Assembly (NCBI GenBank): GCA_964577375.1
Contig: CAZNYW010000003.1
Location: 40,802-104,801 of the forward strand
Length of the DNA: 64,000 nucleotides
Reading direction: 5' to 3'
Origin: an uncultured Spirochaetales bacterium
GTDB lineage: Bacteria > Spirochaetota > Spirochaetia > DSM-27196 > DATKUC01
Positions 1 to 64,000 of the stretch are shown here, in pieces. Each line of letters opens with the position of its first letter. The first letter of the stretch is position 1. The notes under the pieces are model-generated. The model was not told the origin of the DNA, searched no databases, and saw only the letters and a list, made by a program, of their open reading frames with translations. The position numbers and the translations under genes were made by a program.

Positions 1-531
1 CGCAACGTCAACTACTACCGGCTCAATCTGACCGGCAAGTATTTCCTTCCGGTCTACGAAGTGCAGCCGACCGGCCGCGGCAACGTCTTCGGACTCTACC
101 TCGGCGACCGTTTCATCGCAGACTATTTGTGGGGTTCGGGAATTCCGCTTTCGGTCCGGCAGCAGACGGGCGGAATTAGTCCGGCGGACGGAATGGGTGA
201 CGCGGTGCGCGGACTCGAGAAAAACCGCTTCGATGCGAACCTGAAGATCATCAACAACCTGTCGCTGCGCGCCACCTTTCCCCCGCTCGTAAACCGGAAC
301 ATCGTACCCGGAGCCTATCTCTTTTTCGACTCAGGCTACTACAGCGGAATGGCTCAGGCGCCTGCCGGCCCGGACGACAGCGGTTTCGTCGCCTCTGCCG
401 GCGCGGGACTCTCGGTCGACTTTCTCGACCTCGGCGATGCCTCCATTTACACAGCCTACCTGCTGACCGGGAACCTGGTCGCGGGCGGGTCGTGGACACC
501 CATTTCGATAGAGCTCGGCCTGCACTATTAG
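1..531 (+). CDS. C-terminal fragment of an outer-membrane beta-barrel protein (Omp85/surface-antigen-like); the ORF enters from upstream of the window
   Basis: Frame 1 is open from nt 1 (RNVNYYRLNLTGKYF...) to the stop at 529-531. Alternating beta-strand-like pattern, Gly/aromatic rich, and an aromatic C-terminus (...SIELGLHY) typical of OM barrels. Family assigned by eye only. Confidence 0.45.
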   Translation, partial: RNVNYYRLNLTGKYFLPVYEVQPTGRGNVFGLYLGDRFIADYLWGSGIPLSVRQQTGGISPADGMGDAVRGLEKNRFDANLKIINNLSLRATFPPLVNRNIVPGAYLFFDSGYYSGMAQAPAGPDDSGFVASAGAGLSVDFLDLGDASIYTAYLLTGNLVAGGSWTPISIELGLHY

Positions 532-608
532 CTTGACGAAGAAAAGGCAAAAGGCATAGTCTGTGCCAGTCTTCGACAGCCCCTTATCGTGTTCAGGAAG
601 GAGTGTTC

Positions 609-2672
609 ATGGCCGTTGTTTTCGATCCTGTCACCGGGCTCGCGCTGGGAGACCCCGAAGCCGACGTACTCCGCGGCGCTGACGCGCTCGCTGACGCGTT
701 CCGCGTCGGCGACAGGGATCGTGACACCGAAATTCCATACAACTCGACATCCCCCGACCAGGAACGGGTCCTTCGTGCCGTCCGAGAGGCCCTGGACTCC
801 TACATTCTCTCGGTATCCGGTTTCCGGAAGGTGTGCGCGGCGGACGGCGACGAGGAGAGCTCGACGGCCGAAGTCTCTGTGGAGGACAGACTCCTCGCGG
901 CCTGCTTCAGCCTCTCGTTCGTCGACATGCTGAGCGAAAAGCGAGCCGGAGCTCATTCCGGACGGCTGTCTGTAGCCGTCGGCATCGACGCCCGACCCAC
1001 CGGTCCGGCGATCGGCGACGCGGTAATCCGTGCTCTCATCGGCACGCGGGTAACGGTACGCTACCTTTTCATCGTTCCCGCCCCTGAGATCATGGCCTAC
1101 GTCCGGAACGACCGGGAGATCGACGCCTTCATTTACATCTCAGCGAGCCACAATCCGCTGGGACACAACGGCATCAAATTCGGCCGCAACCGCGGCGGGG
1201 TCCTCGAACCGGACCACGCGAAGGAACTGATCCGCCGGATTCGTGCCGGATTCAGCTCGCCCGAATCCGCCTGGGAGAGGCTGGCGCAGGCCGCATTGCG
1301 AATCCGGGAGGCGGGTACAGAACCGGTCCGCCGCTGTTTCGAGCAGATGCCGGCGTGGAAAACGGCCGCCGATGAGAGCTACGCCCGTTTCACCACTCAG
1401 GTTGTGACCGGCTCGGATAGGGGCGAAGTTCAGAACAGGATTCTCGGTGAGCTCCAGGAGGCACTCGCGGCAAACCCCGTGGGGGTCGTCGGAGAGCTGA
1501 ACGGCAGCGCCCGGTCAACCGGGATCGACGGCCGCTTTCTCTCGTCCTGCGGCGTGAAGGTCTCCCTGGTGAACGACACTCCCGGACAGGTGGTTCATCG
1601 CATCGTTCCCGAGGGGGAGTCACTCGAACCGGCTCGACTGGAGCTCGAGCGTCTCGCCCGCACCGACCCCCGCTTCCTGCTCGGCTACGTTCCGGACAAT
1701 GACGGCGACCGCGGCAATCTTGTCTATTACAGCGCTGCCGACCGGTCGGCGAAGATCCTCAGCGCGCAGGAGGTCTTCGCCCTCTCGTGTCTGTCGGAGC
1801 TAGCCTGGCTCGTCTACACCGGCGAGGTTTCCTACGACGAGCGTGGAAAGGCGCGACAGAAGGTCGCGATTGCCGTCAACGGCCCGACCTCACTCCGAAT
1901 CGACCGGATCGCCGACGCCTTTGACGCCCGGGTGTTCCGCGCGGAGGTCGGCGAGGCGAACGTGGTGGAGCTTTCCCGGCGTCTTCGCAAGCGCGGCTAC
2001 ATAGTGCGCATCCTGGGCGAAGGCTCCAACGGCGGAAACATCACCTATCCTGCAGCGGTCCGGGACCCGCTCAACACCGTGCTCGCCATGGTGAAGCTTC
2101 TCGCCCTTCGCTCCTCCGGCGACCGTCCCGGACTCTTCGATATCTGGTGCTCCCGCATCGGCCGCCCCTCCGTCGGGGGGAAAGGCCTTGATCTCGGGAC
2201 AATCCTTTCCACCCTCCCCCGCTTCCAGACAACCAACGCCTTCGATCCCCGTGCGCTACTGCACGTAAAGACGAAGAATCACGGCCTTCTCAAGGCGGAG
2301 TACGAGTCCGTCTTTGCCGCTGAATGGCAGGCGAAGAGGTCCGAGCTAGCCCGCCGCCTGGGCATCCACACCTGGAAAGAGATCAATTACGACGGTGTCG
2401 CGGAAAAACAGGGAGTCGGCAAGGCGTTTCGCACGCCTCCTGAACGGGGAGGCTTCAAGATAGTGTTCAAGGACGACAAAGGCCACGTTTCGGCGTTCAT
2501 CTGGATGAGAGGCTCCGGCACCGAGCCGGTCTTCCGCGTTATGGCCGACGTCGAAAGCGAGCGGCCGGAAGACGAGGAGTATCTTCTCTCCTGGCACGTG
2601 GACATGGTCGGCCGTGCGGACGCCGCAGCATCGGCGGGCGAAGACTCGACCGTCGAGCAGACCGTTCGATAG
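609..2672 (+). CDS. alpha-D-phosphohexomutase superfamily protein (phosphoglucomutase/phosphomannomutase-like)
   Basis: Phosphoserine loop SASHNPLGHNGIKF, Mg loop PDNDGDRG, and phosphate-binding MRGSGTEP. The ATG at 609 lies 5 nt after AGGAAGGAG; the track start at 603 is an in-frame GTG. Confidence 0.85.
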   Translation: MAVVFDPVTGLALGDPEADVLRGADALADAFRVGDRDRDTEIPYNSTSPDQERVLRAVREALDSYILSVSGFRKVCAADGDEESSTAEVSVEDRLLAACFSLSFVDMLSEKRAGAHSGRLSVAVGIDARPTGPAIGDAVIRALIGTRVTVRYLFIVPAPEIMAYVRNDREIDAFIYISASHNPLGHNGIKFGRNRGGVLEPDHAKELIRRIRAGFSSPESAWERLAQAALRIREAGTEPVRRCFEQMPAWKTAADESYARFTTQVVTGSDRGEVQNRILGELQEALAANPVGVVGELNGSARSTGIDGRFLSSCGVKVSLVNDTPGQVVHRIVPEGESLEPARLELERLARTDPRFLLGYVPDNDGDRGNLVYYSAADRSAKILSAQEVFALSCLSELAWLVYTGEVSYDERGKARQKVAIAVNGPTSLRIDRIADAFDARVFRAEVGEANVVELSRRLRKRGYIVRILGEGSNGGNITYPAAVRDPLNTVLAMVKLLALRSSGDRPGLFDIWCSRIGRPSVGGKGLDLGTILSTLPRFQTTNAFDPRALLHVKTKNHGLLKAEYESVFAAEWQAKRSELARRLGIHTWKEINYDGVAEKQGVGKAFRTPPERGGFKIVFKDDKGHVSAFIWMRGSGTEPVFRVMADVESERPEDEEYLLSWHVDMVGRADAAASAGEDSTVEQTVR

Positions 2673-2840
2673 GAATCGGCAGACGCGGTTAAGCCGAACG
2701 GCCGTTCGCCTTGTCGGCGGAGTGCCGACGGCGCTATGTTTGTATAGGTGGGGTTTCATCGAGCCAATCAGGTACCAGATTGCATCCGCCGCTTTGTACC
2801 GTGATTGACCGAAACAGAAAAACGGGATACCAGGTAAACA

Positions 2841-4709
2841 ATGCAGAAAGAAAAGACGTCGATAACAAAAATCGGCTACCTCGACGGCCAACGGCTGAAG
2901 CGGGCTCTCATCGCCGGCGCAAAACGCGTCATCCGGTTTCGCGATCAGCTCAACAGGATCAACGTCTATCCCGTTCCTGACAGCGACACCGGTACCAATA
3001 TGGCGGGGACGCTGCAGTCGATCATTCAGGCGCTTACGCCGCTCACCGACCGCTCACTTGCGGTCGTGACACGGACTGCGGCCGACTCCGCGCTGCTCGG
3101 TGCGCGGGGCAACAGCGGCACGATCCTTGCTCAGTTCTTCCATGGCATGGCGGAAGAGCTCAAGAACCACACCAATATAAATACCGCCTCGTTCGCGACC
3201 GCGGTGGGCAAGGCGGTAAAATACGCATATCAGGCCATCGCGGCGCCGGTCGAGGGAACGATACTTACCGTGCTCCGACAATGGGCTGAAGGTATGGCCG
3301 AGTACGGGCGCAGGACAACGGATTTCGCCAGGCTGCTCGGTGAATCTCTCGGCGCCGCGCGGACGGCGCTCACTGCAACCAGGGAACGGCTTCCCTCGCT
3401 GCGTAAAGCGGGCGTCGTCGACGCCGGAGCGCAGGGGTTCGTCCACCTGATCGAAGGCATCACTACCTTCATCGACGACGGAAAGATCCGCGAGCTGGAG
3501 GAGAGCGCCACCGGAGCGGTGATAGCGGAAGAATCGGCTGCGGTTTTCGAAGGGGATCTCACCTTTCGCTACTGCACCGAATGCATGATCGACGGTGTAA
3601 TGATCGATCAATTGGCGCTCCGCGACCGCCTCAGCCCTCTCGGGGATTCGCTGATCGTCGCAGGGTCCACCGAGCGGACCAAGATTCACATTCACACCGA
3701 TGACCCGGCCGCGGTCTTCGCCGTCGCCCGCGAGTATGGACGTTTGAACTCGCACAAGGCGGACGACATGAAGAAGCAGCACGCGGCAGCACACACCGAG
3801 CACGTCGACGTCGCTATCGTGGTCGATTCCGCCTGCGATCTGCCCGTCGACCTCGCCGATAAACCCTTCATCCACATGGTTCCCCTGAAGGTCATCTTCG
3901 GCGAGGAGACTTTCGTCGACAAGATATCGCTCACTGCGGATCAATTCTATTCGCTTCTGCGTGAGAATCCGAAGGTATTCCCCACAACATCCCAGCCCGC
4001 TCCCATCGATTTTCAGAAGAGCTTCGCCTTTCTTGCGGACCATTACCGCGATATCCTGGTGATTTCGCTCTCCGGTGGTCTAAGCGGCACCTACGGTTCG
4101 GCAAGCTCCGCGGCGGCGCTCATGGACCTGAAGGGCCGCATACGGGTCGTCGATTCGGTAAATGTATCAATCGGCATCGGGCTTATCGTGCGGCGCGTCT
4201 CCGAGGCCGCCGAACGGGGAGCAGACCTCGACGAGCTCGAAAAGCTCGCCGGCAGCCTCGCCCGGCGAACACGCCTCCTCGTGACGGTCCGCGGCGTGGA
4301 CATGCTGGTTCGAGGCGGCCGCGTCAGCAGAACCAAGGGATTGCTTGCGCGGCTGCTCGATCTCAAGCCGATCATCGCGCTCGACGACGAGGGCAAAGCG
4401 GGCCCGATAGCCATGACCCGCGGCGTCGCCTCCGGAAAGCGCAGGATTCTGTCGATGCTGAAGGAGCGCCTGCCCGGATCGGTCGCCCCCGACGAAACTG
4501 CTGCCGAAAAGGCCCGCGCGGTCGATTTCGCGATAGCGCACGTGGACAACCGCGAGGATGCCGAATGGCTTGCCGAAGAGCTCGAGGCAACCTTCCGCAT
4601 CGACCGCCCGATTTTCATCCGCGACGCCGCCCCCGTGCTCGCCACCCATACCGGTTTCGGCACCATCGGCCTCGCCTACATCGAACCCGAGCCGGTGACC
4701 GGGGGCTGA
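2841..4709 (+). CDS. DAK2 (DhaL/FakA-N-like) domain fused to a complete DegV/FakB fatty-acid-binding domain
   Basis: N-terminal DSDTGTNM and GNSG motifs of DAK2/DhaL, a central ...FRYCTECMI...IHIHTDDP segment as in YloV/FakA, and a canonical DegV C-terminus (VAIVVDSACDLP...PTTSQPAP...SLSGGLSGTY). Confidence 0.85.
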   Translation: MQKEKTSITKIGYLDGQRLKRALIAGAKRVIRFRDQLNRINVYPVPDSDTGTNMAGTLQSIIQALTPLTDRSLAVVTRTAADSALLGARGNSGTILAQFFHGMAEELKNHTNINTASFATAVGKAVKYAYQAIAAPVEGTILTVLRQWAEGMAEYGRRTTDFARLLGESLGAARTALTATRERLPSLRKAGVVDAGAQGFVHLIEGITTFIDDGKIRELEESATGAVIAEESAAVFEGDLTFRYCTECMIDGVMIDQLALRDRLSPLGDSLIVAGSTERTKIHIHTDDPAAVFAVAREYGRLNSHKADDMKKQHAAAHTEHVDVAIVVDSACDLPVDLADKPFIHMVPLKVIFGEETFVDKISLTADQFYSLLRENPKVFPTTSQPAPIDFQKSFAFLADHYRDILVISLSGGLSGTYGSASSAAALMDLKGRIRVVDSVNVSIGIGLIVRRVSEAAERGADLDELEKLAGSLARRTRLLVTVRGVDMLVRGGRVSRTKGLLARLLDLKPIIALDDEGKAGPIAMTRGVASGKRRILSMLKERLPGSVAPDETAAEKARAVDFAIAHVDNREDAEWLAEELEATFRIDRPIFIRDAAPVLATHTGFGTIGLAYIEPEPVTGG

Positions 4710-4712
4710 CCC

Positions 4713-5441
4713 TTGGCGGTCCTCCACCTCATCACGATTGCGGTAATCTCCTATCTGCTCGGATCGCTGCCGACGAGCATCATCATCGGCAGGCTCTTTT
4801 TCCGCGTGGACATCCGCGAAAAGGGTTCGGGCAACGCCGGCGCGACCAACACCTTCCGGGTCTTCGGATGGAAGGCAGGTGTGGTCACCATACTGATCGA
4901 CGTGGGTAAGGCGGTCGTCGCTACGCTGTTTGTCTCGCAGCTGCCGGCGTTCGGCTCCGCCACCACGGCACCGTTTCTCGAGCCGGACGCGGTCCGTCTT
5001 ATCGCCGGCTGCAGCGCGGTTGTCGGCCACATCTGGACTGTTTTTGCCGGGTTCCGCGGTGGAAAGGGAGTCGGGGCCGCAGCGGGAATGGTTGTCTCAC
5101 TCTACCCGGTCGCGCTCCTCATCACTGTAGGTATCTTCGCCCTTCTCGTCATCTCCACCGGCATAGTATCAGTCGGGTCCATAATCGCAGCGCTGCTCTT
5201 TCCGGTGATCGTAACCCTTCTTCCGGAGACCGGTATCGGCAGCTTCTCTCCGCTGCTCTTCTGGTTCTCCATTCCCCTTGCGCTTCTGATCCTGTTCACT
5301 CACCGCAGGAACATCGGTCGACTGCTGCACGGAGAGGAAAACCGTTTCGAGAACCTGATGCTGTTTCGCAGGCTCTTTCGGCGGAGCGGGAACAAAAGGC
5401 AGGACGCAACGGATCAGAATGGTCAGGACGGGATGCGATAG
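4713..5441 (+). CDS. plsY: glycerol-3-phosphate acyltransferase PlsY (acyl-phosphate dependent)
   Basis: YLLGSLPTS...GSGNAGATNTFR signature and a multi-pass membrane profile. TTG start 4 nt after the upstream stop. Confidence 0.9.
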   Translation: MAVLHLITIAVISYLLGSLPTSIIIGRLFFRVDIREKGSGNAGATNTFRVFGWKAGVVTILIDVGKAVVATLFVSQLPAFGSATTAPFLEPDAVRLIAGCSAVVGHIWTVFAGFRGGKGVGAAAGMVVSLYPVALLITVGIFALLVISTGIVSVGSIIAALLFPVIVTLLPETGIGSFSPLLFWFSIPLALLILFTHRRNIGRLLHGEENRFENLMLFRRLFRRSGNKRQDATDQNGQDGMR

Positions 5442-6262
5442 CGGCCGGTGGCCTCTTCCTGCACAATCATTCCTTCGGCGATCAGCCCTTCGATCGCCCG
5501 CTCGAGCACGGGACCCTCGCTCCCGGTCTCGGCGACGAGCGCCGCAAGCGGCGCCGACTCCACCCGTGAAAGTGCCCGCACGATGCGGCCCCGTACCTGC
5601 CGATTGCTGTTTTCGAAGGGCGACTGCCGCGTGTAGTGCCGGCTTCGGCGGTTGGGGTTGGAAAAAAACGATGCGACGTGGACACCGTAGTCCATCAGTC
5701 CGTAGTACCACTCCCTCGGGTTTTCCCGGTCGAGCGAAACCTCGATGAGCGGCAGAATCTCGCGGTCCGATACCCGGTCGCGGTCGGAAAAGAAGAGATG
5801 GATGAAGACCCGGCGGATGTTGGTTTCGATGAAGACCACCGGCCGTCGGTAGGCGAAGGCGGCAATGGCCCCGGCGGAGCCCGGTCCTATTCCCGGCAGC
5901 GATTGGAGCGCCTCAGGATCGTCCGGCACCCTTCCGCCGAATCCGGCGGTTATCGTCCGGGCCGTTTCGTGGAGGTAGCGCGCGCGGCGGTTGTAGCCGA
6001 GCCCCTGCCAGAGCTGAACTACATCTCTCAGTGCGGCCGAGGCAAGACTGTCGATGCGGGGGAATCGTTCGAGGAACCGTGAGTAGTAGGGGACGACGCG
6101 GTCGGTCTGCGTCTGCTGCAGCATGAACTCGGACAGAAGGATTTCATAGGGATCTTCGGTTTCGCGCCAGGGAAAGCTTCGGCCGTGGTCACGAAAGTGG
6201 TTCCGGATGAGCGACCGGAACCGCTCTATCTGTTCGGGTCCGGTGAACGCAGTGCCCGCCAC
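5423..6262 (-). CDS. HhH-GPD family DNA glycosylase, MutY-like N-terminal domain, with no Fe-S cysteines and no NUDIX domain
   Basis: FPWRETEDPYEILLSEFMLQQTQ...WQGLGYNRRARYLH...LPGIGPGSAGAI matches the MutY/EndoIII HhH-GPD core. The protein contains no Cys. The C-terminus resembles a winged-helix domain. Confidence 0.75.
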   Translation of the reverse strand: MAGTAFTGPEQIERFRSLIRNHFRDHGRSFPWRETEDPYEILLSEFMLQQTQTDRVVPYYSRFLERFPRIDSLASAALRDVVQLWQGLGYNRRARYLHETARTITAGFGGRVPDDPEALQSLPGIGPGSAGAIAAFAYRRPVVFIETNIRRVFIHLFFSDRDRVSDREILPLIEVSLDRENPREWYYGLMDYGVHVASFFSNPNRRSRHYTRQSPFENSNRQVRGRIVRALSRVESAPLAALVAETGSEGPVLERAIEGLIAEGMIVQEEATGRYRIPS

Positions 6263-6269
6263 CGCAGCT

Positions 6270-7010
6270 TCACCTTCCGACAGGCTCGGCGTCGCGGTCG
6301 CAGATCCAGCGGAACGCCTCCTCTGGATCGAATTCTCCCATTCCGCCCCGATAGAGCAGCCCGGCCCGCTCGAAGCACTCCGGCAGCGGCTCGGCCACCA
6401 CGGTGGGAACCGCTACGCAGCTCATACCCGCTGACGCCGCGGCCTCCACCCCGTACTGTGAGTCCTCGACCACTATGCAGTCGCCAGGCTCGGTTCCCAG
6501 GCGGCGTGCGGCCTCGAGAAAGACGTCGGGTGCGGGCTTGCCTGCCGCCACCTCATCCGCCGAAACCACGACTTCGAAGAGCCCGCGCAGACCCGTGATA
6601 TCGAGAACCTCATGCAGGACTTCCGAAGAGCTGCCGGTGGCAATTGCAAGCGAGAAACCGCCGTTGCGCAGCAGCTTCACCAGCTCGACCATTTCCGGAA
6701 AGACGCGAGTATTTCGCCTTGCGACATCGAGGTATGCCAGATTCTTCTCTTCGAGCAGCTGCTCGACCGAAGCTTCGATGCCGGTCTCACCTCTCATCCA
6801 CTGAAGCATGGACCGGCTGCCGATGCCGACGAATCGCCGCCAGAGCTCTTCGGTCCACTCGACCCCGTAGCGGGCGAGGAAGAGCCTGTCCGACTCGAGG
6901 TAGTTGAACTCGCTGTCGATGAGCGTTCCGTCCAGGTCGAAGATAACCGACCGCTCCCGGCTGTCCGATGGCGGCCGCTCGGAAGGGAATTCATTTCTTT
7001 GATCAATCAT
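6270..7010 (-). CDS. HAD-superfamily hydrolase (beta-phosphoglucomutase/phosphatase-like)
   Basis: Motif I VIFDLDGTLIDSE, motif III/IV ...KPAPDVF...VVEDSQYGVEAA. Confidence 0.8.
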   Translation of the reverse strand: MIDQRNEFPSERPPSDSRERSVIFDLDGTLIDSEFNYLESDRLFLARYGVEWTEELWRRFVGIGSRSMLQWMRGETGIEASVEQLLEEKNLAYLDVARRNTRVFPEMVELVKLLRNGGFSLAIATGSSSEVLHEVLDITGLRGLFEVVVSADEVAAGKPAPDVFLEAARRLGTEPGDCIVVEDSQYGVEAAASAGMSCVAVPTVVAEPLPECFERAGLLYRGGMGEFDPEEAFRWICDRDAEPVGR

Positions 7011-7037
7011 GTTCTTCTTGTTCTCTATCCGGCGCGG

Positions 7038-8102
7038 CTACTTCGCGGGCTCCCGTTCCCGCCTCTTGCGGGCATCTTCGGCTTTCCGTGAAATACGGTT
7101 CCAGGTTCCGGCAAGCCCGATCGCCTTGCGGACTGCGTTTATCGTGCTCCGGGCCTCTTCACGCATTGCCATAGTTCCTTCGTAGATCACCTCGTCGACG
7201 TAACCGGCGCGGCTGGAGAAGTATTCGCGCCGCTCTCGGATGGGATCGAGAAAGCCGTTCAGCGCTGCCGCGAGCTTCTCCTTGACCTCTACGTCACCAA
7301 CTGCACCCCGGCGGTAGCGCTCCTTCAGCTCCTCCACCTCGGACCGGTCGGGATTGAATATGTCGTGGTACTGGAACACCGGGTTACCTTCCACCGTGCC
7401 GGGAATGTCGGCACGGATCCGTTTTGGATCGGTGTACATTCCCCGGACACGCTTTTCGACCGTACGGGCGTCGTCGGAAAGGAGGATGGTGTTGTTGAGC
7501 GACTTGGACATCTTCGCGTTTCCGTCGGTACCGACCAGCGTCGGGACCTCGCCCACCAGCACGTCGGGAATCGGAAAAACCTCGCCGTACAGATTGTTGA
7601 ACCTGCGGGCGATCTCCCGGGTGAGCTCGACGTGGGACTCATTGTCCTTCCCCACCGGTACCAGGTGAGCGCGCGGCAGAAGGATATCCGCCGTCTGCAG
7701 GACGGGATATCCGAGCAGCCCGAAGGGCATCTCGTTGAGGTTGGCGCTCTGGGCCATCTCTTTGAGACTCGGTATCCGCTGGAGCCGCGGAACCGTCACG
7801 AGCATCCCGAAAAGCAGGTTGAGCTCCGCAGTCTCCGGAACGGCCGACTGCAGGTATATACGGGATTTCGACGGATCGATTCCGCAGGCGAGATAGTTGA
7901 GCACCATGTCCCGTGCGTTCTCCGCGATCTGCTCGACATCCTCCCGGTCCGGTCTGGTTGTGAGGGTATGCAGATCGGCGATGATGAAGAAACATTCGTA
8001 TTTGTCCTGAAGCCGCACGCGGTTTGCAATCGACCCCACGTAGTGACCAAGATGGAGCCTGCCGGTGGGACGGTCGCCTGTGAGTATTCTTTTACGTTCC
8101 AT
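7038..8102 (-). CDS. trpS: tryptophan--tRNA ligase
   Basis: [18 protein letters not shown] (HIGH-type) and KMSKS motifs. I place the start at MERKRIL (nt 8102), because the 43-aa N-terminal extension in the track is low-complexity and overlaps the upstream gene. Confidence 0.93.
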
Positions 8103-9171
8103 TCTGATTGAGCTCTTCCTTCTGCTTTGGTGTTCTGTTCCTGGGCGGCCGGACCCGGAAATTGCCCGTTCCCATAAGAACACCGGCAAACTCCAGACCC
8201 GGAATGTGCTCGAGGATGATCTTGAGCGCAACGGTCAGCGGGACCGACAGGAGCATGCCCATCACTCCCCACAACCAGCCCCACAATAGCAGGGAGAAGA
8301 GAATTATTACAGGGCTGAGGTTCAGATTGTCGCCCTGAAGCTTCGGTTCGGTAATGTTTCCGATGACGTTCTGGATCGCGAGCATCGCAAGCCCAACCCA
8401 GATTACGGGGTTCCAGTTGGGATAGAACTGGACGATTGCGAAAACCAGACTGACGGCACCGACCGCGATCGAGCCGATGCTCGGAACGAAATTGAACAGA
8501 AACGCGAGCACGCCCCAGATGAAGGCAAAGTCCAGCCCGATCAACCCGAATGCGCCCCAGACCAGGAGCCCCGTCACGAGGCTCACGATGAACTTGATGG
8601 TGAGGTACCGTCCGACCTGGTGATTGATGTGACCCAGTATCTTGTAGACCTTGTCGGTCCGCCTGCCCTGGATCGCATCGTGGAGCTTCTTCCGCAGGAA
8701 GGGCTTCTCCAGCAGGATGAAAAGCAGGTAGACGATGACCATGATGAGCCCGGCGAGAAATCCGACGAAGCTGCCGAAGAAGGACACGGCCGCGGAACCG
8801 AACGACTGTGCAAGATTGATGCGGTCGATAACGGGGGACGATATTTTGAGCGACTTGATTGTCAGCTCGACTATGTTGATAAAGCGTCGCTGGTAGCTCG
8901 GCCAGACCCGGATCATCGACTGAACGCTCGAGTAGAGCACGAGGCCGAGCAGAAAGCCGAAACCCAGAAAGAGCAGGATAACGACAATAATCGCGATGAT
9001 TCGCGGAAAACGCAGGCGGACGAGCGCCTCCACAATCGGCGAAAGCACGAAAGAGAGCAGCAGCGCAATCACGAGGGGAAGAACGATCGTAACGGTGAGC
9101 TTCAGCACCGCGCCGACTGCAATCGCGACCAGGACGATGAGAAGGCCTGTGATCACCCGATTGTGATTCAT
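8092..9171 (-). CDS. AI-2E family transporter (PerM/UPF0118)
   Basis: About 8 TM segments, with the conserved C-terminal ...[29 protein letters not shown] motif of the AI-2E family. Confidence 0.85.
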
Positions 9172-9216
9172 GGCTGGACGTTACCAGAAAACGGTTGGTT
9201 GTGAATAGCGGTTGCC

Positions 9217-10611
9217 CTATATGTGGATTGCCCAGCCCTCTGCCGCGCGCGCTGCCTCCATCACCGCCTCGGACAACGTCGGATGCGCATGTATCATCGT
9301 TGCGATGTCTTCCGGCAGAAGCTCCGATTTGCGGGCGAGGAGAAGCTCGTGAATGAGCTCGGTCGCCATGTTTCCAACCACATGGGCGGCGAGGATCTCA
9401 TGTGTATCGGCCGCAAAGAGGATCTTCACCATGCCGTCTGGCTGCTCGATCGCAACCGACTTGCCCGCACCGCGGTAGGGAAAGATCGCCTTCTCGAAAC
9501 GCAGGCCAAGCTCCTTCGCCCGCGCCTCTGTGGGGCCGAAGCTCGCCACCTGTGGCTCGGTGTATACGGCCGAGGGGATGGTTCCGTCGGGGATCCGATG
9601 CTCCGGCTCCTCACCCGCCATGTGCTCGACGGCAATTTCGCCCTCCTTCGAGGCGACGTGCGCGAGCAGCGGCGTCGGAATGCAGTCGCCGATTGCAAAT
9701 ACACCTTTGACGGCAGTTTCGTAGTAGTCGCCGGTTGTGATGAAACCCTTTTCGAGCTTCACGCCCACCTGCTCAAGCCCGAGTCCCTCGGTGTTCGGCG
9801 CCCGGCCCACAGCCACCAGGAGCAGGTCGGCATCGATCGTGCTGCTCTTGCCCGACTTATCTTCGATGGTGATCGTGACGCCCGATTTCTTCTTGTCGAG
9901 CTTTGTCGCCTTCGTGCCGGTGTGCATGACGATCCCGCGCTTCTTGAAATCACGCGCCACCACCTCCACCGTCTCTGCGTCTTCCAGGGGCAGAATCTGA
10001 TCGAGCATTTCCACAACAGTCACCTCGACGCCGAAGGAGCTCATCACGTGCGCAAACTCCATTCCAATCGCGCCGGCGCCCAGAATGACCATCTTCTTCG
10101 GAAGCTTTTCGAGCATCAGTGCGCCGGTCGAGGAGATCACCTGTTTTTCATCGAACTCGAAGCCGGGGATCTGGCGCGGACGCGACCCGGTCGCGATCAG
10201 CACGTTACTTGCGCTGAGTTTCTGCTTGCCGTCGACCTCTACCTCGTGAGCCGACACGAGCTTGCCGGTGCCGGTGATGTACTCTACATTGTTCTTTTTC
10301 AGCAGAGACTGAACTCCCTTGGAGAGCCGTTCAGCCGCCTGACGGGACTTCTTGAACACCACCCCGTAGTCGAACTTGCTCTTGTCCACGGTGATGCCCA
10401 TGTCGGCAAGTCCCTGCATGGAGTGAAATAACTCCGCCTGATGAATTATCGCCTTCGACGGGATGCAGCCGATGTTGAGACAGACACCACCCGGTCGGTC
10501 CTTTTCTATTATTGCGGTGCGAAGCCCAAGCTGAGATGCACGGATCGCCGCCACGTAGCCGCCGGGGCCTGAACCGATAACCACCAGATCATAAGCGTTT
10601 TCTTCTGCCAT
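9217..10611 (-). CDS. lpd: dihydrolipoyl dehydrogenase (E3)
   Basis: GSGPGGY FAD motif, redox-active GGVCLNIGCIPSK, C-terminal HAHPTLSE. Confidence 0.95.
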   Translation of the reverse strand: MAEENAYDLVVIGSGPGGYVAAIRASQLGLRTAIIEKDRPGGVCLNIGCIPSKAIIHQAELFHSMQGLADMGITVDKSKFDYGVVFKKSRQAAERLSKGVQSLLKKNNVEYITGTGKLVSAHEVEVDGKQKLSASNVLIATGSRPRQIPGFEFDEKQVISSTGALMLEKLPKKMVILGAGAIGMEFAHVMSSFGVEVTVVEMLDQILPLEDAETVEVVARDFKKRGIVMHTGTKATKLDKKKSGVTITIEDKSGKSSTIDADLLLVAVGRAPNTEGLGLEQVGVKLEKGFITTGDYYETAVKGVFAIGDCIPTPLLAHVASKEGEIAVEHMAGEEPEHRIPDGTIPSAVYTEPQVASFGPTEARAKELGLRFEKAIFPYRGAGKSVAIEQPDGMVKILFAADTHEILAAHVVGNMATELIHELLLARKSELLPEDIATMIHAHPTLSEAVMEAARAAEGWAIHI

Positions 10612-10644
10612 TTTTCTTACCTCGTGTCGGAGTGCAGCCCTGAA

Positions 10645-11976
10645 TCAGTACAGAACCCGCGCGGGATTCTCCATGATGCTATGCAGCTCATGAAGGAAGC
10701 GGCCGCCCGCAGCCCCGTCGACCACCCGGTGGTCGCAGGAGAGCGTCATCTTCATCACCTGGCGCACCACAACCTGATCCCGCTCGTCCACCACGGGAAC
10801 TTTCCGCGTTTCGCCGACCGCGAGTATCGCCGAGCCCGGAGGATTGACGATGGCGGTGAACTCCTCGATCCCGAAGGAACCGAGATTGCTGATGGTGAAG
10901 GTGGCCCCCGTGTACTCCTCCGGTTTCAGCTTTCCGGTACCGGCGCGCTGGACCAGATCTTTGAGCTCGCGATCAAGGTCGACCACTCCTCTGTTTCCGC
11001 AGTTGCGGAGAACCGGTGTGATGAGGCCGTTGCCCAGGTCCACGGCGAGTCCGATATCGATGCTTCCGAACTGCAGGATATGATCACCCTGCCAGGAGGC
11101 GTTGACATTTGGTTGACGCTTGAGCGCCTCCGCTGCAAGCTTGATCAGAAAGGGGTTGAACCCAACCTTTTCGGAAAGCTCGGCGTTCAGCTGTCTGCGG
11201 GCCTCGATGACCCGTTCCATCTGCACGCTCGCCTTGATGTAGTAGTGCGGCGCGCTGAACTTCGATTCCGAGAGGCGTTTCGCAATTACGGCCCGGCGGC
11301 CCGCAACCGGGATCGATATGTCCTGTCCCGGCGCAGCGGCTGCGGCGAAACCGGAGGGCGCGCCGGCCGCCGGCGCCCCACCCGCCTGTGGTGTGAATCC
11401 TTCAACGTCCTTGACCACGACACGGCCTTCGGGTCCCGAGCCCCGCACCATGCGCAGGTCAACGCCCTTCTGAGCCGCGACCTTGCGCGCCAGCGGGCTG
11501 GACTTGACGGTCCCCGGGGTCGAGAGCGATCTGCCCGACGCGGGTTGTGCGGCCTGCTGCGCCGCCGGCCGTTCCGGCGCGGTCGGCTCCGGTGCGGGCT
11601 TTTCTGCGGTTGCGGAAGGCTGCGCAGGGCCCTTCGCCCCCGCAGCAGGGGCGGCCTCTGCGGCCTTTTCCTCGACGGCCGGCGCCTTCGCATCCGCCTC
11701 CGACGAGAGCGACTTCACAAGCTCCGCGATGTCCTCGCCCTTTTCGCCGATGATGCCGATGGTCTGACCGACGGGCGCGGAACTGCCCTCCCCGCGAACG
11801 ATCTTGAGGAGCGTGCCCTCCTGCGTCGACTCATAGTCCATGGTTGCCTTGTCGGTTTCCACCTCACACAGCACATCCCCGGAGCTGACCTTGTCGCCCT
11901 CCTTCTTGTGCCATTTGACTATGGATCCCTCCTCCATCGTAGGAGAGAGCGCTATCATCAGAATCTTGTCGGCCAT
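10645..11976 (-). CDS. pdhC: dihydrolipoamide acetyltransferase (E2) of the pyruvate dehydrogenase complex
   Basis: Single lipoyl domain (VLCEVETDKATMDYE), Ala/Pro linker, subunit-binding SPLARKVA, and the catalytic C-terminus DHRVVDGA. Confidence 0.92.
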   Translation of the reverse strand: MADKILMIALSPTMEEGSIVKWHKKEGDKVSSGDVLCEVETDKATMDYESTQEGTLLKIVRGEGSSAPVGQTIGIIGEKGEDIAELVKSLSSEADAKAPAVEEKAAEAAPAAGAKGPAQPSATAEKPAPEPTAPERPAAQQAAQPASGRSLSTPGTVKSSPLARKVAAQKGVDLRMVRGSGPEGRVVVKDVEGFTPQAGGAPAAGAPSGFAAAAAPGQDISIPVAGRRAVIAKRLSESKFSAPHYYIKASVQMERVIEARRQLNAELSEKVGFNPFLIKLAAEALKRQPNVNASWQGDHILQFGSIDIGLAVDLGNGLITPVLRNCGNRGVVDLDRELKDLVQRAGTGKLKPEEYTGATFTISNLGSFGIEEFTAIVNPPGSAILAVGETRKVPVVDERDQVVVRQVMKMTLSCDHRVVDGAAGGRFLHELHSIMENPARVLY

Positions 11977-12005
11977 TTCACACCCCTTCTGTTATGCAGC
12001 ATGTC

Positions 12006-12989
12006 CTAGAGATAGAGCACGCGTTTGACCGCCGAGACGATCTTCTCGACCGAAGGCTGCACCGCAAGCTCCAATGTGTGGTTGTAGGGCATGGGAACAT
12101 CCTCGGAGCAGACCAGCTCGACCTGCGCGTCCAGGACGTCGAAGCAATTCCTCGAAATCAGCCACGAGACATAGGACCCGAAGCTCGCGATGGGCCACGC
12201 TTCATCGATGACAACCGCCCGGTTGGTCTTACGGACCGATTCGTAGATAGCCGCCTCATCCAGGGGACGAAGCGACCGCAGGTCGACCACCTCGGCGTCT
12301 ATACCCATCTTCTCGAGCTCCTCGGCCGCCTCGAGCACCATTCGTACCGGTTTCCCGAAGCTTATGAGCGAGACCTCCTTGCCGGGCCGCTTGATGTCGG
12401 CCTTTCCGATCGGGATCAGATACTCCTCTTCGGGGACGTCGCCGGTCCAGGCGTACATCATCTCGCCTTCCAGAAACACAACCGGATTGTCGTCCCGGAT
12501 GGCCGCCTTCAGGAGTCCCTTTGCATCGTAGGGCGTGACGGGGGCGACCACTTTGAGTCCCGGGAAGTGTGCGTAGATGCTCTGCAGAGCCTGGGAGTGC
12601 TGGGAAGAGAGGTACTCGGCGGGCCCGTTGGGACCTCGGAAGACAATCGGGACCTTCAACTGACCGCCTGACATATGGCGCATCTTTGCCGCATTGTTGA
12701 ACACCTGGTCCATCGCCAGGATCGAGAAGTTGAAGGTCATCCACTCGACTACCGGCCGCAGTCCGACCACCGCGGCACCAATGGCGATACCGGTAAATCC
12801 GAGCTCGGTTATCGGCGTGTCGAGGACCCTCGGAACCCCGAATTTGTCCAGAAGTCCACGCGTGACCTTGTAGGCGCCGTTGTATTCGCCTACCTCCTCC
12901 CCGAGGATGAAAACCCGCTCGTCGCGGCTCATCTCCTCATCCAGCGCCTGGTTCAATGCGTCCCTGTATGCAAGTGTGGACATTCCCAA
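12006..12989 (-). CDS. pdhB: pyruvate dehydrogenase E1 beta subunit
   Basis: Transketolase-like pyrimidine-binding and C-terminal domains (VFILGEEVGEYNGAYKVT...TPITELGF...). Confidence 0.95.
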   Translation of the reverse strand: MGMSTLAYRDALNQALDEEMSRDERVFILGEEVGEYNGAYKVTRGLLDKFGVPRVLDTPITELGFTGIAIGAAVVGLRPVVEWMTFNFSILAMDQVFNNAAKMRHMSGGQLKVPIVFRGPNGPAEYLSSQHSQALQSIYAHFPGLKVVAPVTPYDAKGLLKAAIRDDNPVVFLEGEMMYAWTGDVPEEEYLIPIGKADIKRPGKEVSLISFGKPVRMVLEAAEELEKMGIDAEVVDLRSLRPLDEAAIYESVRKTNRAVVIDEAWPIASFGSYVSWLISRNCFDVLDAQVELVCSEDVPMPYNHTLELAVQPSVEKIVSAVKRVLYL

Positions 12990-13035
12990 ATTCTCCTATT
13001 GCTCGATGCAACGCGATTCGGCAGAATTGCCGATC

Positions 13036-14067
13036 TTACTGCGCCGACTCCACATAGACGTCTTCGTACATGGTATGAAGCGCGGGCTCTTCGCTCGCCT
13101 CGGCGAACTCGACTGAATCTCCGACAATCTTCTTGAGCTCTTCGTCGAGCGACTCAAACTCGTCGTCCTTCAGAATGCCTGCGTTTGCCATGTCGGCCTT
13201 CAGTAGAATGATCGGATCCTGCTGCTTGTAGCTGTCGAGCTCCTCGCGGGTGCGATACTTCGCGGGGTCACTCATCGAATGCCCTTTGTACCGGTAGGTC
13301 TTTATGTCCATCAGGCAGGCCTGCCCCTTCTCGCGGGCAAGCTTGACCGCATCGCCGACCGCCTCGTAGACGCTCAACGCCCGCATGCCGTCTACGGTGT
13401 AGCCGGGCATGTCGTACGCCTTCGCCTGCAGCTCGAATTCGGTGACCGCCGACACGCGGTCCGCTTTCGTACCCATGCCGAAGTGATTGTTTTCCACGAT
13501 ATAGACTACCGGCAGCTTCCACACCTTTGCGAGGTTCATCGACTCATGGAGTGAGCCCTGGTGGATGGCCCCGTCTCCAAAGAAACAGAGGGTAACGCCG
13601 CCATCCTTGTCGTACATCTGCTTGAACGCGACGCCGGTGGCCATTGGAATCTGCGCACCGACAATACCGTTACCGCCGAGAAAGTGCTTCTCGAGATCGA
13701 ACATGTGCATCGATCCGCCCTTTCCTCGCGAACATCCGGTGATCTTGCCGAACAGCTCGGCCATGATCACGTTGGGATCCATGCCGCAAGCGAGCGCGTG
13801 GCCGTGGTCCCGGTAGGCCGTCAGGACATAATCGGTCGCGAGGTCGATCGCGGCGATGGCCCCCACCGCCACCGCCTCCTGACCGTTGTACAGATGACAG
13901 AAGCCCCCGATCTTGCGGAGCCCGTACATCTGGGCGGCCTTCTCTTCGAACCTCCGGATCAGGAGCATCTTTCGCAGCAGCTCGAAGAGAAACCCCTTGT
14001 CGTAGGACTTTATATCGCTAACATCGGTGCGCCTCTGATCGGCGCCTCTGGTTTTTACTTCACCCAT
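13036..14067 (-). CDS. pdhA: pyruvate dehydrogenase E1 alpha subunit
   Basis: IRRFEEKAAQMYG...GFCHLYNGQEAV..., TPP motif GDGAIHQG...NN, and YRYKGHSMSDP. Confidence 0.95.
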   Translation of the reverse strand: MGEVKTRGADQRRTDVSDIKSYDKGFLFELLRKMLLIRRFEEKAAQMYGLRKIGGFCHLYNGQEAVAVGAIAAIDLATDYVLTAYRDHGHALACGMDPNVIMAELFGKITGCSRGKGGSMHMFDLEKHFLGGNGIVGAQIPMATGVAFKQMYDKDGGVTLCFFGDGAIHQGSLHESMNLAKVWKLPVVYIVENNHFGMGTKADRVSAVTEFELQAKAYDMPGYTVDGMRALSVYEAVGDAVKLAREKGQACLMDIKTYRYKGHSMSDPAKYRTREELDSYKQQDPIILLKADMANAGILKDDEFESLDEELKKIVGDSVEFAEASEEPALHTMYEDVYVESAQ

Positions 14068-14089
14068 CAGCTCACTCCTTGCTGCGCTG

Positions 14090-14530
14090 CTACGCTACCG
14101 TGGCTTTCGCGTGTTCCCCGGTCAGCGGCTTGAAGTAGAGAATTTCTTCAATAATGGTCTCAAGAACGACCAGCTCCGACTGGTCCTGATTCACCCGCCA
14201 GAAAACTTCCAGATTACCTCCAATGGATTCCAGGATTTCCGCCTTGGTGCGCGGGTTGTCCAGCACCTGTATGGTGCCACGAACGGTAACGATCTCATCA
14301 AGGCTCTTGGACTGCAGCATCCACTCGACCTGCGGATGGGAGGCGACCTGCATGGCTTTCTCGAATCCGGGAGAGGTCACGGAATAGAGAAAACCGTCGC
14401 GACCGCGGATGGTCACCGGCGTCATCCATCGAACGTGCGGCTTGCCTTCCTGATCTACACTTGCCAGAACAGCCGCCTTCGATTTATCGAGGATCCGATC
14501 AAGTGCAGCAAACATAGAATTCTTATCCAT
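14090..14530 (-). CDS. pyridoxamine 5'-phosphate oxidase-like (general stress protein 26 family) FMN-binding protein
   Basis: Size and the pattern ...AVLASVDQEGKPHVRWM... typical of the PNPOx-like split barrel. By-eye call. Confidence 0.65.
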   Translation of the reverse strand: MDKNSMFAALDRILDKSKAAVLASVDQEGKPHVRWMTPVTIRGRDGFLYSVTSPGFEKAMQVASHPQVEWMLQSKSLDEIVTVRGTIQVLDNPRTKAEILESIGGNLEVFWRVNQDQSELVVLETIIEEILYFKPLTGEHAKATVA

Positions 14531-14572
14531 TCACTTCCTCCTCAGTTATTCCTGGCCGGATGACGGCCGCAC

Positions 14573-15715
14573 CTAGAACTCTCGTAGCTCTGCGAGGCTT
14601 GAAAGCACTTTCATCGCTCCGGCGTTGCACGCACCTGCGCGGGACTCACCGTCGCTGCCGCCGGGCGAAGACCGGAACCAGTCGCTGCAGCGCGCAAGGA
14701 TAGCAGTCGATTCGAACGGTGTCCCCGTGAGCGTCGCTCCTACCGTGCACCGGTTCGCAGTTACGGCTGACTCATGTGAGGCCGCAAGCACAGCGGCCGC
14801 GGTCGCGCAGTCGCTGCATTCCGCGCCGCTGATTGTCGCGTCGAGCACGTGAAGGCGAAGCCTCGATCCGTCCTGCAACAGTGGAAAGAGCGCATCGAAT
14901 TTCGGTGTGTTGCCGAAGTTCCAGCTCCAGGAGCGGTTCCGCTCCTCGAGCGCGGACCGCGCATCCGGGTCTACCGCGTCGGTCAGGCTGCCGACGAACG
15001 ATGCCCCCCATTCGGCGGCAAACTCCTCCCGGATGGCCTCGGACACCTGCTCGACGGTAAGTCCCTCTGCGAAATCGCAGAGGTTGGCGACCGGCGCAGG
15101 CTCCGAGCGGACCGCATGCGTCTCGATTTCGGAGGCCCAGGGCGCCGCATCCGCTGATGTTCCGTCGCCGGCCACGGGCTGTCTGCGAAGCGCGCGTCGC
15201 AGCAGCGAGAGATCGGCTTTGACGAGCAGTGTGCCGTGGTGCATCACCCGGCCTTTCTTGATTGCCAGCGCGTTTCCCGACACCTTTCGGCCGCCGACAA
15301 GAATGTCGCCGCGCTCGGTCACGACTCCGTCGATTCCGAACCTTTCAAGCGCGCGTGCTACGAGTCGAAGATTTCCCATTTTATCGAAAAGTTCGCGGTC
15401 GAGCAGGAAGGAGAAATTGAGATTTCCCGGATCGTGATAGACGGTTCCCCCGCCGCTTATGCGCCTGTAGACCGGAATACTGCTTTCGCGCAGCCAGGTA
15501 AGACTGCACTCACGCCAGGGATTCTGGTGCTTCCCCAGAACGACCGAAGGTCGATCAACGTACAGGCAGAGATGCACGTCGCCGGGCTGAATTTCGTCAA
15601 AAATCAGCTCCTCCGCCGCAAGATTTACAGCTGTGTCGTTCAATGGGCCGACCATGATCCGTCGGTGAGCGGCGAATTGCGTCTCTTGCACGTGCATCGT
15701 GTCTAAAATACACAT
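14573..15715 (-). CDS. lplA: lipoate--protein ligase
   Basis: BPL/LplA catalytic motifs RRISGGGTVYHDPGNLNFS and GRKVSGNA...HHGTLL. Adjacent to the PDH operon. The exact start is uncertain (several in-frame Met). Confidence 0.85.
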   Translation of the reverse strand: MCILDTMHVQETQFAAHRRIMVGPLNDTAVNLAAEELIFDEIQPGDVHLCLYVDRPSVVLGKHQNPWRECSLTWLRESSIPVYRRISGGGTVYHDPGNLNFSFLLDRELFDKMGNLRLVARALERFGIDGVVTERGDILVGGRKVSGNALAIKKGRVMHHGTLLVKADLSLLRRALRRQPVAGDGTSADAAPWASEIETHAVRSEPAPVANLCDFAEGLTVEQVSEAIREEFAAEWGASFVGSLTDAVDPDARSALEERNRSWSWNFGNTPKFDALFPLLQDGSRLRLHVLDATISGAECSDCATAAAVLAASHESAVTANRCTVGATLTGTPFESTAILARCSDWFRSSPGGSDGESRAGACNAGAMKVLSSLAELREF

Positions 15716-15785
15716 TCAGGATGTTTTTTCAAGCAAAAAAGCCTCACCACGCGCCTTCCGGTCTTATATTTCGGAAGAGCCCGTC

Positions 15786-15819
15786 TTGTAACGAAAAGAT
15801 CATTATTAGTACAATAATG
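15786..15819 (+). promoter_or_regulatory. candidate sigma70-type promoter (TTGTAA-N18-TACAAT) overlapped by a 7-5-7 inverted repeat, CATTATT-AGTAC-AATAATG
   Basis: AT-rich island in the lplA/nqr divergent intergenic region. The hexamers and the palindrome (15801-15819) were read directly from the sequence. No experimental support. Confidence 0.3.
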
Positions 15820-15889
15820 TATCGATAAACCTTACGCTACTCGCCGGTGCGGGTTGCGTAACGCATGACGTGATCGAAGAGGAGGGGAT

Positions 15890-16855
15890 GTGTTCCAGAA
15901 TCTGTTTCAGAAACAGGTTATCATGCGACGAGTCATCTACTCGCTTGTGCCCGTCTTCCTGTTCTCCATCTACCTGTACGGCTGGCGGGTACTTGCCATC
16001 ACCGCCGTGACGTTCGTCTTCGGTATCCTGACGGAGTACGTGTTCGAGAAGGTTCGCAAGAAGAAGGTCAGCGAGGCGGTCCTCGTCACATGCACGATCT
16101 ACGCGCTGTCCATGCCGCCAAAGACGCCGCTGTGGATCGTCGCGGTGGGCATCATCTTCGCGGTCGCAATCGGCAAAGAGGTGTACGGCGGTTTCGGGCG
16201 CAACGTGTTCAACCCCGCGATCACCGGCAGACTCTTCCTCTACATAACCTTCCCTACAGTAATGACCAGCGCATGGATGACACCGGGCAACTTCGGCATG
16301 AACGCGGTAGACGCGACGAGCACCGCCACCCCGCTCGGCATCATGCATGCGGGGGGCCACGTCGACTTCCTCAATATGCTGGTGGGTCTCCGCGCCGGAT
16401 CGCTGGGGGAGAGCCCCGTCATCCTGATCCTCCTCGGCGCCGTCTACCTGATCTGGACCAAGACCGGCCAGTGGCGCCTCATGCTCTCCACCTTTCTCAG
16501 CGCTGCGGCGTTTACCACGATATTCTGGGCCGTCGGTGCATCGCCCTATTACCCGCCGCTGGACGCAATGATGGCCGGAAGCATCCTCTACATGTCGGTC
16601 TGGATGGTTACCGACCCCGTATCCGCGCCCAACAAGAAGCCTGCTCAGTGGCTCTACGGCCTCATAATCGGCGGCGTCACCGTTCTTGTACGGACCTTTT
16701 CCGGTTTTCCGGAGGGGGTCAGCTTCGGCATAATGGTGGGAAACGTCTGCGCGTCACTCCTCGATGAGCTCATGCCGAATCCGAAAAAGAAGAAGGCCCC
16801 GGCGAAGAAGCCTACTCCTTCTCCGGCCGCGGCGGGCGCAGAAGGAGGTAGCTGA
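15890..16855 (+). CDS. nqrB: NqrB/RnfD-family subunit (RnfD-sized, 321 aa)
   Basis: Polytopic membrane protein with the FMN-attachment-like motif DATSTATPLG. GGAGG lies 4 nt upstream of the GTG. First gene of a BCDEF-ordered cluster. Confidence 0.85.
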   Translation: MFQNLFQKQVIMRRVIYSLVPVFLFSIYLYGWRVLAITAVTFVFGILTEYVFEKVRKKKVSEAVLVTCTIYALSMPPKTPLWIVAVGIIFAVAIGKEVYGGFGRNVFNPAITGRLFLYITFPTVMTSAWMTPGNFGMNAVDATSTATPLGIMHAGGHVDFLNMLVGLRAGSLGESPVILILLGAVYLIWTKTGQWRLMLSTFLSAAAFTTIFWAVGASPYYPPLDAMMAGSILYMSVWMVTDPVSAPNKKPAQWLYGLIIGGVTVLVRTFSGFPEGVSFGIMVGNVCASLLDELMPNPKKKKAPAKKPTPSPAAAGAEGGS

Positions 16856-17466
16856 TGGACAGGCAGGGAACCACCTACACCGTGATCTTCTCCTTCATCG
16901 TGACCTTCGCTTTCGTCTTTCTGCTCGCGCTCACCAACCAAGCGACAATCGGCAAGGTGAAGCTGAACCAGGAGACCGCCCGGCAGAGTGCGATTCTCTC
17001 CGCGATGGGCATTTCCTACAGCTCGCAGGCCGATGTCGTAGCGAAGTTCAAGAACATCAAGACCGAGCAGAGGAAGGGAGTCACCCTCTACACCACCACC
17101 TCCAACGGCCAGACGATCTACGCCGCCGAGTTTGCAGGCGGCGGGCTCTGGAGCACCATCCGCGGCGTGCTCGGAGTCAATGAGGACGTGAGCCGGATTC
17201 TCGGCCTGCAGATCATCAGCCAGGGCGAGACGCCGGGACTTGGCGGACGTATCGACGAGCCCTGGTTCAAGCAGCAGTTCACCGACGAGAAGATCGTCAA
17301 CGGTCAGATACAGATCAACATGCACAACGCAGGGACGCCGGATACCAGCCATGACAACGGCGAGGTGGACGGAATCACCGGCGCCACCATCACCAGTACC
17401 AGTGTAGGCCGCATCGTGAACGACGAGCTAAAGACGCTGCGGTCCGTCTTAGGGGGCAACTCATGA
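16855..17466 (+). CDS. nqrC: NqrC/RnfG-family FMN-binding subunit
   Basis: N-terminal TM helix, ...GETPGLGGRI..., and the covalent-FMN motif DGITGATITS. Its ATG overlaps the upstream stop (TGATG). Confidence 0.85.
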   Translation: MDRQGTTYTVIFSFIVTFAFVFLLALTNQATIGKVKLNQETARQSAILSAMGISYSSQADVVAKFKNIKTEQRKGVTLYTTTSNGQTIYAAEFAGGGLWSTIRGVLGVNEDVSRILGLQIISQGETPGLGGRIDEPWFKQQFTDEKIVNGQIQINMHNAGTPDTSHDNGEVDGITGATITSTSVGRIVNDELKTLRSVLGGNS

Positions 17467-18080
17467 GTGACCATAAGCCTGCGACGGTTCTTCGGGAAAA
17501 CGTCTGGACCAGCAATCCGATCTTCATGCAGGTTCTGGGAATCTGCTCGGCGCTGGCGGTAACCAATCTCCTTATAAACACGGTCATCATGACCGTGGGC
17601 GTGACGCTGGTGACCGGCTTTTCGAGTCTTACCGTCTCGCTGATCAAGAAATGGATTCCGCGGAAGGTGCGCATGATCATCCAAACGCTGATCATTGCCT
17701 TCTACGTGATCATCGTCGACTTAGTGCTGCGCGCCTACATGCCCGACGTCAGCAAGAACCTGGGTCCCTACGTCGGTCTCATCATCACCAACTGCATCAT
17801 CATGGGACGCGCCGAGGCGTTCGCGCAGTCGAATGCGCCGATCATATCCTTCTGGGACGGAATCACCTCCGGGCTGGGGTATATGGGAGTGCTTCTTGTG
17901 GTCGCGGTCATCCGCGAGCTTCTCGGTTTCGGCACCCTTCTCGGCTACCAGATCATGCCGGCCTCCTTTCTTCCGTGGACTATCATGGTGATGGCGCCGA
18001 GCGCATTCTTCATTCTTGCATTCATTATCTGGATCGGTAAGACGATTCAGTTCAGACAGACAAAGGGGGCAACAGCATGA
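17463..18080 (+). CDS. nqrD: NqrD/RnfE-family membrane subunit
   Basis: NPIFMQVLGICSALAVT... and LITNCIIMGRAEAFA motifs of the NqrD/RnfE family. ATGA overlap with nqrC. Confidence 0.9.
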   Translation: MSDHKPATVLRENVWTSNPIFMQVLGICSALAVTNLLINTVIMTVGVTLVTGFSSLTVSLIKKWIPRKVRMIIQTLIIAFYVIIVDLVLRAYMPDVSKNLGPYVGLIITNCIIMGRAEAFAQSNAPIISFWDGITSGLGYMGVLLVVAVIRELLGFGTLLGYQIMPASFLPWTIMVMAPSAFFILAFIIWIGKTIQFRQTKGATA

Positions 18081-18676
18081 ATTCGGCACCGATCATTGCA
18101 CCTCTTACCCTTCTCTTTGCCTCGATATTCACCAGCAACATCCTGCTCGCGAACTTCCTGGGGATGTGCTCGTTCATCGCGATTTCGAAGGACATGGACT
18201 CGGCGAACGGCCTCGGCATGGCGGTCACCGTCGTGCTCGTTCTGACCGCGGCAATCAACTGGGTGGTTCTCCACTTCATCCTGGTGCCGCTCGGCCTGGA
18301 GTTCCTTCAGTACATCGTCTTCATCATGGTGATCGCCGCCGTGGTCCAGATTCTCGAGATGGTCATCGACCGCGTATCTCAGTCGCTCTACATGGCGCTC
18401 GGCATATTTCTGCCGCTCATCACGGTCAACTGCGCCGTACTCGGCGTCGTGCTTTTCATGCAGATCCGGAATTACGCCTTCGTGCAGGCGCTCGCCTTCG
18501 GGCTCGGTTCCGGACTCGGCTGGTGGCTCGCGATCATGCTGCTTGCGGCGATGCGCCGGAAGATCGACAAGGCGCCTGTGCCGGCCGGCCTTCAGGGTCC
18601 CGGCATCACCATGATTACCATCGGGATGATGGCAATGGCCTTCATCGGATTCTCGGGCATGCTCAAGGTCCAGTAG
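18077..18676 (+). CDS. nqrE: NqrE/RnfA-family membrane subunit
   Basis: NILLANFLGMCSF... and LPLITVNCAVLGV motifs. ATGA overlap with nqrD. Confidence 0.9.
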   Translation: MNSAPIIAPLTLLFASIFTSNILLANFLGMCSFIAISKDMDSANGLGMAVTVVLVLTAAINWVVLHFILVPLGLEFLQYIVFIMVIAAVVQILEMVIDRVSQSLYMALGIFLPLITVNCAVLGVVLFMQIRNYAFVQALAFGLGSGLGWWLAIMLLAAMRRKIDKAPVPAGLQGPGITMITIGMMAMAFIGFSGMLKVQ

Positions 18677-18694
18677 GAAGCAGGGAGGAAGCAG

Positions 18695-19819
18695 TTGGAT
18701 CTCGCATTTTTCATTGCGCCACTAGCCGTCTCCGGAATCAGCGCAGCACTTGCGGCGGTTATCAGTATCTCCGACCGCATACTGAACAACTACGGCGATG
18801 TGGATATTAATATCAACAAGGGAAAGAAGAACCTGACGGTGACGGGCGGCGCGCCGCTCCTCATTAGCCTTTCCGAGCAGGGCATCTTCGTACCGTCGGC
18901 ATGCGGTGGACGCGGCAGCTGCGGTGCCTGCAAGGTCAAGGTAGATTCCGACATCGGACCGCACCTTCCCACCGAAACGCCCTACCTGACCAAAGCGGAG
19001 CTGGCCGACAACGTCCATCTCTCCTGCCAGGTGAAGCTCAAGACCAACATCGAAATCGACATTCCCGAAAGCCTGTTCAACGTCAGGCAGTACGACGGGG
19101 TGATAGAGAAGATCGAGGACGTCACCCACGACATCAAGGAGGTCCTGGTCAGGCTGCCGGAGGGCTCGGAGGTGAGCTTCACCAGCGGTCAGTACGGACA
19201 GATCGAAGTTCCTCCCTATGAGAAGATCAAGGAGTCGACCCAGCGCGCCTACTCGATGTCGAGCGCGCCGGCACGCAAGGGCTATCTCGAGTTCCTTGTG
19301 AGGCTCGTTCCCGGCGGAATCGTGACCAGCTACGTTCATCAGTACCTCAAAGAGGGGCAGAAGATGAAGGTGATCGCGCCCTTCGGCGAGTTCATGGTGC
19401 GGGAGACCGACGCGACCATGGTCTGCGTCGCAGGCGGATCGGGGATGGCCCCCTTCAAGTCGATCTTCCAGGACCGCATCGACCGCGGTGTGATGGACCA
19501 GCGGGACATCTGGTATTTCTTCGGCGCCCGGACGAAGAAGGACCTGTTCTATCTGGACTGGCTCGAGGAGCTTCAGTCGAAGTACGAGCGATTCCACTTC
19601 ATCGCGGCACTCTCCGAGCCTCAGCCGGAGGATGACTGGAAGGGCGAGACCGGCCTCATCACCGACGTGCTCGGCAAGTACCTCACTGAAACAATGCCGA
19701 AGGGCGACGTCCGTGAGGGGTATCTCTGCGGAAGCCCCGGCATGCTTGACGCCTGTATGAACGTGATGCGTAAATTCGGCATGACGGATGACAAGATATA
19801 TTTCGACAAGTTCGCCTAG
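18695..19819 (+). CDS. nqrF: NqrF-type subunit (TM helix, plant-type 2Fe-2S ferredoxin domain, FAD/NAD(H) reductase domain)
   Basis: CGGRGSCGACKV...SC 2Fe-2S ligands, RAYSMSS FAD motif, GGSGMAP NAD motif, C-terminal YLCGSPGM...FDKF. TTG start after GGGAGGAAG. Confidence 0.9.
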   Translation: MDLAFFIAPLAVSGISAALAAVISISDRILNNYGDVDININKGKKNLTVTGGAPLLISLSEQGIFVPSACGGRGSCGACKVKVDSDIGPHLPTETPYLTKAELADNVHLSCQVKLKTNIEIDIPESLFNVRQYDGVIEKIEDVTHDIKEVLVRLPEGSEVSFTSGQYGQIEVPPYEKIKESTQRAYSMSSAPARKGYLEFLVRLVPGGIVTSYVHQYLKEGQKMKVIAPFGEFMVRETDATMVCVAGGSGMAPFKSIFQDRIDRGVMDQRDIWYFFGARTKKDLFYLDWLEELQSKYERFHFIAALSEPQPEDDWKGETGLITDVLGKYLTETMPKGDVREGYLCGSPGMLDACMNVMRKFGMTDDKIYFDKFA

Positions 19820-19831
19820 GAGGGTGCGGTC

Positions 19832-20296
19832 ATGAAGATGTCGCCGGAATACGTCAAGGCTCAGGCGAATATGCAGGCGGGTGTCATAACCTCGGACGGT
19901 TTCATGGGAACCGATCATCGGAATCTCACCGACATCATCGAGCAGGATGAAGAGCTGATGACTTCGGTAGGCCTCGAATGGGAGCCGGTGGTTGCGCGGA
20001 TGCGGCATCTTCTGAAAGAGGGCCGCAAGGGACTCGGCGAGCCGGTCACCGTTGACGGCGACTGGATCGTTCAGGTCAGCGAAGCGCGCGGCTTCCTCGC
20101 CTCACCCTTCGAGGATGGGATCTACCGCAAAGTGAATGCGGAGGTTGTGCTGGCCCCGGGCGGCAAGCCTACGGAGGAGAAGCTCTACTACTCGGAGCTC
20201 TCGCTCCACCTGCTGGAAAAGTTCCACTTTCTGCAGGGGCACGGCTCTCCCTTCAGGCTCGAGCCCGCGCGCATCAAGAAGGTGCTCCGGATGTAG
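19832..20296 (+). CDS. hypothetical protein (154 aa), probably co-transcribed with nqrF
   Basis: ORF begins 12 nt after the nqrF stop, has normal amino-acid composition, and is followed by a strong terminator. I recognise no family. Confidence 0.55.
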   Translation: MKMSPEYVKAQANMQAGVITSDGFMGTDHRNLTDIIEQDEELMTSVGLEWEPVVARMRHLLKEGRKGLGEPVTVDGDWIVQVSEARGFLASPFEDGIYRKVNAEVVLAPGGKPTEEKLYYSELSLHLLEKFHFLQGHGSPFRLEPARIKKVLRM

Positions 20297-20334
20297 GAGC
20301 GATTCGCTGCAGTGAAGCGTCAAGCACAAGAGAA

Positions 20335-20365
20335 GGGCCGCGGAAACACGCCGCGGCCCTTTTTG
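20335..20365. terminator. rho-independent, probably bidirectional terminator
   Basis: Perfect 9-bp GC stem, GGGCCGCGG (20335-20343) / CCGCGGCCC (20351-20359), followed by TTTTTG on the + strand and a T-rich tract on the - strand. Lies between two convergent genes. Confidence 0.7.
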
Positions 20366-20403
20366 CTGCAGCGACCCCTCACGGGGTCGGTGAGGTCAAT
20401 GCA

Positions 20404-20844
20404 TCAATGGCCGGCGGCAGCGACCAGCTCGGGCACCTCGATTTTCGTCATCGTGACGTCGACCTTGATTCCCGCCTTCTCGTAGAGCTGTCCCACCGGG
20501 CAGGTCCTCATGACCTTGTCCAGCGTGCGGGAGAGCTTCTCTTCCGGTTCGTTTGATTCAATTCGCACCGTCCCGGTAACGGTCGAAATCGTCGGCTCGT
20601 CGTCCGGTTTCTGAGCATCGATGTCGACGACGATCTTGTGGTAGGAAACATTCGAGTTTCTTGCAACCACCGCCCAGATCGTCGAGATGCAGCCCGAAAG
20701 CGCCATGACGGCAAGTTCGAGCGCGGTCGCTCCGAGGTCGTCGCCACCCTTTGCGTCGGGAAGATCGAGCACCACGCCGTGATGTCTGCCGTTGTCAACA
20801 ATCGATTGATAACAGCCCTGAACCAGCTTTGCGGTCGATTTCAT
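20404..20844 (-). CDS. OsmC/Ohr family peroxiredoxin-like protein
   Basis: OsmC-like size and the conserved ...ALSGCISTIW... Cys region plus a second Cys (MRTCPV). I place the start at MKSTAKL (20844), with AGAGGT 6 nt upstream. Confidence 0.8.
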   Translation of the reverse strand: MKSTAKLVQGCYQSIVDNGRHHGVVLDLPDAKGGDDLGATALELAVMALSGCISTIWAVVARNSNVSYHKIVVDIDAQKPDDEPTISTVTGTVRIESNEPEEKLSRTLDKVMRTCPVGQLYEKAGIKVDVTMTKIEVPELVAAAGH

Positions 20845-20855
20845 GTTTTCACCTC

Positions 20856-21278
20856 TCAATTATGATTACACGTCCATGCGCCCTTCGAGGCGCCGCCGTG
20901 CTGTGAACACTCGTGTCCGTTCTTGTCGGCGTGCCGACCGTCATGCCCGTGGCCGGAACAGACCTGCTCCACGGCCTCGAATCTACCGGCGAGCAGTGCT
21001 TTGGCGGCGCTGTCAGGCGAGCCTGAGGCGCCCGGATGAACGGCGATGCCGGCCATTTCGAGGAGCTCCACAGCTCTGCTGCCGATGCCGCCGACGATTA
21101 CTGCATCGACCCGCGCGGCCCGGAGCACCGATATCGCGGCGCTGTGACCTTCGGGAGCGTTCGGCACCTCCTGTACCGGTCCGGGAAGCCCGTCCCGGTC
21201 TTCGTAAAGACGAAAGGACCTGCACCGTCCGAAGTGATCCGAAACGTTCGTACCATCGCATGCAAACGCTATTCTCAT
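20856..21278 (-). CDS. NifB/NifX-family (dinitrogenase FeMo-cofactor-binding fold) protein with a His/Cys-rich C-terminal tail
   Basis: MRIAFACDG..VSDHFGRC..F.. N-terminus typical of the NifX/NifB-C domain. The tail CSGHGHDGRHADKNGHECSQHGG...CNHN looks metal-binding. Confidence 0.75.
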   Translation of the reverse strand: MRIAFACDGTNVSDHFGRCRSFRLYEDRDGLPGPVQEVPNAPEGHSAAISVLRAARVDAVIVGGIGSRAVELLEMAGIAVHPGASGSPDSAAKALLAGRFEAVEQVCSGHGHDGRHADKNGHECSQHGGASKGAWTCNHN

Positions 21279-21294
21279 TCGCCTGCTCCTGTTG

Positions 21295-21810
21295 TCAGCT
21301 GTTTCCGCCGCCCGTACGGCCGGCCGCGCATGACGGGCAGATCCCGTGAAAGTAGATGCTGTGTCCGGTTACCTCGTAACCGAAACGCTCTTCGAGCGCC
21401 GCCTCTGTTCTCTTCATGAGCTCGACCTCTTCCGCCGAAAACTCTGCATACCGCGTCACCCTTCTGCAGCTGGTGCAGATCAGATGGTGATGATGATCCG
21501 CGCCCGCCCCCTCGGAAATTTCGTATCGCGCTTTGCCGTCGCCGGCCTCAACGCGATCCACCTCACCCAGCTCGTTGAGCAGCGCGAGGGTCCGGTAGAC
21601 GGTAGTGAGCCCGATCCTGGGATTGCGCCGATGCGCACCAAAATAGAGCTCCTCGGCGGTGAGACATTCGTCGCTCGCAGACAGCATCTCGATGAGGAGC
21701 TTGCGAGGTTCGGTCGTTCGGAAGCCGCTTGCCGAAAGACGGCTGCGCGCGTCCCCGCCTTCGTTCGCTTTTCTGCTCTTTTTCATAATGATAATGATTT
21801 TCATTTTCAT
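21295..21810 (-). CDS. fur: Fur-family metal-responsive transcriptional regulator
   Basis: ...TEPRKLLIEML... wHTH, HHHHLICTSCRRV and GICPSC (two CxxC pairs). I prefer the start at 21810 (GGAG-N5-ATG); in-frame alternatives are 21858 and 21786. Confidence 0.85.
   Translation of the reverse strand: MKMKIIIIMKKSRKANEGGDARSRLSASGFRTTEPRKLLIEMLSASDECLTAEELYFGAHRRNPRIGLTTVYRTLALLNELGEVDRVEAGDGKARYEISEGAGADHHHHLICTSCRRVTRYAEFSAEEVELMKRTEAALEERFGYEVTGHSIYFHGICPSCAAGRTGGGNS
21790..21808 (-). promoter_or_regulatory. Fur box (17 of 19 match to GATAATGATAATCATTATC)
   Basis: The minus strand reads GAAAATGAAAATCATTATC. It sits at the extreme 5' end of the fur gene and accounts for the odd MKMKIIIIMKK N-terminus. 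It is the only such AT-rich 19-mer I noticed in the window. Confidence 0.6.
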
Positions 21811-21916
21811 TATGACTCCATACCGGGCTGCTGTCAAGCTCAAACGGCCGGGATACATTTTCCGGCTGCAGCGCGGTTATTGACATATGCGGTGTGCGAT
21901 CGCATATTAGGCGGCA

Positions 21917-24900
21917 GTGACAACAATCGGCCGTTCCCGGCACCTGATCGGATTCACGGTTCTTGCGATCATCGCCTTCGGATGCGCGGTCGCCGTCTCG
22001 GCTGAGGCGGAGCCGCAGCAGATCAGGCTTCCTGCCGCACCCTTCCACGGCTACCGGGAGCTGCGGACGCGCCATTTCGTCTTCATATTCGAGCCACAGG
22101 ACCGCGAAGCCGCCGATAAACTCACCTCCTTCGCTGAAGAGGTCTACGCGAAGCTTTCCCGGTTTCTGCACTCGGCGCCGGACCACATCAACTGCCTGCT
22201 CATCGGACGGACCGATGCGGCTAACGGCTATTTCAACCCGCTGCCGCCGCATCACATCGGACTCTACCTCGCCTCACCCGATACACCCGTGATCGGCGCC
22301 CGCTCCGAAGACTGGCTCAGGCTGCTCTTTACCCACGAGCTCACGCACTACATCCATCTCGTCTATGATCGCGGGTTTTTCCACGCTCTGTCCCGCGTCT
22401 TCGGCGGCACTGCCGCAAGCGGGGATGGACTTTTTCTTCCCGGCTGGACGGTAGAGGGTATCGCCGTAAACACCGAAACCCTCTTCTCGAATGGCGGCCG
22501 CGGCCGCAACCCCTATTTCGAGCTCTACTACCGGGACCTGATCCTCGAACGCCGGATGTTCGGCCTGGGACAGGCGGGGTACGATGCCTACGGAAGGCCG
22601 GAAGGCAGGGTCTATATCGCCGGTTATCTGATGATCGATTACATCATCACCCACTTCGGCGAAGATGCGTTCTACCGGATACATAACGACTACGTTCGCT
22701 TTCCCTTTGCCGGGCTCGAGCCCGCGGTGAAAAGGGAAACCGGGATGAGCCTGTCGTCGATTTACGCGTCGCTCATCGCCGAGCTTGGAAACCGCTATGC
22801 GGGGGCCGAAAGCCTTCCGTCGGGCACCCTCGAAAGCCCTGCGCAAACGGGAGATTTCTATCTCCCGGCAGTCACTTCGGACGGACTGTTCGAGTACCGG
22901 GTGCTGCCCGATCGGAAGACGGCGATAGTCCGGGTCGACCCGGTGACCCGGTCCGTCGATACGGTGGTCACCGCATCCCTCACCGATCCTGAGAGTTTTT
23001 CGGTGACACCCGACGGCAGGACGCTTGTCTTCAGCGCCTTCTCGGTGGACGCGGCGAGCGCCGGTGGTCCGCGGACGGTAGCCGATCTCTACCTCTGCGA
23101 CACGGCAAGCGGACGGGTGACGCGGCTCACCTGGAACGCGCACCTCGTGCAGCCGGCGATAGCGCCGGACGGCTCACGGGTCGTTGCGCTCCAGCGCATA
23201 GGGCTGCATCGGCGGCTGGTAGAATTTCGGCTCGAGCGCGACTCACCCGAGGGCGGGCTTCGGCTGCTCTACTCCGACAGGCGCGCGGATCTCTACACCC
23301 CCGTTTTCTCGCCGGACGGAACCTCGATCGCCCTTGTCCGCGATCTCGACGGCAGGCAGACCGTTGTAGCGGCTCCGCTGGCAAGCCTCGCCCCGATGAC
23401 TCTCCCGGCCGACACGCCGGTGGCACTCCAGGCGGACAGGGACTGGAACAGCGGGCTTCTGAAGGAGGTCGCCCGCTTCCATGCCGGGGAGGAGTACTAT
23501 CCCTCCTTCGCGGGAAGCGACGCCGTCCTCTATACGGCGGACCGTGGCGGCGTTCTCGCACTCTATGAGGCAAACATCTCGACCGGCGAGGTGCACGAGG
23601 TGCTCCGCGACCGCGTCGGCGCCGCACGCGGCGTGCGGTACGGGAACGGCATCCTTTACGAGACAATGGCCTCGACCGGAACTGCGATACGATATCAGGA
23701 AGGATCGAGCCTCATCGATTCAGAGCTTTCCGCCTCCTCGCAGCCGCCGGCCGGGCTTCCGGCCAAAAATCAGGCCGCAGTTCAGTCGGCGCCGGCCGGA
23801 CCGCCCGCGAAATCGACCCGTTACGCGAACGGTGCGCCTCCCGACTTCTGGCTGCCCTATCCGACCTTCACGAGCTCGGCCGCGCGGCCGCTCGAGATCG
23901 GCCCGGCCCTCCTCACCTACGGTGCCAACATCACCGGAACCTTTGCCTGGACGGCCTACGGCGGATTCTTCCCCGGTGTGCTGCAACCCGCAGGCGGGCT
24001 TCAACTGCACCTCACCCGCGGCATGCTTGGACTCGACTACCGGTTTTCGCAGTACTACGGTCTGGACGCCTCTCCCTACGAGAGCCTTTCGACCCCCGTC
24101 GAGAATACCACGCAGCGGTTGGAGCTTTCACTTACACCGCTCGCCGCGCTCGAGCTCGGAACCTCACGGGTGTTATCGCTTTCTGCGGGCGTCGTCTATT
24201 CTGTCGACCGCACCGCTCCGGCGGATTTCTCCTTTGCCGAGGGCTTCGACCCCTCGAAAACATCCGGCAGCCAGGCGCTCATCCTCACCGGCGGGCTCGG
24301 TTTCGGCAGCGCCGGGCCGAGCGCTCCGCTCGCCCTCTATCCTGCCGGCAGGTTTCACGCCAGCCTCTCCGCAGACTCGATGCTGCCGGCGCTCGGACAG
24401 GCCTACCGCGGCATTCACTTCGACGCCCGGCTCGGCGGATCGATTCCCTCGCCGTTCAGGCTTCAGTCGATAACCGTGTCCATTGCGGCGAGCTACGATA
24501 CCATGCAGATACCGGATTACCGCTCCGTACTCCCACCGGGCTTCACCTCAATACGGCAGGCCGGCTCCGCCCTCGATACCCCGGGCATTGCGATGGCTCT
24601 GCTCCGATACGGCTTTACGATAGCTTCGACCGACCTTCCCCTGCCCTTCGATTCCGGACTCGCCGCATTGGGGGCCTCGGTATTCGCCGCATATTCGATC
24701 GGCTTTGATCCAGGCATCATGGCCCTGGGGCCGTCGAACTCCGGAAGCGCGGCAGTTGCCGGGGACAACCGTATGGCGGCGGGAGTGGACCTCCTCTTCA
24801 TGCTTGCCCGAAATACTGTTAAGATTCCGCTCACCGTGGGCACGGCGCTCCGGTTCGATCCGACGTTCCGGCAGGCGCCGACTTTTCCTTCGGACTGGGG

Positions 24901-24979
24901 TTTCTACGTGAGTTTCGGAACGTATCAGCTGTATCCGGGCAATGGAGCCCTGACGGCAGCAAGGGACCGGTTTCGATGA
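21917..24979 (+). CDS. large secreted/outer-membrane protein: signal peptide, HExxH metallopeptidase-like N-domain, TolB-like (PD40) beta-propeller repeats, Gly/Ser/aromatic-rich C-terminal putative beta-barrel
   Basis: Signal-like LIGFTVLAIIAFGCAVAVSAEA. FTHELTHYIH (HExxH). Repeats TPDGRTLVFSA, APDGSRVVAL, SPDGTSIALV. The C-terminal 350 aa have an alternating pattern. GTG start. Confidence 0.75.
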   Translation: MTTIGRSRHLIGFTVLAIIAFGCAVAVSAEAEPQQIRLPAAPFHGYRELRTRHFVFIFEPQDREAADKLTSFAEEVYAKLSRFLHSAPDHINCLLIGRTDAANGYFNPLPPHHIGLYLASPDTPVIGARSEDWLRLLFTHELTHYIHLVYDRGFFHALSRVFGGTAASGDGLFLPGWTVEGIAVNTETLFSNGGRGRNPYFELYYRDLILERRMFGLGQAGYDAYGRPEGRVYIAGYLMIDYIITHFGEDAFYRIHNDYVRFPFAGLEPAVKRETGMSLSSIYASLIAELGNRYAGAESLPSGTLESPAQTGDFYLPAVTSDGLFEYRVLPDRKTAIVRVDPVTRSVDTVVTASLTDPESFSVTPDGRTLVFSAFSVDAASAGGPRTVADLYLCDTASGRVTRLTWNAHLVQPAIAPDGSRVVALQRIGLHRRLVEFRLERDSPEGGLRLLYSDRRADLYTPVFSPDGTSIALVRDLDGRQTVVAAPLASLAPMTLPADTPVALQADRDWNSGLLKEVARFHAGEEYYPSFAGSDAVLYTADRGGVLALYEANISTGEVHEVLRDRVGAARGVRYGNGILYETMASTGTAIRYQEGSSLIDSELSASSQPPAGLPAKNQAAVQSAPAGPPAKSTRYANGAPPDFWLPYPTFTSSAARPLEIGPALLTYGANITGTFAWTAYGGFFPGVLQPAGGLQLHLTRGMLGLDYRFSQYYGLDASPYESLSTPVENTTQRLELSLTPLAALELGTSRVLSLSAGVVYSVDRTAPADFSFAEGFDPSKTSGSQALILTGGLGFGSAGPSAPLALYPAGRFHASLSADSMLPALGQAYRGIHFDARLGGSIPSPFRLQSITVSIAASYDTMQIPDYRSVLPPGFTSIRQAGSALDTPGIAMALLRYGFTIASTDLPLPFDSGLAALGASVFAAYSIGFDPGIMALGPSNSGSAAVAGDNRMAAGVDLLFMLARNTVKIPLTVGTALRFDPTFRQAPTFPSDWGFYVSFGTYQLYPGNGALTAARDRFR

Positions 24980-25581
24980 CGGCTGCAAATCGCGCGGACC
25001 CGGCGCACCGCTTGCCGGTGTTCCTCATGGGAATGAAGCACAGCGGAAAAACCACCATCGGGAGAAGACTGGCAGAGCTGTGGAACTGCCGGTTTCAGGA
25101 CCTGGACGACTACGTGGTCTCCGACTACCTGTGCGGCCCGAAGGGTTCCACTGCATCGGGAAGCGTGGGCATCCGCGACGTCTACCGAATCCTCGGGCTG
25201 GACGCATTCAAGGAGGCCGAGGCCCGCGCGTCCGAAGCCATGATCGACGCGGCGAAGGAGGTCGGGTACCGGGCGGTGGCTGCCCTCGGCGGCGGAACCA
25301 TCGAAAACAATGCCGCCATGAAGACTCTGTCGCGTCGCGGCACCCTTGTCTATCTGGAGGAGGAGTTCGATCTGCTTTTTGCGAGGATCGTCAAGGGCGG
25401 CACGCCCGCCTTTCTCGATCCCGCCGATCCCGAGGCTTCGTTCAGAGCGCTGTATGAAAAGCGTACTGCCCTGTACAGACAGAGGGCCGCTATTTCGGTA
25501 CGATTGGCCGGGCTGAGCATCGAGCCGGCGCTCGAACTGGTGCACCAGAAGATCGAGGAGTACATGAATGGCGGGCAATAG
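24976..25581 (+). CDS. aroK: shikimate kinase
   Basis: P-loop GMKHSGKTTIGRRLA, and ...LGGG... (lid). ATGA overlap with the upstream stop. Confidence 0.88.
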   Translation: MTAANRADPAHRLPVFLMGMKHSGKTTIGRRLAELWNCRFQDLDDYVVSDYLCGPKGSTASGSVGIRDVYRILGLDAFKEAEARASEAMIDAAKEVGYRAVAALGGGTIENNAAMKTLSRRGTLVYLEEEFDLLFARIVKGGTPAFLDPADPEASFRALYEKRTALYRQRAAISVRLAGLSIEPALELVHQKIEEYMNGGQ

Positions 25582-26623
25582 CTTTGGGCAGACATTTCGA
25601 ATAACCACCTTCGGCGAATCCCACGGCGGCGGAGTGGGAGTGATTGTCGACGGTGTCACGCCCGGAGTCGAGCTCTCCGCCTCGGACGTGCAGGAACAGC
25701 TCGACCGGCGCAAGCCGGGGCAATCATACATCACAACCCCGCGCCAGGAGCTCGACACCGTCAATCTGCTTTCCGGCGTTTTCCAGGGCATGACAACCGG
25801 CACACCCCTGCTGATGATCCTGTACAACAAGGATGCCGACCCCTCCGCGTACGACAATATCAAGGACCTCTTCCGGCCCGGCCACGCCGACTTCACCTAC
25901 TACAAAAAGTATGGGATTCGCGACTGGCGCGGCAGCGGACGAGCCTCCGGACGCGAGACCGCCGGCAGGGTCGCTGCCGGGGCCGTCGCGCGCAAGCTGC
26001 TCGCGCGCAGAGGGGTATCGGTCCTCGCGTATACGCTCAAGGCTGCCGGTATCAGCTGCGAAAAGTTCGACCCGGAGGCAATCGAGAAAAATGCTCTGCG
26101 CGCCTGCGACCCCGCGGCCGCCGAAAAGATGCTGGAAAAGATTACCCGCATCAAGGACGACAACGATTCGGCCGGCGGGATCATCGAGTGCCGCGTACGC
26201 GGCGTCACACCCGGGATTGGCGAGCCGGTCTTCGACAAGCTGGACGCCGAGATCGCCCATGCGATGCTCTCCATCGGCGCAATCAAGGGAATCGAGTTCG
26301 GCGCGGGTTTCCGGGTCTCCGACATGCGCGGCAGTGAGCACAACGACACGATGGACGCGAACGGTTTCCGCACCAACAACGCCGGAGGAATAATCGGCGG
26401 CATAAGCACAGGCGAGGAGATCATCTTCCGCGTCGCAGTGAAGCCTACCTCCTCCATTGCGAAAGCTCAGCAGACCGTCGACCTCACGGGTGCGGAACGA
26501 ACGATTCGCACCGAAGGACGCCACGACGCCTGCATCTGCCCGCGGGTGGTCCCGGTGGTGGAAGCGATGGTCAGCATCGTACTCGAGGATCATTACAAGC
26601 GGCAGGCGGCGATGCTCGGTTGA
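25568..26623 (+). CDS. aroC: chorismate synthase
   Basis: FRITTFGESHGGGVG, RPGHADFTY, SGRASGRETA, and GGISTGE signatures. Confidence 0.95.
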   Translation: MAGNSFGQTFRITTFGESHGGGVGVIVDGVTPGVELSASDVQEQLDRRKPGQSYITTPRQELDTVNLLSGVFQGMTTGTPLLMILYNKDADPSAYDNIKDLFRPGHADFTYYKKYGIRDWRGSGRASGRETAGRVAAGAVARKLLARRGVSVLAYTLKAAGISCEKFDPEAIEKNALRACDPAAAEKMLEKITRIKDDNDSAGGIIECRVRGVTPGIGEPVFDKLDAEIAHAMLSIGAIKGIEFGAGFRVSDMRGSEHNDTMDANGFRTNNAGGIIGGISTGEEIIFRVAVKPTSSIAKAQQTVDLTGAERTIRTEGRHDACICPRVVPVVEAMVSIVLEDHYKRQAAMLG

Positions 26624-26649
26624 AACACCGGGTCCTCCGGACAAAAAAA

Positions 26650-26679
26650 GGCCACCGCTTCACGGTGGCCTTTCGTTTT
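26650..26679. terminator. rho-independent terminator between the convergent aroC and rubredoxin genes
   Basis: A-run, then stem GGCCACCG (26650-26657) / CGGTGGCC (26663-26670), then TTTCGTTTT. Confidence 0.7.
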
Positions 26680-26702
26680 ACGCGCCCGTTGGAACGGAGC
26701 GC

Positions 26703-26864
26703 TTACTCTTCCGGGGAAAAATCCTCTTTCGCGGCACCGCACATCGGGCAGACCCAGTCTTCGGGAAGCTTCTCGAACGAGGTCCCGGGCTCGATACCGC
26801 CGTCGGGGTCACCCTCTTCCGGATCGTAAATGTAGCCGCATACATTACACACGTATTTCTGCAT
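26703..26864 (-). CDS. rubredoxin (53 aa; below the ORF-track length cut-off)
   Basis: My own translation: [53 protein letters not shown]. It carries the CxxCG and CPxCG motifs. AAGGAG lies 6 nt upstream of the ATG. Confidence 0.9.
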
Positions 26865-26974
26865 CAGCATCTCCTTGCTATTCTTTTCATATACGAGTTA
26901 TTTGTGGTTAGTATACCCCGAAAATCTATCACACAAGCGCGGAGCTGTTAAGACCGGGCTGCTTGCTGAGAGGG

Positions 26975-27472
26975 CTACTCTTCGCCCCTGCTTCCGAGCT
27001 CCCGGTCGACCATGAACAGCCCCTGCGCTGATTCGCCGACCATCTTCAGCTGTTTCACGATCGCGATGGTCTGAGCCTCTTCCTCCACCTGCTCGTCGAC
27101 AAACCACTTGAGGAACGATTCGGTCATCACGTCCTTTTCCTCCCGTGCCGACTGCATCAGCTTCTGGAAGCATTCGGTGATGTGCTGCTCGTGCTTGTAC
27201 GCCGCTTCGAAAGCAGCTGCCGGGCTGTCCCATCGGTCCTGCGGACGCGACAACGCGTCCATAACGGCGCGCCCCTCACGTTCGACAATGAAGTGGTAGA
27301 TGCGCATTCCATGGCCGATCTCTTCCTGCGCCTGCTTGCGCATCCAGGATGCAAGACCGGGCAGGTCCTTGTCATCGAAATAGGCTCCCATTGCGAGGTA
27401 GAGATAGGCGGAAGCGAATTCTTCATTGATCTGCTTGTTGAGCTCTTTCGTGAGTCTGTCTCCGATCACCAT
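26975..27472 (-). CDS. non-haem ferritin
   Basis: LNKQINEEFASAYLYLAMGAYF...EEIGHGMR...EQVEEE ferroxidase-centre pattern; 165 aa. Confidence 0.9.
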   Translation of the reverse strand: MVIGDRLTKELNKQINEEFASAYLYLAMGAYFDDKDLPGLASWMRKQAQEEIGHGMRIYHFIVEREGRAVMDALSRPQDRWDSPAAAFEAAYKHEQHITECFQKLMQSAREEKDVMTESFLKWFVDEQVEEEAQTIAIVKQLKMVGESAQGLFMVDRELGSRGEE

Positions 27473-27591
27473 TTTGTCCTCCCAAATTCGTTAGGCGTGT
27501 GTTTGGGTAATAATATATTGAGTTTGGTCCTTCCGGACGAGCAGAAACGAAGGAAATTTGGGCGGCACCGTGGTGGGTACCGCCCGCTCCG

Positions 27592-28167
27592 TCACCAGTT
27601 TTCCCGAAGCAGCTCGTAGTACGCCTGGGGATATCCGCAGGCTGGGCACTTCTTCGGCGGCTCCTCGCCCTCGTAGATGTAGCCGCAGTTCATGCAGGCC
27701 CACATCACCTTCGACGTCTTCTTGAAAACCTCGCCCTTGATGATGTTCTCACGAAGCCTGGTGTATCGCTTCTCGTGCTGGCGTTCGGCGACGCACACCG
27801 CGTTGAAGACGGCGGCAATCTGGGGAAAGCCCTCCTTCTGGGCCGTCTCGGCGAACTCCTTGTAGATCTGCGTCCACTCCATGCGCTCGCCTTCGGCAGC
27901 GTGAGCGAGGTTTTCCTCGGTTGTGCCGATCTTTCCTGCGGGATAGGCGGCCTGGATCTCCAGATCCCCGCCTTCGAGGAAGGAGAAAAACCGCTCAGCG
28001 TGCTCCCTCTCCTGATCTGCGGTCTCCTGGAAGATCCGGGAGATCTGGACAAACCCGTCCTCCTGTGCCTTCTCTGAGAAGTAGGTGTAACGATTTCGCG
28101 CCTGGGACTCGCCCGCGAAAGCCTTGAGCAGATTCTGCTCGGTCTTGGTACCCTTCACGCTACCCAT
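27592..28167 (-). CDS. rbr: rubrerythrin
   Basis: TEQNLLKAFAGESQARNRY, ERxH di-iron motifs (EREHAERF, ERQHEKRY), and a C-terminal rubredoxin-like CMNCG...CPACG. I place the start at MGSVKGT (28167), with AAGGAG upstream. Confidence 0.9.
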   Translation of the reverse strand: MGSVKGTKTEQNLLKAFAGESQARNRYTYFSEKAQEDGFVQISRIFQETADQEREHAERFFSFLEGGDLEIQAAYPAGKIGTTEENLAHAAEGERMEWTQIYKEFAETAQKEGFPQIAAVFNAVCVAERQHEKRYTRLRENIIKGEVFKKTSKVMWACMNCGYIYEGEEPPKKCPACGYPQAYYELLRENW

Positions 28168-28226
28168 ACGGTAACTCCTTGTGGTGGTGGTCTTATCGAT
28201 ATCGCCCTGCGGCGATTCGTCCTTGA

Positions 28227-29081
28227 TCATGGCGCGGCCCGGGGCGTTGTGGGCCGTTCCCCGGACTGCCCGTTTCCGGTGAGCAAAGCTGCCGCTTCCG
28301 CCCTACCTTCGGGATGAATCCCGTACCGCGTAAGCGCGAAGTCGTAACGGACCGGGTCCTCCGGCTGAATGCACCGAAACGTTTCCGTCACTTCAAGAGC
28401 GGTACGGATGTCCGCTGTCTTCCTGTTCGTGATCCCCAGCAGGCGGCTGATGCGAAGCATGTGTGTATCCATCGGCACGATCAGCTTCGAAGCCGGCACC
28501 GCACTCCATCCGCCGGGATCAACCGCATCGCGGCGCACCATCCACCGAAGGAAGAGATGCAGCCGCTTGCTCGCGCCCTTCGCCGGGTCGGTCACGAGAA
28601 TCCCACAGGGCTCCGGCATGTGGCCGCGGAGCGTCCAGCTGAATTTCTCGAGCGCCGGAAGAACTGTGGCCTCTCCCGGATCGAGTCCCGCAGCGAAGCA
28701 GCCTTCGAGTGAGCCGTACTCGCGGATCACCGTACCTGCGGCGGACAGGAAGGAGGCAATCTCCGTCGCGGTGAAGAAACGGTACACCATCCCCTCAAAG
28801 AGCTTGAGGAGATCGTCGAAACCGAGCCCCGTGACGCCTTCAAGAACCCCGCCCGCGGCGGCGCTCAGACGGCCCAGGATACTCCCGACAATCGCCACAA
28901 TCGAGCCGACGCGGCCGAGTGCAAACGACGATGCGACCAGTGCCACGATCTCCCGCTCCGGTTGCTCCCGGACCGGAAGAACCAGCTCGAGAGGGTCCGG
29001 CGGAACGTACCGCGGGTGGTGAAACCTGCAATACGCCCGCTCGGCGTACAGCCGCAGGCGTTCAAGATCACGAAGATTCAT
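28227..29081 (-). CDS. TIGR02757/DUF2400-family protein (HhH-like fold, unknown function)
   Basis: The C-terminal VPMDTHMLRISRLLGI...DPVRYDFALTRYGI pattern matches my recollection of the DUF2400 signature. By-eye call. Confidence 0.55.
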   Translation of the reverse strand: MNLRDLERLRLYAERAYCRFHHPRYVPPDPLELVLPVREQPEREIVALVASSFALGRVGSIVAIVGSILGRLSAAAGGVLEGVTGLGFDDLLKLFEGMVYRFFTATEIASFLSAAGTVIREYGSLEGCFAAGLDPGEATVLPALEKFSWTLRGHMPEPCGILVTDPAKGASKRLHLFLRWMVRRDAVDPGGWSAVPASKLIVPMDTHMLRISRLLGITNRKTADIRTALEVTETFRCIQPEDPVRYDFALTRYGIHPEGRAEAAALLTGNGQSGERPTTPRAAP

Positions 29082-29159
29082 GATAGATTTTATCAGTTGA
29101 ATACAAGTGTAGCAGAGGTGCCGTATTTGTCAAGGGAGATGTCCGAAGAAGGTCCGCCG

Positions 29160-29735
29160 CTAGTGGAGTCGACGACGCGCACGGCGGCGCCGATAGCCGT
29201 ATACGAAGATCAGGACCAGCCCGAGGAGCACGAACAGCACGGGCCACCACTCGCCCACGAAACTGCGAAAGCTTTGCTGTGCAAGTCCCAGACTGAACGG
29301 GAGAAACACAAGCGAAAGGGCGATGATAGTGACTGCAGGAATCGACATCGAAAGACGGGCGTAGCCTCTCTTGACCAGTCCGTAGGCACCCAGGGAGAGT
29401 CCGACGATGGTCATGAAGACCGGCCAGATCCGCTCCAGTCCAACCGCGGTCATGACTGTCATCATCAGGAAGAGGAAGAGACCTCCCAGGCTCAGAAACA
29501 TTCCGACGAAGACGTAGGACTCGCGGCCGCGGCGAAGGACAAAGGCCACATAGAGCAGTAGGATCCCGCAGACAAAGAAGATCAGGGGCCAGAGCGCATA
29601 CAATTGAGGGATATAGCCGAGAGTGCGCAGAAGCAGCACCAATCCAATAATGAGAAAGAATACGCCGAAAATGAGCAGCTTGTTGGGAAATCGCGGTGAC
29701 GTTCGTGGCATAGGTAGCTGCGGGAATAGTATCAC
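29160..29735 (-). CDS. hypothetical polytopic membrane protein (about 6 TM helices, Arg-rich C-terminus)
   Basis: Consecutive hydrophobic helices. I recognise no family. Confidence 0.55.
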   Translation of the reverse strand: MILFPQLPMPRTSPRFPNKLLIFGVFFLIIGLVLLLRTLGYIPQLYALWPLIFFVCGILLLYVAFVLRRGRESYVFVGMFLSLGGLFLFLMMTVMTAVGLERIWPVFMTIVGLSLGAYGLVKRGYARLSMSIPAVTIIALSLVFLPFSLGLAQQSFRSFVGEWWPVLFVLLGLVLIFVYGYRRRRARRRLH

Positions 29736-29771
29736 GACCGCCCGAGACGCTTCAAGTCGAGGAATCTCGGG

Positions 29772-30022
29772 GGTATAAAGAAGCCTGTTGATACCACGCG
29801 GTCAGTTGTACCCGGTATCGGAACTTACGATCCAGTTGGTCATTTCTTGCCGTTAAGCATATGTGCTGCAACGGATTACATCGATTTATCAACACGCTTG
29901 TTGATACCACCCGGTCAGTTCTACCTGGTATCGGAACTTACGGCGCAGTTGGTCGTTTCTTGCTGTTAAGCATATGTACTGCAACGGATTGCGTCGATTT
30001 ATCAACACGCTTGTTGATACTT
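29772..30022. repeat. tandem repeat, 2.1 copies of a 113-bp unit bounded by inverted TGTTGATA / TATCAACA boxes
   Basis: Unit starts at 29786, 29899 and 30012, and the copies are about 90% identical. Junctions form TATCAACA-CGCT-TGTTGATA (29887-29906 and 30000-30019). The flanks GGTATAAAGAAGC (29772-29784) and GATTTATCAACACGCTTGTTGATACTT (29996-30022) recur at 63679-63816. Confidence 0.9.
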
Positions 30023-30137
30023 CAGAGTAGTCCCGACGGTTTATTGTCACGGCGGACAGCTATCGGTATACTTGGCGTCGAAAACATGAAACTACATTCC
30101 TGCGGCACTATCCTGCGCATTCAGATGGATTTCCCCG

Positions 30138-31214
30138 ATGCAATTAACTGATCGAAATCGAAAACGTCGCCTTGCCGGCGGCCTCCTTCTTGCAGGAGCC
30201 GCGCTGCTTGCGGCTCTCGCCCTTACCGGATGCAGCTCGACTCAATCCTATTACATCGTCGGGAGCTCGGATCAGAAGAAGGAGCTCACAACCCTCTTTC
30301 ATCTTCTGGACAAGACGAAGAAACCGGGCGAAGACCGCGTCTTTCTCATCGAGCAGATTTCCAATATCCTGGCGCGTGCCGGCTACGAGGACCGGATGAA
30401 CCTGTTCCTCACCACCTATGCGGAGAAGAATCCGCATGACGCCTACAACGCCTACTATCTGCTGATGGTCGCACAGAACTACAAAGCGAACGGGGCGATG
30501 CCCTTTGCGATCCACTACTACGAGCGCATTGTCCGCAACTACCCGGATGTCATCGTAAAAGGAACCTCGGTTCAGTTCATTGCGCTTCGAGAGCTTACCA
30601 AGGTCACCCAGCGTCCGGCCCTGCGGCTCGACTACTACAAGGATCTCATTTCCCGCTTCGCCGATCAAATCGACCTGGGATCGACCTATTATTACCTCGC
30701 CCGCACCTACGAGGAGCTGGGGCAGTGGGACCAGGCGTTTCAGGCCTACAAACAGTTTCTCAAGTACCCGGACACGCGAATAGCCGGTCTTCCCGACGCG
30801 CGGAAGGTGATCACCGCCAAGGTTGCATTCTACGATTCGACGAAGGATTGGACCATGCCGACGCTCGACTCGCTTGTGAAGGCGATTCGCGACGCAATCT
30901 GGCGGGCGAGCCCTTCGCGCCTCCTGCACTACAAGGCGAAGGTCAACTTTTTTGCCATGTCCTGGGACCAGCAGTCTTCCGACTACGACAACCAGGCGGA
31001 TTTCCCGATCGAGGCTTTCCTCTCCAACCACGTTCAGGTCGCCGACCATGTGGAAATGACCTCGGACGCAACCGAAGCCTATCTGCGAACTACCGGCTGG
31101 TCCCTCAGAATACCGACCTGGTATCTTTATTTCCGGAAAATCAACTTCCCTGCCGATCCTGAAATAAACGGAAGGTGGGAATGGGCCGGTATCTACTTCG
31201 GCGAGCGGGTATAG
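30138..31214 (+). CDS. lipoprotein with TPR-like helical repeats
   Basis: Signal peptide plus lipobox LALTGCSS. Helical repeat-like sequence (YYLLMVAQNYKANG..., YYLARTYEELGQWDQAFQAYKQFL). Confidence 0.7.
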   Translation: MQLTDRNRKRRLAGGLLLAGAALLAALALTGCSSTQSYYIVGSSDQKKELTTLFHLLDKTKKPGEDRVFLIEQISNILARAGYEDRMNLFLTTYAEKNPHDAYNAYYLLMVAQNYKANGAMPFAIHYYERIVRNYPDVIVKGTSVQFIALRELTKVTQRPALRLDYYKDLISRFADQIDLGSTYYYLARTYEELGQWDQAFQAYKQFLKYPDTRIAGLPDARKVITAKVAFYDSTKDWTMPTLDSLVKAIRDAIWRASPSRLLHYKAKVNFFAMSWDQQSSDYDNQADFPIEAFLSNHVQVADHVEMTSDATEAYLRTTGWSLRIPTWYLYFRKINFPADPEINGRWEWAGIYFGERV

Positions 31215-32548
31215 CGTTTTTCCTCTACTGGACCATGGCGGCGCCGCCTTTTGGCCATGCGCTTCCGGTTGAAGTCCCGGTGTCGGCCCAGTTCGACGAT
31301 CACAGCGTCCGCCGTAGGGTTGCCGGAGACGCATCGTTCCGGCCCCTTCCGACGGCCGCTCTGCTCTCCCGCCAGACACACGAAGGCCCCAGGGTCTTTC
31401 CAATCGACGTGCCGGAAGAACCGTCGCTCTCCCGCTACCTCACCCAGTACAGCTCACCTGCCGGCCTGCGGTGGATCCAGGCTGCGCTCGACCGCGGTTC
31501 GCCGTTCAGAGACTTCATTATTCGGCGCCTGGAGGCCGCCCATCTTCCGCCGGAGCTCTACTACCTCGCAATGATAGAGTCTACCTTCGCGGTGCAGGCG
31601 GTCTCCCGTTCCGGCGCGGTGGGGATGTGGCAGTTCATGGAAAACTCGGTCGGCGACCGAATGTCGATCAACTCCTGGGTCGATGAACGGCGCGATTTCT
31701 GGAAATCGACGGAGGCTGCGGTAGAAAAGCTCGCCTTCAACTACAAAACGCTCGGGAACTGGCTCCTTGCGATCGCAGCCTATAACGGCGGGCTCGGCTA
31801 CATATCCCGTCTGGTGGAGAAGACCGGCATTCACGACTTCTGGAAACTGGCCCGCGGGGGCTATTTCACCCCGGAGACTGCCTCCTACGTGCCCAAGTTT
31901 CTTGCAGTGGCGTCGATCGCGGACTACGCGGGCCGTTTCGGCCTCGACCTGAGCTGGGCTCCGCCGACCACCTGGGTGGAGGTGGCCACCGAGGCGCCGG
32001 TCAGTCTTTCCCTGCTCGGCGAACAGGCGGGAATTCCTGCCGACATCCTTCGAGCCGCCAACGCCGCTCTCAACTACGGTGTGACCCCGCCTGGCGGCTA
32101 CCGCATCAAAGTGCCCGCGCAGTACGCCGCCGCAGCTCGAAGCGCCCTCTCCTCGAGCAGCATAAATCTCATCCGGATGTACCGCCACACCATTCGAACC
32201 GGTGACACCTTCTGGGAGCTTTCCCGGCGCTATCAGGTACCGGTAACGCTGCTGCAGCAGTTCAATCCCGCAATAGATCCGGACTCGCTTCCGCAGGGCG
32301 GGCAGATCCTCGTTCCTGTACTCGCAGGCGTGCCGGATCCCGCCAAGCTCGATGCGGCGGCAGGGACGCCGCCGCCTGCGGCCGGGGCCGATTCGTACAC
32401 GGTTTCTCGTGGTGACACGCTCTGGAGCATTTCGCGGGCCTATGGTATTACTGCGGAAGCGCTTGCAGCCGCCAACCGGATGACGCTCCACGACGTTCTG
32501 AGCGTCGGACGGAAGCTCAATGTTCCCTCGCAGGCGTCCGAAAAGTAA
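31175..32548 (+). CDS. MltD-like lytic transglycosylase with two C-terminal LysM domains
   Basis: SLT catalytic motif ESTFAVQAVSRSGAVGMWQFM...AYNGG. Two LysM repeats (HTIRTGDTFWELSRRY..., YTVSRGDTLWSISRAY...). Signal-like N-terminus. Confidence 0.85.
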   Translation: MGMGRYLLRRAGIAFFLYWTMAAPPFGHALPVEVPVSAQFDDHSVRRRVAGDASFRPLPTAALLSRQTHEGPRVFPIDVPEEPSLSRYLTQYSSPAGLRWIQAALDRGSPFRDFIIRRLEAAHLPPELYYLAMIESTFAVQAVSRSGAVGMWQFMENSVGDRMSINSWVDERRDFWKSTEAAVEKLAFNYKTLGNWLLAIAAYNGGLGYISRLVEKTGIHDFWKLARGGYFTPETASYVPKFLAVASIADYAGRFGLDLSWAPPTTWVEVATEAPVSLSLLGEQAGIPADILRAANAALNYGVTPPGGYRIKVPAQYAAAARSALSSSSINLIRMYRHTIRTGDTFWELSRRYQVPVTLLQQFNPAIDPDSLPQGGQILVPVLAGVPDPAKLDAAAGTPPPAAGADSYTVSRGDTLWSISRAYGITAEALAAANRMTLHDVLSVGRKLNVPSQASEK

Positions 32549-33484
32549 ATGGAGGACCGCGTGAGAATCCACCGTCACCCCGACAGATCTCACCCTGCAG
32601 CAGGCACCGCTCTGCGCGTGGCCGCCGTCCTGCTTTCGGTCCTGACTGGTTCGTTCGCGGCTCCGGCCGTTATCGCCCAGACAAATGCGTCCATCGATAC
32701 CGGAATCAAGGTCACCGCGAAAAGCACAATCGACTGGGAGAAGGCAGAGCTCCGGCTTACTCTCACCGCACCTGTGCAGGACGGCGGCAAGAATGCGCCT
32801 GCCGCGGGATATCGGTCCGAACAGTCGGCCGAACGGGACTTCCCGCAGCTGCTGTCTCAGGCAATTCTGCCCATCCAGATCGACTCACTCCACACCGCCG
32901 CCGACCTGGTCAGGGCGACACCCGGCCTCTACAGATCCTTTGCCGACGCGGCCAAAGGGGCCGACCGGGGCTATCCTGCCTATTCCGCGGATCTACGCTC
33001 GGTGAGCCTGCCCTACACTATACCGCTTTTCCCGACGATTGGTTCCCTCTTTATCCATCACACCTATCCCTCGCCTGTGAACAGAACGCTGCGCTGGGTG
33101 CCGAATGATAAGTTCACCGGCCTTGTGATCTACGCCAAGGGAGATCTTCCGGTGCACGGAACGGACCGGAGCGCGCAGATCGTTCCCTGCCTGTTCCCGG
33201 ATATCTTCGACTCAGATATGCGGACGGTGATAGAAAAGCTTCAGATGGATCCTGCCTATCTGAAACGGTGGGGCGCCGCGGCCTACACACAGGGATTCGG
33301 AGAAAAACAGTTCATCGACAGAATCGGTCTTTCGCCGCTCCGCGTGGTCGCGGCCGGCCTTTTCGGCGAGACGCCGACCGACCCGATCATATCACCGGAG
33401 GATGCCGACAGACTTCTGTCGACCGAGAACAACCGCAGGCTCCTCGCGCAGGGAAGAATTCTCATCATTTACGGCGCCCGGTAG
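32549..33484 (+). CDS. hypothetical secreted protein
   Basis: ATG directly after the upstream stop. Signal-like LRVAAVLLSVLTGSFAAPAVIAQ. I recognise no family. Confidence 0.55.
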   Translation: MEDRVRIHRHPDRSHPAAGTALRVAAVLLSVLTGSFAAPAVIAQTNASIDTGIKVTAKSTIDWEKAELRLTLTAPVQDGGKNAPAAGYRSEQSAERDFPQLLSQAILPIQIDSLHTAADLVRATPGLYRSFADAAKGADRGYPAYSADLRSVSLPYTIPLFPTIGSLFIHHTYPSPVNRTLRWVPNDKFTGLVIYAKGDLPVHGTDRSAQIVPCLFPDIFDSDMRTVIEKLQMDPAYLKRWGAAAYTQGFGEKQFIDRIGLSPLRVVAAGLFGETPTDPIISPEDADRLLSTENNRRLLAQGRILIIYGAR

Positions 33485-33548
33485 CTCCTCTTGTCTTTCG
33501 CAAATCATTGACGAATGTGCTCCATTGTGTTCTGATATTGCGATATCA

Positions 33549-34889
33549 ATGAAAAAGCACACACGCGTCTTATCAAGGTCTTTCATCTTCGGTCTCACGG
33601 CAGCGCTGCTTGTGACGCTTTTCGCCTCCTGTGGTCCGCGAACAATCGGATACGGTGTCATCCTCTGGTCGGAGAACGAGAACGTTCTGCCCACCGGATC
33701 GGTTGTCCGGGTAGTGGACCAGTCTCGAATCTCCAACACCTACACGGTGCTCCCGCCGGCGAAAAGCGCCGGTTCTTCATCGAACAAGACGGTAGAAACC
33801 GCCCAGTGGCGGCTCTCGTTTTTCAGCGATCTCAAGTCGGCAAACGCATTTCAGGCGTCATTTGCTCCCTACGCGAAGGTGTACGCCCGGTCGGAGAAGA
33901 ATGCTCTGCCGATAAGAGCCGAAGCGAGCCCGAGCGCGGACATGGTCTACAAGCTGCGTCAGGGCGAGATAATGAAGGTGCTCCGCAAGAGCGACGCCCC
34001 GAGCAACGAGTCGGGTTTCGAGTCCTACTGGTACGACGTGCTCACGGAAGGCGGCGTGTCGGGTTGGGTGTTCGGCTACTTGCTCACCGTATACGATCAG
34101 GGGCCCGGACTGACTGCTCCACAGCCCGCTCCGGATGTCGACCCCGTTCTTGCGAATATCATGGGTACCATCTGGCGGCCCTCCTACTACGGCCAGATGA
34201 TAGATTCGGGTAACTACGATCTCGCGCGTTTCAAAACCGATTACGGCTTCTTCCCGGATCCCGAGAAGAAGCGGTTCACCCTTTCGCTTCCCGACTACAG
34301 TATCGCGTTCGACTACTCGGCACTGCAGAAGGTCGAATCAAATAGATATGCGGTTCAGGGAACGTCGCTGCTGATTACCGTGAGAAACGACAGCGAGCTC
34401 AGCCTCCAGTACTCCTACAAGGGTAACATCACCAGTACCGTGGTGGACAAAATAGATCAGAATGTCGCCGACCTTATCACCGCGGAGCAGAAACGGCGAG
34501 ACGACCTATACAAGGCATTCATCGACCACGGCAACACTCTCAGCAGCACCGCGTACGGAGAGATCAGGCTGGCGCCGGACAAGAGCTTCACATGGACCGA
34601 TTTCCGTACGCTGGTACCCAACGTGATCCCGCGGACAGCGACCGGCAGCGGAAAGGTAGGATTCCCGCTCTATCTGGACAAGTCTCTCAAGACGAAGTTC
34701 GACGGGGTCCTGACCTTCAATATGAACGGTACCGACAACACTCAGGACGCAAGCTTCCTCTACGCCTTCGCTTCAGATGGCGTGCGCTTTGTCTACGTTC
34801 CCTCCCAGGACATAACCGACAACGTGGTGCAGAGGGAAAGCTTCTCGCCGGTAATCATCTTCTTCACACTCTCCCATACTGGAAGCTGA
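33549..34889 (+). CDS. lipoprotein with a bacterial SH3-like domain
   Basis: MKKHTRVLSRSFIFGLTAALLVTLFASCG lipobox. SH3b-like ...MVYKLRQGEIMKVLRKSD...WYDVLTEGGVSGWVFGYLL. The track start at 33402 overlaps the upstream gene, so I reject it. Confidence 0.65.
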   Translation: MKKHTRVLSRSFIFGLTAALLVTLFASCGPRTIGYGVILWSENENVLPTGSVVRVVDQSRISNTYTVLPPAKSAGSSSNKTVETAQWRLSFFSDLKSANAFQASFAPYAKVYARSEKNALPIRAEASPSADMVYKLRQGEIMKVLRKSDAPSNESGFESYWYDVLTEGGVSGWVFGYLLTVYDQGPGLTAPQPAPDVDPVLANIMGTIWRPSYYGQMIDSGNYDLARFKTDYGFFPDPEKKRFTLSLPDYSIAFDYSALQKVESNRYAVQGTSLLITVRNDSELSLQYSYKGNITSTVVDKIDQNVADLITAEQKRRDDLYKAFIDHGNTLSSTAYGEIRLAPDKSFTWTDFRTLVPNVIPRTATGSGKVGFPLYLDKSLKTKFDGVLTFNMNGTDNTQDASFLYAFASDGVRFVYVPSQDITDNVVQRESFSPVIIFFTLSHTGS

Positions 34890-34902
34890 CAGTCGCCCTC
34901 CT

Positions 34903-36918
34903 ATGTCCTTCGTGCAGCTGACGCAGGTAAGCATCGCCTTCGGCGACCGGGACATCCTCAGGGATGTCGGTTTCGCCGTGCGCGACGGCGATCGAATCGC
35001 GCTCACGGGGGCAAACGGCAGCGGGAAAACCACCCTGATGCGGATAATCGCCGGCCTCGCCGCGCCGGACAGCGGAACGGTGAGCAGCGATCGGGACTGC
35101 CGCATATCCTACCTTCCCCAATCGGGAATCACGCACCAGGACAGAACGCTTCGTGCGGAGCTCGAGGCGGCCTACACATGGGTCCACCGGCTTCTGCGGG
35201 AGATGACCGATATCGGGACCAGGCTCGAAGGTACCCGGGAAGAAACGGGGGAGACCCGGAAGCTCGTCGAAAGGCTGAGCCACCTCCAGGAGCTCGTGAA
35301 TCGCAGCGGCTACTACTCGCGTGAGGCAACCGTTCAGGAGGTGGTGCGCGGCCTCGGATTTCGCCTCCGCGATCTCGATAGGCAGACCGACGAGTTTTCG
35401 GGCGGGTGGCAGATGCGGATCGCGCTCGCGAAGGTGCTCCTCGAGCGGCCCGACATTCTGCTCCTGGACGAACCCACCAACTATCTGGACATCGAGGCCC
35501 GCACCTGGCTGGAAAGCTTTCTCGGCACCTTCGCCGGCGGAATTCTGCTCGTCTCGCACGACCGGTTCTTTCTCGATTCCACCATGTCCGAGGTGGCCGA
35601 GCTCTTCCTCGGCCGACTTTCGGTCTACAAGGGCAACTACACTGCCTACGAGAAGCGTCGGCAGCAGGAGCTTCAGACGATCCTCGCCGAATACGAGCAG
35701 CAGCAGGAGGAGATAGCCCGGATCGAGGATTTCATCCGTCGGTTTCGATACAACGCGAGCAAGGCCGCGCTCGTTCAAAGCCGGATCAGACAGCTCGAAA
35801 AGATCACACCCATCGAAATCCCCGAATCGATGAAGCATATTCATTTCCGCTTCCCCTCCCCTCCCCATTCGGGCCGTCAGGTGGTGACGGTTCGAGACCT
35901 CTCGCGGTCCTACGATACTCCCGCCGGCAGCCGCCCGGTGCTCGAGCGGCTGCATCTCGATATCGAGCGCGGCGAGAAGCTGGTGCTGGCCGGGCCAAAC
36001 GGAGCGGGAAAGAGCACCCTGATGCGTGTGCTCGCCGGATACGACAACTCCTTTTCGGGAAGCGTCACCTTCGGCGCCGGCGTCGAGACCGGCTACTTCG
36101 CAGAAGAGATGTCGGACAGCCTCGACCGGGAAGCGACTGTGATCGAGGAAATGGAAAAGGACGCGCCGGCATCGCTCTATCCGGTTCTCCGCGGAATGCT
36201 CGGCGCGTTCCTCTTCCGCGGTGACGACGTCTACAAAAGCGTCGGTGTGCTGAGCGGCGGTGAACGAAGCCGGCTCGCCCTCCTCAAGATGCTGCTCAAA
36301 CCGTCGAATCTGCTTGTCCTCGACGAGCCTACCAACCACCTCGACATGCAGTCGAAAGAGGTACTTCTCGACGCTCTTCGGCAGTTCTCCGGAACCGTCG
36401 TATTTGTCTCACACGATCGCTACTTCATCGAAGGTCTCGCGAATCGGGTCATCGAGCTCATCCCCGATGAGAGCGAGAAAACCGCATCGCGGGTCCGCAA
36501 TTTTCCCGGAGACTACAGGTACTACCTCTGGCGCTGCGAACAGGAACGCCTGGAGCAGACCGGCTCCGTCGCCGCCCCGGCACGTTCGACGCAACAGGCC
36601 AGGCGGAACGGTGCTGAATCGGAGCCGGAAAGCGCCACGAAAAGAGACTTCGAAGAGGAGAAGCGTCTGAAGAGCGCGCTGCGGAAGCTCCGCCGGGAGG
36701 AGGAGGAGATCATGCGGTCGATGGAAGCGCTCGAGACAAAGGAGACGGAGATTCAGCACGAGCTTGCCCGGCCGGAGGTCTACGTGGACGGCGAAATGGT
36801 CAAACAGCTTACTGCGGCTATCGAGGAGTCAAAGCGACGCCACGAAGGACTCGCCGGCCGATGGGAGGAGGTGCTGAACGAGATTGCCGGCGTCGAGGCT
36901 GAGCTCTCAGGCCGGTAG
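34903..36918 (+). CDS. ABC-F family ATPase (Uup/EttA-like, two ABC domains plus a C-terminal coiled coil)
   Basis: Two Walker A motifs (GANGSGKTT, GPNGAGKST), two signatures (FSGGWQMR, LSGGERSR), and no TM domains. Confidence 0.9.
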   Translation: MSFVQLTQVSIAFGDRDILRDVGFAVRDGDRIALTGANGSGKTTLMRIIAGLAAPDSGTVSSDRDCRISYLPQSGITHQDRTLRAELEAAYTWVHRLLREMTDIGTRLEGTREETGETRKLVERLSHLQELVNRSGYYSREATVQEVVRGLGFRLRDLDRQTDEFSGGWQMRIALAKVLLERPDILLLDEPTNYLDIEARTWLESFLGTFAGGILLVSHDRFFLDSTMSEVAELFLGRLSVYKGNYTAYEKRRQQELQTILAEYEQQQEEIARIEDFIRRFRYNASKAALVQSRIRQLEKITPIEIPESMKHIHFRFPSPPHSGRQVVTVRDLSRSYDTPAGSRPVLERLHLDIERGEKLVLAGPNGAGKSTLMRVLAGYDNSFSGSVTFGAGVETGYFAEEMSDSLDREATVIEEMEKDAPASLYPVLRGMLGAFLFRGDDVYKSVGVLSGGERSRLALLKMLLKPSNLLVLDEPTNHLDMQSKEVLLDALRQFSGTVVFVSHDRYFIEGLANRVIELIPDESEKTASRVRNFPGDYRYYLWRCEQERLEQTGSVAAPARSTQQARRNGAESEPESATKRDFEEEKRLKSALRKLRREEEEIMRSMEALETKETEIQHELARPEVYVDGEMVKQLTAAIEESKRRHEGLAGRWEEVLNEIAGVEAELSGR

Positions 36919-36971
36919 CTGGTCTGCGGGATAGTTTGATCGATTCGGCGGTTTCTGCTACGATCTTCGGA

Positions 36972-37736
36972 ATGAAGTCGCTCGCCTCCTGGAACGTCAA
37001 TGGAATCCGCGCAGCTGCCGGAAAGGGGCTGTTTTCCTGGATCAGGGAGAGTGGTCACGACATCGTCTGCCTGCAGGAGACCAAGGCGCAACCGGACCAG
37101 CTGACGGAGGAGTTTCTCGATTTTCCCGGCTACCATGCCTTCTGGGCGTCGGCAGAAAAAAAGGGCTACAGCGGCGTTGCAGTCTACTCGCGCGAAAAGC
37201 CGCTCTCAATCGCGACACTTGGTGTCGGCGAATTCGATTCAGAAGGGCGCGCGCAAATCCTCGAGTATCCGGCCTTCGTACTTATTAATGCCTACTTCCC
37301 GAACAGCCAGGAAGGAGGAGCTCGGCTTGACTACAAGCTGGGATTCTGCGAGACCCTCCGCGAAAGGTGCGATCAGCTGGTAAACGAGGGAAAACACGTC
37401 GTAATCTGCGGTGACTTCAATATCGCGCACAAACCAATCGACCTGGAAAACCCTCGGGCGAACGAGATGAATCCGGGATATCTTCCTGAAGAGAGGGCGT
37501 GGATGGACAGGTTCAGCGAGGCCGGCTACGTGGACGGTTTTCGTCGGTTCTGCGCCGAGCCGCGTCGCTACACGTGGTGGTCCTACCGTCTTGCCGCCCG
37601 TCCGAAAAACGTAGGGTGGAGACTGGACTACCACTGGTTCGACCGCGGGCTGGACTACCTGGTGAAAAGCGCTGCAATCCATGCGGACGTCATGGGCTCC
37701 GACCACTGCCCGGTCAGCCTGACGGTGGATGTTTAG
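36972..37736 (+). CDS. xthA: exodeoxyribonuclease III
   Basis: SWNVNGIRAA...DIVCLQETK...GDFNIAH...SDHCPV motifs. I place the start at MKSLASW. Confidence 0.9.
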   Translation: MKSLASWNVNGIRAAAGKGLFSWIRESGHDIVCLQETKAQPDQLTEEFLDFPGYHAFWASAEKKGYSGVAVYSREKPLSIATLGVGEFDSEGRAQILEYPAFVLINAYFPNSQEGGARLDYKLGFCETLRERCDQLVNEGKHVVICGDFNIAHKPIDLENPRANEMNPGYLPEERAWMDRFSEAGYVDGFRRFCAEPRRYTWWSYRLAARPKNVGWRLDYHWFDRGLDYLVKSAAIHADVMGSDHCPVSLTVDV

Positions 37737-37754
37737 CGAAAGGAGTAATTGACG

Positions 37755-38363
37755 ATGGGAGATTCGCGCAACCAGGAATCGCCTCAGTTTCTTCGCGGGT
37801 ATTTTCTGATCTCCGAGGTCGAGCTGATGGACCCGAACTTCTTCCGCACAGTCGTGCTCCTTGTGAGCCATGACGACGAGGGGGCATTCGGGCTGGTGGT
37901 CAACCGGAAATCGGAGGTGACTCTGAAAGACCTCGTGGAGGGAGTCGACGACGGGGCGGCGGGAGATCTTCCCATCTACGTCGGCGGACCGGTCCAGCAG
38001 GAATATCTCTTCGTGATCCACTCCGGCCTTCCCGAAAGCGTGAGCTCCGGCCACGAGAGCGAAGCCGCAAGCGGCGTTATCTTCGAGCCGGCAACCGAAC
38101 CGCTCATCAGCTATCTCTCCGAAGAGTGGAGCGCATTGCCCGCCGAAGACCGGCCGAGGTTGCACCTGTATGCCGGCTACTCCGGGTGGGGAGGCGGGCA
38201 GCTGGAACGCGAGCTGGAGGAGGAGGCGTGGGTCGTCCTCAAGGCGAGCGGTGACATTGTTTTTCACCCGCACCCCGAACAGGGATGGAAGGACGCGCTG
38301 AGCAGGAAGGGTCCATTCTACAAGATCGTCGCGGAGACCGGATTCAAGCCTTCGATGAACTGA
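37755..38363 (+). CDS. YqgE/AlgH family protein (UPF0301)
   Basis: FFRTVVLLVSHDDEGAFGLVVNR...GGPV...GYSGWGGGQLE signature. ATG 9 nt after AAGGAG. Confidence 0.85.
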   Translation: MGDSRNQESPQFLRGYFLISEVELMDPNFFRTVVLLVSHDDEGAFGLVVNRKSEVTLKDLVEGVDDGAAGDLPIYVGGPVQQEYLFVIHSGLPESVSSGHESEAASGVIFEPATEPLISYLSEEWSALPAEDRPRLHLYAGYSGWGGGQLERELEEEAWVVLKASGDIVFHPHPEQGWKDALSRKGPFYKIVAETGFKPSMN

Positions 38364-38432
38364 CCGATGACGGTACAAGCAGGTGGCGGTGCTCGCCTTG
38401 ACTTTCGGATTGCCCCGGCATAATCTTACGGC

Positions 38433-39011
38433 ATGCGGCTGCGATACAATGCCCCGGTAACCCTTTCTTTTGCACTTCTGGCGGCTGTCGTTCTCGCAAT
38501 CGACCAGCTGACCGGCGGCACGCTCACAAAAAACTATTTCTCCATCGGACCAAGCCTCGACTGGGGCAACATTCTTCAGTGGCCGCGACTTGTGCTTTTC
38601 GTAGTCGGCCACGCGAACTGGAACCACCTCATCAGCAACTTCGCGTTCATACTGCTCCTGGGTCCCATCCTCGAGGAGAAGTACGGCTCGGGCCGTCTGT
38701 TCTTCATGATGTTTGTGACCGCGCTGGTAACGGGTCTGCTGAACGTTCTGTTTCTACCGACCGGTCTGCTCGGCGCAAGCGGTATTGTATTCATGATGAT
38801 TATCCTGGTGTCATTCACCAATATTCAGCGTGGTGATATTCCGCTCACCTTCATCTTCGTGATCATCCTCTATCTCGCCCGCGAGGTAGTCAACTCGCTG
38901 CATCAGGACAACATCTCACAGTTTGCGCACATCCTTGGCGGCATTATCGGAAGCGTGTTCGGCTTCATCCGTCCGCCGGAACGCAAACAGATCACCCAGC
39001 AGAACCCGTAG
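38433..39011 (+). CDS. rhomboid-family intramembrane serine protease
   Basis: HANWNHLISN, GASGIVF (catalytic Ser) and AHILGGIIG (catalytic His) motifs, with 6 TM helices. Confidence 0.85.
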   Translation: MRLRYNAPVTLSFALLAAVVLAIDQLTGGTLTKNYFSIGPSLDWGNILQWPRLVLFVVGHANWNHLISNFAFILLLGPILEEKYGSGRLFFMMFVTALVTGLLNVLFLPTGLLGASGIVFMMIILVSFTNIQRGDIPLTFIFVIILYLAREVVNSLHQDNISQFAHILGGIIGSVFGFIRPPERKQITQQNP

Positions 39012-39131
39012 CGGTCATCAATACCCGGATTTCTGCCTTCGTCCCGCCCGGCCGTGGTCGGTCACGAAGGGAGGTCCGCCCATCAGTCAACCCGGTAGTG
39101 GAAGTTCAATGCAAGAGAGGCAGAACGTCAG

Positions 39132-40208
39132 ATGTTAGAAAAGCTCAAGTCGCTCGAGGCGCGATACTCCGAGCTCGAAACGGCAATCCTCGATCCCGAC
39201 CTCCCCCGCGATCCCAGGCGATACAAGGAGGTCATGCAGGAGCACTCTCGGCTGTCGGAGCTGATGCACGAGTACGGCAACTACAAAAAGATAAACGAGG
39301 ACCTCGAATCCTCGCGCGCCCTCCTCGAGGAGGAGTCGGATCACGAGCTGCGCGAGCTGGCGCGCGAGGAGGTGCATCGTCTCGAAGCCGCCAGGGAGCG
39401 TTCCGAAGAGCAGCTGAAAGTGCTCCTGGTGCCGCGGGATCCGATGGACAGCAAGGACATCATCGTGGAAATCCGTGCCGGCACGGGCGGCGACGAGGCC
39501 GGGCTCTTTGCTGCGGATCTCTACCGCATGTATACCAGGTACGGAGAAGCGCGAAGGTGGAAGCAGGAGATCATAACGGCGAACGAGACTGAGATAGGGG
39601 GCTTCAAGGAGATCATCTTTTCGCTCTCCGGCAAGGACGTCTACGGTACCATGAAGTTCGAATCAGGCGGTCACCGGGTACAGAGGGTCCCTGAGACCGA
39701 ATCGGGCGGCCGCATCCACACCTCGGCGGTCACGGTAGCGGTTCTTCCGGAAGCCGAAGACACCGACATCCAGATCAATCCGGAGGAGCTTCGCGTCGAC
39801 GTCTACCGCTCGAGCGGCCCCGGCGGTCAGAGCGTAAACACCACCGACTCCGCCGTACGCATCACCCATCTTCCGACGGGAATGGTCGTCACTTGTCAGG
39901 ACGAGAAATCGCAGCATAAGAACCGGGCAAAAGCCCTTCGTGTCCTGAAAGCACGCCTCTTCGAGATGGAGGAGCAGCGCAAGGCAGATGAGCGGGCAAG
40001 CGCCCGGAAGAGCCAGATCGGCTCCGGAGATCGGTCCGAGCGTATCCGCACCTACAACTTCCCTCAGAACCGCATCACCGACCATCGCATCAATCTCACT
40101 CTGTACAAGCTCGATGCGGTGATGCAGGGCAATCTCGACGAACTTTTCGACGCTCTGAAGGTGTCCGCGCGCGAGCAGATCATGAAGGCGGAGAACGTCG
40201 GCGGTTAA
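39132..40208 (+). CDS. prfA: peptide chain release factor 1
   Basis: [20 protein letters not shown] (GGQ), with prmC immediately downstream. Confidence 0.95.
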
Positions 40209-41080
40209 TGACCATCCGTGATGCGCTCATGGAGACCACAGCGACTCTCGGCTCGAACGGGGTAGAAACGCCCTACCTCGATGCGCTCATTCTGCTCTGC
40301 CATGCGCTCGACGTCTCCAAAGAACGGCTGTTGAGCGATCTTCGCGAGGAGCTCCCCGAGAAGGGCCTCCGGGCTTTCCGCGAATCGGTCGCGCAGCGGC
40401 TTGCCGGGCTGCCGGTTTCATACATTCGCGGCGTCAAGGAGTTTTACGGCCGGGAGTTCCTGGTCGACAGGCGAGTGCTCGTGCCGCGTCCCGACACCGA
40501 GCTGCTGGTGGAGACAGCTCTTGCCCTCGCCGACGCCAATCCGGCGATCCGCCGGATTCACGACTGCTGCACCGGAAGCGGCTGCATCGCCATCACGCTC
40601 CAGGCGGAACGGCCGCAGCTTTCGGTATCGGCGTCGGACATAAGCCCGGCGGCGCTCGAGGTCGCGGCTGCAAATGCCGCCCGCCTGCTCGACCCTCCGG
40701 AGACGAATGGTGGCCCCGCGCTTATGCTTGTCTGCAGCGATCTGCTCGATTCCGTAGACTGCGGATTCGATCTCATCACGGCGAACCCGCCCTATGTCAC
40801 CAGCGAGGAGTACGCGGCAATGCGGGAGCGGGGATGGCCCGAGCCGCAGAATGCGCTCGACGGCGGTGATGACGGCCTGGACCTGGTGCGGAGACTGGTC
40901 CCGTCGGCCATGGATTGTTTAGACCAAAACGGCTATCTTTGTGTCGAGACAGCAGATCCGCAAACAGACTCTGCCCGTACAATCATGGTAAACGCAGGAT
41001 TTGCCGATGTGGTAACACATAGGGACCTTGCAGGCAGGGGCCGGGTCACCGTGGGACGAAAGCCGGGTCAAGAGCTCTGA
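40208..41080 (+). CDS. prmC: release-factor glutamine N5-methyltransferase
   Basis: SAM motif DCCTGSGCI and catalytic NPPY. TAATG overlap with prfA. Confidence 0.9.
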   Translation: MTIRDALMETTATLGSNGVETPYLDALILLCHALDVSKERLLSDLREELPEKGLRAFRESVAQRLAGLPVSYIRGVKEFYGREFLVDRRVLVPRPDTELLVETALALADANPAIRRIHDCCTGSGCIAITLQAERPQLSVSASDISPAALEVAAANAARLLDPPETNGGPALMLVCSDLLDSVDCGFDLITANPPYVTSEEYAAMRERGWPEPQNALDGGDDGLDLVRRLVPSAMDCLDQNGYLCVETADPQTDSARTIMVNAGFADVVTHRDLAGRGRVTVGRKPGQEL

Positions 41081-41084
41081 GGCT

Positions 41085-43130
41085 ATGGTAGACTCTATCG
41101 AGAAATTCACAGCGAAGCTTGGCGACTATGAGGACCAGGAACGGGAACGGATTCTCGCCGCCTGCGCCCACGCCCAGACTCTGCACAAAGACCAGCTTCG
41201 CGACAGCGGCGAGCCCTATTTCATCCACCCGCTGCAGGTAGCCGAAATTCTCGTCGACATCAAAATGGACGCCCGTACCGTAGTGGCCGCCCTGCTTCAC
41301 GACGTCCTGGAAGACACGCTTGTCACCCGTCAGGACCTCCGGCGTGAATACGGCCGCGAGGTGGAGTCGCTGGTAAACGGGGTCACCAAAATCAACATCG
41401 TAAAGGCGAAAAACAAGAACGTGCAGGAGGCCGAGACCATCCGGAAAATGCTGTTCGCGATGGTCAAGGACATCCGTGTCATCCTGATAAAGCTCGCCGA
41501 CAAGCTGCACAATATGCGAACGCTTCAGTTCAAGACCGAGCCGCGCCGGAAAGCCATCGCGCAGGAGTGCCTCGACATCTACGCGCCGCTGGCCGGAAGG
41601 CTCGGTATTTCGGGCCTCAAGGATGAACTCGAAGACCTGTCGCTGAAACATTTGAACCACGAGGCATACGATCAGATCAAAGCGTTCGTCGCCCAGAAAC
41701 GCGGCGAGCGCGCGGAGTACCTCGACCGCGTCGAGAAGGCAATCTACGAGGCGGCAGCGTCGGAGAACATCGACGTGAAGGTAGAAACGCGCGCCAAACA
41801 TTTTTACTCCATCTACCAGAAGATGAAGCGGCGCAGCAAGGCCATCGACGAGATCTACGATCTGCTCGGGATCCGGGTTATGTGCAACAACCAGAACGAG
41901 TGCTACACCCTGCTTGGCCTGGTGCATCAACTGTGGATGCCTATAGAGGGCCGCTTCAAAGACTACATAGCGATGCCGAAGGCCAACAAATATCAGAGCC
42001 TGCATACGACCGTCATGTGTTACGGGGGGAAGCTCATCGAAATACAGATCCGAACCTACGACATGCATCACATCGCGGAGTACGGCATCGCCGCGCACTG
42101 GCTCTACAAACAACAGCTAAGCCCGGAAGGCGTGAAACCGGAAGATCTAGCCATCATCAACCGGGTCAAGAGCCTGAACGGCTTCAGGATTACATCGAAT
42201 GAGTTTCTCGACGAGATCAAACGCGAGCTCCTGAAAGACTCCATCTACGTGTTCACGCCCAAGGGAGATGCCATCGAGCTTCCCAAGGGTTCGACGCCGA
42301 TCGACTTCGCCTATCACATACATACAGAGATAGGCAATCACTGCGTCGGGGCCAAGGCGGACGGCATGATCGTCCCTCTCAGGGAGGAACTCAAGAACAC
42401 GCAGGTAATCGAGGTGATGACCTCACCCCAGGCACACCCCCACGTCAACTGGCTGCGGTTCGTGCGAACCACCCGTGCGCGGAGCAAGATTCGCACATGG
42501 CTCAACCGGCACGATGAGACCCTCATCATCGACCGCAACATTGTCGCCCGAAAGAAGACCGATCATCCTCACCACGATCTCAAGCCGGAACGGAAGCACG
42601 CCGGGCCGGAAACTGCACAGACCCACGTCGATCCGCAGCAGATCATGGACACCAGCAAGGTCGGGATCCGTATTGGAAACGAACGTAACATGATGATCCG
42701 GTTCGCGCAGTGCTGCCACCCGTCCACCGGCGACGATATTATCGGCTACGTCTCGCGCGGAAGAGGCATCATAGTGCACAGGCGGGGATGCAGCAATCTG
42801 AATTATATCGCGGACTTCAAAGAGAGAACGATCGAGGTGGAATGGGAGACCGTCTCTCCCAAGGCGACCCGGCGCTTCCGGGTAACGGCACGAAGGACCC
42901 TCGACCTGTTCTCCGAAATCGAGGGTGCGGTCCGGAAGTACAAAGGACATCTCATCGAGGGCAAGATCGAAGAGACCGATTCCGAGCACCTGCAGGCGGT
43001 CTTCACGATGGAGCTCGAGCGGCGGGAGGATTTCAAACGGGTGATGAAGAGCATTCGCGCGGTTCCCGTCGTGCTCAACATCGTCGAGTTCGGGCACCAG
43101 ACTACCGAACCTCTCAATCTCGGCATATAG
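41085..43130 (+). CDS. rel: bifunctional (p)ppGpp synthetase/hydrolase (RelA/SpoT homologue)
   Basis: HD domain (HPLQVAEIL...LHDVLEDT), synthetase domain (YKSLHTTV-like YQSLHTTV, IRT..MH), then TGS and ACT regions. I place the start at MVDSIEKF. Confidence 0.95.
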   Translation: MVDSIEKFTAKLGDYEDQERERILAACAHAQTLHKDQLRDSGEPYFIHPLQVAEILVDIKMDARTVVAALLHDVLEDTLVTRQDLRREYGREVESLVNGVTKINIVKAKNKNVQEAETIRKMLFAMVKDIRVILIKLADKLHNMRTLQFKTEPRRKAIAQECLDIYAPLAGRLGISGLKDELEDLSLKHLNHEAYDQIKAFVAQKRGERAEYLDRVEKAIYEAAASENIDVKVETRAKHFYSIYQKMKRRSKAIDEIYDLLGIRVMCNNQNECYTLLGLVHQLWMPIEGRFKDYIAMPKANKYQSLHTTVMCYGGKLIEIQIRTYDMHHIAEYGIAAHWLYKQQLSPEGVKPEDLAIINRVKSLNGFRITSNEFLDEIKRELLKDSIYVFTPKGDAIELPKGSTPIDFAYHIHTEIGNHCVGAKADGMIVPLREELKNTQVIEVMTSPQAHPHVNWLRFVRTTRARSKIRTWLNRHDETLIIDRNIVARKKTDHPHHDLKPERKHAGPETAQTHVDPQQIMDTSKVGIRIGNERNMMIRFAQCCHPSTGDDIIGYVSRGRGIIVHRRGCSNLNYIADFKERTIEVEWETVSPKATRRFRVTARRTLDLFSEIEGAVRKYKGHLIEGKIEETDSEHLQAVFTMELERREDFKRVMKSIRAVPVVLNIVEFGHQTTEPLNLGI

Positions 43131-43194
43131 GAAGAACGATCGCGTTGTCGTTGCCGGTCCCCTTGGTTACCTTTGTTGCTTAGGAGGCTCAGCA

Positions 43195-43695
43195 ATGGCT
43201 CAAATCACCCACAAAGGCAGTACCGTGCACACCGTTGGAGATCTTCCCGCAGTTGGCACCAGCGTTCCCGATTTCAAATTGACCGCTGCCGATATGACCG
43301 ATATTTCACTCTCAAGCTATCCGGGTAAGAAGAAGATCCTTAACATCGTTCCCAGCCTGGACACCAGGGTCTGCGCCGCCTCGGCGAGAAAGTTCAATCA
43401 GGAAATTGCGGGCCTCGACAACGTGGTCTGCCTGACGATAAGCAACGATCTGCCCTACGCGCAGAAGCGGTTCTGCGAGGCCGAGGGCGTGAACAACGTG
43501 GTCACCCTCTCACAGCTTCGCAACCGCGAGTTCGGCAAGGCTTACGGCGTAGAGTTGATCGACGGGCCGATGGCCGGTCTCCTGAGCCGGGCAGTAGTCG
43601 TTCTGGATGAAAACAACAAGGTGCTTTATACCGAGCAGGTGCCCGACATCGGTCAGGAGCCCAACTATGCAGACGCGCTGAAAGCTGCAAAATGA
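43195..43695 (+). CDS. tpx: thiol peroxidase
   Basis: ...IVPSLDTRVCAASARKFN... and ...SNDLPYAQKRFC... Tpx signature cysteines. Confidence 0.9.
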   Translation: MAQITHKGSTVHTVGDLPAVGTSVPDFKLTAADMTDISLSSYPGKKKILNIVPSLDTRVCAASARKFNQEIAGLDNVVCLTISNDLPYAQKRFCEAEGVNNVVTLSQLRNREFGKAYGVELIDGPMAGLLSRAVVVLDENNKVLYTEQVPDIGQEPNYADALKAAK

Positions 43696-43699
43696 TCGT

Positions 43700-44221
43700 T
43701 TGAATCTCAACATCGTTCTGGTCAATCCCGAAATTCCGCAGAACACCGGGAACGTCGCTCGGACCTGCGCCGCACTCGGCGCGACGCTCCACCTGGTGGA
43801 ACCGCTCGGCTTCTCGCTGGAGGACCGCTATCTGAGGCGCGCCGGGCTGGATTACTGGCACCTTCTGGAGGTGCGGGTGCATGCAGGGCTCGGGGAGGTC
43901 CTGGGCCGGTGCGACCGCGCCTCCCGCTTCTTCGCCTCCGCGCATGCGACCGAGGAATACACCCGGATCAGCTACCCCGATCCATGCTATCTTTTCTTCG
44001 GCCCCGAATCGAAGGGACTTCCCGGCGCGCTGCTGAACGGCGACGAAGGACAAGCGGTGCTCATCCCGGTGCGCGAAGGTGCGCGTTCACTCAACCTTTC
44101 AAACGCGGTGGCGGTGGTCGCCTACGAGGTGCACCGGCAGAACCGGTTTGAAGGACTGGGAAGGTCCGGTCTGCCGCCGGAGAGCGGCCGGAACAATTCT
44201 GGCGGTGAGGTGATGCGTTGA
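43700..44221 (+). CDS. trmL: tRNA (cytidine/uridine-2'-O)-methyltransferase TrmL (SpoU family)
   Basis: NIVLVNPEIPQNTGNVARTCAALGATLHLVEPLGF is near-colinear with E. coli TrmL as I remember it. TTG start. Confidence 0.88.
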   Translation: MNLNIVLVNPEIPQNTGNVARTCAALGATLHLVEPLGFSLEDRYLRRAGLDYWHLLEVRVHAGLGEVLGRCDRASRFFASAHATEEYTRISYPDPCYLFFGPESKGLPGALLNGDEGQAVLIPVREGARSLNLSNAVAVVAYEVHRQNRFEGLGRSGLPPESGRNNSGGEVMR

Positions 44222-45063
44222 TGAAAAGAATCGGAATAGTAGGTTTTGGGACGATGGGCGAGGCGATCGTGCGCGGACTGCGTGCGAAGGATCGGTCCAT
44301 CACGGCGTCGGTGGTCGAGAAGATGCCTGAACGAAGAGCGCGGGCGGCCGAGATTGAGGGGGTGACCGACCTTTCGGAGCGTCCCGATGAGCTTCGTGAC
44401 CGGTCGGACCTGATAGTGCTCGCCGTGAAGCCCCAGGACCTGGATAACGTGGTCGAATCGATCGGGCACATCCTTGCGGGAAACCGCATCGTCTCGATTC
44501 TTGCCGGCACCACGATAAACAGTCTGTTGACCCACCTGCCCGGCTGCAGTTTCGTCCGTTTCATGCCCAACCTCGCCGCTTCTCTCGGAAAGGCGGCCGT
44601 CGGCGTAGCGATGCCTCCGGACACGACTCCGCAGTTCCGCGCCGACGCGCTGACGGTGGCCGAAGCGATCGGCGTTCCCTTCGAAATTCCGGAACGTCTT
44701 CTTGCCGCCTTCACCGGGCTTTCAGGCTCGGGAATTGCCTATGTCTTTCAGTTCATTCACGCAATGAGCCTGGGGGGAACCCGGGCCGGCATCACCTATG
44801 AGCAGTCGCTCGAGATCACTGTCCAGGTGGTCGCGGGGGCGCTCTCGCTTCTCCGCGCCGACGCGGGATCTCCCGACGGCGGCGAAACCGGGACGGGCCA
44901 GCCTGCCGGCAGGCATCATCCGCAGGAGCTCCTGAGCAAGGTGATCTCGCCCGCCGGAACAACGATCGACGGCGTGCGGGCGCTCGAGCGCGGCGGCTTT
45001 ACAGCAAGCGTTATGGATGCGGTTGTGGCGGCGGCCAGGCGTGCCGACCGGCTCGAACAGTAG
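44221..45063 (+). CDS. proC: pyrroline-5-carboxylate reductase
   Basis: IGIVGFGTMGEAI Rossmann motif and the ...VISPAGTTIDGVRALE... signature. TGATG overlap with trmL. Confidence 0.9.
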   Translation: MKRIGIVGFGTMGEAIVRGLRAKDRSITASVVEKMPERRARAAEIEGVTDLSERPDELRDRSDLIVLAVKPQDLDNVVESIGHILAGNRIVSILAGTTINSLLTHLPGCSFVRFMPNLAASLGKAAVGVAMPPDTTPQFRADALTVAEAIGVPFEIPERLLAAFTGLSGSGIAYVFQFIHAMSLGGTRAGITYEQSLEITVQVVAGALSLLRADAGSPDGGETGTGQPAGRHHPQELLSKVISPAGTTIDGVRALERGGFTASVMDAVVAAARRADRLEQ

Positions 45064-45102
45064 TCTCCGCGAAGATCCAACCTGGCGGTGATGAAAGTCC
45101 GA

Positions 45103-45840
45103 TCACTCCGGCCGTGAGATCAGGTATCGCACCTCTCCCTCTTTTGTGAGCGGAATAATGGTGTCCCGGTAGAACTCCAGCACGGCATCCTCATCGATCC
45201 GTGTCCTGACAGCGCCGTTCACGTGAGCCTGAATGTATCGGACCTTGTCACGAACACGCCTGATGATGTTCTCCTCCACTTCAGGACGCGTCAGTTGAGC
45301 AACCAGGCGGCTGCGGTCGTCGGCCTCGATGAGGAGCCGATACCCCGGCGTGTTCGCCCTGTACTTCACCTCGGCAACGTACATCGCCCCGAAATGGATG
45401 CGCCGGGAGATGGCCTGGAGGGCGTGCACGTCGTGCTCGACGCTCGAGCCGAACTGCTCGTCGATTCCCTCCGCGCAGAAGCGACGGACGAAGGCGAGAT
45501 ATGCCGCCCGTATTTCGGAGGTAAGGTTTACCGCGTCGAAGTCAGAAAGCCGGAGGATGGTCGGGGGAAGGATTACCGTCCGGCGAGAGGCAGGAAGGTC
45601 TCGCGAGAAGGGGCGTTCTTCAGGAACGTGGAATCGGCCGAACTCGGCATCCATCGTCTCCTGCGAACGAAGGCGCAGCTCGAACAGGCTCTCGCGCGGA
45701 TCACCGGGAAACCCGCTCTTTCCCGGTTCGTATACCGGCAGATTCTGCACAAACTGAGCGCGGTCGATGAGCCGGTGAATGATGGTCTCTTCGAGGCCCT
45801 CGAGCTGCGCTGCAACATGGTCGAGCCGAATCGTCGTCAT
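45103..45840 (-). CDS. chorismate mutase, eukaryotic (yeast Aro7/plant) type, about 245 aa
   Basis: LQAISRRIHFGAMYVAEVKY and IIPLTKEGEVRYL align with yeast Aro7 LQSLSRRIHFGKFVAEAKF and VIPITKEVEVEYL (recalled from memory). The N-terminal LEGLEETIIHRLIDRAQF aligns with Aro7 LVRMEDSIIFKFIERSHF. Confidence 0.8.
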   Translation of the reverse strand: MTTIRLDHVAAQLEGLEETIIHRLIDRAQFVQNLPVYEPGKSGFPGDPRESLFELRLRSQETMDAEFGRFHVPEERPFSRDLPASRRTVILPPTILRLSDFDAVNLTSEIRAAYLAFVRRFCAEGIDEQFGSSVEHDVHALQAISRRIHFGAMYVAEVKYRANTPGYRLLIEADDRSRLVAQLTRPEVEENIIRRVRDKVRYIQAHVNGAVRTRIDEDAVLEFYRDTIIPLTKEGEVRYLISRPE

Positions 45841-45894
45841 TGGCGATATCCTACCTGAAACGGGGCCCCGCGTCTTCGCGTCCGCGGCCGGCTC

Positions 45895-46482
45895 TCAGCT
45901 TTCGACTTCTACCGCCGCCCTGCCTGCCTGCACGAACCGGATCCAGGAGGCAAAAGAGGCGACGAGCTCGGCAATTCGCGGCAGGTAGCTTCGATCGGTC
46001 AGATTACCGTCCTGGTCGAACTTCTCGTAGGCCGCCGGCACCATGAGCTCGGGGCCGATCATCACGAACATTTTCGTAAACACCGCGACCTGCCGCAGAT
46101 GGTACTGCGCTCTTGCGGCACCGAGTCGGCCTCCGGCACCCATCACCGCGACCGGCTTGCCTCGCAGCGGCGAGGTGTCGGGGGGCCGTGACGCCCAGTC
46201 GATTGCATTCTTGAACACGCCCGCGATCGAATAGTTGTATTCGGGGACCGCGAGGAGAAGCCCGTCGGCCGCCGCTATGCGTTCCTTGAAGTCACGGATT
46301 ACCTGCGGGTCACCCTCGATGCGCAGATCCTCGTTGTAGAGCGGTATCGGCGCAAGATCGTAGACCTCGATGTTCATCCCGGCCGGCTTGACCTCCTGCG
46401 CCGCACGGATCAGCCCCTTGTTGAAGGAACCCCGGCGTAGGCTTCCTGCTATGGCCAGGACCTGCAATTCACCGCTGCTCAT
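45895..46482 (-). CDS. NADPH-dependent FMN reductase family protein
   Basis: LAIAGSLRRGSFN...PEYNYSIAGVFKNAIDW motif. Confidence 0.85.
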   Translation of the reverse strand: MSSGELQVLAIAGSLRRGSFNKGLIRAAQEVKPAGMNIEVYDLAPIPLYNEDLRIEGDPQVIRDFKERIAAADGLLLAVPEYNYSIAGVFKNAIDWASRPPDTSPLRGKPVAVMGAGGRLGAARAQYHLRQVAVFTKMFVMIGPELMVPAAYEKFDQDGNLTDRSYLPRIAELVASFASWIRFVQAGRAAVEVES

Positions 46483-46536
46483 ATGCGTGAACTCCGCTGC
46501 TGCGTGTCCGGACCGGTCCCCGTGTCGGCAGACCCG

Positions 46537-48363
46537 CTACAGCTCACGCACCGCCCCGCGGTCGGCCGAGGTCACATGTTTCGCGTACAGGCGAAGCGCC
46601 GCGGATACGGTCCGCTCCCGCGGACCCGGCGTGTACGCCTCCGCACCCCGGCTCTCCTCTTCCTTCCGGCGTGAGGCGAGCTCGGATTCTTCGAGTCTGA
46701 GGTTTATCGAGCGGTTGGGGATGTCGATGTCTATGATGTCTCCGTCGCGCACCAGCGCAATTCCACCACCCGCCGCCGCCTCCGGAGATACGTGGCCGAT
46801 CGAGAGCCCGCTCGTGCCGCCGGAAAATCGGCCGTCGGTGACGAGCGCGCAGCTCTTGCCCAGATGCATGCTCTTGATGTAACTGGTGGGATAGAGCATC
46901 TCCTGCATCCCGGGACCGCCTCTCGGTCCCTCGTACCGGATGACGACGACGTCGCCCTCCTTGACGCGGCCCTCGAGGATTCCGTCGCAGGATGCATCCT
47001 GGCTGTTGAATACTTTTGCCGGCCCGGAGAACTTCAGGATGGAGGAGTCGACCCCGGCGGTCTTCACGATGCAGCCGCTCTCCGCGAGATTGCCGAAGAG
47101 AACTGCGAGCCCGCCGTCGGGATAGTAGCAGTGCTCGACGTCGCGGATGCAGCCGCCGGCGCGGTCGCGGTCGAGATCCTTGAAGCGGGACGCCTGCGAG
47201 CCCATGGTCCGGCTCGGTACACCTGCGGGTGCACTCTCGAAGATGGACTTCGCCTCCTCACGCAGGTCCGCGCGTGTAACGTCATACCGGTCGATCGCCT
47301 CACCGAGGGTAAGACCGTCGACGCGATTCACCGAGCGATCGACGAGGCCACCACGGTCGAGCTCCGCCATTATGGACAGGATCCCACCGGCCCGGTTGAC
47401 GTCCTCGACGTGAAAGTGCGAGCTCGGCGCAACCTTGCAGAGGCAGGGAATCTTTCTCGAAAGCATGTCGATATCGCTCATGGTGAAATCGACGCCCGCT
47501 TCGTGCGCTATCGCCAGGAGGTGCAGTACGGTGTTGGTGGATCCGCCCATTGCGATATCGAGCGCCATGGCGTTCATGAACGCTGCCTTGGTGGCGATCG
47601 AGCGCGGCAGAACCGAGCTGTCCTCCTCGCCGTAGTAGCGGTTCGCGAGCTCCACGATACGGGCGCCGGCCTCTTCGAAGAGCTTCAGCCGGTTTGCGTG
47701 CGTGGCCACGATGGTTCCGTTTCCAACAGGCGCCATACCCAGCGCTTCGTTGAGGCAATTCATGGAGTTTGCGGTAAACATTCCCGAGCACGAGCCGCAG
47801 GTCGGGCAGGCCGCGTTTTCCACCTGATCGATCTCCTCATCGGAAACCGAGGAGTCGGCCGAGAGAACCATGGCGTCGATCAGATCGTACTTCCTGTCGC
47901 CGATTCTCCCCGCTTCCATTGGTCCCCCGGAAACGAAGATGGTGGGGATGTTCAGCCTCATGGCGGCAATCAGCATTCCCGGCGTGATCTTGTCGCAGTT
48001 TGAGATACAGATCAGCGCGTCTGCCTGGTGGGCGTTGACCATGTATTCCACACTGTCGGCAATGAGGTCTCGGGAGGGAAGCGAGTAGAGCATTCCGTCG
48101 TGACCCATCGCGATTCCGTCGTCCACGGCGATCGTGTTGAACTCGGCGGCATAGCAACCCTGCCGTTCGATGATCTCCTTCACCCGCTGGCCGATCTCAT
48201 GCAGGTGCGTATGTCCCGGTACGAACTGGGTGAACGAATTCGCAACCGCGATGACCGGCTTTCCGATCTGCTCGGTCTTCATTCCCGCTGCGCGCCACAG
48301 GCTCCGCGCGCCCGCCATCCGCCGCCCCATAGTGGTCGTTGCGCTTCTCAGACGAAATGCCAT
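46537..48363 (-). CDS. ilvD: dihydroxy-acid dehydratase
   Basis: The N-terminus [23 protein letters not shown]...[10 protein letters not shown] is colinear with E. coli IlvD. CDKITPGM and GGPGMQEML motifs. Confidence 0.95.
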
Positions 48364-48427
48364 AGCTTCCTCCGAGGTTTACTTTACCGATAAAGAATTT
48401 GCGGGTCAACCGAGGAGATGCGTACGC

Positions 48428-48895
48428 CTACAGGCGCTGCATCTCCTCCATCTCGAGGATGAGGTCGAATACGTCCTGGGGCTGAGAGCAGTTCATGATC
48501 TTGCTCAGGAAGTTGGGACTTCCGACCAGACGCGCGCTCTTCTTGAGGATTGCCAGGTGCTTGTCGGAATCATACCGGTCGTCGATCAGAAGCATCACAA
48601 CGTGCGCCGGCTTCCCGTCCGGCGCACCGTAGTCGATACCCTGCTTGGACACACCAAAGGCACCGACGGTCCGCTTGAAGAGCCAGAGCGAAGCATGAGG
48701 CAGGGCGATGTTGGGAGCAACGAGCGTGCTCATTACGCTCTCACGCTGCCACAGGGCGTCCATGATTCGGTTGGGATCCGAAATCGCGCCCGTGTCCTCC
48801 AGGAAACTCACCATTTCGTGAAACAGCTCGGTTTTTGTCTTGCTTGCGAGGTCGACCTTGATTCGGTCCACGCTGAAAATTTCAGAAAGCAACAT
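48428..48895 (-). CDS. PTS EIIA(Ntr)/PtsN-like protein
   Basis: EIIA-2 fold pattern with the phosphorylatable His in NIALPHAS. I place the start at MLLSEIF (48895), with GGAGGAG 8 nt upstream. The gene lies 27 nt downstream of the V-ATPase K gene. Confidence 0.78.
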   Translation of the reverse strand: MLLSEIFSVDRIKVDLASKTKTELFHEMVSFLEDTGAISDPNRIMDALWQRESVMSTLVAPNIALPHASLWLFKRTVGAFGVSKQGIDYGAPDGKPAHVVMLLIDDRYDSDKHLAILKKSARLVGSPNFLSKIMNCSQPQDVFDLILEMEEMQRL

Positions 48896-48922
48896 CGCTG
48901 CGGCTCCTCCCGGTGACACGGG

Positions 48923-49396
48923 CTATTTTATCAGACCACCCATCAATATGACAGTCACCAGCCCAAGAATCGCGTAAAACTCCGGAAATGCAGCAAGAAC
49001 CAGCGTGTTGCCAAAGACGTTGTGGCCAGATCCTATCGACGTAATGCCGGACGCACAGACCTCTCCCATCTTGATGCCGGAGAAAAGGTTCACCGCGCCA
49101 AGCCCGACACCGGCGCCAAAAATCAGCGCCGCCTGGTACAGCGTCATCTGCGGGGACATATACCCAGCGTAGATGATGTAGCCGACGAACCCGTACAGCC
49201 CCTGTGTCGACGGCAGCGCCGAAAGCACGAGGTTAACGCCGAAGGTTTCGGGACGTTTCCGGATAGCACCGATTACCGCGTTACCGGCCGTGACAATCCC
49301 GATCGCCGACCCGATACCTGATAGCCCAAACATCAAACCCAATCCAAGTGCCGCCCAGGTGATGTTACCGCCCATTGCAGCTGCAATCGCTCCCAT
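48923..49396 (-). CDS. ntpK: V-type ATPase proteolipid subunit K
   Basis: Four-helix c-subunit duplication, LPSTQGLYGF and PEFYAILG motifs. Confidence 0.9.
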   Translation of the reverse strand: MGAIAAAMGGNITWAALGLGLMFGLSGIGSAIGIVTAGNAVIGAIRKRPETFGVNLVLSALPSTQGLYGFVGYIIYAGYMSPQMTLYQAALIFGAGVGLGAVNLFSGIKMGEVCASGITSIGSGHNVFGNTLVLAAFPEFYAILGLVTVILMGGLIK

Positions 49397-49447
49397 GAAA
49401 ATCCTCCAAGTCTAATAGATCTATCGTTCCCACACGGAATCAAAGTT

Positions 49448-51316
49448 TCAAGTTTTCAGTTCGAAGGGGCGATATTCCACCCCGCCGCCTTTGAACCCGA
49501 CCGAGTTGTAGAACTCGACGAAAGTGAGCCTCAAGGAGTGAACGAAAGCGGACAGCAGTCCGATCGCCAGATTTACTCCCGACCCAATCAGAAGCACAAG
49601 TATCATCGGAAAGATGCCCCACCACGCGTCGCCCTTTACCATTACCGACAGGTTGATTACCGTCTCCCCGAGCAGTGCGCCCGAGAGCCCAAGCGCAAAC
49701 AGACGCAGATAGGAGAGGATGTAACCGGGAACCGTGGTCGCAAGCTCGTAAAGCTCCCACAGGCCCAAGAGCGGCCGCAGAAAGATCTTCTTTTCCAGAC
49801 TGTTGAACAACAGCAGCAGCACTAGCCCGACTGCAATCATTCCGAAGCCAATCTGCTGCACTGAGGGAATCATTGCTGCGGCGGCGCCGAACGGTATCGG
49901 TCCGACTTTGAATGATGGGCCGAGCGAATGCAGCGCGGCAAGCACGATCCCTACAAGCATCAGTATGATACCTGCAGGTTTCAACGCCGCCGCAGGACCA
50001 TTTGCCCGCACCTGATTTATCGCACGCAGCACGTACCCGAACGTTATCTGTACGATGCCGAGGGTAATCGCGAGCATCATCGCGCTATTGACGCTGCCGA
50101 ACAGCACCGCCTGCGACAGGGCAGAATGAGGTCCTGCCAGACTTGTGATCTTGATGCCGAAAAGATCGTTCAACAAGAGCCCGAAAACAATTATCGAAAC
50201 CGAAAGTATCAGCCCGAGATACAGCAGCGGCCTCACCGACTTGCGTTTGATCACCGCGAAAGCAATGAGAGCGGCCACCAGCAGCAGAATACCGTAGCCC
50301 AGATCTGCAACACAGAGGCCGAAGAAAATGGTATAAAACGGCGCAAAGAAGGGTGTCGGGTCCAGCTCCCGGTAGTTGGGAATGCTGAATATCCGGAGAA
50401 TAGGCTCGAACAGCCGGGTATATCCGCCGTTGTGAAGCTTAACCGGAACCCTGTCTTCGGGTTCGGGTTCTTCGAGCAGGAATGCCGCCTCTTCATCTGA
50501 AAGAAACTCCTCGAGGCGGCTGCGCTGCCGGGCCGGGATCCACCCCGTGAGAAAGTAGAGATGGCCTTCACCGGCATCGTGAGCACTCGCAACGACCGTC
50601 TTGAAGGAGAGCTCGTTCTGCAGCTCGGCATTACGGGCCTCGAGCGTACCGGTGTACGGAAGCAGAGCGTCGATCTCCGAACGTGCCTCGGCAAGCCCCT
50701 CGTCGACCTTTGCCATACGTTCCCGGACGAGTGTGACGTTACGCTCGGGAAGGCGTTCTTCCGGCACCGAAATCGGGGTTCCCTCTTTGTCGTCCGGACC
50801 AACGACCGCGAAGTACGCCGTTCCTTTGTCTTCAAATAACGGGACGTAGGAGCGGCGCGCATCGCCCTCCATCTCTTCGGCAATATGCGCAGCGGTCGCA
50901 AGGGTCGCCGAATGGACCGACATTCGGAGCCCGAACTTGTCGAGCCCTTCGATCAGCTCCGGATCGAAGTTGCCCCAGCGTTCGGCGGCGGCAAGCTCCC
51001 GCACAAGCTGCGCGCGTTCAGTTTCGTACCCGTCGATCCGGACACGAAGCAGGTCGATCTTCCGGATCAGATCGTCGGCCTTTCCCGGATATTGTGCCGC
51101 CGAAGGCTGCTCCGGAAGCTCGGCAGCTCGCTGCCGCAGGTAGTTTTGAAGCTGCACGATCCGGCTTATCCTTGCCGCGAGCCGCGAAATATCGGGGTCG
51201 TCTTCCACCTGCTGCTGTTCGACGTGCACAATTCCGAACTTCTGCAGTTCAGACACGAACTTTTCACGGGTCGCGGGCCGGAACAGCAGCGTCAGCTTGA
51301 CCATTGGCTCAACCAT
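49448..51316 (-). CDS. ntpI: V-type ATPase subunit I (a-subunit homologue)
   Basis: Soluble coiled N-terminal half plus a polytopic C-terminal half with ...LSYLRLFALGL... (conserved Arg). Position in the operon agrees. Confidence 0.9.
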   Translation of the reverse strand: MVEPMVKLTLLFRPATREKFVSELQKFGIVHVEQQQVEDDPDISRLAARISRIVQLQNYLRQRAAELPEQPSAAQYPGKADDLIRKIDLLRVRIDGYETERAQLVRELAAAERWGNFDPELIEGLDKFGLRMSVHSATLATAAHIAEEMEGDARRSYVPLFEDKGTAYFAVVGPDDKEGTPISVPEERLPERNVTLVRERMAKVDEGLAEARSEIDALLPYTGTLEARNAELQNELSFKTVVASAHDAGEGHLYFLTGWIPARQRSRLEEFLSDEEAAFLLEEPEPEDRVPVKLHNGGYTRLFEPILRIFSIPNYRELDPTPFFAPFYTIFFGLCVADLGYGILLLVAALIAFAVIKRKSVRPLLYLGLILSVSIIVFGLLLNDLFGIKITSLAGPHSALSQAVLFGSVNSAMMLAITLGIVQITFGYVLRAINQVRANGPAAALKPAGIILMLVGIVLAALHSLGPSFKVGPIPFGAAAAMIPSVQQIGFGMIAVGLVLLLLFNSLEKKIFLRPLLGLWELYELATTVPGYILSYLRLFALGLSGALLGETVINLSVMVKGDAWWGIFPMILVLLIGSGVNLAIGLLSAFVHSLRLTFVEFYNSVGFKGGGVEYRPFELKT

Positions 51317-51926
51317 CGGCTAACTCCTCTTCAAGTTCCTGTGCTTCCGCGCGTTGCTTTGTGATCTTTTGAACAGCGGTATCGAGATTTGCGACATCCT
51401 CCAGGTATCGTTTGATACGGCTGATTGCTTCGCCGTAAGCGGGAATCTGCACCTTCTCGTAAAGATTTACCTTTTGCGTTGTCTTGCGTCGCGCCGATTG
51501 AATGACCTCGATTCCTTTGGAGACCACTTCCATTCGTGTCAGCATTGTCGTCAAGTCGCGGAGAATAATGACTCCTGTGGAAACCCACAGCGGCCGGTGG
51601 AAACGGGAAAAATCGCGAAGGTTGAAGTCGATTCTCTCGATGTCGGGAACTTCTACGCCGGCAATTCTGCTCCGCTTTATGAGTATCTCTTTCAGCTCGT
51701 AAATATGCGATGGGAACTCCGCCCAGAGCCGGATATCGCCGCGAAGCTGCGAGAGCTTTTTCTCGTACTCGGCCTCGAGCCGCGCATATTCGTCTTTCTG
51801 CCTTTTCTCAGTGACACGGAGCGCCGCTTCCTTGCTCTTGAGAATAGGAAGCGCAGATTCGCGGATCTTCAGCTGGCGCTGAAGCATCTGCATGGACACT
51901 TTGTTGAATTGATATTTCAACTCCAT
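51309..51926 (-). CDS. ntpD: V-type ATPase subunit D
   Basis: About 205-aa coiled-coil protein, ...LPILKSKEAALR..., located between B and I. Confidence 0.88.
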   Translation of the reverse strand: MELKYQFNKVSMQMLQRQLKIRESALPILKSKEAALRVTEKRQKDEYARLEAEYEKKLSQLRGDIRLWAEFPSHIYELKEILIKRSRIAGVEVPDIERIDFNLRDFSRFHRPLWVSTGVIILRDLTTMLTRMEVVSKGIEVIQSARRKTTQKVNLYEKVQIPAYGEAISRIKRYLEDVANLDTAVQKITKQRAEAQELEEELADG

Positions 51927-51929
51927 GGC

Positions 51930-53261
51930 TCACGCCTCACTGCCCTTCCAGTATTTCTCGAGAATCGACTCCTTGATGCCGATTTCGGAACGATGGAAGT
52001 ATGTGCCAAGGAGATCCCAGGCCGCATCGAGCATCTGCTCGATCTGCAGATTAACGTCGATAGCAAGAAGCCTCGTCGAGTAATCGGAGGCGAACTTGAT
52101 TGCGCGGGTATCGTAGTCGGTAAGCTCGAAGCCGTTGTCTCGCTTCGTCCGGGCGTTCGCCGCATCTGAATAGAGGCGCACCGCAGCGTTCATCACCTGC
52201 GGATGGTCTTCGCGGGTCTTCTTGCCGATCACAAGCTGCTTCAACCGCGACAGAGACCGAAACGGATCGACGATGACCTTGTTGATGTCACTGTCCTTGC
52301 GAAGGAACAGCTGTCCTTCCGTGATATAGCCGGTGTTGTCGGGAACCGCATGGGTGATGTCGCCGCCGGAAAGAGTCGTCACCGCGATGATGGTGATCGC
52401 GCCACCGCCGGGAAACTGTGCGGCCTTCTCGTAGATTTTCGCGAGGTCGGAATAGAGCGAACCCGGCATCGAGTCTTTCGACGGTATGCGATCCATCTTG
52501 TTGGCGACGATGGCGAGCGCGTCGGCGAAGAGCGACATGTCGGTGAGAAGCACCAGAACATTCTGGTTGTGATCCACCGCAAAGTACTCTGCGGCGGTTA
52601 GCGCCATATCCGGTATGAGCAGCCGTTCGACCGCTGAGTCGTCGGTGGTGTTGACGTAGCTGATAATCTTGTCGAGCGACCCGGCATTGTCGAACAGCTC
52701 ACGGTAGTAGAGATAGTCGTCGTTCGACATGCCCATACCGCCGAGAATGATCTTGTCTGCCTGTGCACGAAGAGCGACGTCGGCCATCACCTGGTTGTAG
52801 GGCTGGTCGGGGTCGGCGAAGAACGGAATCTTCTGACCGGTAACGATCGTGTTATTCAGATCGATCCCCGCAATGCCTGTCGCGATGAGTTCCGACGGCT
52901 GGCGTCTCCGCACCGGGTTGAGCGATGGACCACCGATCTCGCGCTCCTCACCTTCGACCGGGGCACCGCCGTCGATCGGATCGCCGTATGCATTGAAGAA
53001 GCGGCCGGCCATTTGCGGAGAAACGCGGATCATCGGCGGTTTTCCGGTGAAAACGACCTCCGCATTGGTGCTGATGCCTTCGGTGCCTTCGAAAACCTGC
53101 AACGTCACCTCATCGCCGTTAATCTGCAGCACCTGCGCGTGTCGTCCTGCGACGTAGGCAAGTTCTTCGTTGGATACGTCGGTCGCGTGGAGTGAGCAGG
53201 TCGCCTTGGTAAGCTTTGATATCTTGGTGTAGACCCGCTGAAAAGCGCTGGTTTCTCTCAT
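51930..53261 (-). CDS. ntpB: V-type ATPase subunit B
   Basis: A/B-family non-catalytic subunit: ...GQKIPFF..., ...LTDMSLFADAL..., ...PGSLYSDLAKIYE... Confidence 0.95.
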   Translation of the reverse strand: MRETSAFQRVYTKISKLTKATCSLHATDVSNEELAYVAGRHAQVLQINGDEVTLQVFEGTEGISTNAEVVFTGKPPMIRVSPQMAGRFFNAYGDPIDGGAPVEGEEREIGGPSLNPVRRRQPSELIATGIAGIDLNNTIVTGQKIPFFADPDQPYNQVMADVALRAQADKIILGGMGMSNDDYLYYRELFDNAGSLDKIISYVNTTDDSAVERLLIPDMALTAAEYFAVDHNQNVLVLLTDMSLFADALAIVANKMDRIPSKDSMPGSLYSDLAKIYEKAAQFPGGGAITIIAVTTLSGGDITHAVPDNTGYITEGQLFLRKDSDINKVIVDPFRSLSRLKQLVIGKKTREDHPQVMNAAVRLYSDAANARTKRDNGFELTDYDTRAIKFASDYSTRLLAIDVNLQIEQMLDAAWDLLGTYFHRSEIGIKESILEKYWKGSEA

Positions 53262-55027
53262 TTTGCAGCCTCCTCAGCCACAGCCCGCTCCTTGATGATC
53301 GCCAGGAGCTCATTCTCGTGGCGCTTGAAATCGTCGGACTGAAACTCGCTGTAATTCATCTGCCTGAAGGAGTTGATGATTCGTTTGAAGTACGCGCCCA
53401 CCTGCTCGAAACTGTCGAAATTGTATTCCTGCGAGCACATGTCGAGCACCCGGTCGAGCATGTATTTCTGCCGTTCGAACGGTGTCACCGAATCGACCGG
53501 GTCGAACGCGTCCTGCTGCATGAGTACGAAATCGATGGTTTCCGATTTCCAGAATGTTGTGTGATAGTCGACCGGCACCCCGTCGTCGCCGAGGATATTG
53601 ATCTGGTCGTCGGCTTCCTTGCCTCGCTGCGTCCAGTTCTTTGCCTCGAGGACCTTTTCAACCCAGTCGGGATCGAGCTTCTCGGCAAGATATTTCTCGA
53701 TTTCGGGGTACTCGAGATACTTCGAGTAACTGTCGATCGGGTCAACTGCCGGGTACCTTTTCGAATCGGCACGTGCCTGGGACAACGCGTAAAAACAACG
53801 CGCCGACTTCTTGGTCGATTCGGTCACCGGTTCCTTGAGGTTGCCGCCGGCCGGAGAGACCGTACCGATGAATGTCACCGATCCGGTTTTTCCGTTGTTC
53901 AAGCGAACGATGCCTGCGCGCGAGTAGAAGGAGGCTATGATTGCCGGAAGGTCCATCGGAAACGCGTCGGGACCCGGCAGCTCCTCGAGCCTGTTCGACA
54001 TCTCGCGCAGGGCCTGGGCCCACCGCGAAGTCGAATCAGCGAGCATAAGAACCCGCAGCCCCATGAGTCGGTAGTACTCCGCAATTGTCATCGATGTATA
54101 GACGGACGCCTCACGGGCAGCTACGGGCATGTTTGACGTGTTGCAGATGATGGTGGTGCGTTCCATCAGTTTTCGGCCGGTACGCGGATCGATCAGCTCG
54201 GGAAACTCGGTGAAGAGCTCGACGACCTCGTTTGCGCGTTCGCCGCAGGCGGCCATGATAATGATGTCGGCTTCCGCGTTTTTCGAAACTGCATGTTGAA
54301 GGACGGTCTTGCCGCAGCCGAACGGCCCCGGGATAAATCCCGTTCCGCCTTCGGCGATCGGGTTGAATGTATCGATAACGCGCACGCCGGTCTCGAGCAC
54401 GCGATAGGGCCGCGGCTTCTCCCTGTACGCGGTTATGGCCCGCTTCACCGGCCATCGCTGCATCATCGTCACCTCGACCGACTTGTCGTCGCCGTTCTTG
54501 AGTACGGCGATGACATCCGCGACTCGGCGGGGACCGGGAGGCTCGATCGAAACGATTGTCCATACCCCTTCGAGATCGAACGGAACCATGATCTTATGGT
54601 TCAGCCAGTTCTCCTGCACTTCCCCGAGCCAGTCCGCAGCGCGGACGGTATCGCCGACGTGACCGTAGGGGATAAAGTCGTAGCTCTGATCCCGGTCGAG
54701 CGGTTCCACGTACTCCCCGCGCTTGAGGAAAAGTCCCACCTTCTTCTCGAGATCTCCCTGCAATCCGTCGTAGATCCGGGAAAGAATTCCGGGGCCCAGT
54801 TCGACCTCGAGCATTCGCCCGGTGAACTCGACCTCGGCGCCGATCTTCAATCCGCGGGTTGTTTCGAACACCTGCGCGAACGCGCGGTCGCCGTTGACCC
54901 GGATGACCTCGCTCATGAGATTATCGCCTTTGGTGCTGACATAGCAGATTTCGTTCTGTGAAACCGGCCCATCGACGCGTATAGTCAAGAGATTACTGTT
55001 GATCCCTACTACTCTTCCTGCCGTCAT
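53258..55027 (-). CDS. ntpA: V-type ATPase catalytic subunit A
   Basis: Walker A GPFGCGKTV, ...ADSTSRWAQALREMS..., and the non-homologous insert typical of A subunits. I place the start at MTAGRVVGINS. Confidence 0.95.
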   Translation of the reverse strand: MTAGRVVGINSNLLTIRVDGPVSQNEICYVSTKGDNLMSEVIRVNGDRAFAQVFETTRGLKIGAEVEFTGRMLEVELGPGILSRIYDGLQGDLEKKVGLFLKRGEYVEPLDRDQSYDFIPYGHVGDTVRAADWLGEVQENWLNHKIMVPFDLEGVWTIVSIEPPGPRRVADVIAVLKNGDDKSVEVTMMQRWPVKRAITAYREKPRPYRVLETGVRVIDTFNPIAEGGTGFIPGPFGCGKTVLQHAVSKNAEADIIIMAACGERANEVVELFTEFPELIDPRTGRKLMERTTIICNTSNMPVAAREASVYTSMTIAEYYRLMGLRVLMLADSTSRWAQALREMSNRLEELPGPDAFPMDLPAIIASFYSRAGIVRLNNGKTGSVTFIGTVSPAGGNLKEPVTESTKKSARCFYALSQARADSKRYPAVDPIDSYSKYLEYPEIEKYLAEKLDPDWVEKVLEAKNWTQRGKEADDQINILGDDGVPVDYHTTFWKSETIDFVLMQQDAFDPVDSVTPFERQKYMLDRVLDMCSQEYNFDSFEQVGAYFKRIINSFRQMNYSEFQSDDFKRHENELLAIIKERAVAEEAAK

Positions 55028-55862
55028 CTTCTTTGTCTCCGATGTGTGAAAACTCGAGGGAGAACCGCACACTCCGGCGTACCGCATTGAGGAGCTCGCC
55101 GAAAAGCTCGTCGCCCTTTTCTTCGTTCAGTGTCTGCCATCGTTCCACGGATTGGTACTTGACGACATAACTGAGAATGAAATCTATAGAGAAGAACTGC
55201 GACCCCACTCTCTCGTCGAGCCAGTTCCAGCGGATGCGTGCCATTGTCTCTTCATGCGCAGTGAGATCGGTCGTCTGGAATACTCGAACCAACTCCTCTA
55301 CGAAGGGAAACTCGGCGGCAAGCCCGAAGTCGGGCGGATTCGCCGTCATAATCGCGTCGTACGCGTCACCGCGAGGAATCAATCGCTCTCGATACGGAAA
55401 ACCCTGGCTCTCACGGCTGAGCGCGATCGTCAGGTTCCGGAAATCAAGCTCGCGCCTGAAGTAGTCCCGGACAAACTCCGACTCTATGTTCCCGAGCATG
55501 TCATAGAAAAGAATGGAAAGCTCATCAATGAGGGGAAGATCCGGGTATGCGCGCGCGTTGCTGCGCAGGAGCTCGAAAAACTCGTTCAGGAAAGGCAGCA
55601 CGTCGCCACCTGTCTGGGCCGCTTCCATCAGGGTATCCCGATCGTAGCAGGAGGGGGTGACGAAGCTGTCTTCCGCATTGTGGTAAGAGATGGCATTTCG
55701 CATGTCGTGCATGAGGAAAAGCTGCCGCAGCGCGACCCGGTCATCGGGTTGGAGATTGGATTCCAGGTAGTCGATCAGCTCTTGCAGCGTTTCCCGCGGT
55801 ACGTCCTGGCCCCACTTCACATCTGCGAGACTGGCGGCCAGAAAGTAGTAATTGTGTCTCAC
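54993..55862 (-). CDS. DUF2764-family protein (occupies the C/d-like slot in Bacteroidota/Spirochaetota-type V-ATPase operons)
   Basis: N-terminal NYYFLAASL... pattern, and its position between subunits E and A. Family assigned from memory. Confidence 0.65.
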   Translation of the reverse strand: MRHNYYFLAASLADVKWGQDVPRETLQELIDYLESNLQPDDRVALRQLFLMHDMRNAISYHNAEDSFVTPSCYDRDTLMEAAQTGGDVLPFLNEFFELLRSNARAYPDLPLIDELSILFYDMLGNIESEFVRDYFRRELDFRNLTIALSRESQGFPYRERLIPRGDAYDAIMTANPPDFGLAAEFPFVEELVRVFQTTDLTAHEETMARIRWNWLDERVGSQFFSIDFILSYVVKYQSVERWQTLNEEKGDELFGELLNAVRRSVRFSLEFSHIGDKEDDGRKSSRDQQ

Positions 55863-56515
55863 CTACCCTGCCCTGCCTGCCGGTTGTTCGAATCGGCGAC
55901 CTTTTCCGTATTGGACGGAAACAGCGCCTCGCGGGTACGCTGTCGGAGAAAACCCTGAAAGAAGGAGACAAAGTCCTCCTCCTGGAACGAGATGCGGTAG
56001 CTGCCGTCTTTCGGGCGAATCCGAAAGCCGGTTTTGACCTCGTCGCTGTAGGTCAGATCCAGTCCCCTATCGAGCATGTCCTTCGCTTTAGCAGCGAAGT
56101 GATTCGTCATAGCTTCCCGGCGTTCGGGGGGAAGAACCACCGAGATGTCCACGCTGGTTTCGCCAACGTTCCATTTCTCCACGATGTCACGAATGAGCTT
56201 CTGTATGAACGCTTCATCCGACAGGCCGGCCTTGACGCCCGCGGGAAGCGTATTGTCCACAAGACACTCGGTAACACGGTTTTCCAGCTGGGCGAGAGCC
56301 TGCTCGCCTGCGAGCTTCAGTTCGGCGGATAGTCGCGCCCTTGACTGCTCAGCCTCGCTTTTTGCCGTTTCAACGATTTCCGAGGCTTTCTTATGCGCTT
56401 CGGCCAGTATTCGGTCGGCTTCTTTGCGCGCGTTTTCGAGCAGTTCTTCTTCCTGCTCTTTCGCTTTGGCAACGCCTTCCTCGTAGATCTTCGTTGTGAG
56501 GTCTTCCAACTTCAT
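55859..56515 (-). CDS. ntpE: V-type ATPase subunit E
   Basis: Long charged N-terminal helix (KIYEEGVAKAKEQEEELLENARKEADRILAEA...) plus a globular C-terminus. First gene of the operon. GGAGGG upstream. Confidence 0.85.
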   Translation of the reverse strand: MKLEDLTTKIYEEGVAKAKEQEEELLENARKEADRILAEAHKKASEIVETAKSEAEQSRARLSAELKLAGEQALAQLENRVTECLVDNTLPAGVKAGLSDEAFIQKLIRDIVEKWNVGETSVDISVVLPPERREAMTNHFAAKAKDMLDRGLDLTYSDEVKTGFRIRPKDGSYRISFQEEDFVSFFQGFLRQRTREALFPSNTEKVADSNNRQAGQGR

Positions 56516-57005
56516 GATGTTACTTGCCCTCCGCCCTTCCTGGTACGGTCATGGATTGAATCCAACCGCAGGAAGCAGGCTCCTCGTAGTGTAGGGGCAT
56601 AACCACCCATACAGAACAGTTGATGTGCTTGTTTTCCGTAGTCGAGTCAGCAGCCACAGACAGGTCCCGTGCGTGCGGTCCTTTCGCGGGACCGGACGCC
56701 AACCGTTACAGATCGGCGTATTTGACGCTCGGAGCGGATTAGATGGGAATCCCGCCCGATTCAGCCCACGGTTCAGTCCAAATTTACCGAGCGGTTTTCC
56801 CGGAATGGTATCCACACGTATGTTCGATTGCATCAGCAAACAGCAGCGAGCCGCATTTCATCGGATCTGCTTGTGTTTCCCGGTGACAAACATATCCATG
56901 CGTTCAAGTTACGGGAATAGACCATAAGGGTTATTCTTCGGAAAATTATCGAACTGAAACATGGTCTCTTTCGACGCCGCTGATACACCCGCACCACAGG
57001 CATGC

Positions 57006-57034
57006 TTGCCATGGATTGTGTGCGCAGATAGTAT
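57006..57034 (+). promoter_or_regulatory. candidate sigma70 promoter TTGCCA-N17-TAGTAT ending 6 nt before the serS ATG (would give a leaderless mRNA)
   Basis: Hexamers and spacing read directly from the sequence. There is no purine-rich SD in the 15 nt before the ATG at 57041. Confidence 0.4.
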
Positions 57035-57040
57035 GTCTCC

Positions 57041-58330
57041 ATGCTCGACCTCAAGTATATCCGCGACCATCTTGCCGACGTCAAGGCAAACATCGCGAAC
57101 CGTTTCGTCCAGGCGGATGCGGATCTCGTTGTCCGGCTCTACGATGAGCGCAACAACCTCATTCAGGAGATCGAATCACTCCGCAAGCGTCGCAATGAGA
57201 ACGCTGCACGGATGAAGGGAAAGCCCTCTCCGGAGGAGCGCGCACCGCTCATCGAGGAGGGAAAGAGCATCAAAGAGCAGCTCCCCGTGCGGGAGGAGCG
57301 TCTCAAGAACGTCGAGGCAGAGCTGCTCGAAGAGGCACAGAAGATTCCGAACATGGCGCACCCGCAGGCACCGCTCGGTAAAGAAGAGAAGGACAATCTG
57401 GAAGTGCGCCGGTGGGGAACCGTCCCAACCTTCAGTTTTGCCCCGAAGGACCACGTCGAACTCGGGCAGGAGCTCGATCTCATAGATTTCGATACCGCCA
57501 CCCGGGTATCGGGAACCAAATTCTACTATCTCAAAAACCAGGCGGTGATGCTCGACCTGGCGCTGGCCCGATATGCCCTCGACACGGTGGTTTCCAGGGG
57601 CTTCATGCCTACGATAACTCCCGACATAGCGCGCGAGGAGACGGTTGCCGGAATCGGCTTCCAACCGCGCGGAGAGGAAAGTAACATCTACACGATCGAG
57701 GGTACCGGCACCTGCCTCATCGGCACAGCCGAAATCACCCTCGGCGGATACCATGCGGACCAGATCCTCGAGAGCGCACAGCTTCCCATCCGTCTCGCCG
57801 GTCTCTCCCACTGCTTCAGACGGGAGGCGGGGGCCGCGGGTCAGTTTTCCAAGGGTCTCTACCGTGTCCACCAGTTCACCAAGGTGGAGATGTTCGTCTA
57901 CTGCAGGCCGGAGGACTCCGATTCGATCCACGATGAGCTGCTCCTTATCGAGGAGCAGATATTTCAGGGGCTGGGTGTCCCCTACCGGGTTGTCGATACC
58001 TGCACGGGTGATCTCGGCGGACCGGCATACCGCAAGTTCGATATAGAGGCCTGGATGCCGGGCCGCGGTCCCGGCGGCGACTGGGGAGAGGTCACGAGCA
58101 CCTCGAATTGCACCGATTATCAGGCGAGAAGGCTGGGTGTTCGCTTCAGGGAGAACGGACAGACGAAGCTCGTCCATATGCTGAACGGCACGGCATGCGC
58201 AACCTCGCGCGCCATGATCGTGGTGCTCGAGAACTTCCAGCAGCCTGACGGTTCGATCCGGATTCCGGACGCCCTCGTGCCCTATACCGGTTTCGAGGTG
58301 ATTCCGCCTCGCGCGGGATTCCGCTCCTGA
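57041..58330 (+). CDS. serS: serine--tRNA ligase
   Basis: MLDLKYIRDH... coiled-coil arm and class II motifs (...FRREAGAAG..., ...GTACATSR...). Confidence 0.95.
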   Translation: MLDLKYIRDHLADVKANIANRFVQADADLVVRLYDERNNLIQEIESLRKRRNENAARMKGKPSPEERAPLIEEGKSIKEQLPVREERLKNVEAELLEEAQKIPNMAHPQAPLGKEEKDNLEVRRWGTVPTFSFAPKDHVELGQELDLIDFDTATRVSGTKFYYLKNQAVMLDLALARYALDTVVSRGFMPTITPDIAREETVAGIGFQPRGEESNIYTIEGTGTCLIGTAEITLGGYHADQILESAQLPIRLAGLSHCFRREAGAAGQFSKGLYRVHQFTKVEMFVYCRPEDSDSIHDELLLIEEQIFQGLGVPYRVVDTCTGDLGGPAYRKFDIEAWMPGRGPGGDWGEVTSTSNCTDYQARRLGVRFRENGQTKLVHMLNGTACATSRAMIVVLENFQQPDGSIRIPDALVPYTGFEVIPPRAGFRS

Positions 58331-58344
58331 GAGGAGGCCGACCC

Positions 58345-59475
58345 ACGACACTCCCGGCGAAATCCGGCGCCTATGTCATCGCAGAGATCGGCACTTCGCA
58401 CGGGGGCGACCTCGGGCGTGCGGCCGACCTCATCGCCGCCGCCGCCGCTGCCGGCGCCGACTGCGCCAAGTTCCAGGCAGTCTACGCGGATGAGATCATC
58501 CACCCGGCCACTGGCACCGTTCCCCTTCCAGGCGGCGAGATACCGCTCTTCGCGCGGTTCCGCAGCCTCGAAAGGCCGCCGGACTTCTATGCGGAGCTCA
58601 AACAGCAAACAGAGGCTACAGGCCTGCGATTCCTCTGCACGCCTTTCGGCCTCCGAAGCGCGCGAATGCTCCGGTCGATCGGCACCACCGAGCTGAAAAT
58701 TGCCAGTCCGGAGCTCAACCACATTCCCCTTCTGGCCGAGATCGCGTCATACCGCCTCCCGGTCTACCTGTCGAGCGGTGTATCCACCCTCGGCGACATC
58801 GAAGAGGCGCTCCAGATCCTTTCCGATGTTCCCGTTACCCTCCTCCACTGCGTCACCGCCTACCCTGCGCCGCCGGAAGACTACAATCTCCTCCTGCTCC
58901 GGGCGATGGCGACTCTCCTGGGAGTCGCGGTAGGGGTCTCGGACCACACGCTCGATCCGGTCCTCGTGCCGGTTCTGGCTGTGACCCAGGGCGCCGCGGC
59001 AATTGAAAAGCACATAACGCTCTCCCGCAGGAGCGACGGGCTCGACGATCCGGTCGCGCTCGAGCCGGCCGACTTTGCCCGCATGGTCCGCGAGGTCCGG
59101 TCGGCCGAGAAGGATCTGAAGGCCGGACGGGCCGCTGAGCTCGAGGCTGAGCTCGAGATTGCCTACGGAGCGGACAGGGTACGCACCGTGCTCGGAAACG
59201 GAATCAAGCGCCTTGCTCCTTCGGAGGCGGACAATTACGGCAGAACCAACCGTTCGATACACGCGATCCGGGCGCTTTCAGCGGGCGGGTGTATAGGCCG
59301 GGAGGACGTCGCGGTGCTGCGCACCGAGAAGATCCTCACCCCCGGGCTTCATCCCCGCTACCTCGAACAGGTTATCGGAACTACGCTTTCCCGCCCTGTT
59401 GCAGACGGTCAGGGAATCAACTGGAGCGATCTCGTCCGAAACTGCCGGGATGTCGACGCAAAAACACCACCATGA
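58345..59475 (+). CDS. NeuB-family (sialic/pseudaminic/legionaminic acid synthase-like) PEP-condensing enzyme with a C-terminal SAF domain; start codon unresolved
   Basis: Frame 1 reads ...AYVIAEIGTSHGGDLGRAADLIAAAAAAGADCAKFQ (NeuB TIM-barrel N-terminus) from about 58372, continuous with the track ORF 58666-59475. The C-terminal SAF-like region is IHAIRALSAGGCIGREDVAVLR. There is no ATG/GTG/TTG in frame between 58249 and 58666. The start given here is an ACG 7 nt after GAGGAGG; a CTG at 58327 is an alternative. Confidence 0.75.
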   Translation, partial: TTLPAKSGAYVIAEIGTSHGGDLGRAADLIAAAAAAGADCAKFQAVYADEIIHPATGTVPLPGGEIPLFARFRSLERPPDFYAELKQQTEATGLRFLCTPFGLRSARMLRSIGTTELKIASPELNHIPLLAEIASYRLPVYLSSGVSTLGDIEEALQILSDVPVTLLHCVTAYPAPPEDYNLLLLRAMATLLGVAVGVSDHTLDPVLVPVLAVTQGAAAIEKHITLSRRSDGLDDPVALEPADFARMVREVRSAEKDLKAGRAAELEAELEIAYGADRVRTVLGNGIKRLAPSEADNYGRTNRSIHAIRALSAGGCIGREDVAVLRTEKILTPGLHPRYLEQVIGTTLSRPVADGQGINWSDLVRNCRDVDAKTPP

Positions 59476-59590
59476 TATAGTGGACTGAGAAATTATGATT
59501 ACCGGCAGCGTCAGCAAAAGATGATAGGCAGCGCTCCTACACATAACTGCAACTACCACTGACACCACCTCTACCAAGGGAGGCTCGCTG

Positions 59591-62500
59591 ATGAAAAACA
59601 GAACCGGGACAGACGTTTTCGTCGATCTGCTGCTCGATCTCTTCCGTCACATGGTTACCGCACGTGAGATGGACCTGCTCGAACAGGAATATACCCGGCA
59701 AGGCGAGGCGTTTTTCCATGTTTCCGGCGCCGGACACGAGGCGACTGCCACTCTGAATCCCTATCTGATCCCTGATGACTGGCTTCACGTGCACTACCGG
59801 GACAAGGCGCTCATGCTTGCCCGCGGAATCCGCCCTGAGATGTTCTTTCACAGCCTGTTCAACAAGGACGGAGCGCACTCCCGCGGACGGCAGATGAATG
59901 CACACATGAGCGCGCCCGAACTCAACATAATGAGCCTGGTGGGACCAGTCGGGAACAGCCCGCTGCAGGCAGCGGGAGTTGCCGCGGTGATCAAGGACCG
60001 GCCGTCCAAACCGATAGTCCTCTGTGCTGTCGGCGACGGGATGACCCAGCAGGGAGAGTCCCTCGAAGGCCTTGCACAGGCGGCCCGCGACCGGCTCCCG
60101 GTGCTCTTCCTGGTGGAGGATAACGCCTTCGCCATATCCACCAAGACCCGCGGACGCACCTTCTACTCCCTGCCCGACGGGAGAGCCGACTCAGTATTCG
60201 GTATGCCGATCACGCACATGGACGGCCGCGACCCTGTCGCCTGCTACGAGCAGTTCGGCCGGATCATTCCGGCGATGCGGGAGACGCGCGAGCCGCTGGT
60301 GATCATATTCGAGGCGGACAGGCTCCAGAATCACACCAACGCCGACGACCAGCGGATGTACAGGACGCCCGAGGAGATCGAAGCGCTCTGGAAGACCGGA
60401 GACCCGGTTGCCAATCTGGAGAACGAACTTCTCGGCCGCGATGTCGATGCCGGAACACTCCGAAAGATCATGGCTGACGTCCGTGCCGAGCTGAAGGAGA
60501 CGGCACGGAAGGTCCTGCGCAGCGCCGAGCCTGCACCGCTCTTTACCGCGTTGAAACCGCTCGAGCCGCGTCTCTCGGACGCCGCTTCGGAATACCGCGG
60601 CAGCGATCATGCCGCCGGCGCGCAGAACAACGGGCAGGACCGGCTCACCATGCTCGAGGCGATCCGCGAGGTATTCCGGACACGGATGGCCAAAGACGAA
60701 CGAATCACTCTCTTCGGTGAGGATATCGAAGACCCGAAAGGAGACGTATTCGGAATCACCCGCGGCCTCACCCAGGCCTATCCCGGCCGTGTGGTCAATT
60801 CTCCCCTCGCCGAGGCATCCATAGTCGGCGTATCGGTCGGCCAGGCTCTCGCCGGCAGACGCCCGGTGGCGTTTCTCCAGTTTGCCGACTTTCTGCCAAT
60901 AGCCTACAATCAGATCTTCGCCGAGCTCGGAAGCATGTACTGGCGTACCGACGGCGGCTGGCAGGCGCCCGTAATCGTCATGATAACCTGCGGCGGCTAC
61001 AAACCGGGGCTTGGTCCCTTCCACGCATCGAGCATGGAGGCCATCGCGACGCACACGCCGGGGGTGGATGTGGTGATGCCCTCGACCGCCGGAGACGCTG
61101 CGGGACTGCTCAACGCCGCATTCGAATCGGGACGGCCGACGCTCTACTTTTATCCCAAGAACTGCCTGAACGACCGGGAGAACGCAACCTCCCCCGATGT
61201 GCACCGGCAGCTCGTTCCCCTCGGACGTGCGCGCATGGTGAGGCGCGGGGACGACCTTACGCTCGTGGCCTGGGGCAACACCGTCGCCCACTGCCGGCAG
61301 GCGGCCGACGCGCTCGCCGCGGCCGGCATCCAGTGCGACGTCATCGACCTGCGAAGCCTGATGCCGTGGGATCAGACGGCCGTGCTCGAATCGGTCGAGC
61401 GCACAGGGCGCCTCATCGTCGTCCACGAGGACAATCATACAAACGGATTCGGCGCCGAGGTCGTCGCTACGGTCGCCGAACGGGCATCGCGGAAGATCGA
61501 GGCGCGGCGCGTGACCCGCGCCGACACCTACGTGCCCTGCAACTTCGGCAACCAGCTGGAGGTTCTCCCCTCCTACAGGCGGGTTCTCGAGACCGCGGTA
61601 GAGCTTCTGGGCGGACGTGTCGAGTGGAGGAAACCGCTCACCGGGGAGAAGAACGTATATCTGGTGGAGGCAATCGGCTCGAGCCCGTCCGACGAGTCGG
61701 TTACCGTCGTCGAATGGAAGATAAAGCCGGGGGACATCATAGAAGACGGCGCCCAGCTTGCCACGCTCGAAGCGGACAAGGCGGCGGTCGATCTCTCCTC
61801 GCCGGTCGGAGGAACGGTTACCGAGCTCCTGGTTGAAGAGGGCGACATGGTCAAGGTTGGAACTCCCATTCTGAGGGTGCGCACCGGAAAAGAAGATGAG
61901 GATGGAGATTGCTCCTACGAGCACATGAAGCCGATAACGCGCGAAGAACCGGGAGACCCCGTGATAAGCGGAATTTCGCGCAGCAAGGCACATGCGCCGC
62001 CCGCCGCCGGAACCGGGACAGGCACCGCAGCCGGCCCGGCAGTGAAGCCTGCCTCTGCCGCCGTTGTGAGCATCGCCGGCATAGCAAGCTCCCGGGGCAA
62101 GCGCACTGTCTCGAACGAAGAGATCGCTTCCCTTTCGCCCGACTGGAGCGCCGACGACATCTTCAAGCGGACAGGAATCGCCTCACGGCCCTGGCTCGCC
62201 GACGGGGAGACCGCTCTGTCTATCGCGCTCGAAGCCTCGCGGAAGCTGCTCGCGGAGAAAAACCTCAGCGTGCGGGACATCGATCTGATCATCTGTTCGA
62301 CCGAAACTCCGATGCAGAACACGCCGTCGATGGCAACGCTGATTCAGAACGGCCTTGCAGACGGCAACGAAGAGGTGCTCTGCGCAGCATATGATGTGAA
62401 CGCAGCGTGTTCAGGCTATATCTACGCTCTTCAGATCGCCTACGACTATCTCCAGAGCTCACCCGGTCACCGGGTGCTCGTCGTCACTACCGAAGCACTT

Positions 62501-63025
62501 ACGCCGCGCCTGAATCTTACCGACTTCGGAACGGCTCCCATCTTCGGCGACGCGTCGACGGCAACAATTCTTGCAGCAGCCGACGCGCCGCTTCCCGGCG
62601 GGCTTCGGGTGCACCGTCCGGTGATCGGAGCCCACGGAGAGGACGGCACCATCCTGCGGGTTCCCTCCGAGGTCGACCAGAAGATCTACATGGACGGGCC
62701 GAAGGTGTTCCTGGAGGCCATCAAGGACATGATGATGATGTTGAACAGGGCCTGTGAGGCGGCTCAGATCGACACCGCCGACCTCGACCTCATCGTTCCG
62801 CATCAGGCAAATCAGCGCATCATCAACGCCATCCGGCAGCGCATGAAGGTGCCCCGCGAAAAGATGTACAGCAACATCGCCAACAACGGGAATACCTCCT
62901 CCAGCACGATTCCGCTATGCCTCGAGGAAATTCTGACCTCAGGCGGCGATGACCGTTATCTCGGGATCGCCGCGTTCGGCGGCGGGTTCACCTTCGGCGG
63001 AGGCGTCCTGGAGCGGCCCCGCTGA
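59591..63025 (+). CDS. four-domain fusion: 2-oxoacid dehydrogenase E1-alpha (TPP), E1-beta, lipoyl domain, FabH-type 3-oxoacyl-ACP synthase III
   Basis: Single uninterrupted 1144-aa ORF with GGGAGG 8 nt upstream. TPP motif GDG-x26-N (aa 148-177). E1-beta region aa ~350-675 (LFGEDIEDPKGDVFGIT...SPLAEAS...). Lipoyl domain aa ~688-764 with LATLEADKAAVDL (K730, nt 61778-61780). Ala/Pro/Gly linker. KAS III region aa ~824-1144 with C940 (AACSGY), H1071 (VPHQAN) and N1101 (GNTSSSTIP). Confidence 0.9.
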   Translation: MKNRTGTDVFVDLLLDLFRHMVTAREMDLLEQEYTRQGEAFFHVSGAGHEATATLNPYLIPDDWLHVHYRDKALMLARGIRPEMFFHSLFNKDGAHSRGRQMNAHMSAPELNIMSLVGPVGNSPLQAAGVAAVIKDRPSKPIVLCAVGDGMTQQGESLEGLAQAARDRLPVLFLVEDNAFAISTKTRGRTFYSLPDGRADSVFGMPITHMDGRDPVACYEQFGRIIPAMRETREPLVIIFEADRLQNHTNADDQRMYRTPEEIEALWKTGDPVANLENELLGRDVDAGTLRKIMADVRAELKETARKVLRSAEPAPLFTALKPLEPRLSDAASEYRGSDHAAGAQNNGQDRLTMLEAIREVFRTRMAKDERITLFGEDIEDPKGDVFGITRGLTQAYPGRVVNSPLAEASIVGVSVGQALAGRRPVAFLQFADFLPIAYNQIFAELGSMYWRTDGGWQAPVIVMITCGGYKPGLGPFHASSMEAIATHTPGVDVVMPSTAGDAAGLLNAAFESGRPTLYFYPKNCLNDRENATSPDVHRQLVPLGRARMVRRGDDLTLVAWGNTVAHCRQAADALAAAGIQCDVIDLRSLMPWDQTAVLESVERTGRLIVVHEDNHTNGFGAEVVATVAERASRKIEARRVTRADTYVPCNFGNQLEVLPSYRRVLETAVELLGGRVEWRKPLTGEKNVYLVEAIGSSPSDESVTVVEWKIKPGDIIEDGAQLATLEADKAAVDLSSPVGGTVTELLVEEGDMVKVGTPILRVRTGKEDEDGDCSYEHMKPITREEPGDPVISGISRSKAHAPPAAGTGTGTAAGPAVKPASAAVVSIAGIASSRGKRTVSNEEIASLSPDWSADDIFKRTGIASRPWLADGETALSIALEASRKLLAEKNLSVRDIDLIICSTETPMQNTPSMATLIQNGLADGNEEVLCAAYDVNAACSGYIYALQIAYDYLQSSPGHRVLVVTTEALTPRLNLTDFGTAPIFGDASTATILAAADAPLPGGLRVHRPVIGAHGEDGTILRVPSEVDQKIYMDGPKVFLEAIKDMMMMLNRACEAAQIDTADLDLIVPHQANQRIINAIRQRMKVPREKMYSNIANNGNTSSSTIPLCLEEILTSGGDDRYLGIAAFGGGFTFGGGVLERPR

Positions 63026-63079
63026 GCGGGCGGATCGATCAACAATATTGGCACCACTTCATTCGAACCTGGAGGAAGC

Positions 63080-63658
63080 ATGGAGCAGCCGGACGGTCTT
63101 ACGAGGTGTGACTGGTCTACGCGTGATCCGCTCTACGTCCGGTATCATGACACCGAATGGGGCGTGCCGGTCCACGACGAGGTGCGCCACTTCGAATTTC
63201 TCCTGCTGGAAGGGGCGCAGGCCGGCCTCTCCTGGTACACCATCCTCCGCAAGAGGGAGGCCTACCGGAAGGCGTACCGAGGATTCGATCCTGAAAAGGT
63301 AGCGCGTTTCGGGGATGCGGACGTTCAACGTCTCCTGTCAGATGCGGGTATCGTTCGAAATCGTCTCAAGATTGCATCCTCGATCGAAAACGCCCGCCAC
63401 TTCCTCGAAGTCCAGCGTGAGCACGGAACGTTTGACGCCTACATCTGGGGCTTCGTCGGGGGTTCACCGATCGTGAATCACTGGAAGACGCTGGACACAG
63501 TACCGGCAACCACACCCCTTTCGGACAAAATCAGCAGCGACCTGAAGAAAAGAGGCTTTCGGTTCGTCGGCTCGACGATAATCTATGCCCACATGCAGGC
63601 GATAGGGCTCGTTAATGACCACCTTGTGGATTGTTTTCGCCACGATGAGCTTGCCTAG
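63080..63658 (+). CDS. tag: DNA-3-methyladenine glycosylase I
   Basis: RCDWS...YHDTEWGVPVHDE...FEFLLLEGAQAGLSW..IL.KR signature, with Zn-site Cys/His residues. Confidence 0.9.
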   Translation: MEQPDGLTRCDWSTRDPLYVRYHDTEWGVPVHDEVRHFEFLLLEGAQAGLSWYTILRKREAYRKAYRGFDPEKVARFGDADVQRLLSDAGIVRNRLKIASSIENARHFLEVQREHGTFDAYIWGFVGGSPIVNHWKTLDTVPATTPLSDKISSDLKKRGFRFVGSTIIYAHMQAIGLVNDHLVDCFRHDELA

Positions 63659-63678
63659 GGACAGGGCAGGATACAGGT

Positions 63679-63816
63679 GGTATAAAGAAGCTTGTTGATA
63701 TCGCGCGGAGAACTGGCCGCGCGATCGGGACTTACGCTTCCGCTGGGGCGCTTTTTCGGTTAAATATATATTTTGGAATGACTTGGGAAGATTTATCAAC
63801 ACGCTTGTTGATACTT
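63679..63816. repeat. diverged third copy of the TGTTGATA/TATCAACA-bounded intergenic element
   Basis: Same 13-nt left flank GGTATAAAGAAGC (63679-63691) and the identical 27-nt right end GATTTATCAACACGCTTGTTGATACTT (63790-63816) as the locus at 29772-30022. The interior differs but keeps a hairpin at the same position (ATCGCGCGG / CCGCGCGAT, 63700-63725) and GGGACTTACG. Confidence 0.75.
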
Positions 63817-64000
63817 GCCAGGATACAAAATGGCCCGCCGACATTGATCGTCTGACGGGCCGGTAGGTCCCCCCATGTGGGTTGGGGTTGCTCCGAATTC
63901 TAATATACCCTGCCACACTTTGCAAGCGATTTGTTGAGAAAACATCGAACGTGCCGCCGCGATTTGTCGATACTAAATCCAAGAGAGATGAGCCATGCGA

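Follow-up and report, generated by a model that had tools for sequence, protein, structure and literature searches.

Can a 2-oxoacid dehydrogenase hand its acyl group directly to a ketosynthase? The question is raised by an open reading frame in the window (the whole 64,000-nucleotide stretch of DNA that was analysed), which places an E1alpha, an E1beta, a lipoyl domain, and a KAS III ketosynthase on one uninterrupted chain:

59591..63025, + strand, E1alpha-E1beta-lipoyl-KAS III fusion, a single ORF of 1144 aa

A sequence-only reading of this DNA had proposed one unbroken four-domain ORF with an E1-alpha, an E1-beta, a lipoyl domain bearing the canonical EADKA lysine, and a complete KAS III with Cys940, His1071, Asn1101, and the C-terminal GGGFTFGG, and had noted the absence of an E2 acyltransferase and a subunit-binding domain. 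Translation of the ORF and Pfam domain parsing bear these points out. All of the expected families were matched above their gathering cut-offs, namely E1_dh (residues 19-315), Transket_pyr (352-526), Transketolase_C (545-656), Biotin_lipoyl (703-762), ACP_syn_III (934-998), and ACP_syn_III_C (1055-1141). The lipoyl lysine is confirmed as K730, and the KAS III residues and C-terminal motif are all present in the translation. A Pfam search of the ORF gave no match to 2-oxoacid_dh (E2 catalytic) or E3_binding (peripheral-subunit-binding), and neither occurs in the precomputed domains of any of the 120 homologues listed.

Clustered at 90% identity, the proteins of this architecture returned by a database search form at least 120 groups; at the 50% level about 45 representatives, some as little as 37% identical, keep all four modules. 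Several phyla are represented among the best 80 genome loci: Spirochaetota (39), Planctomycetota (23), Kiritimatiellota (7), Verrucomicrobiota (4), and Armatimonadota and others. The fusion architecture is real and under selection. A full-text search of the literature found no description of an E1ab-lipoyl-KAS III architecture, in agreement with the earlier claim that no described protein is known to tether a lipoyl arm to a ketosynthase.

Relatives of the fusion differ in what occupies the ketosynthase (KS) position. In close relatives of the E1ab-lipoyl part (56-59% identical) this position holds a thioesterase, an E2 catalytic domain, or an unknown domain, or is empty; for KS-type members the median identity in the E1ab-lipoyl cassette is 45%. 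More distant cassette relatives carry an E2 catalytic domain (E2cat), E2cat-ACP, or E2cat-ACP followed by PKS/NRPS; P0198 and P0183 are both E1ab-lipoyl-E2cat-ACP, and the cassette of P0183 is found in a PKS/NRPS megasynthase. A further variant, P0138, extends as KAS III-KR-ACP. In a neighbour-joining tree of the E1ab-lipoyl part, drawn without support values, the E2cat fusions fall outside a single clade of all KAS III fusions. The earlier reading of the architecture, a 2-oxoacid dehydrogenase with a ketosynthase in place of its E2 core, is right, and this tree, in which the E2cat fusions are outgroups to the KS clade, supports it. At the level of sequence, these comparisons show that the output domain of the E1ab-lipoyl cassette is modularly exchanged among relatives.

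The E1 part of the fusion consists of the following features:

59645..60535, + strand, E1alpha, TPP-binding, residues 19-315 (Pfam E1_dh, 3.4e-41)
60032-60124, + strand, TPP motif GDG-x27-N in E1alpha (G148..N178)
60332-60334, + strand, His248 in the NHTNADD motif of E1alpha, invariant
60536..60643, + strand, alpha/beta junction, residues 316-351, low-complexity and partly disordered
60644..61558, + strand, E1beta, Transket_pyr 352-526 and Transketolase_C 545-656 (Pfam)
60812-60814, + strand, Glu408 of E1beta, invariant
61022-61024, + strand, His478 of E1beta, invariant

The TPP motif, of the general pattern GDG-x(24-27)-N, is intact, as had been read, but its spacing is x27 and not x26. Across 60 members and 35 distant representatives, G148, N178, and H248 never change, D149 is Asp or Glu, and E408 and H478 show no variation in either set. 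Based on alignment to E1 motifs and to 1um9_B, we take E408 to be the TPP-activating Glu, and H248 (alpha) and H478 (beta) to be the active-site His residues with which E1 reductively acylates lipoamide. The junction between alpha and beta varies from 18 to 64 aa across the family. The nearest solved structure to E1beta is the T. thermophilus branched-chain E1beta 1um9_B (212 bits; TM 0.89), and in both sequence and structure the E1 part finds its best matches among 2-oxoacid dehydrogenase E1s, not transketolases.

Like the heterotetrameric PDH/BCKDH complexes, the fusion has the E1alpha and E1beta folds in full, with the TPP motif, the TPP-activating Glu, two active-site His, a lipoyl domain with the DKA lysine, and a probable dependence on LplA and Lpd. 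It differs in that alpha and beta share one chain, the lipoyl domain is joined to E1 through a fixed 17-residue connector rather than belonging to E2, and a ketosynthase stands in place of the peripheral-subunit-binding domain and E2 acyltransferase core. The fusion E1 also scores far below the PDH/BCKDH equivalog cut-offs (TIGR03181, 172 against 411; PRK11892, 214 against 454; PRK09212, 186 against 321), in contrast to the window's PDH, which passes. Actinobacterial OdhA/KGD, in which E1o is fused to the E2o catalytic domain, is a precedent for an acyl-accepting domain on E1, but it lacks a lipoyl domain of its own and carries an E2 domain rather than a ketosynthase.

Between E1 and the ketosynthase lie the arm and its connections:

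61607..61657, + strand, connector from E1beta to lipoyl domain, fixed length of 17 aa (family length comparison)
61658..61885, + strand, lipoyl domain, residues 690-765 (Pfam Biotin_lipoyl PF00364, 4.6e-16)
61778-61780, + strand, predicted lipoyl-lysine K730 in LEADKAAVD (DKA motif; not biotinyl AMKM)
61928..61969, + strand, conserved motif KPITREEPGDPVIS, residues 780-793, within the E1-lipoyl cassette
61970..62062, + strand, variable, flexible Ala/Gly/Ser/Pro-rich linker tethering the KS, residues 794-824 (family comparison)

The connector is 17 aa long in 60/60 close members (median 17 among 35 distant representatives), and K730 is present in 60/60 and 34/35, respectively. AF2 models the lipoyl domain as a beta-barrel with a pLDDT of about 90. 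The sequence-only reading had placed an Ala/Pro/Gly swinging-arm linker after this domain; a flexible stretch does exist at 794-824, but the linker as a whole is not purely Ala/Pro/Gly-rich and opens with the conserved KPITREEPGDPVIS. Within this motif E785, G788, and P790 show no variation across 60 members. The motif recurs in P0147, whose output domain is a thioesterase, and in P0150, which has no output domain, and the homology of variant-output relatives to the query stops at about residue 793. In the full-length AF2 model the motif has a pLDDT of about 74 with a strand at 789-793, which does not form when the lipoyl domain is modelled alone. The linker that follows is 14 to 70 aa long in different family members and is composed of A 20%, G 14%, and S 10%, with a pLDDT below 50 at residues 800-821. 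The AF2 models are uninformative about how the domains are arranged relative to one another.

The remainder of the chain is the ketosynthase:

62063..63013, + strand, KAS III (FabH-type) ketosynthase, residues 825-1141 (Pfam, NCBIfam, structure comparison)
62156-62158, + strand, Asp856, at the FabH Trp32 position (alignment)
62408-62410, + strand, catalytic Cys940 (alignment)
62525-62527, + strand, Phe979, at the FabH Arg151 position (alignment)
62801-62803, + strand, catalytic His1071 (alignment)
62816-62818, + strand, ACP-docking Arg1076, at the E. coli Arg249 position (alignment)
62891-62893, + strand, catalytic Asn1101 (alignment)

It matches the FabH subfamily model PRK09352 of NCBIfam (259.3 bits, cut-off 249, residues 825-1141), falls below the TIGR00747 fabH cut-off (226.4 against 292.1), and has the fold of solved FabH structures (TM 0.90-0.93). 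To compare individual residues, 92 fusion KS domains were aligned with E. coli FabH. Rather than being degenerate in homologues, which the sequence-only reading had named as evidence against its proposal, the catalytic residues are conserved across the family: C940 in 92/92, H1071 in 91/92, and N1101 in 92/92, with C940 and N1101 invariant and H1071 present in 34/35 of the distant representatives. The oxyanion and FGGG motifs are retained, and the position of E. coli Arg249, the ACP-docking arginine of FabH, is Arg in 88/92 and Lys in 3/92.

The CoA site is a different matter. In canonical FabH the CoA adenine is sandwiched between Trp32 and Arg151 in E. coli numbering (PMC4606726). The FabH structures of S. 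aureus, N. meningitidis, and A. aeolicus have equivalents of both, and that of M. tuberculosis has them as W42/R161 (PDB titles). The fusion KS domains instead have Asp (59/92) or Glu (17/92) at the Trp32 position, and Pro (52/92), Phe (20/92), Ala (6/92), or Tyr (3/92) at the Arg151 position, where a single Arg occurs among 35 distant representatives. The alignment thus indicates that the CoA-adenine clamp of FabH is lost in nearly all 92 members. The Asn210 position is Pro, and the position of Phe87, which caps the pocket in E. coli FabH, is Thr. R36, a pantetheine-phosphate contact in FabH, is kept in 74/92, and an invariant Trp852 of the Spirochaete clade lies four residues ahead of the lost Trp32, so a CoA site may persist in remodelled form.

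Judging from these sequence features, we consider it rather likely that the fusion is a self-contained CoA-independent priming enzyme for FAS II-type fatty-acid synthesis, and that members of the family probably use a 2-oxo acid to initiate fatty-acid chains, bypassing any coenzyme A intermediate. K730 would be lipoylated by LplA. The fused E1alpha-beta would decarboxylate a 2-oxo acid on TPP and reductively acylate K730 on the lipoyl domain fused C-terminally to it; the S-acyl-dihydrolipoyl arm would enter the KAS III tunnel instead of acyl-CoA and acylate Cys940; and malonyl-ACP, docked through Arg1076, would be decarboxylated by His1071/Asn1101 to give the 3-ketoacyl-ACP. The dihydrolipoyl arm would then be re-oxidised in trans by a dihydrolipoyl dehydrogenase, for which the Lpd of the PDH operon is the probable candidate, although Pfam recognises no E3-binding domain in the fusion. 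The predicted net reaction is R-CO-COO- + malonyl-ACP + NAD+ -> R-CO-CH2-CO-ACP + 2 CO2 + NADH.

CoA-independent channelling, as predicted in the sequence-only reading, gains comparative support on several sides. Direct transfer from the lipoyl arm to the KS Cys is supported by the loss of the CoA-adenine clamp where triad and docking Arg are kept, by the conservation of the catalytic residues throughout (TPP motif, E1 His/Glu, K730, triad, Arg1076), and by sister proteins that swap the KS for an E2 acyltransferase, a thioesterase, or E2-ACP; the KS-KR-ACP continuation of P0138 points the same way, and LplA and Lpd are encoded in the same window. From these comparisons we infer the lipoyl-to-Cys transfer, the malonyl-ACP partner, the dependence on E3, and the physiological role. 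No precedent for acyl transfer from dihydrolipoamide to a ketosynthase Cys was found in the literature. The favoured substrate is a branched-chain or other non-pyruvate 2-oxo acid because the window encodes a separate PDH, the E1 is nearest to the Thermus branched-chain E1, and Thr replaces Phe87. The OleA-like condensation offered as an alternative is unsupported, since the domain matches the FabH subfamily model PRK09352 and has retained the arginine for ACP docking.

The chemistry would be that of the Bkd plus FabH route of Bacillus, Listeria, and Staphylococcus (2-oxo acid to acyl thioester to 3-ketoacyl-ACP), in which separate proteins exchange free acyl-CoA; in the fusion one polypeptide is predicted to skip the CoA step. 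FabH/KAS III itself shares the fold, the Cys-His-Asn triad, the FGGG oxyanion motif, and the Arg249 equivalent, but its primer donor is acyl-CoA rather than a lipoyl arm and it is not the C-terminal domain of a 1144-aa protein. On balance, we lean towards a new lipoylated enzyme class and a new route of fatty-acid initiation in which the lipoyl arm replaces CoA as the carrier to the ketosynthase, as one output of a modular E1ab-lipoyl cassette family. If so, 2-oxo acids would be converted to 3-ketoacyl-ACP directly, and the cassette would be an 'acyl generator' whose partner may be a ketosynthase, an E2 acyltransferase, a thioesterase, an ACP, or a PKS/NRPS line.

Several KAS III-like proteins, of the DpsC and CerJ types, are acyltransferases, and in sister proteins an E2 catalytic domain sits where the KS does here. 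The domain could thus be a transacylase that passes the acyl group from the lipoyl arm through Cys940 to CoA or holo-ACP, an E2 analogue making acyl-CoA or acyl-ACP. We regard this as unlikely: the near-universal His1071 and Asn1101 serve malonyl decarboxylation and would be superfluous for simple transacylation, the oxyanion and FGGG motifs are kept, the lost adenine clamp argues against CoA as acceptor, and the KR-ACP of P0138 is what a beta-keto product would call for.

The window also encodes a whole PDH operon:

9217..15715, - strand, canonical PDH operon LplA-E1a-E1b-E2-Lpd (NCBIfam/Pfam scores)
9217-10611, - strand, Lpd (TIGR01350 531, cut-off 409)
10645-11976, - strand, PDH E2 with 2-oxoacid_dh and E3_binding domains (TIGR01349 443, cut-off 445)
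12006-12989, - strand, PDH E1beta (PRK09212 491, cut-off 321)
13036-14067, - strand, PDH E1alpha (TIGR03182 448, cut-off 394)
14573-15715, - strand, LplA, PDH operon member

The sequence-only reading had named the Lpd but not the complete operon around it. The operon could supply lipoylation and E3 to the fusion in trans, and re-oxidation of the arm by this Lpd is plausible even though it belongs to a bona fide PDH. The same operon, which in relatives lies 8-10 kb from the fusion gene, would also allow mere co-localisation, with the E1-lipoyl part and a separate E2 such as that of the PDH making acyl-CoA and the KAS III using it like FabH; the R36 kept in most members agrees with this. It is nonetheless quite unlikely, given the near-complete replacement of Trp32/Arg151 and a lipoyl domain of the fusion's own without an E2-core or subunit-binding element. 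Relatives with E2cat, TE, or ACP in cis show that the cassette passes its acyl group to the next domain, and E2 catalytic domains normally act on the lipoyl domains of their own core.

For CoA-free delivery by a lipoyl arm to a carrier protein there is precedent: in QncN/QncL/QncM, a lipoyl-fused E1-like ThDP enzyme hands an acyl unit to a biosynthetic acceptor without CoA (PMC6335953). This system, which forms glycolyl-ACP in the pathways to tetrahydroisoquinolines and scleric acid (also SclQ1-4 type), starts from a ketose phosphate and uses an E2-type acyltransferase domain to load a separate ACP, whereas the acceptor in the fusion is a ketosynthase and its E1 resembles 2-oxoacid dehydrogenases; Pfam finds neither an E2-type acyltransferase domain after the lipoyl domain nor a dedicated ACP in the fusion ORF. 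P0198 and P0183 are closer to the Qnc logic. A transketolase-type E1 for which a ketose phosphate is the source of a C2 (glycolaldehyde) unit, so that the KS is primed with glycolyl or some other unusual unit on the way to a specialised lipid or polyketide, would fit the ThDP, Transket_pyr, Transketolase_C, and lipoyl domains shared with QncN/QncL, the distant cassettes in PKS/NRPS megasynthases (P0183), and the lipid-related genes (FabF, FabZ-like, PPTase, BioF/Kbl-like, OleD-like) found 5-10 kb downstream in the nearest relatives. We judge it very unlikely, since the best matches are 2-oxoacid dehydrogenase E1s, the gene mostly sits by itself among housekeeping genes, outside any biosynthetic cluster, and the distribution over many phyla suggests primary metabolism.

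The possibility of an assembly artefact or a pseudogene fusion, in which a frameshift or mis-join links two or three neighbouring genes, is refuted for practical purposes: we found no evidence in its favour, an independent JGI assembly has the continuous ORF (P0002, 100% identity over 88% of the fusion protein), hundreds of homologues from independent assemblies, in >120 clusters and the best 80 loci of different phyla, have the same single-chain architecture, the inter-domain connectors are conserved in length and sequence, and the GC3 of 0.77 is similar to that of neighbouring genes.

Against the proposed priming role, the loci examined have no ACP, FabD, or other fab gene adjoining the fusion gene, and no neighbourhood conserved across phyla was found. 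Two putative signals, weak and consensus matches only, precede it in the window:

59453-59499, + strand, putative own promoter, two overlapping sigma-70-like sites
59577-59583, + strand, putative ribosome-binding site AGGGAGG, 7 nt 5' of the ATG

In favour of the proposed priming role, an SDR/KR gene lies at most 1.2 kb downstream on the same strand in 9 Spirochaete loci.

The fusion, a 1144-aa E1alpha-E1beta-lipoyl-KAS III protein, is encoded by an uninterrupted ORF at 59591-63025 (+). A Pfam analysis of the ORF revealed six domains, each of which scores well over its gathering cut-off.

Pfam domains of the fusion protein (all on the + strand)
Residues 19-315, +, E1_dh
Residues 352-526, +, Transket_pyr
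Residues 545-656, +, Transketolase_C
Residues 703-762, +, Biotin_lipoyl
Residues 934-998, +, ACP_syn_III
Residues 1055-1141, +, ACP_syn_III_C

In contrast to a 2-oxoacid dehydrogenase complex, the ORF has no Pfam match to the E2 catalytic core (2-oxoacid_dh) or to the E3-binding domain (E3_binding, PSBD), and its E1 part is far under the PDH equivalog cut-offs of NCBIfam. The nearest solved structures to this E1 are the alpha and beta subunits of the T. thermophilus branched-chain E1; no solved chain found with Foldseek spans more than one of the fusion domains. Residues 825-1141 match the NCBIfam FabH subfamily model PRK09352 (259 bits against a cut-off of 249). In contrast to canonical FabH, this ketosynthase domain (KS) is below the TIGR00747 cut-off and is without the CoA clamp described below. 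Overall, the fusion would appear to work like a 2-oxoacid dehydrogenase front end joined to a FabH. The domain parsing agrees with the sequence-only reading, which had placed E1alpha, E1beta, a lipoyl domain, and KAS III in one chain devoid of an E2 core and PSBD. Every residue named in that reading was found, and the TPP motif is present with the spacing GDG-x27-N instead of the x26 proposed. A biotinyl domain in place of the lipoyl domain was ruled out, given an EADKA rather than AMKM motif and an encoded LplA. The GC3 of the gene (0.77) resembles that of its neighbors. Ahead of the ATG are a ribosome-binding site (AGGGAGG, 7 nt away) and, in the 115-nt upstream spacer, promoter-like hexamers, which weakly suggest a start of its own for the gene.

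Residue conservation was assessed with alignments of 60 close and 35 distant family members. In E1, the TPP-motif residues Gly148 and Asn178, the E1alpha His248 (NHTNADD), and the E1beta residues Glu408 and His478 are invariant, as are Cys940 and Asn1101 of the KS. The lipoyl Lys730 and the KS His1071 are each retained in 34 of the 35 distant members. Because these catalytic residues are invariant or nearly so, the alignments indicate that purifying selection across phyla acts on both halves of the protein and on the lipoyl lysine that links them. Two rare members may be degenerate or repurposed copies: the lipoyl Lys is replaced by Asn in P0130 (LEADNAVVD), and in P0163 the catalytic His is replaced by Ser and the ACP-docking Arg is missing.

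The CoA site of the KS was then compared with that of FabH. In structures of E. coli FabH with CoA, the adenine is sandwiched by Trp32 and Arg151 (PMC4606726), and PDB titles indicate that the equivalent pair in M. tuberculosis FabH, W42/R161, was targeted in CoA-site mutants. When the fusion was aligned with HMMER to FabH structures from S. aureus, N. meningitidis, and A. aeolicus, Asp856 fell opposite the Trp and Phe979 opposite the Arg. In an alignment of 92 fusion KS domains with E. coli FabH as the reference, nearly all have other residues in place of the pair.

Residues in 92 fusion KS domains at E. coli FabH positions
Trp32: Asp in 59/92, Glu in 17/92
Arg151: Pro in 52/92, Phe in 20/92, Ala in 6/92, Tyr in 3/92
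Asn210: Pro in most of the 92
Cys112, His244, and Asn274: retained in 92/92, 91/92, and 92/92, respectively
Arg249 (ACP docking): Arg in 88/92, Lys in 3/92
Lys257: Arg or Lys in 83/92

Of the 35 distant representatives, two carry an aromatic residue at the Trp32 position (one Trp, one Phe) and one has Arg at the Arg151 position. Judged from these alignments, the CoA-adenine clamp is lost in the fusion KS. Since Arg36 is kept in 74/92 domains and a Trp (Trp852, invariant in the Spirochaete clade) is found four residues upstream of the lost one, the site is best described as remodeled, and not as demonstrably abolished. Thr occupies the position of E. coli Phe87 in 75/92 fusion KS domains; we take Phe87 to cap the acyl pocket, and the long-chain-specific enzyme of M. 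tuberculosis to have Thr there. An OleA-like head-to-head condensation, put forward as an option in the sequence-only reading, is not supported, as FabH models score best and the ACP-docking Arg is retained.

The strongest comparative support for a direct lipoyl-arm mechanism is the exchange of the domain that follows the E1alpha-E1beta-lipoyl cassette. In a search of 50%-identity representatives, some relatives match the query only as far as approximately residue 793, and Pfam revealed different domains in the position of the KS.

Domains in the KS position of homologous proteins (Pfam)
P0147: thioesterase (TE)
P0149, P0180, P0185, P0193, P0194: E2 catalytic domain (E2cat), again with no E3_binding match
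P0198: E2cat followed by ACP
P0183: E2cat-ACP, then type I KS, methyltransferase, condensation, and adenylation domains
P0141: 240-aa domain unmatched in Pfam
P0150: nothing
P0138: KAS III retained, followed by KR and ACP

The cassettes of P0141, P0147, P0149, and P0150 are 56-59% identical to that of the fusion, and the median cassette identity among KS-type members is 45%. In a neighbor-joining tree of the cassettes, constructed without support values, the KS-type proteins form a single clade in which these four proteins are nested, with the E2cat and E2cat-ACP types as outgroups. The simplest reading of these sequences is that the ancestral state was E1alpha-E1beta-lipoyl-E2cat, that KAS III replaced the E2 catalytic domain once, and that whichever domain occupies the output position accepts the acyl group carried by the lipoyl arm. 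Together, the cassette relatives suggest a modular "acyl generator" family, whose putative outputs include a TE, E2cat without PSBD, E2cat-ACP, E2cat-ACP as the loading module of a PKS/NRPS megasynthase, and KAS III-KR-ACP.

A complete PDH operon of the canonical type, which includes its own LplA, is also encoded in the window.

PDH operon
9217-15715, -, complete operon
14573-15715, -, LplA
within 9217-15715, -, E1alpha and E1beta, above the curated NCBIfam cut-offs
10645-11976, -, E2 (lipoyl-PSBD-core), ~2 bits under the curated NCBIfam cut-off
9217-10611, -, Lpd (E3), above the curated NCBIfam cut-off

This complete operon provides acetyl-CoA formation, lipoylation, and E3 in trans and makes the E1 of the fusion a second, divergent E1. 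The operon is ~45 kb from the fusion gene in the window, as compared to 8-10 kb in relatives.

In the mechanism that we propose, the E1 would decarboxylate a 2-oxo acid and acylate its own lipoyl arm, the arm would hand the acyl group to Cys940, the KS would condense it with malonyl-ACP, and Lpd would re-oxidize the arm. The domains, the residue conservation, the loss of the clamp, and the modularity are seen in the sequences; we infer each of these transfers, as well as the ACP partner and the dependence on E3, and hold the four-step scheme as a whole with moderate confidence. A KS that acts as a mere transacylase is unlikely for a domain that has kept the His and Asn residues of FabH. Plain co-localization, in which an E2 in trans makes an acyl-CoA intermediate, is distinctly improbable; the PDH operon could supply such an E2 and Arg36 is mostly kept, which would favor it, but the loss of the adenine clamp speaks against it. 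The closest mechanistic precedent for the fusion appears, by analogy, to be QncN/QncL/QncM, in which a lipoyl arm passes its acyl unit on to an E2-type transferase and an ACP (PMC6335953). A Qnc-like ketose-phosphate substrate is nonetheless very doubtful for an E1 that most resembles branched-chain enzymes, and we weakly favor a non-pyruvate, perhaps branched-chain, 2-oxo acid.

The connector from E1beta to the lipoyl domain is exactly 17 residues in 60/60 close members. Approximately eight residues after the lipoyl domain is the motif K-P-x-T-R-E-x-P-G-x-P-x-I (residues 780-793, 61928-61969 (+) of the window), in which E785, G788, and P790 do not vary among 60 members. The motif belongs to the cassette, since it is shared by the TE and output-less variants. 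It is followed by a variable linker of 14-70 aa that leads to the KS; thus, the Ala/Pro/Gly linker of the sequence-only reading in fact opens with a conserved motif, and its variable stretch is Ala/Gly/Ser-rich. An AlphaFold2 model of the full-length fusion, based on a 60-sequence alignment (mean pLDDT 86, pTM 0.66), shows residues 800-821 as disordered, a short strand at 789-793, and a motif pLDDT of ~74. When the lipoyl domain and motif were modeled alone, the barrel was kept (pLDDT ~90), the motif pLDDT was 67, and the strand vanished, so the motif may pack on E1 or the KS. It could serve as an anchor to E1 or as an E3 docking site.

The architecture is widespread. When 5.8 billion proteins were searched with a word index, at least 120 clusters (1100-1190 aa, 57-88% identity) proved to have the identical six-Pfam-domain set, and a JGI fragment from an independent assembly is 100% identical over 88% of the fusion protein. 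Of 1.84 billion 50%-identity representatives scanned exhaustively with HMMER, ~45 align to the query end to end, with identity down to 37%; the most distant of these, on inspection, retain all domains. Scanning one genome per GTDB species gave at least 589 confirmed relatives, of which the best 80 are full-length loci.

Phylum of the best 80 of at least 589 loci
Spirochaetota, 39
Planctomycetota, 23
Kiritimatiellota, 7
Verrucomicrobiota, 4
Armatimonadota, 2
One each: a cyanobacterium, Sumerlaeota, Nitrospirales, a betaproteobacterial MAG, and an unclassified uncultured bacterium

The JGI copy, the clusters, and the full-length loci in many phyla rule out a mis-assembly or frameshift, and the probability of an assembly artefact is negligible. 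The only names in source records are automatic ones ("beta-ketoacyl-ACP synthase 3," "2-oxoisovalerate dehydrogenase E1 component," and "transketolase"). No E1-lipoyl-KAS III protein was described in the full-text literature searched, in line with the sequence-only reading, and in that literature "FabH" and "lipoyl domain" occur together in a single, unrelated paper. The family is thus widespread and unstudied. P0102, a full-length member that is 59% identical, was deposited as Marinobacter halodurans on an 11.8-kb contig; because the other close relatives among the matches listed are all Spirochaete MAGs, this suggests assembly contamination or horizontal transfer.

To our knowledge, lipoylated proteins are a very small, well-charted set, consisting of the E2s of PDH, OGDH, BCKDH, and acetoin dehydrogenase, plus GcvH. 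Bacterial fatty-acid initiation is thought to use acyl-CoA and FabH, or a few alternatives (FabY, MadA/B). If true, a lipoyl arm that feeds a ketosynthase would be a new client for lipoate and a CoA-independent start of fatty-acid chains, would account for how chain starters might be chosen in some Spirochaetota, Planctomycetota, and Kiritimatiellota, and would offer pathway engineers a compact one-protein module that converts 2-oxo acids to primed ACP thioesters. Because the family is large and extends over many phyla, its biochemistry is directly testable with recombinant protein.

The fusion gene is located among housekeeping genes: serS and a NeuB-like gene precede it, and tag follows. Apart from the fusion itself, a search of the window and of 10 kb in each of the other fetched loci turned up no fabH, fabD, acpP, or plsX homologue, and the immediate neighbors of the fusion gene in the window and these loci include no ACP or fab gene. 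Conserved neighbors across phyla were not found; the synteny (serS, NeuB, aconitase, and a downstream SDR) is Spirochaete-specific. In nine Spirochaete loci, an SDR/KR gene is ≤1.2 kb downstream, and one apparently begins in the last bases of the window (~63995-64000 (+)), where the first codons match the MR... of relatives. Downstream of the SDR/KR gene, the loci of the two nearest relatives (L086, 14274-23489; L087, 14231-23217) encode, within 10 kb, an OleD-like reductase, a flippase-like protein, a Sfp/HetI-type PPTase, FabF, a FabZ-like dehydratase, and a BioF/Kbl-family enzyme. A lipid-related neighborhood of this type would fall beyond the 3' end of the window.

The NeuB/SAF-like gene (58331-59475 (+)) aligns in one frame from 58375 with a 363-aa protein of a relative (56% identity), which rules out a frameshift. 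There is no in-frame ATG, GTG, or TTG ahead of 58666; a perfect AGGAGG (58331-58336) is followed 9 nt on by an in-frame ACG (58346-58348), which may be a non-canonical start or reflect a base error. A V-type ATPase operon (46537-56515 (-)) is situated between relA/spoT (41028-43130) and serS. The operon is common to both nearest relatives, where its subunits are Pfam-confirmed, and is absent from more distant Alkalispirochaeta loci, in which an aconitase gene is found between the NeuB-like and fusion genes. Two antisense ORFs, one of 600 aa opposite the fusion gene (60191-61993 (-)) and one of 461 aa opposite the PDH E2 gene (10624-12009 (+), no Pfam match, lower GC3), were taken as shadow ORFs typical of high-GC DNA.
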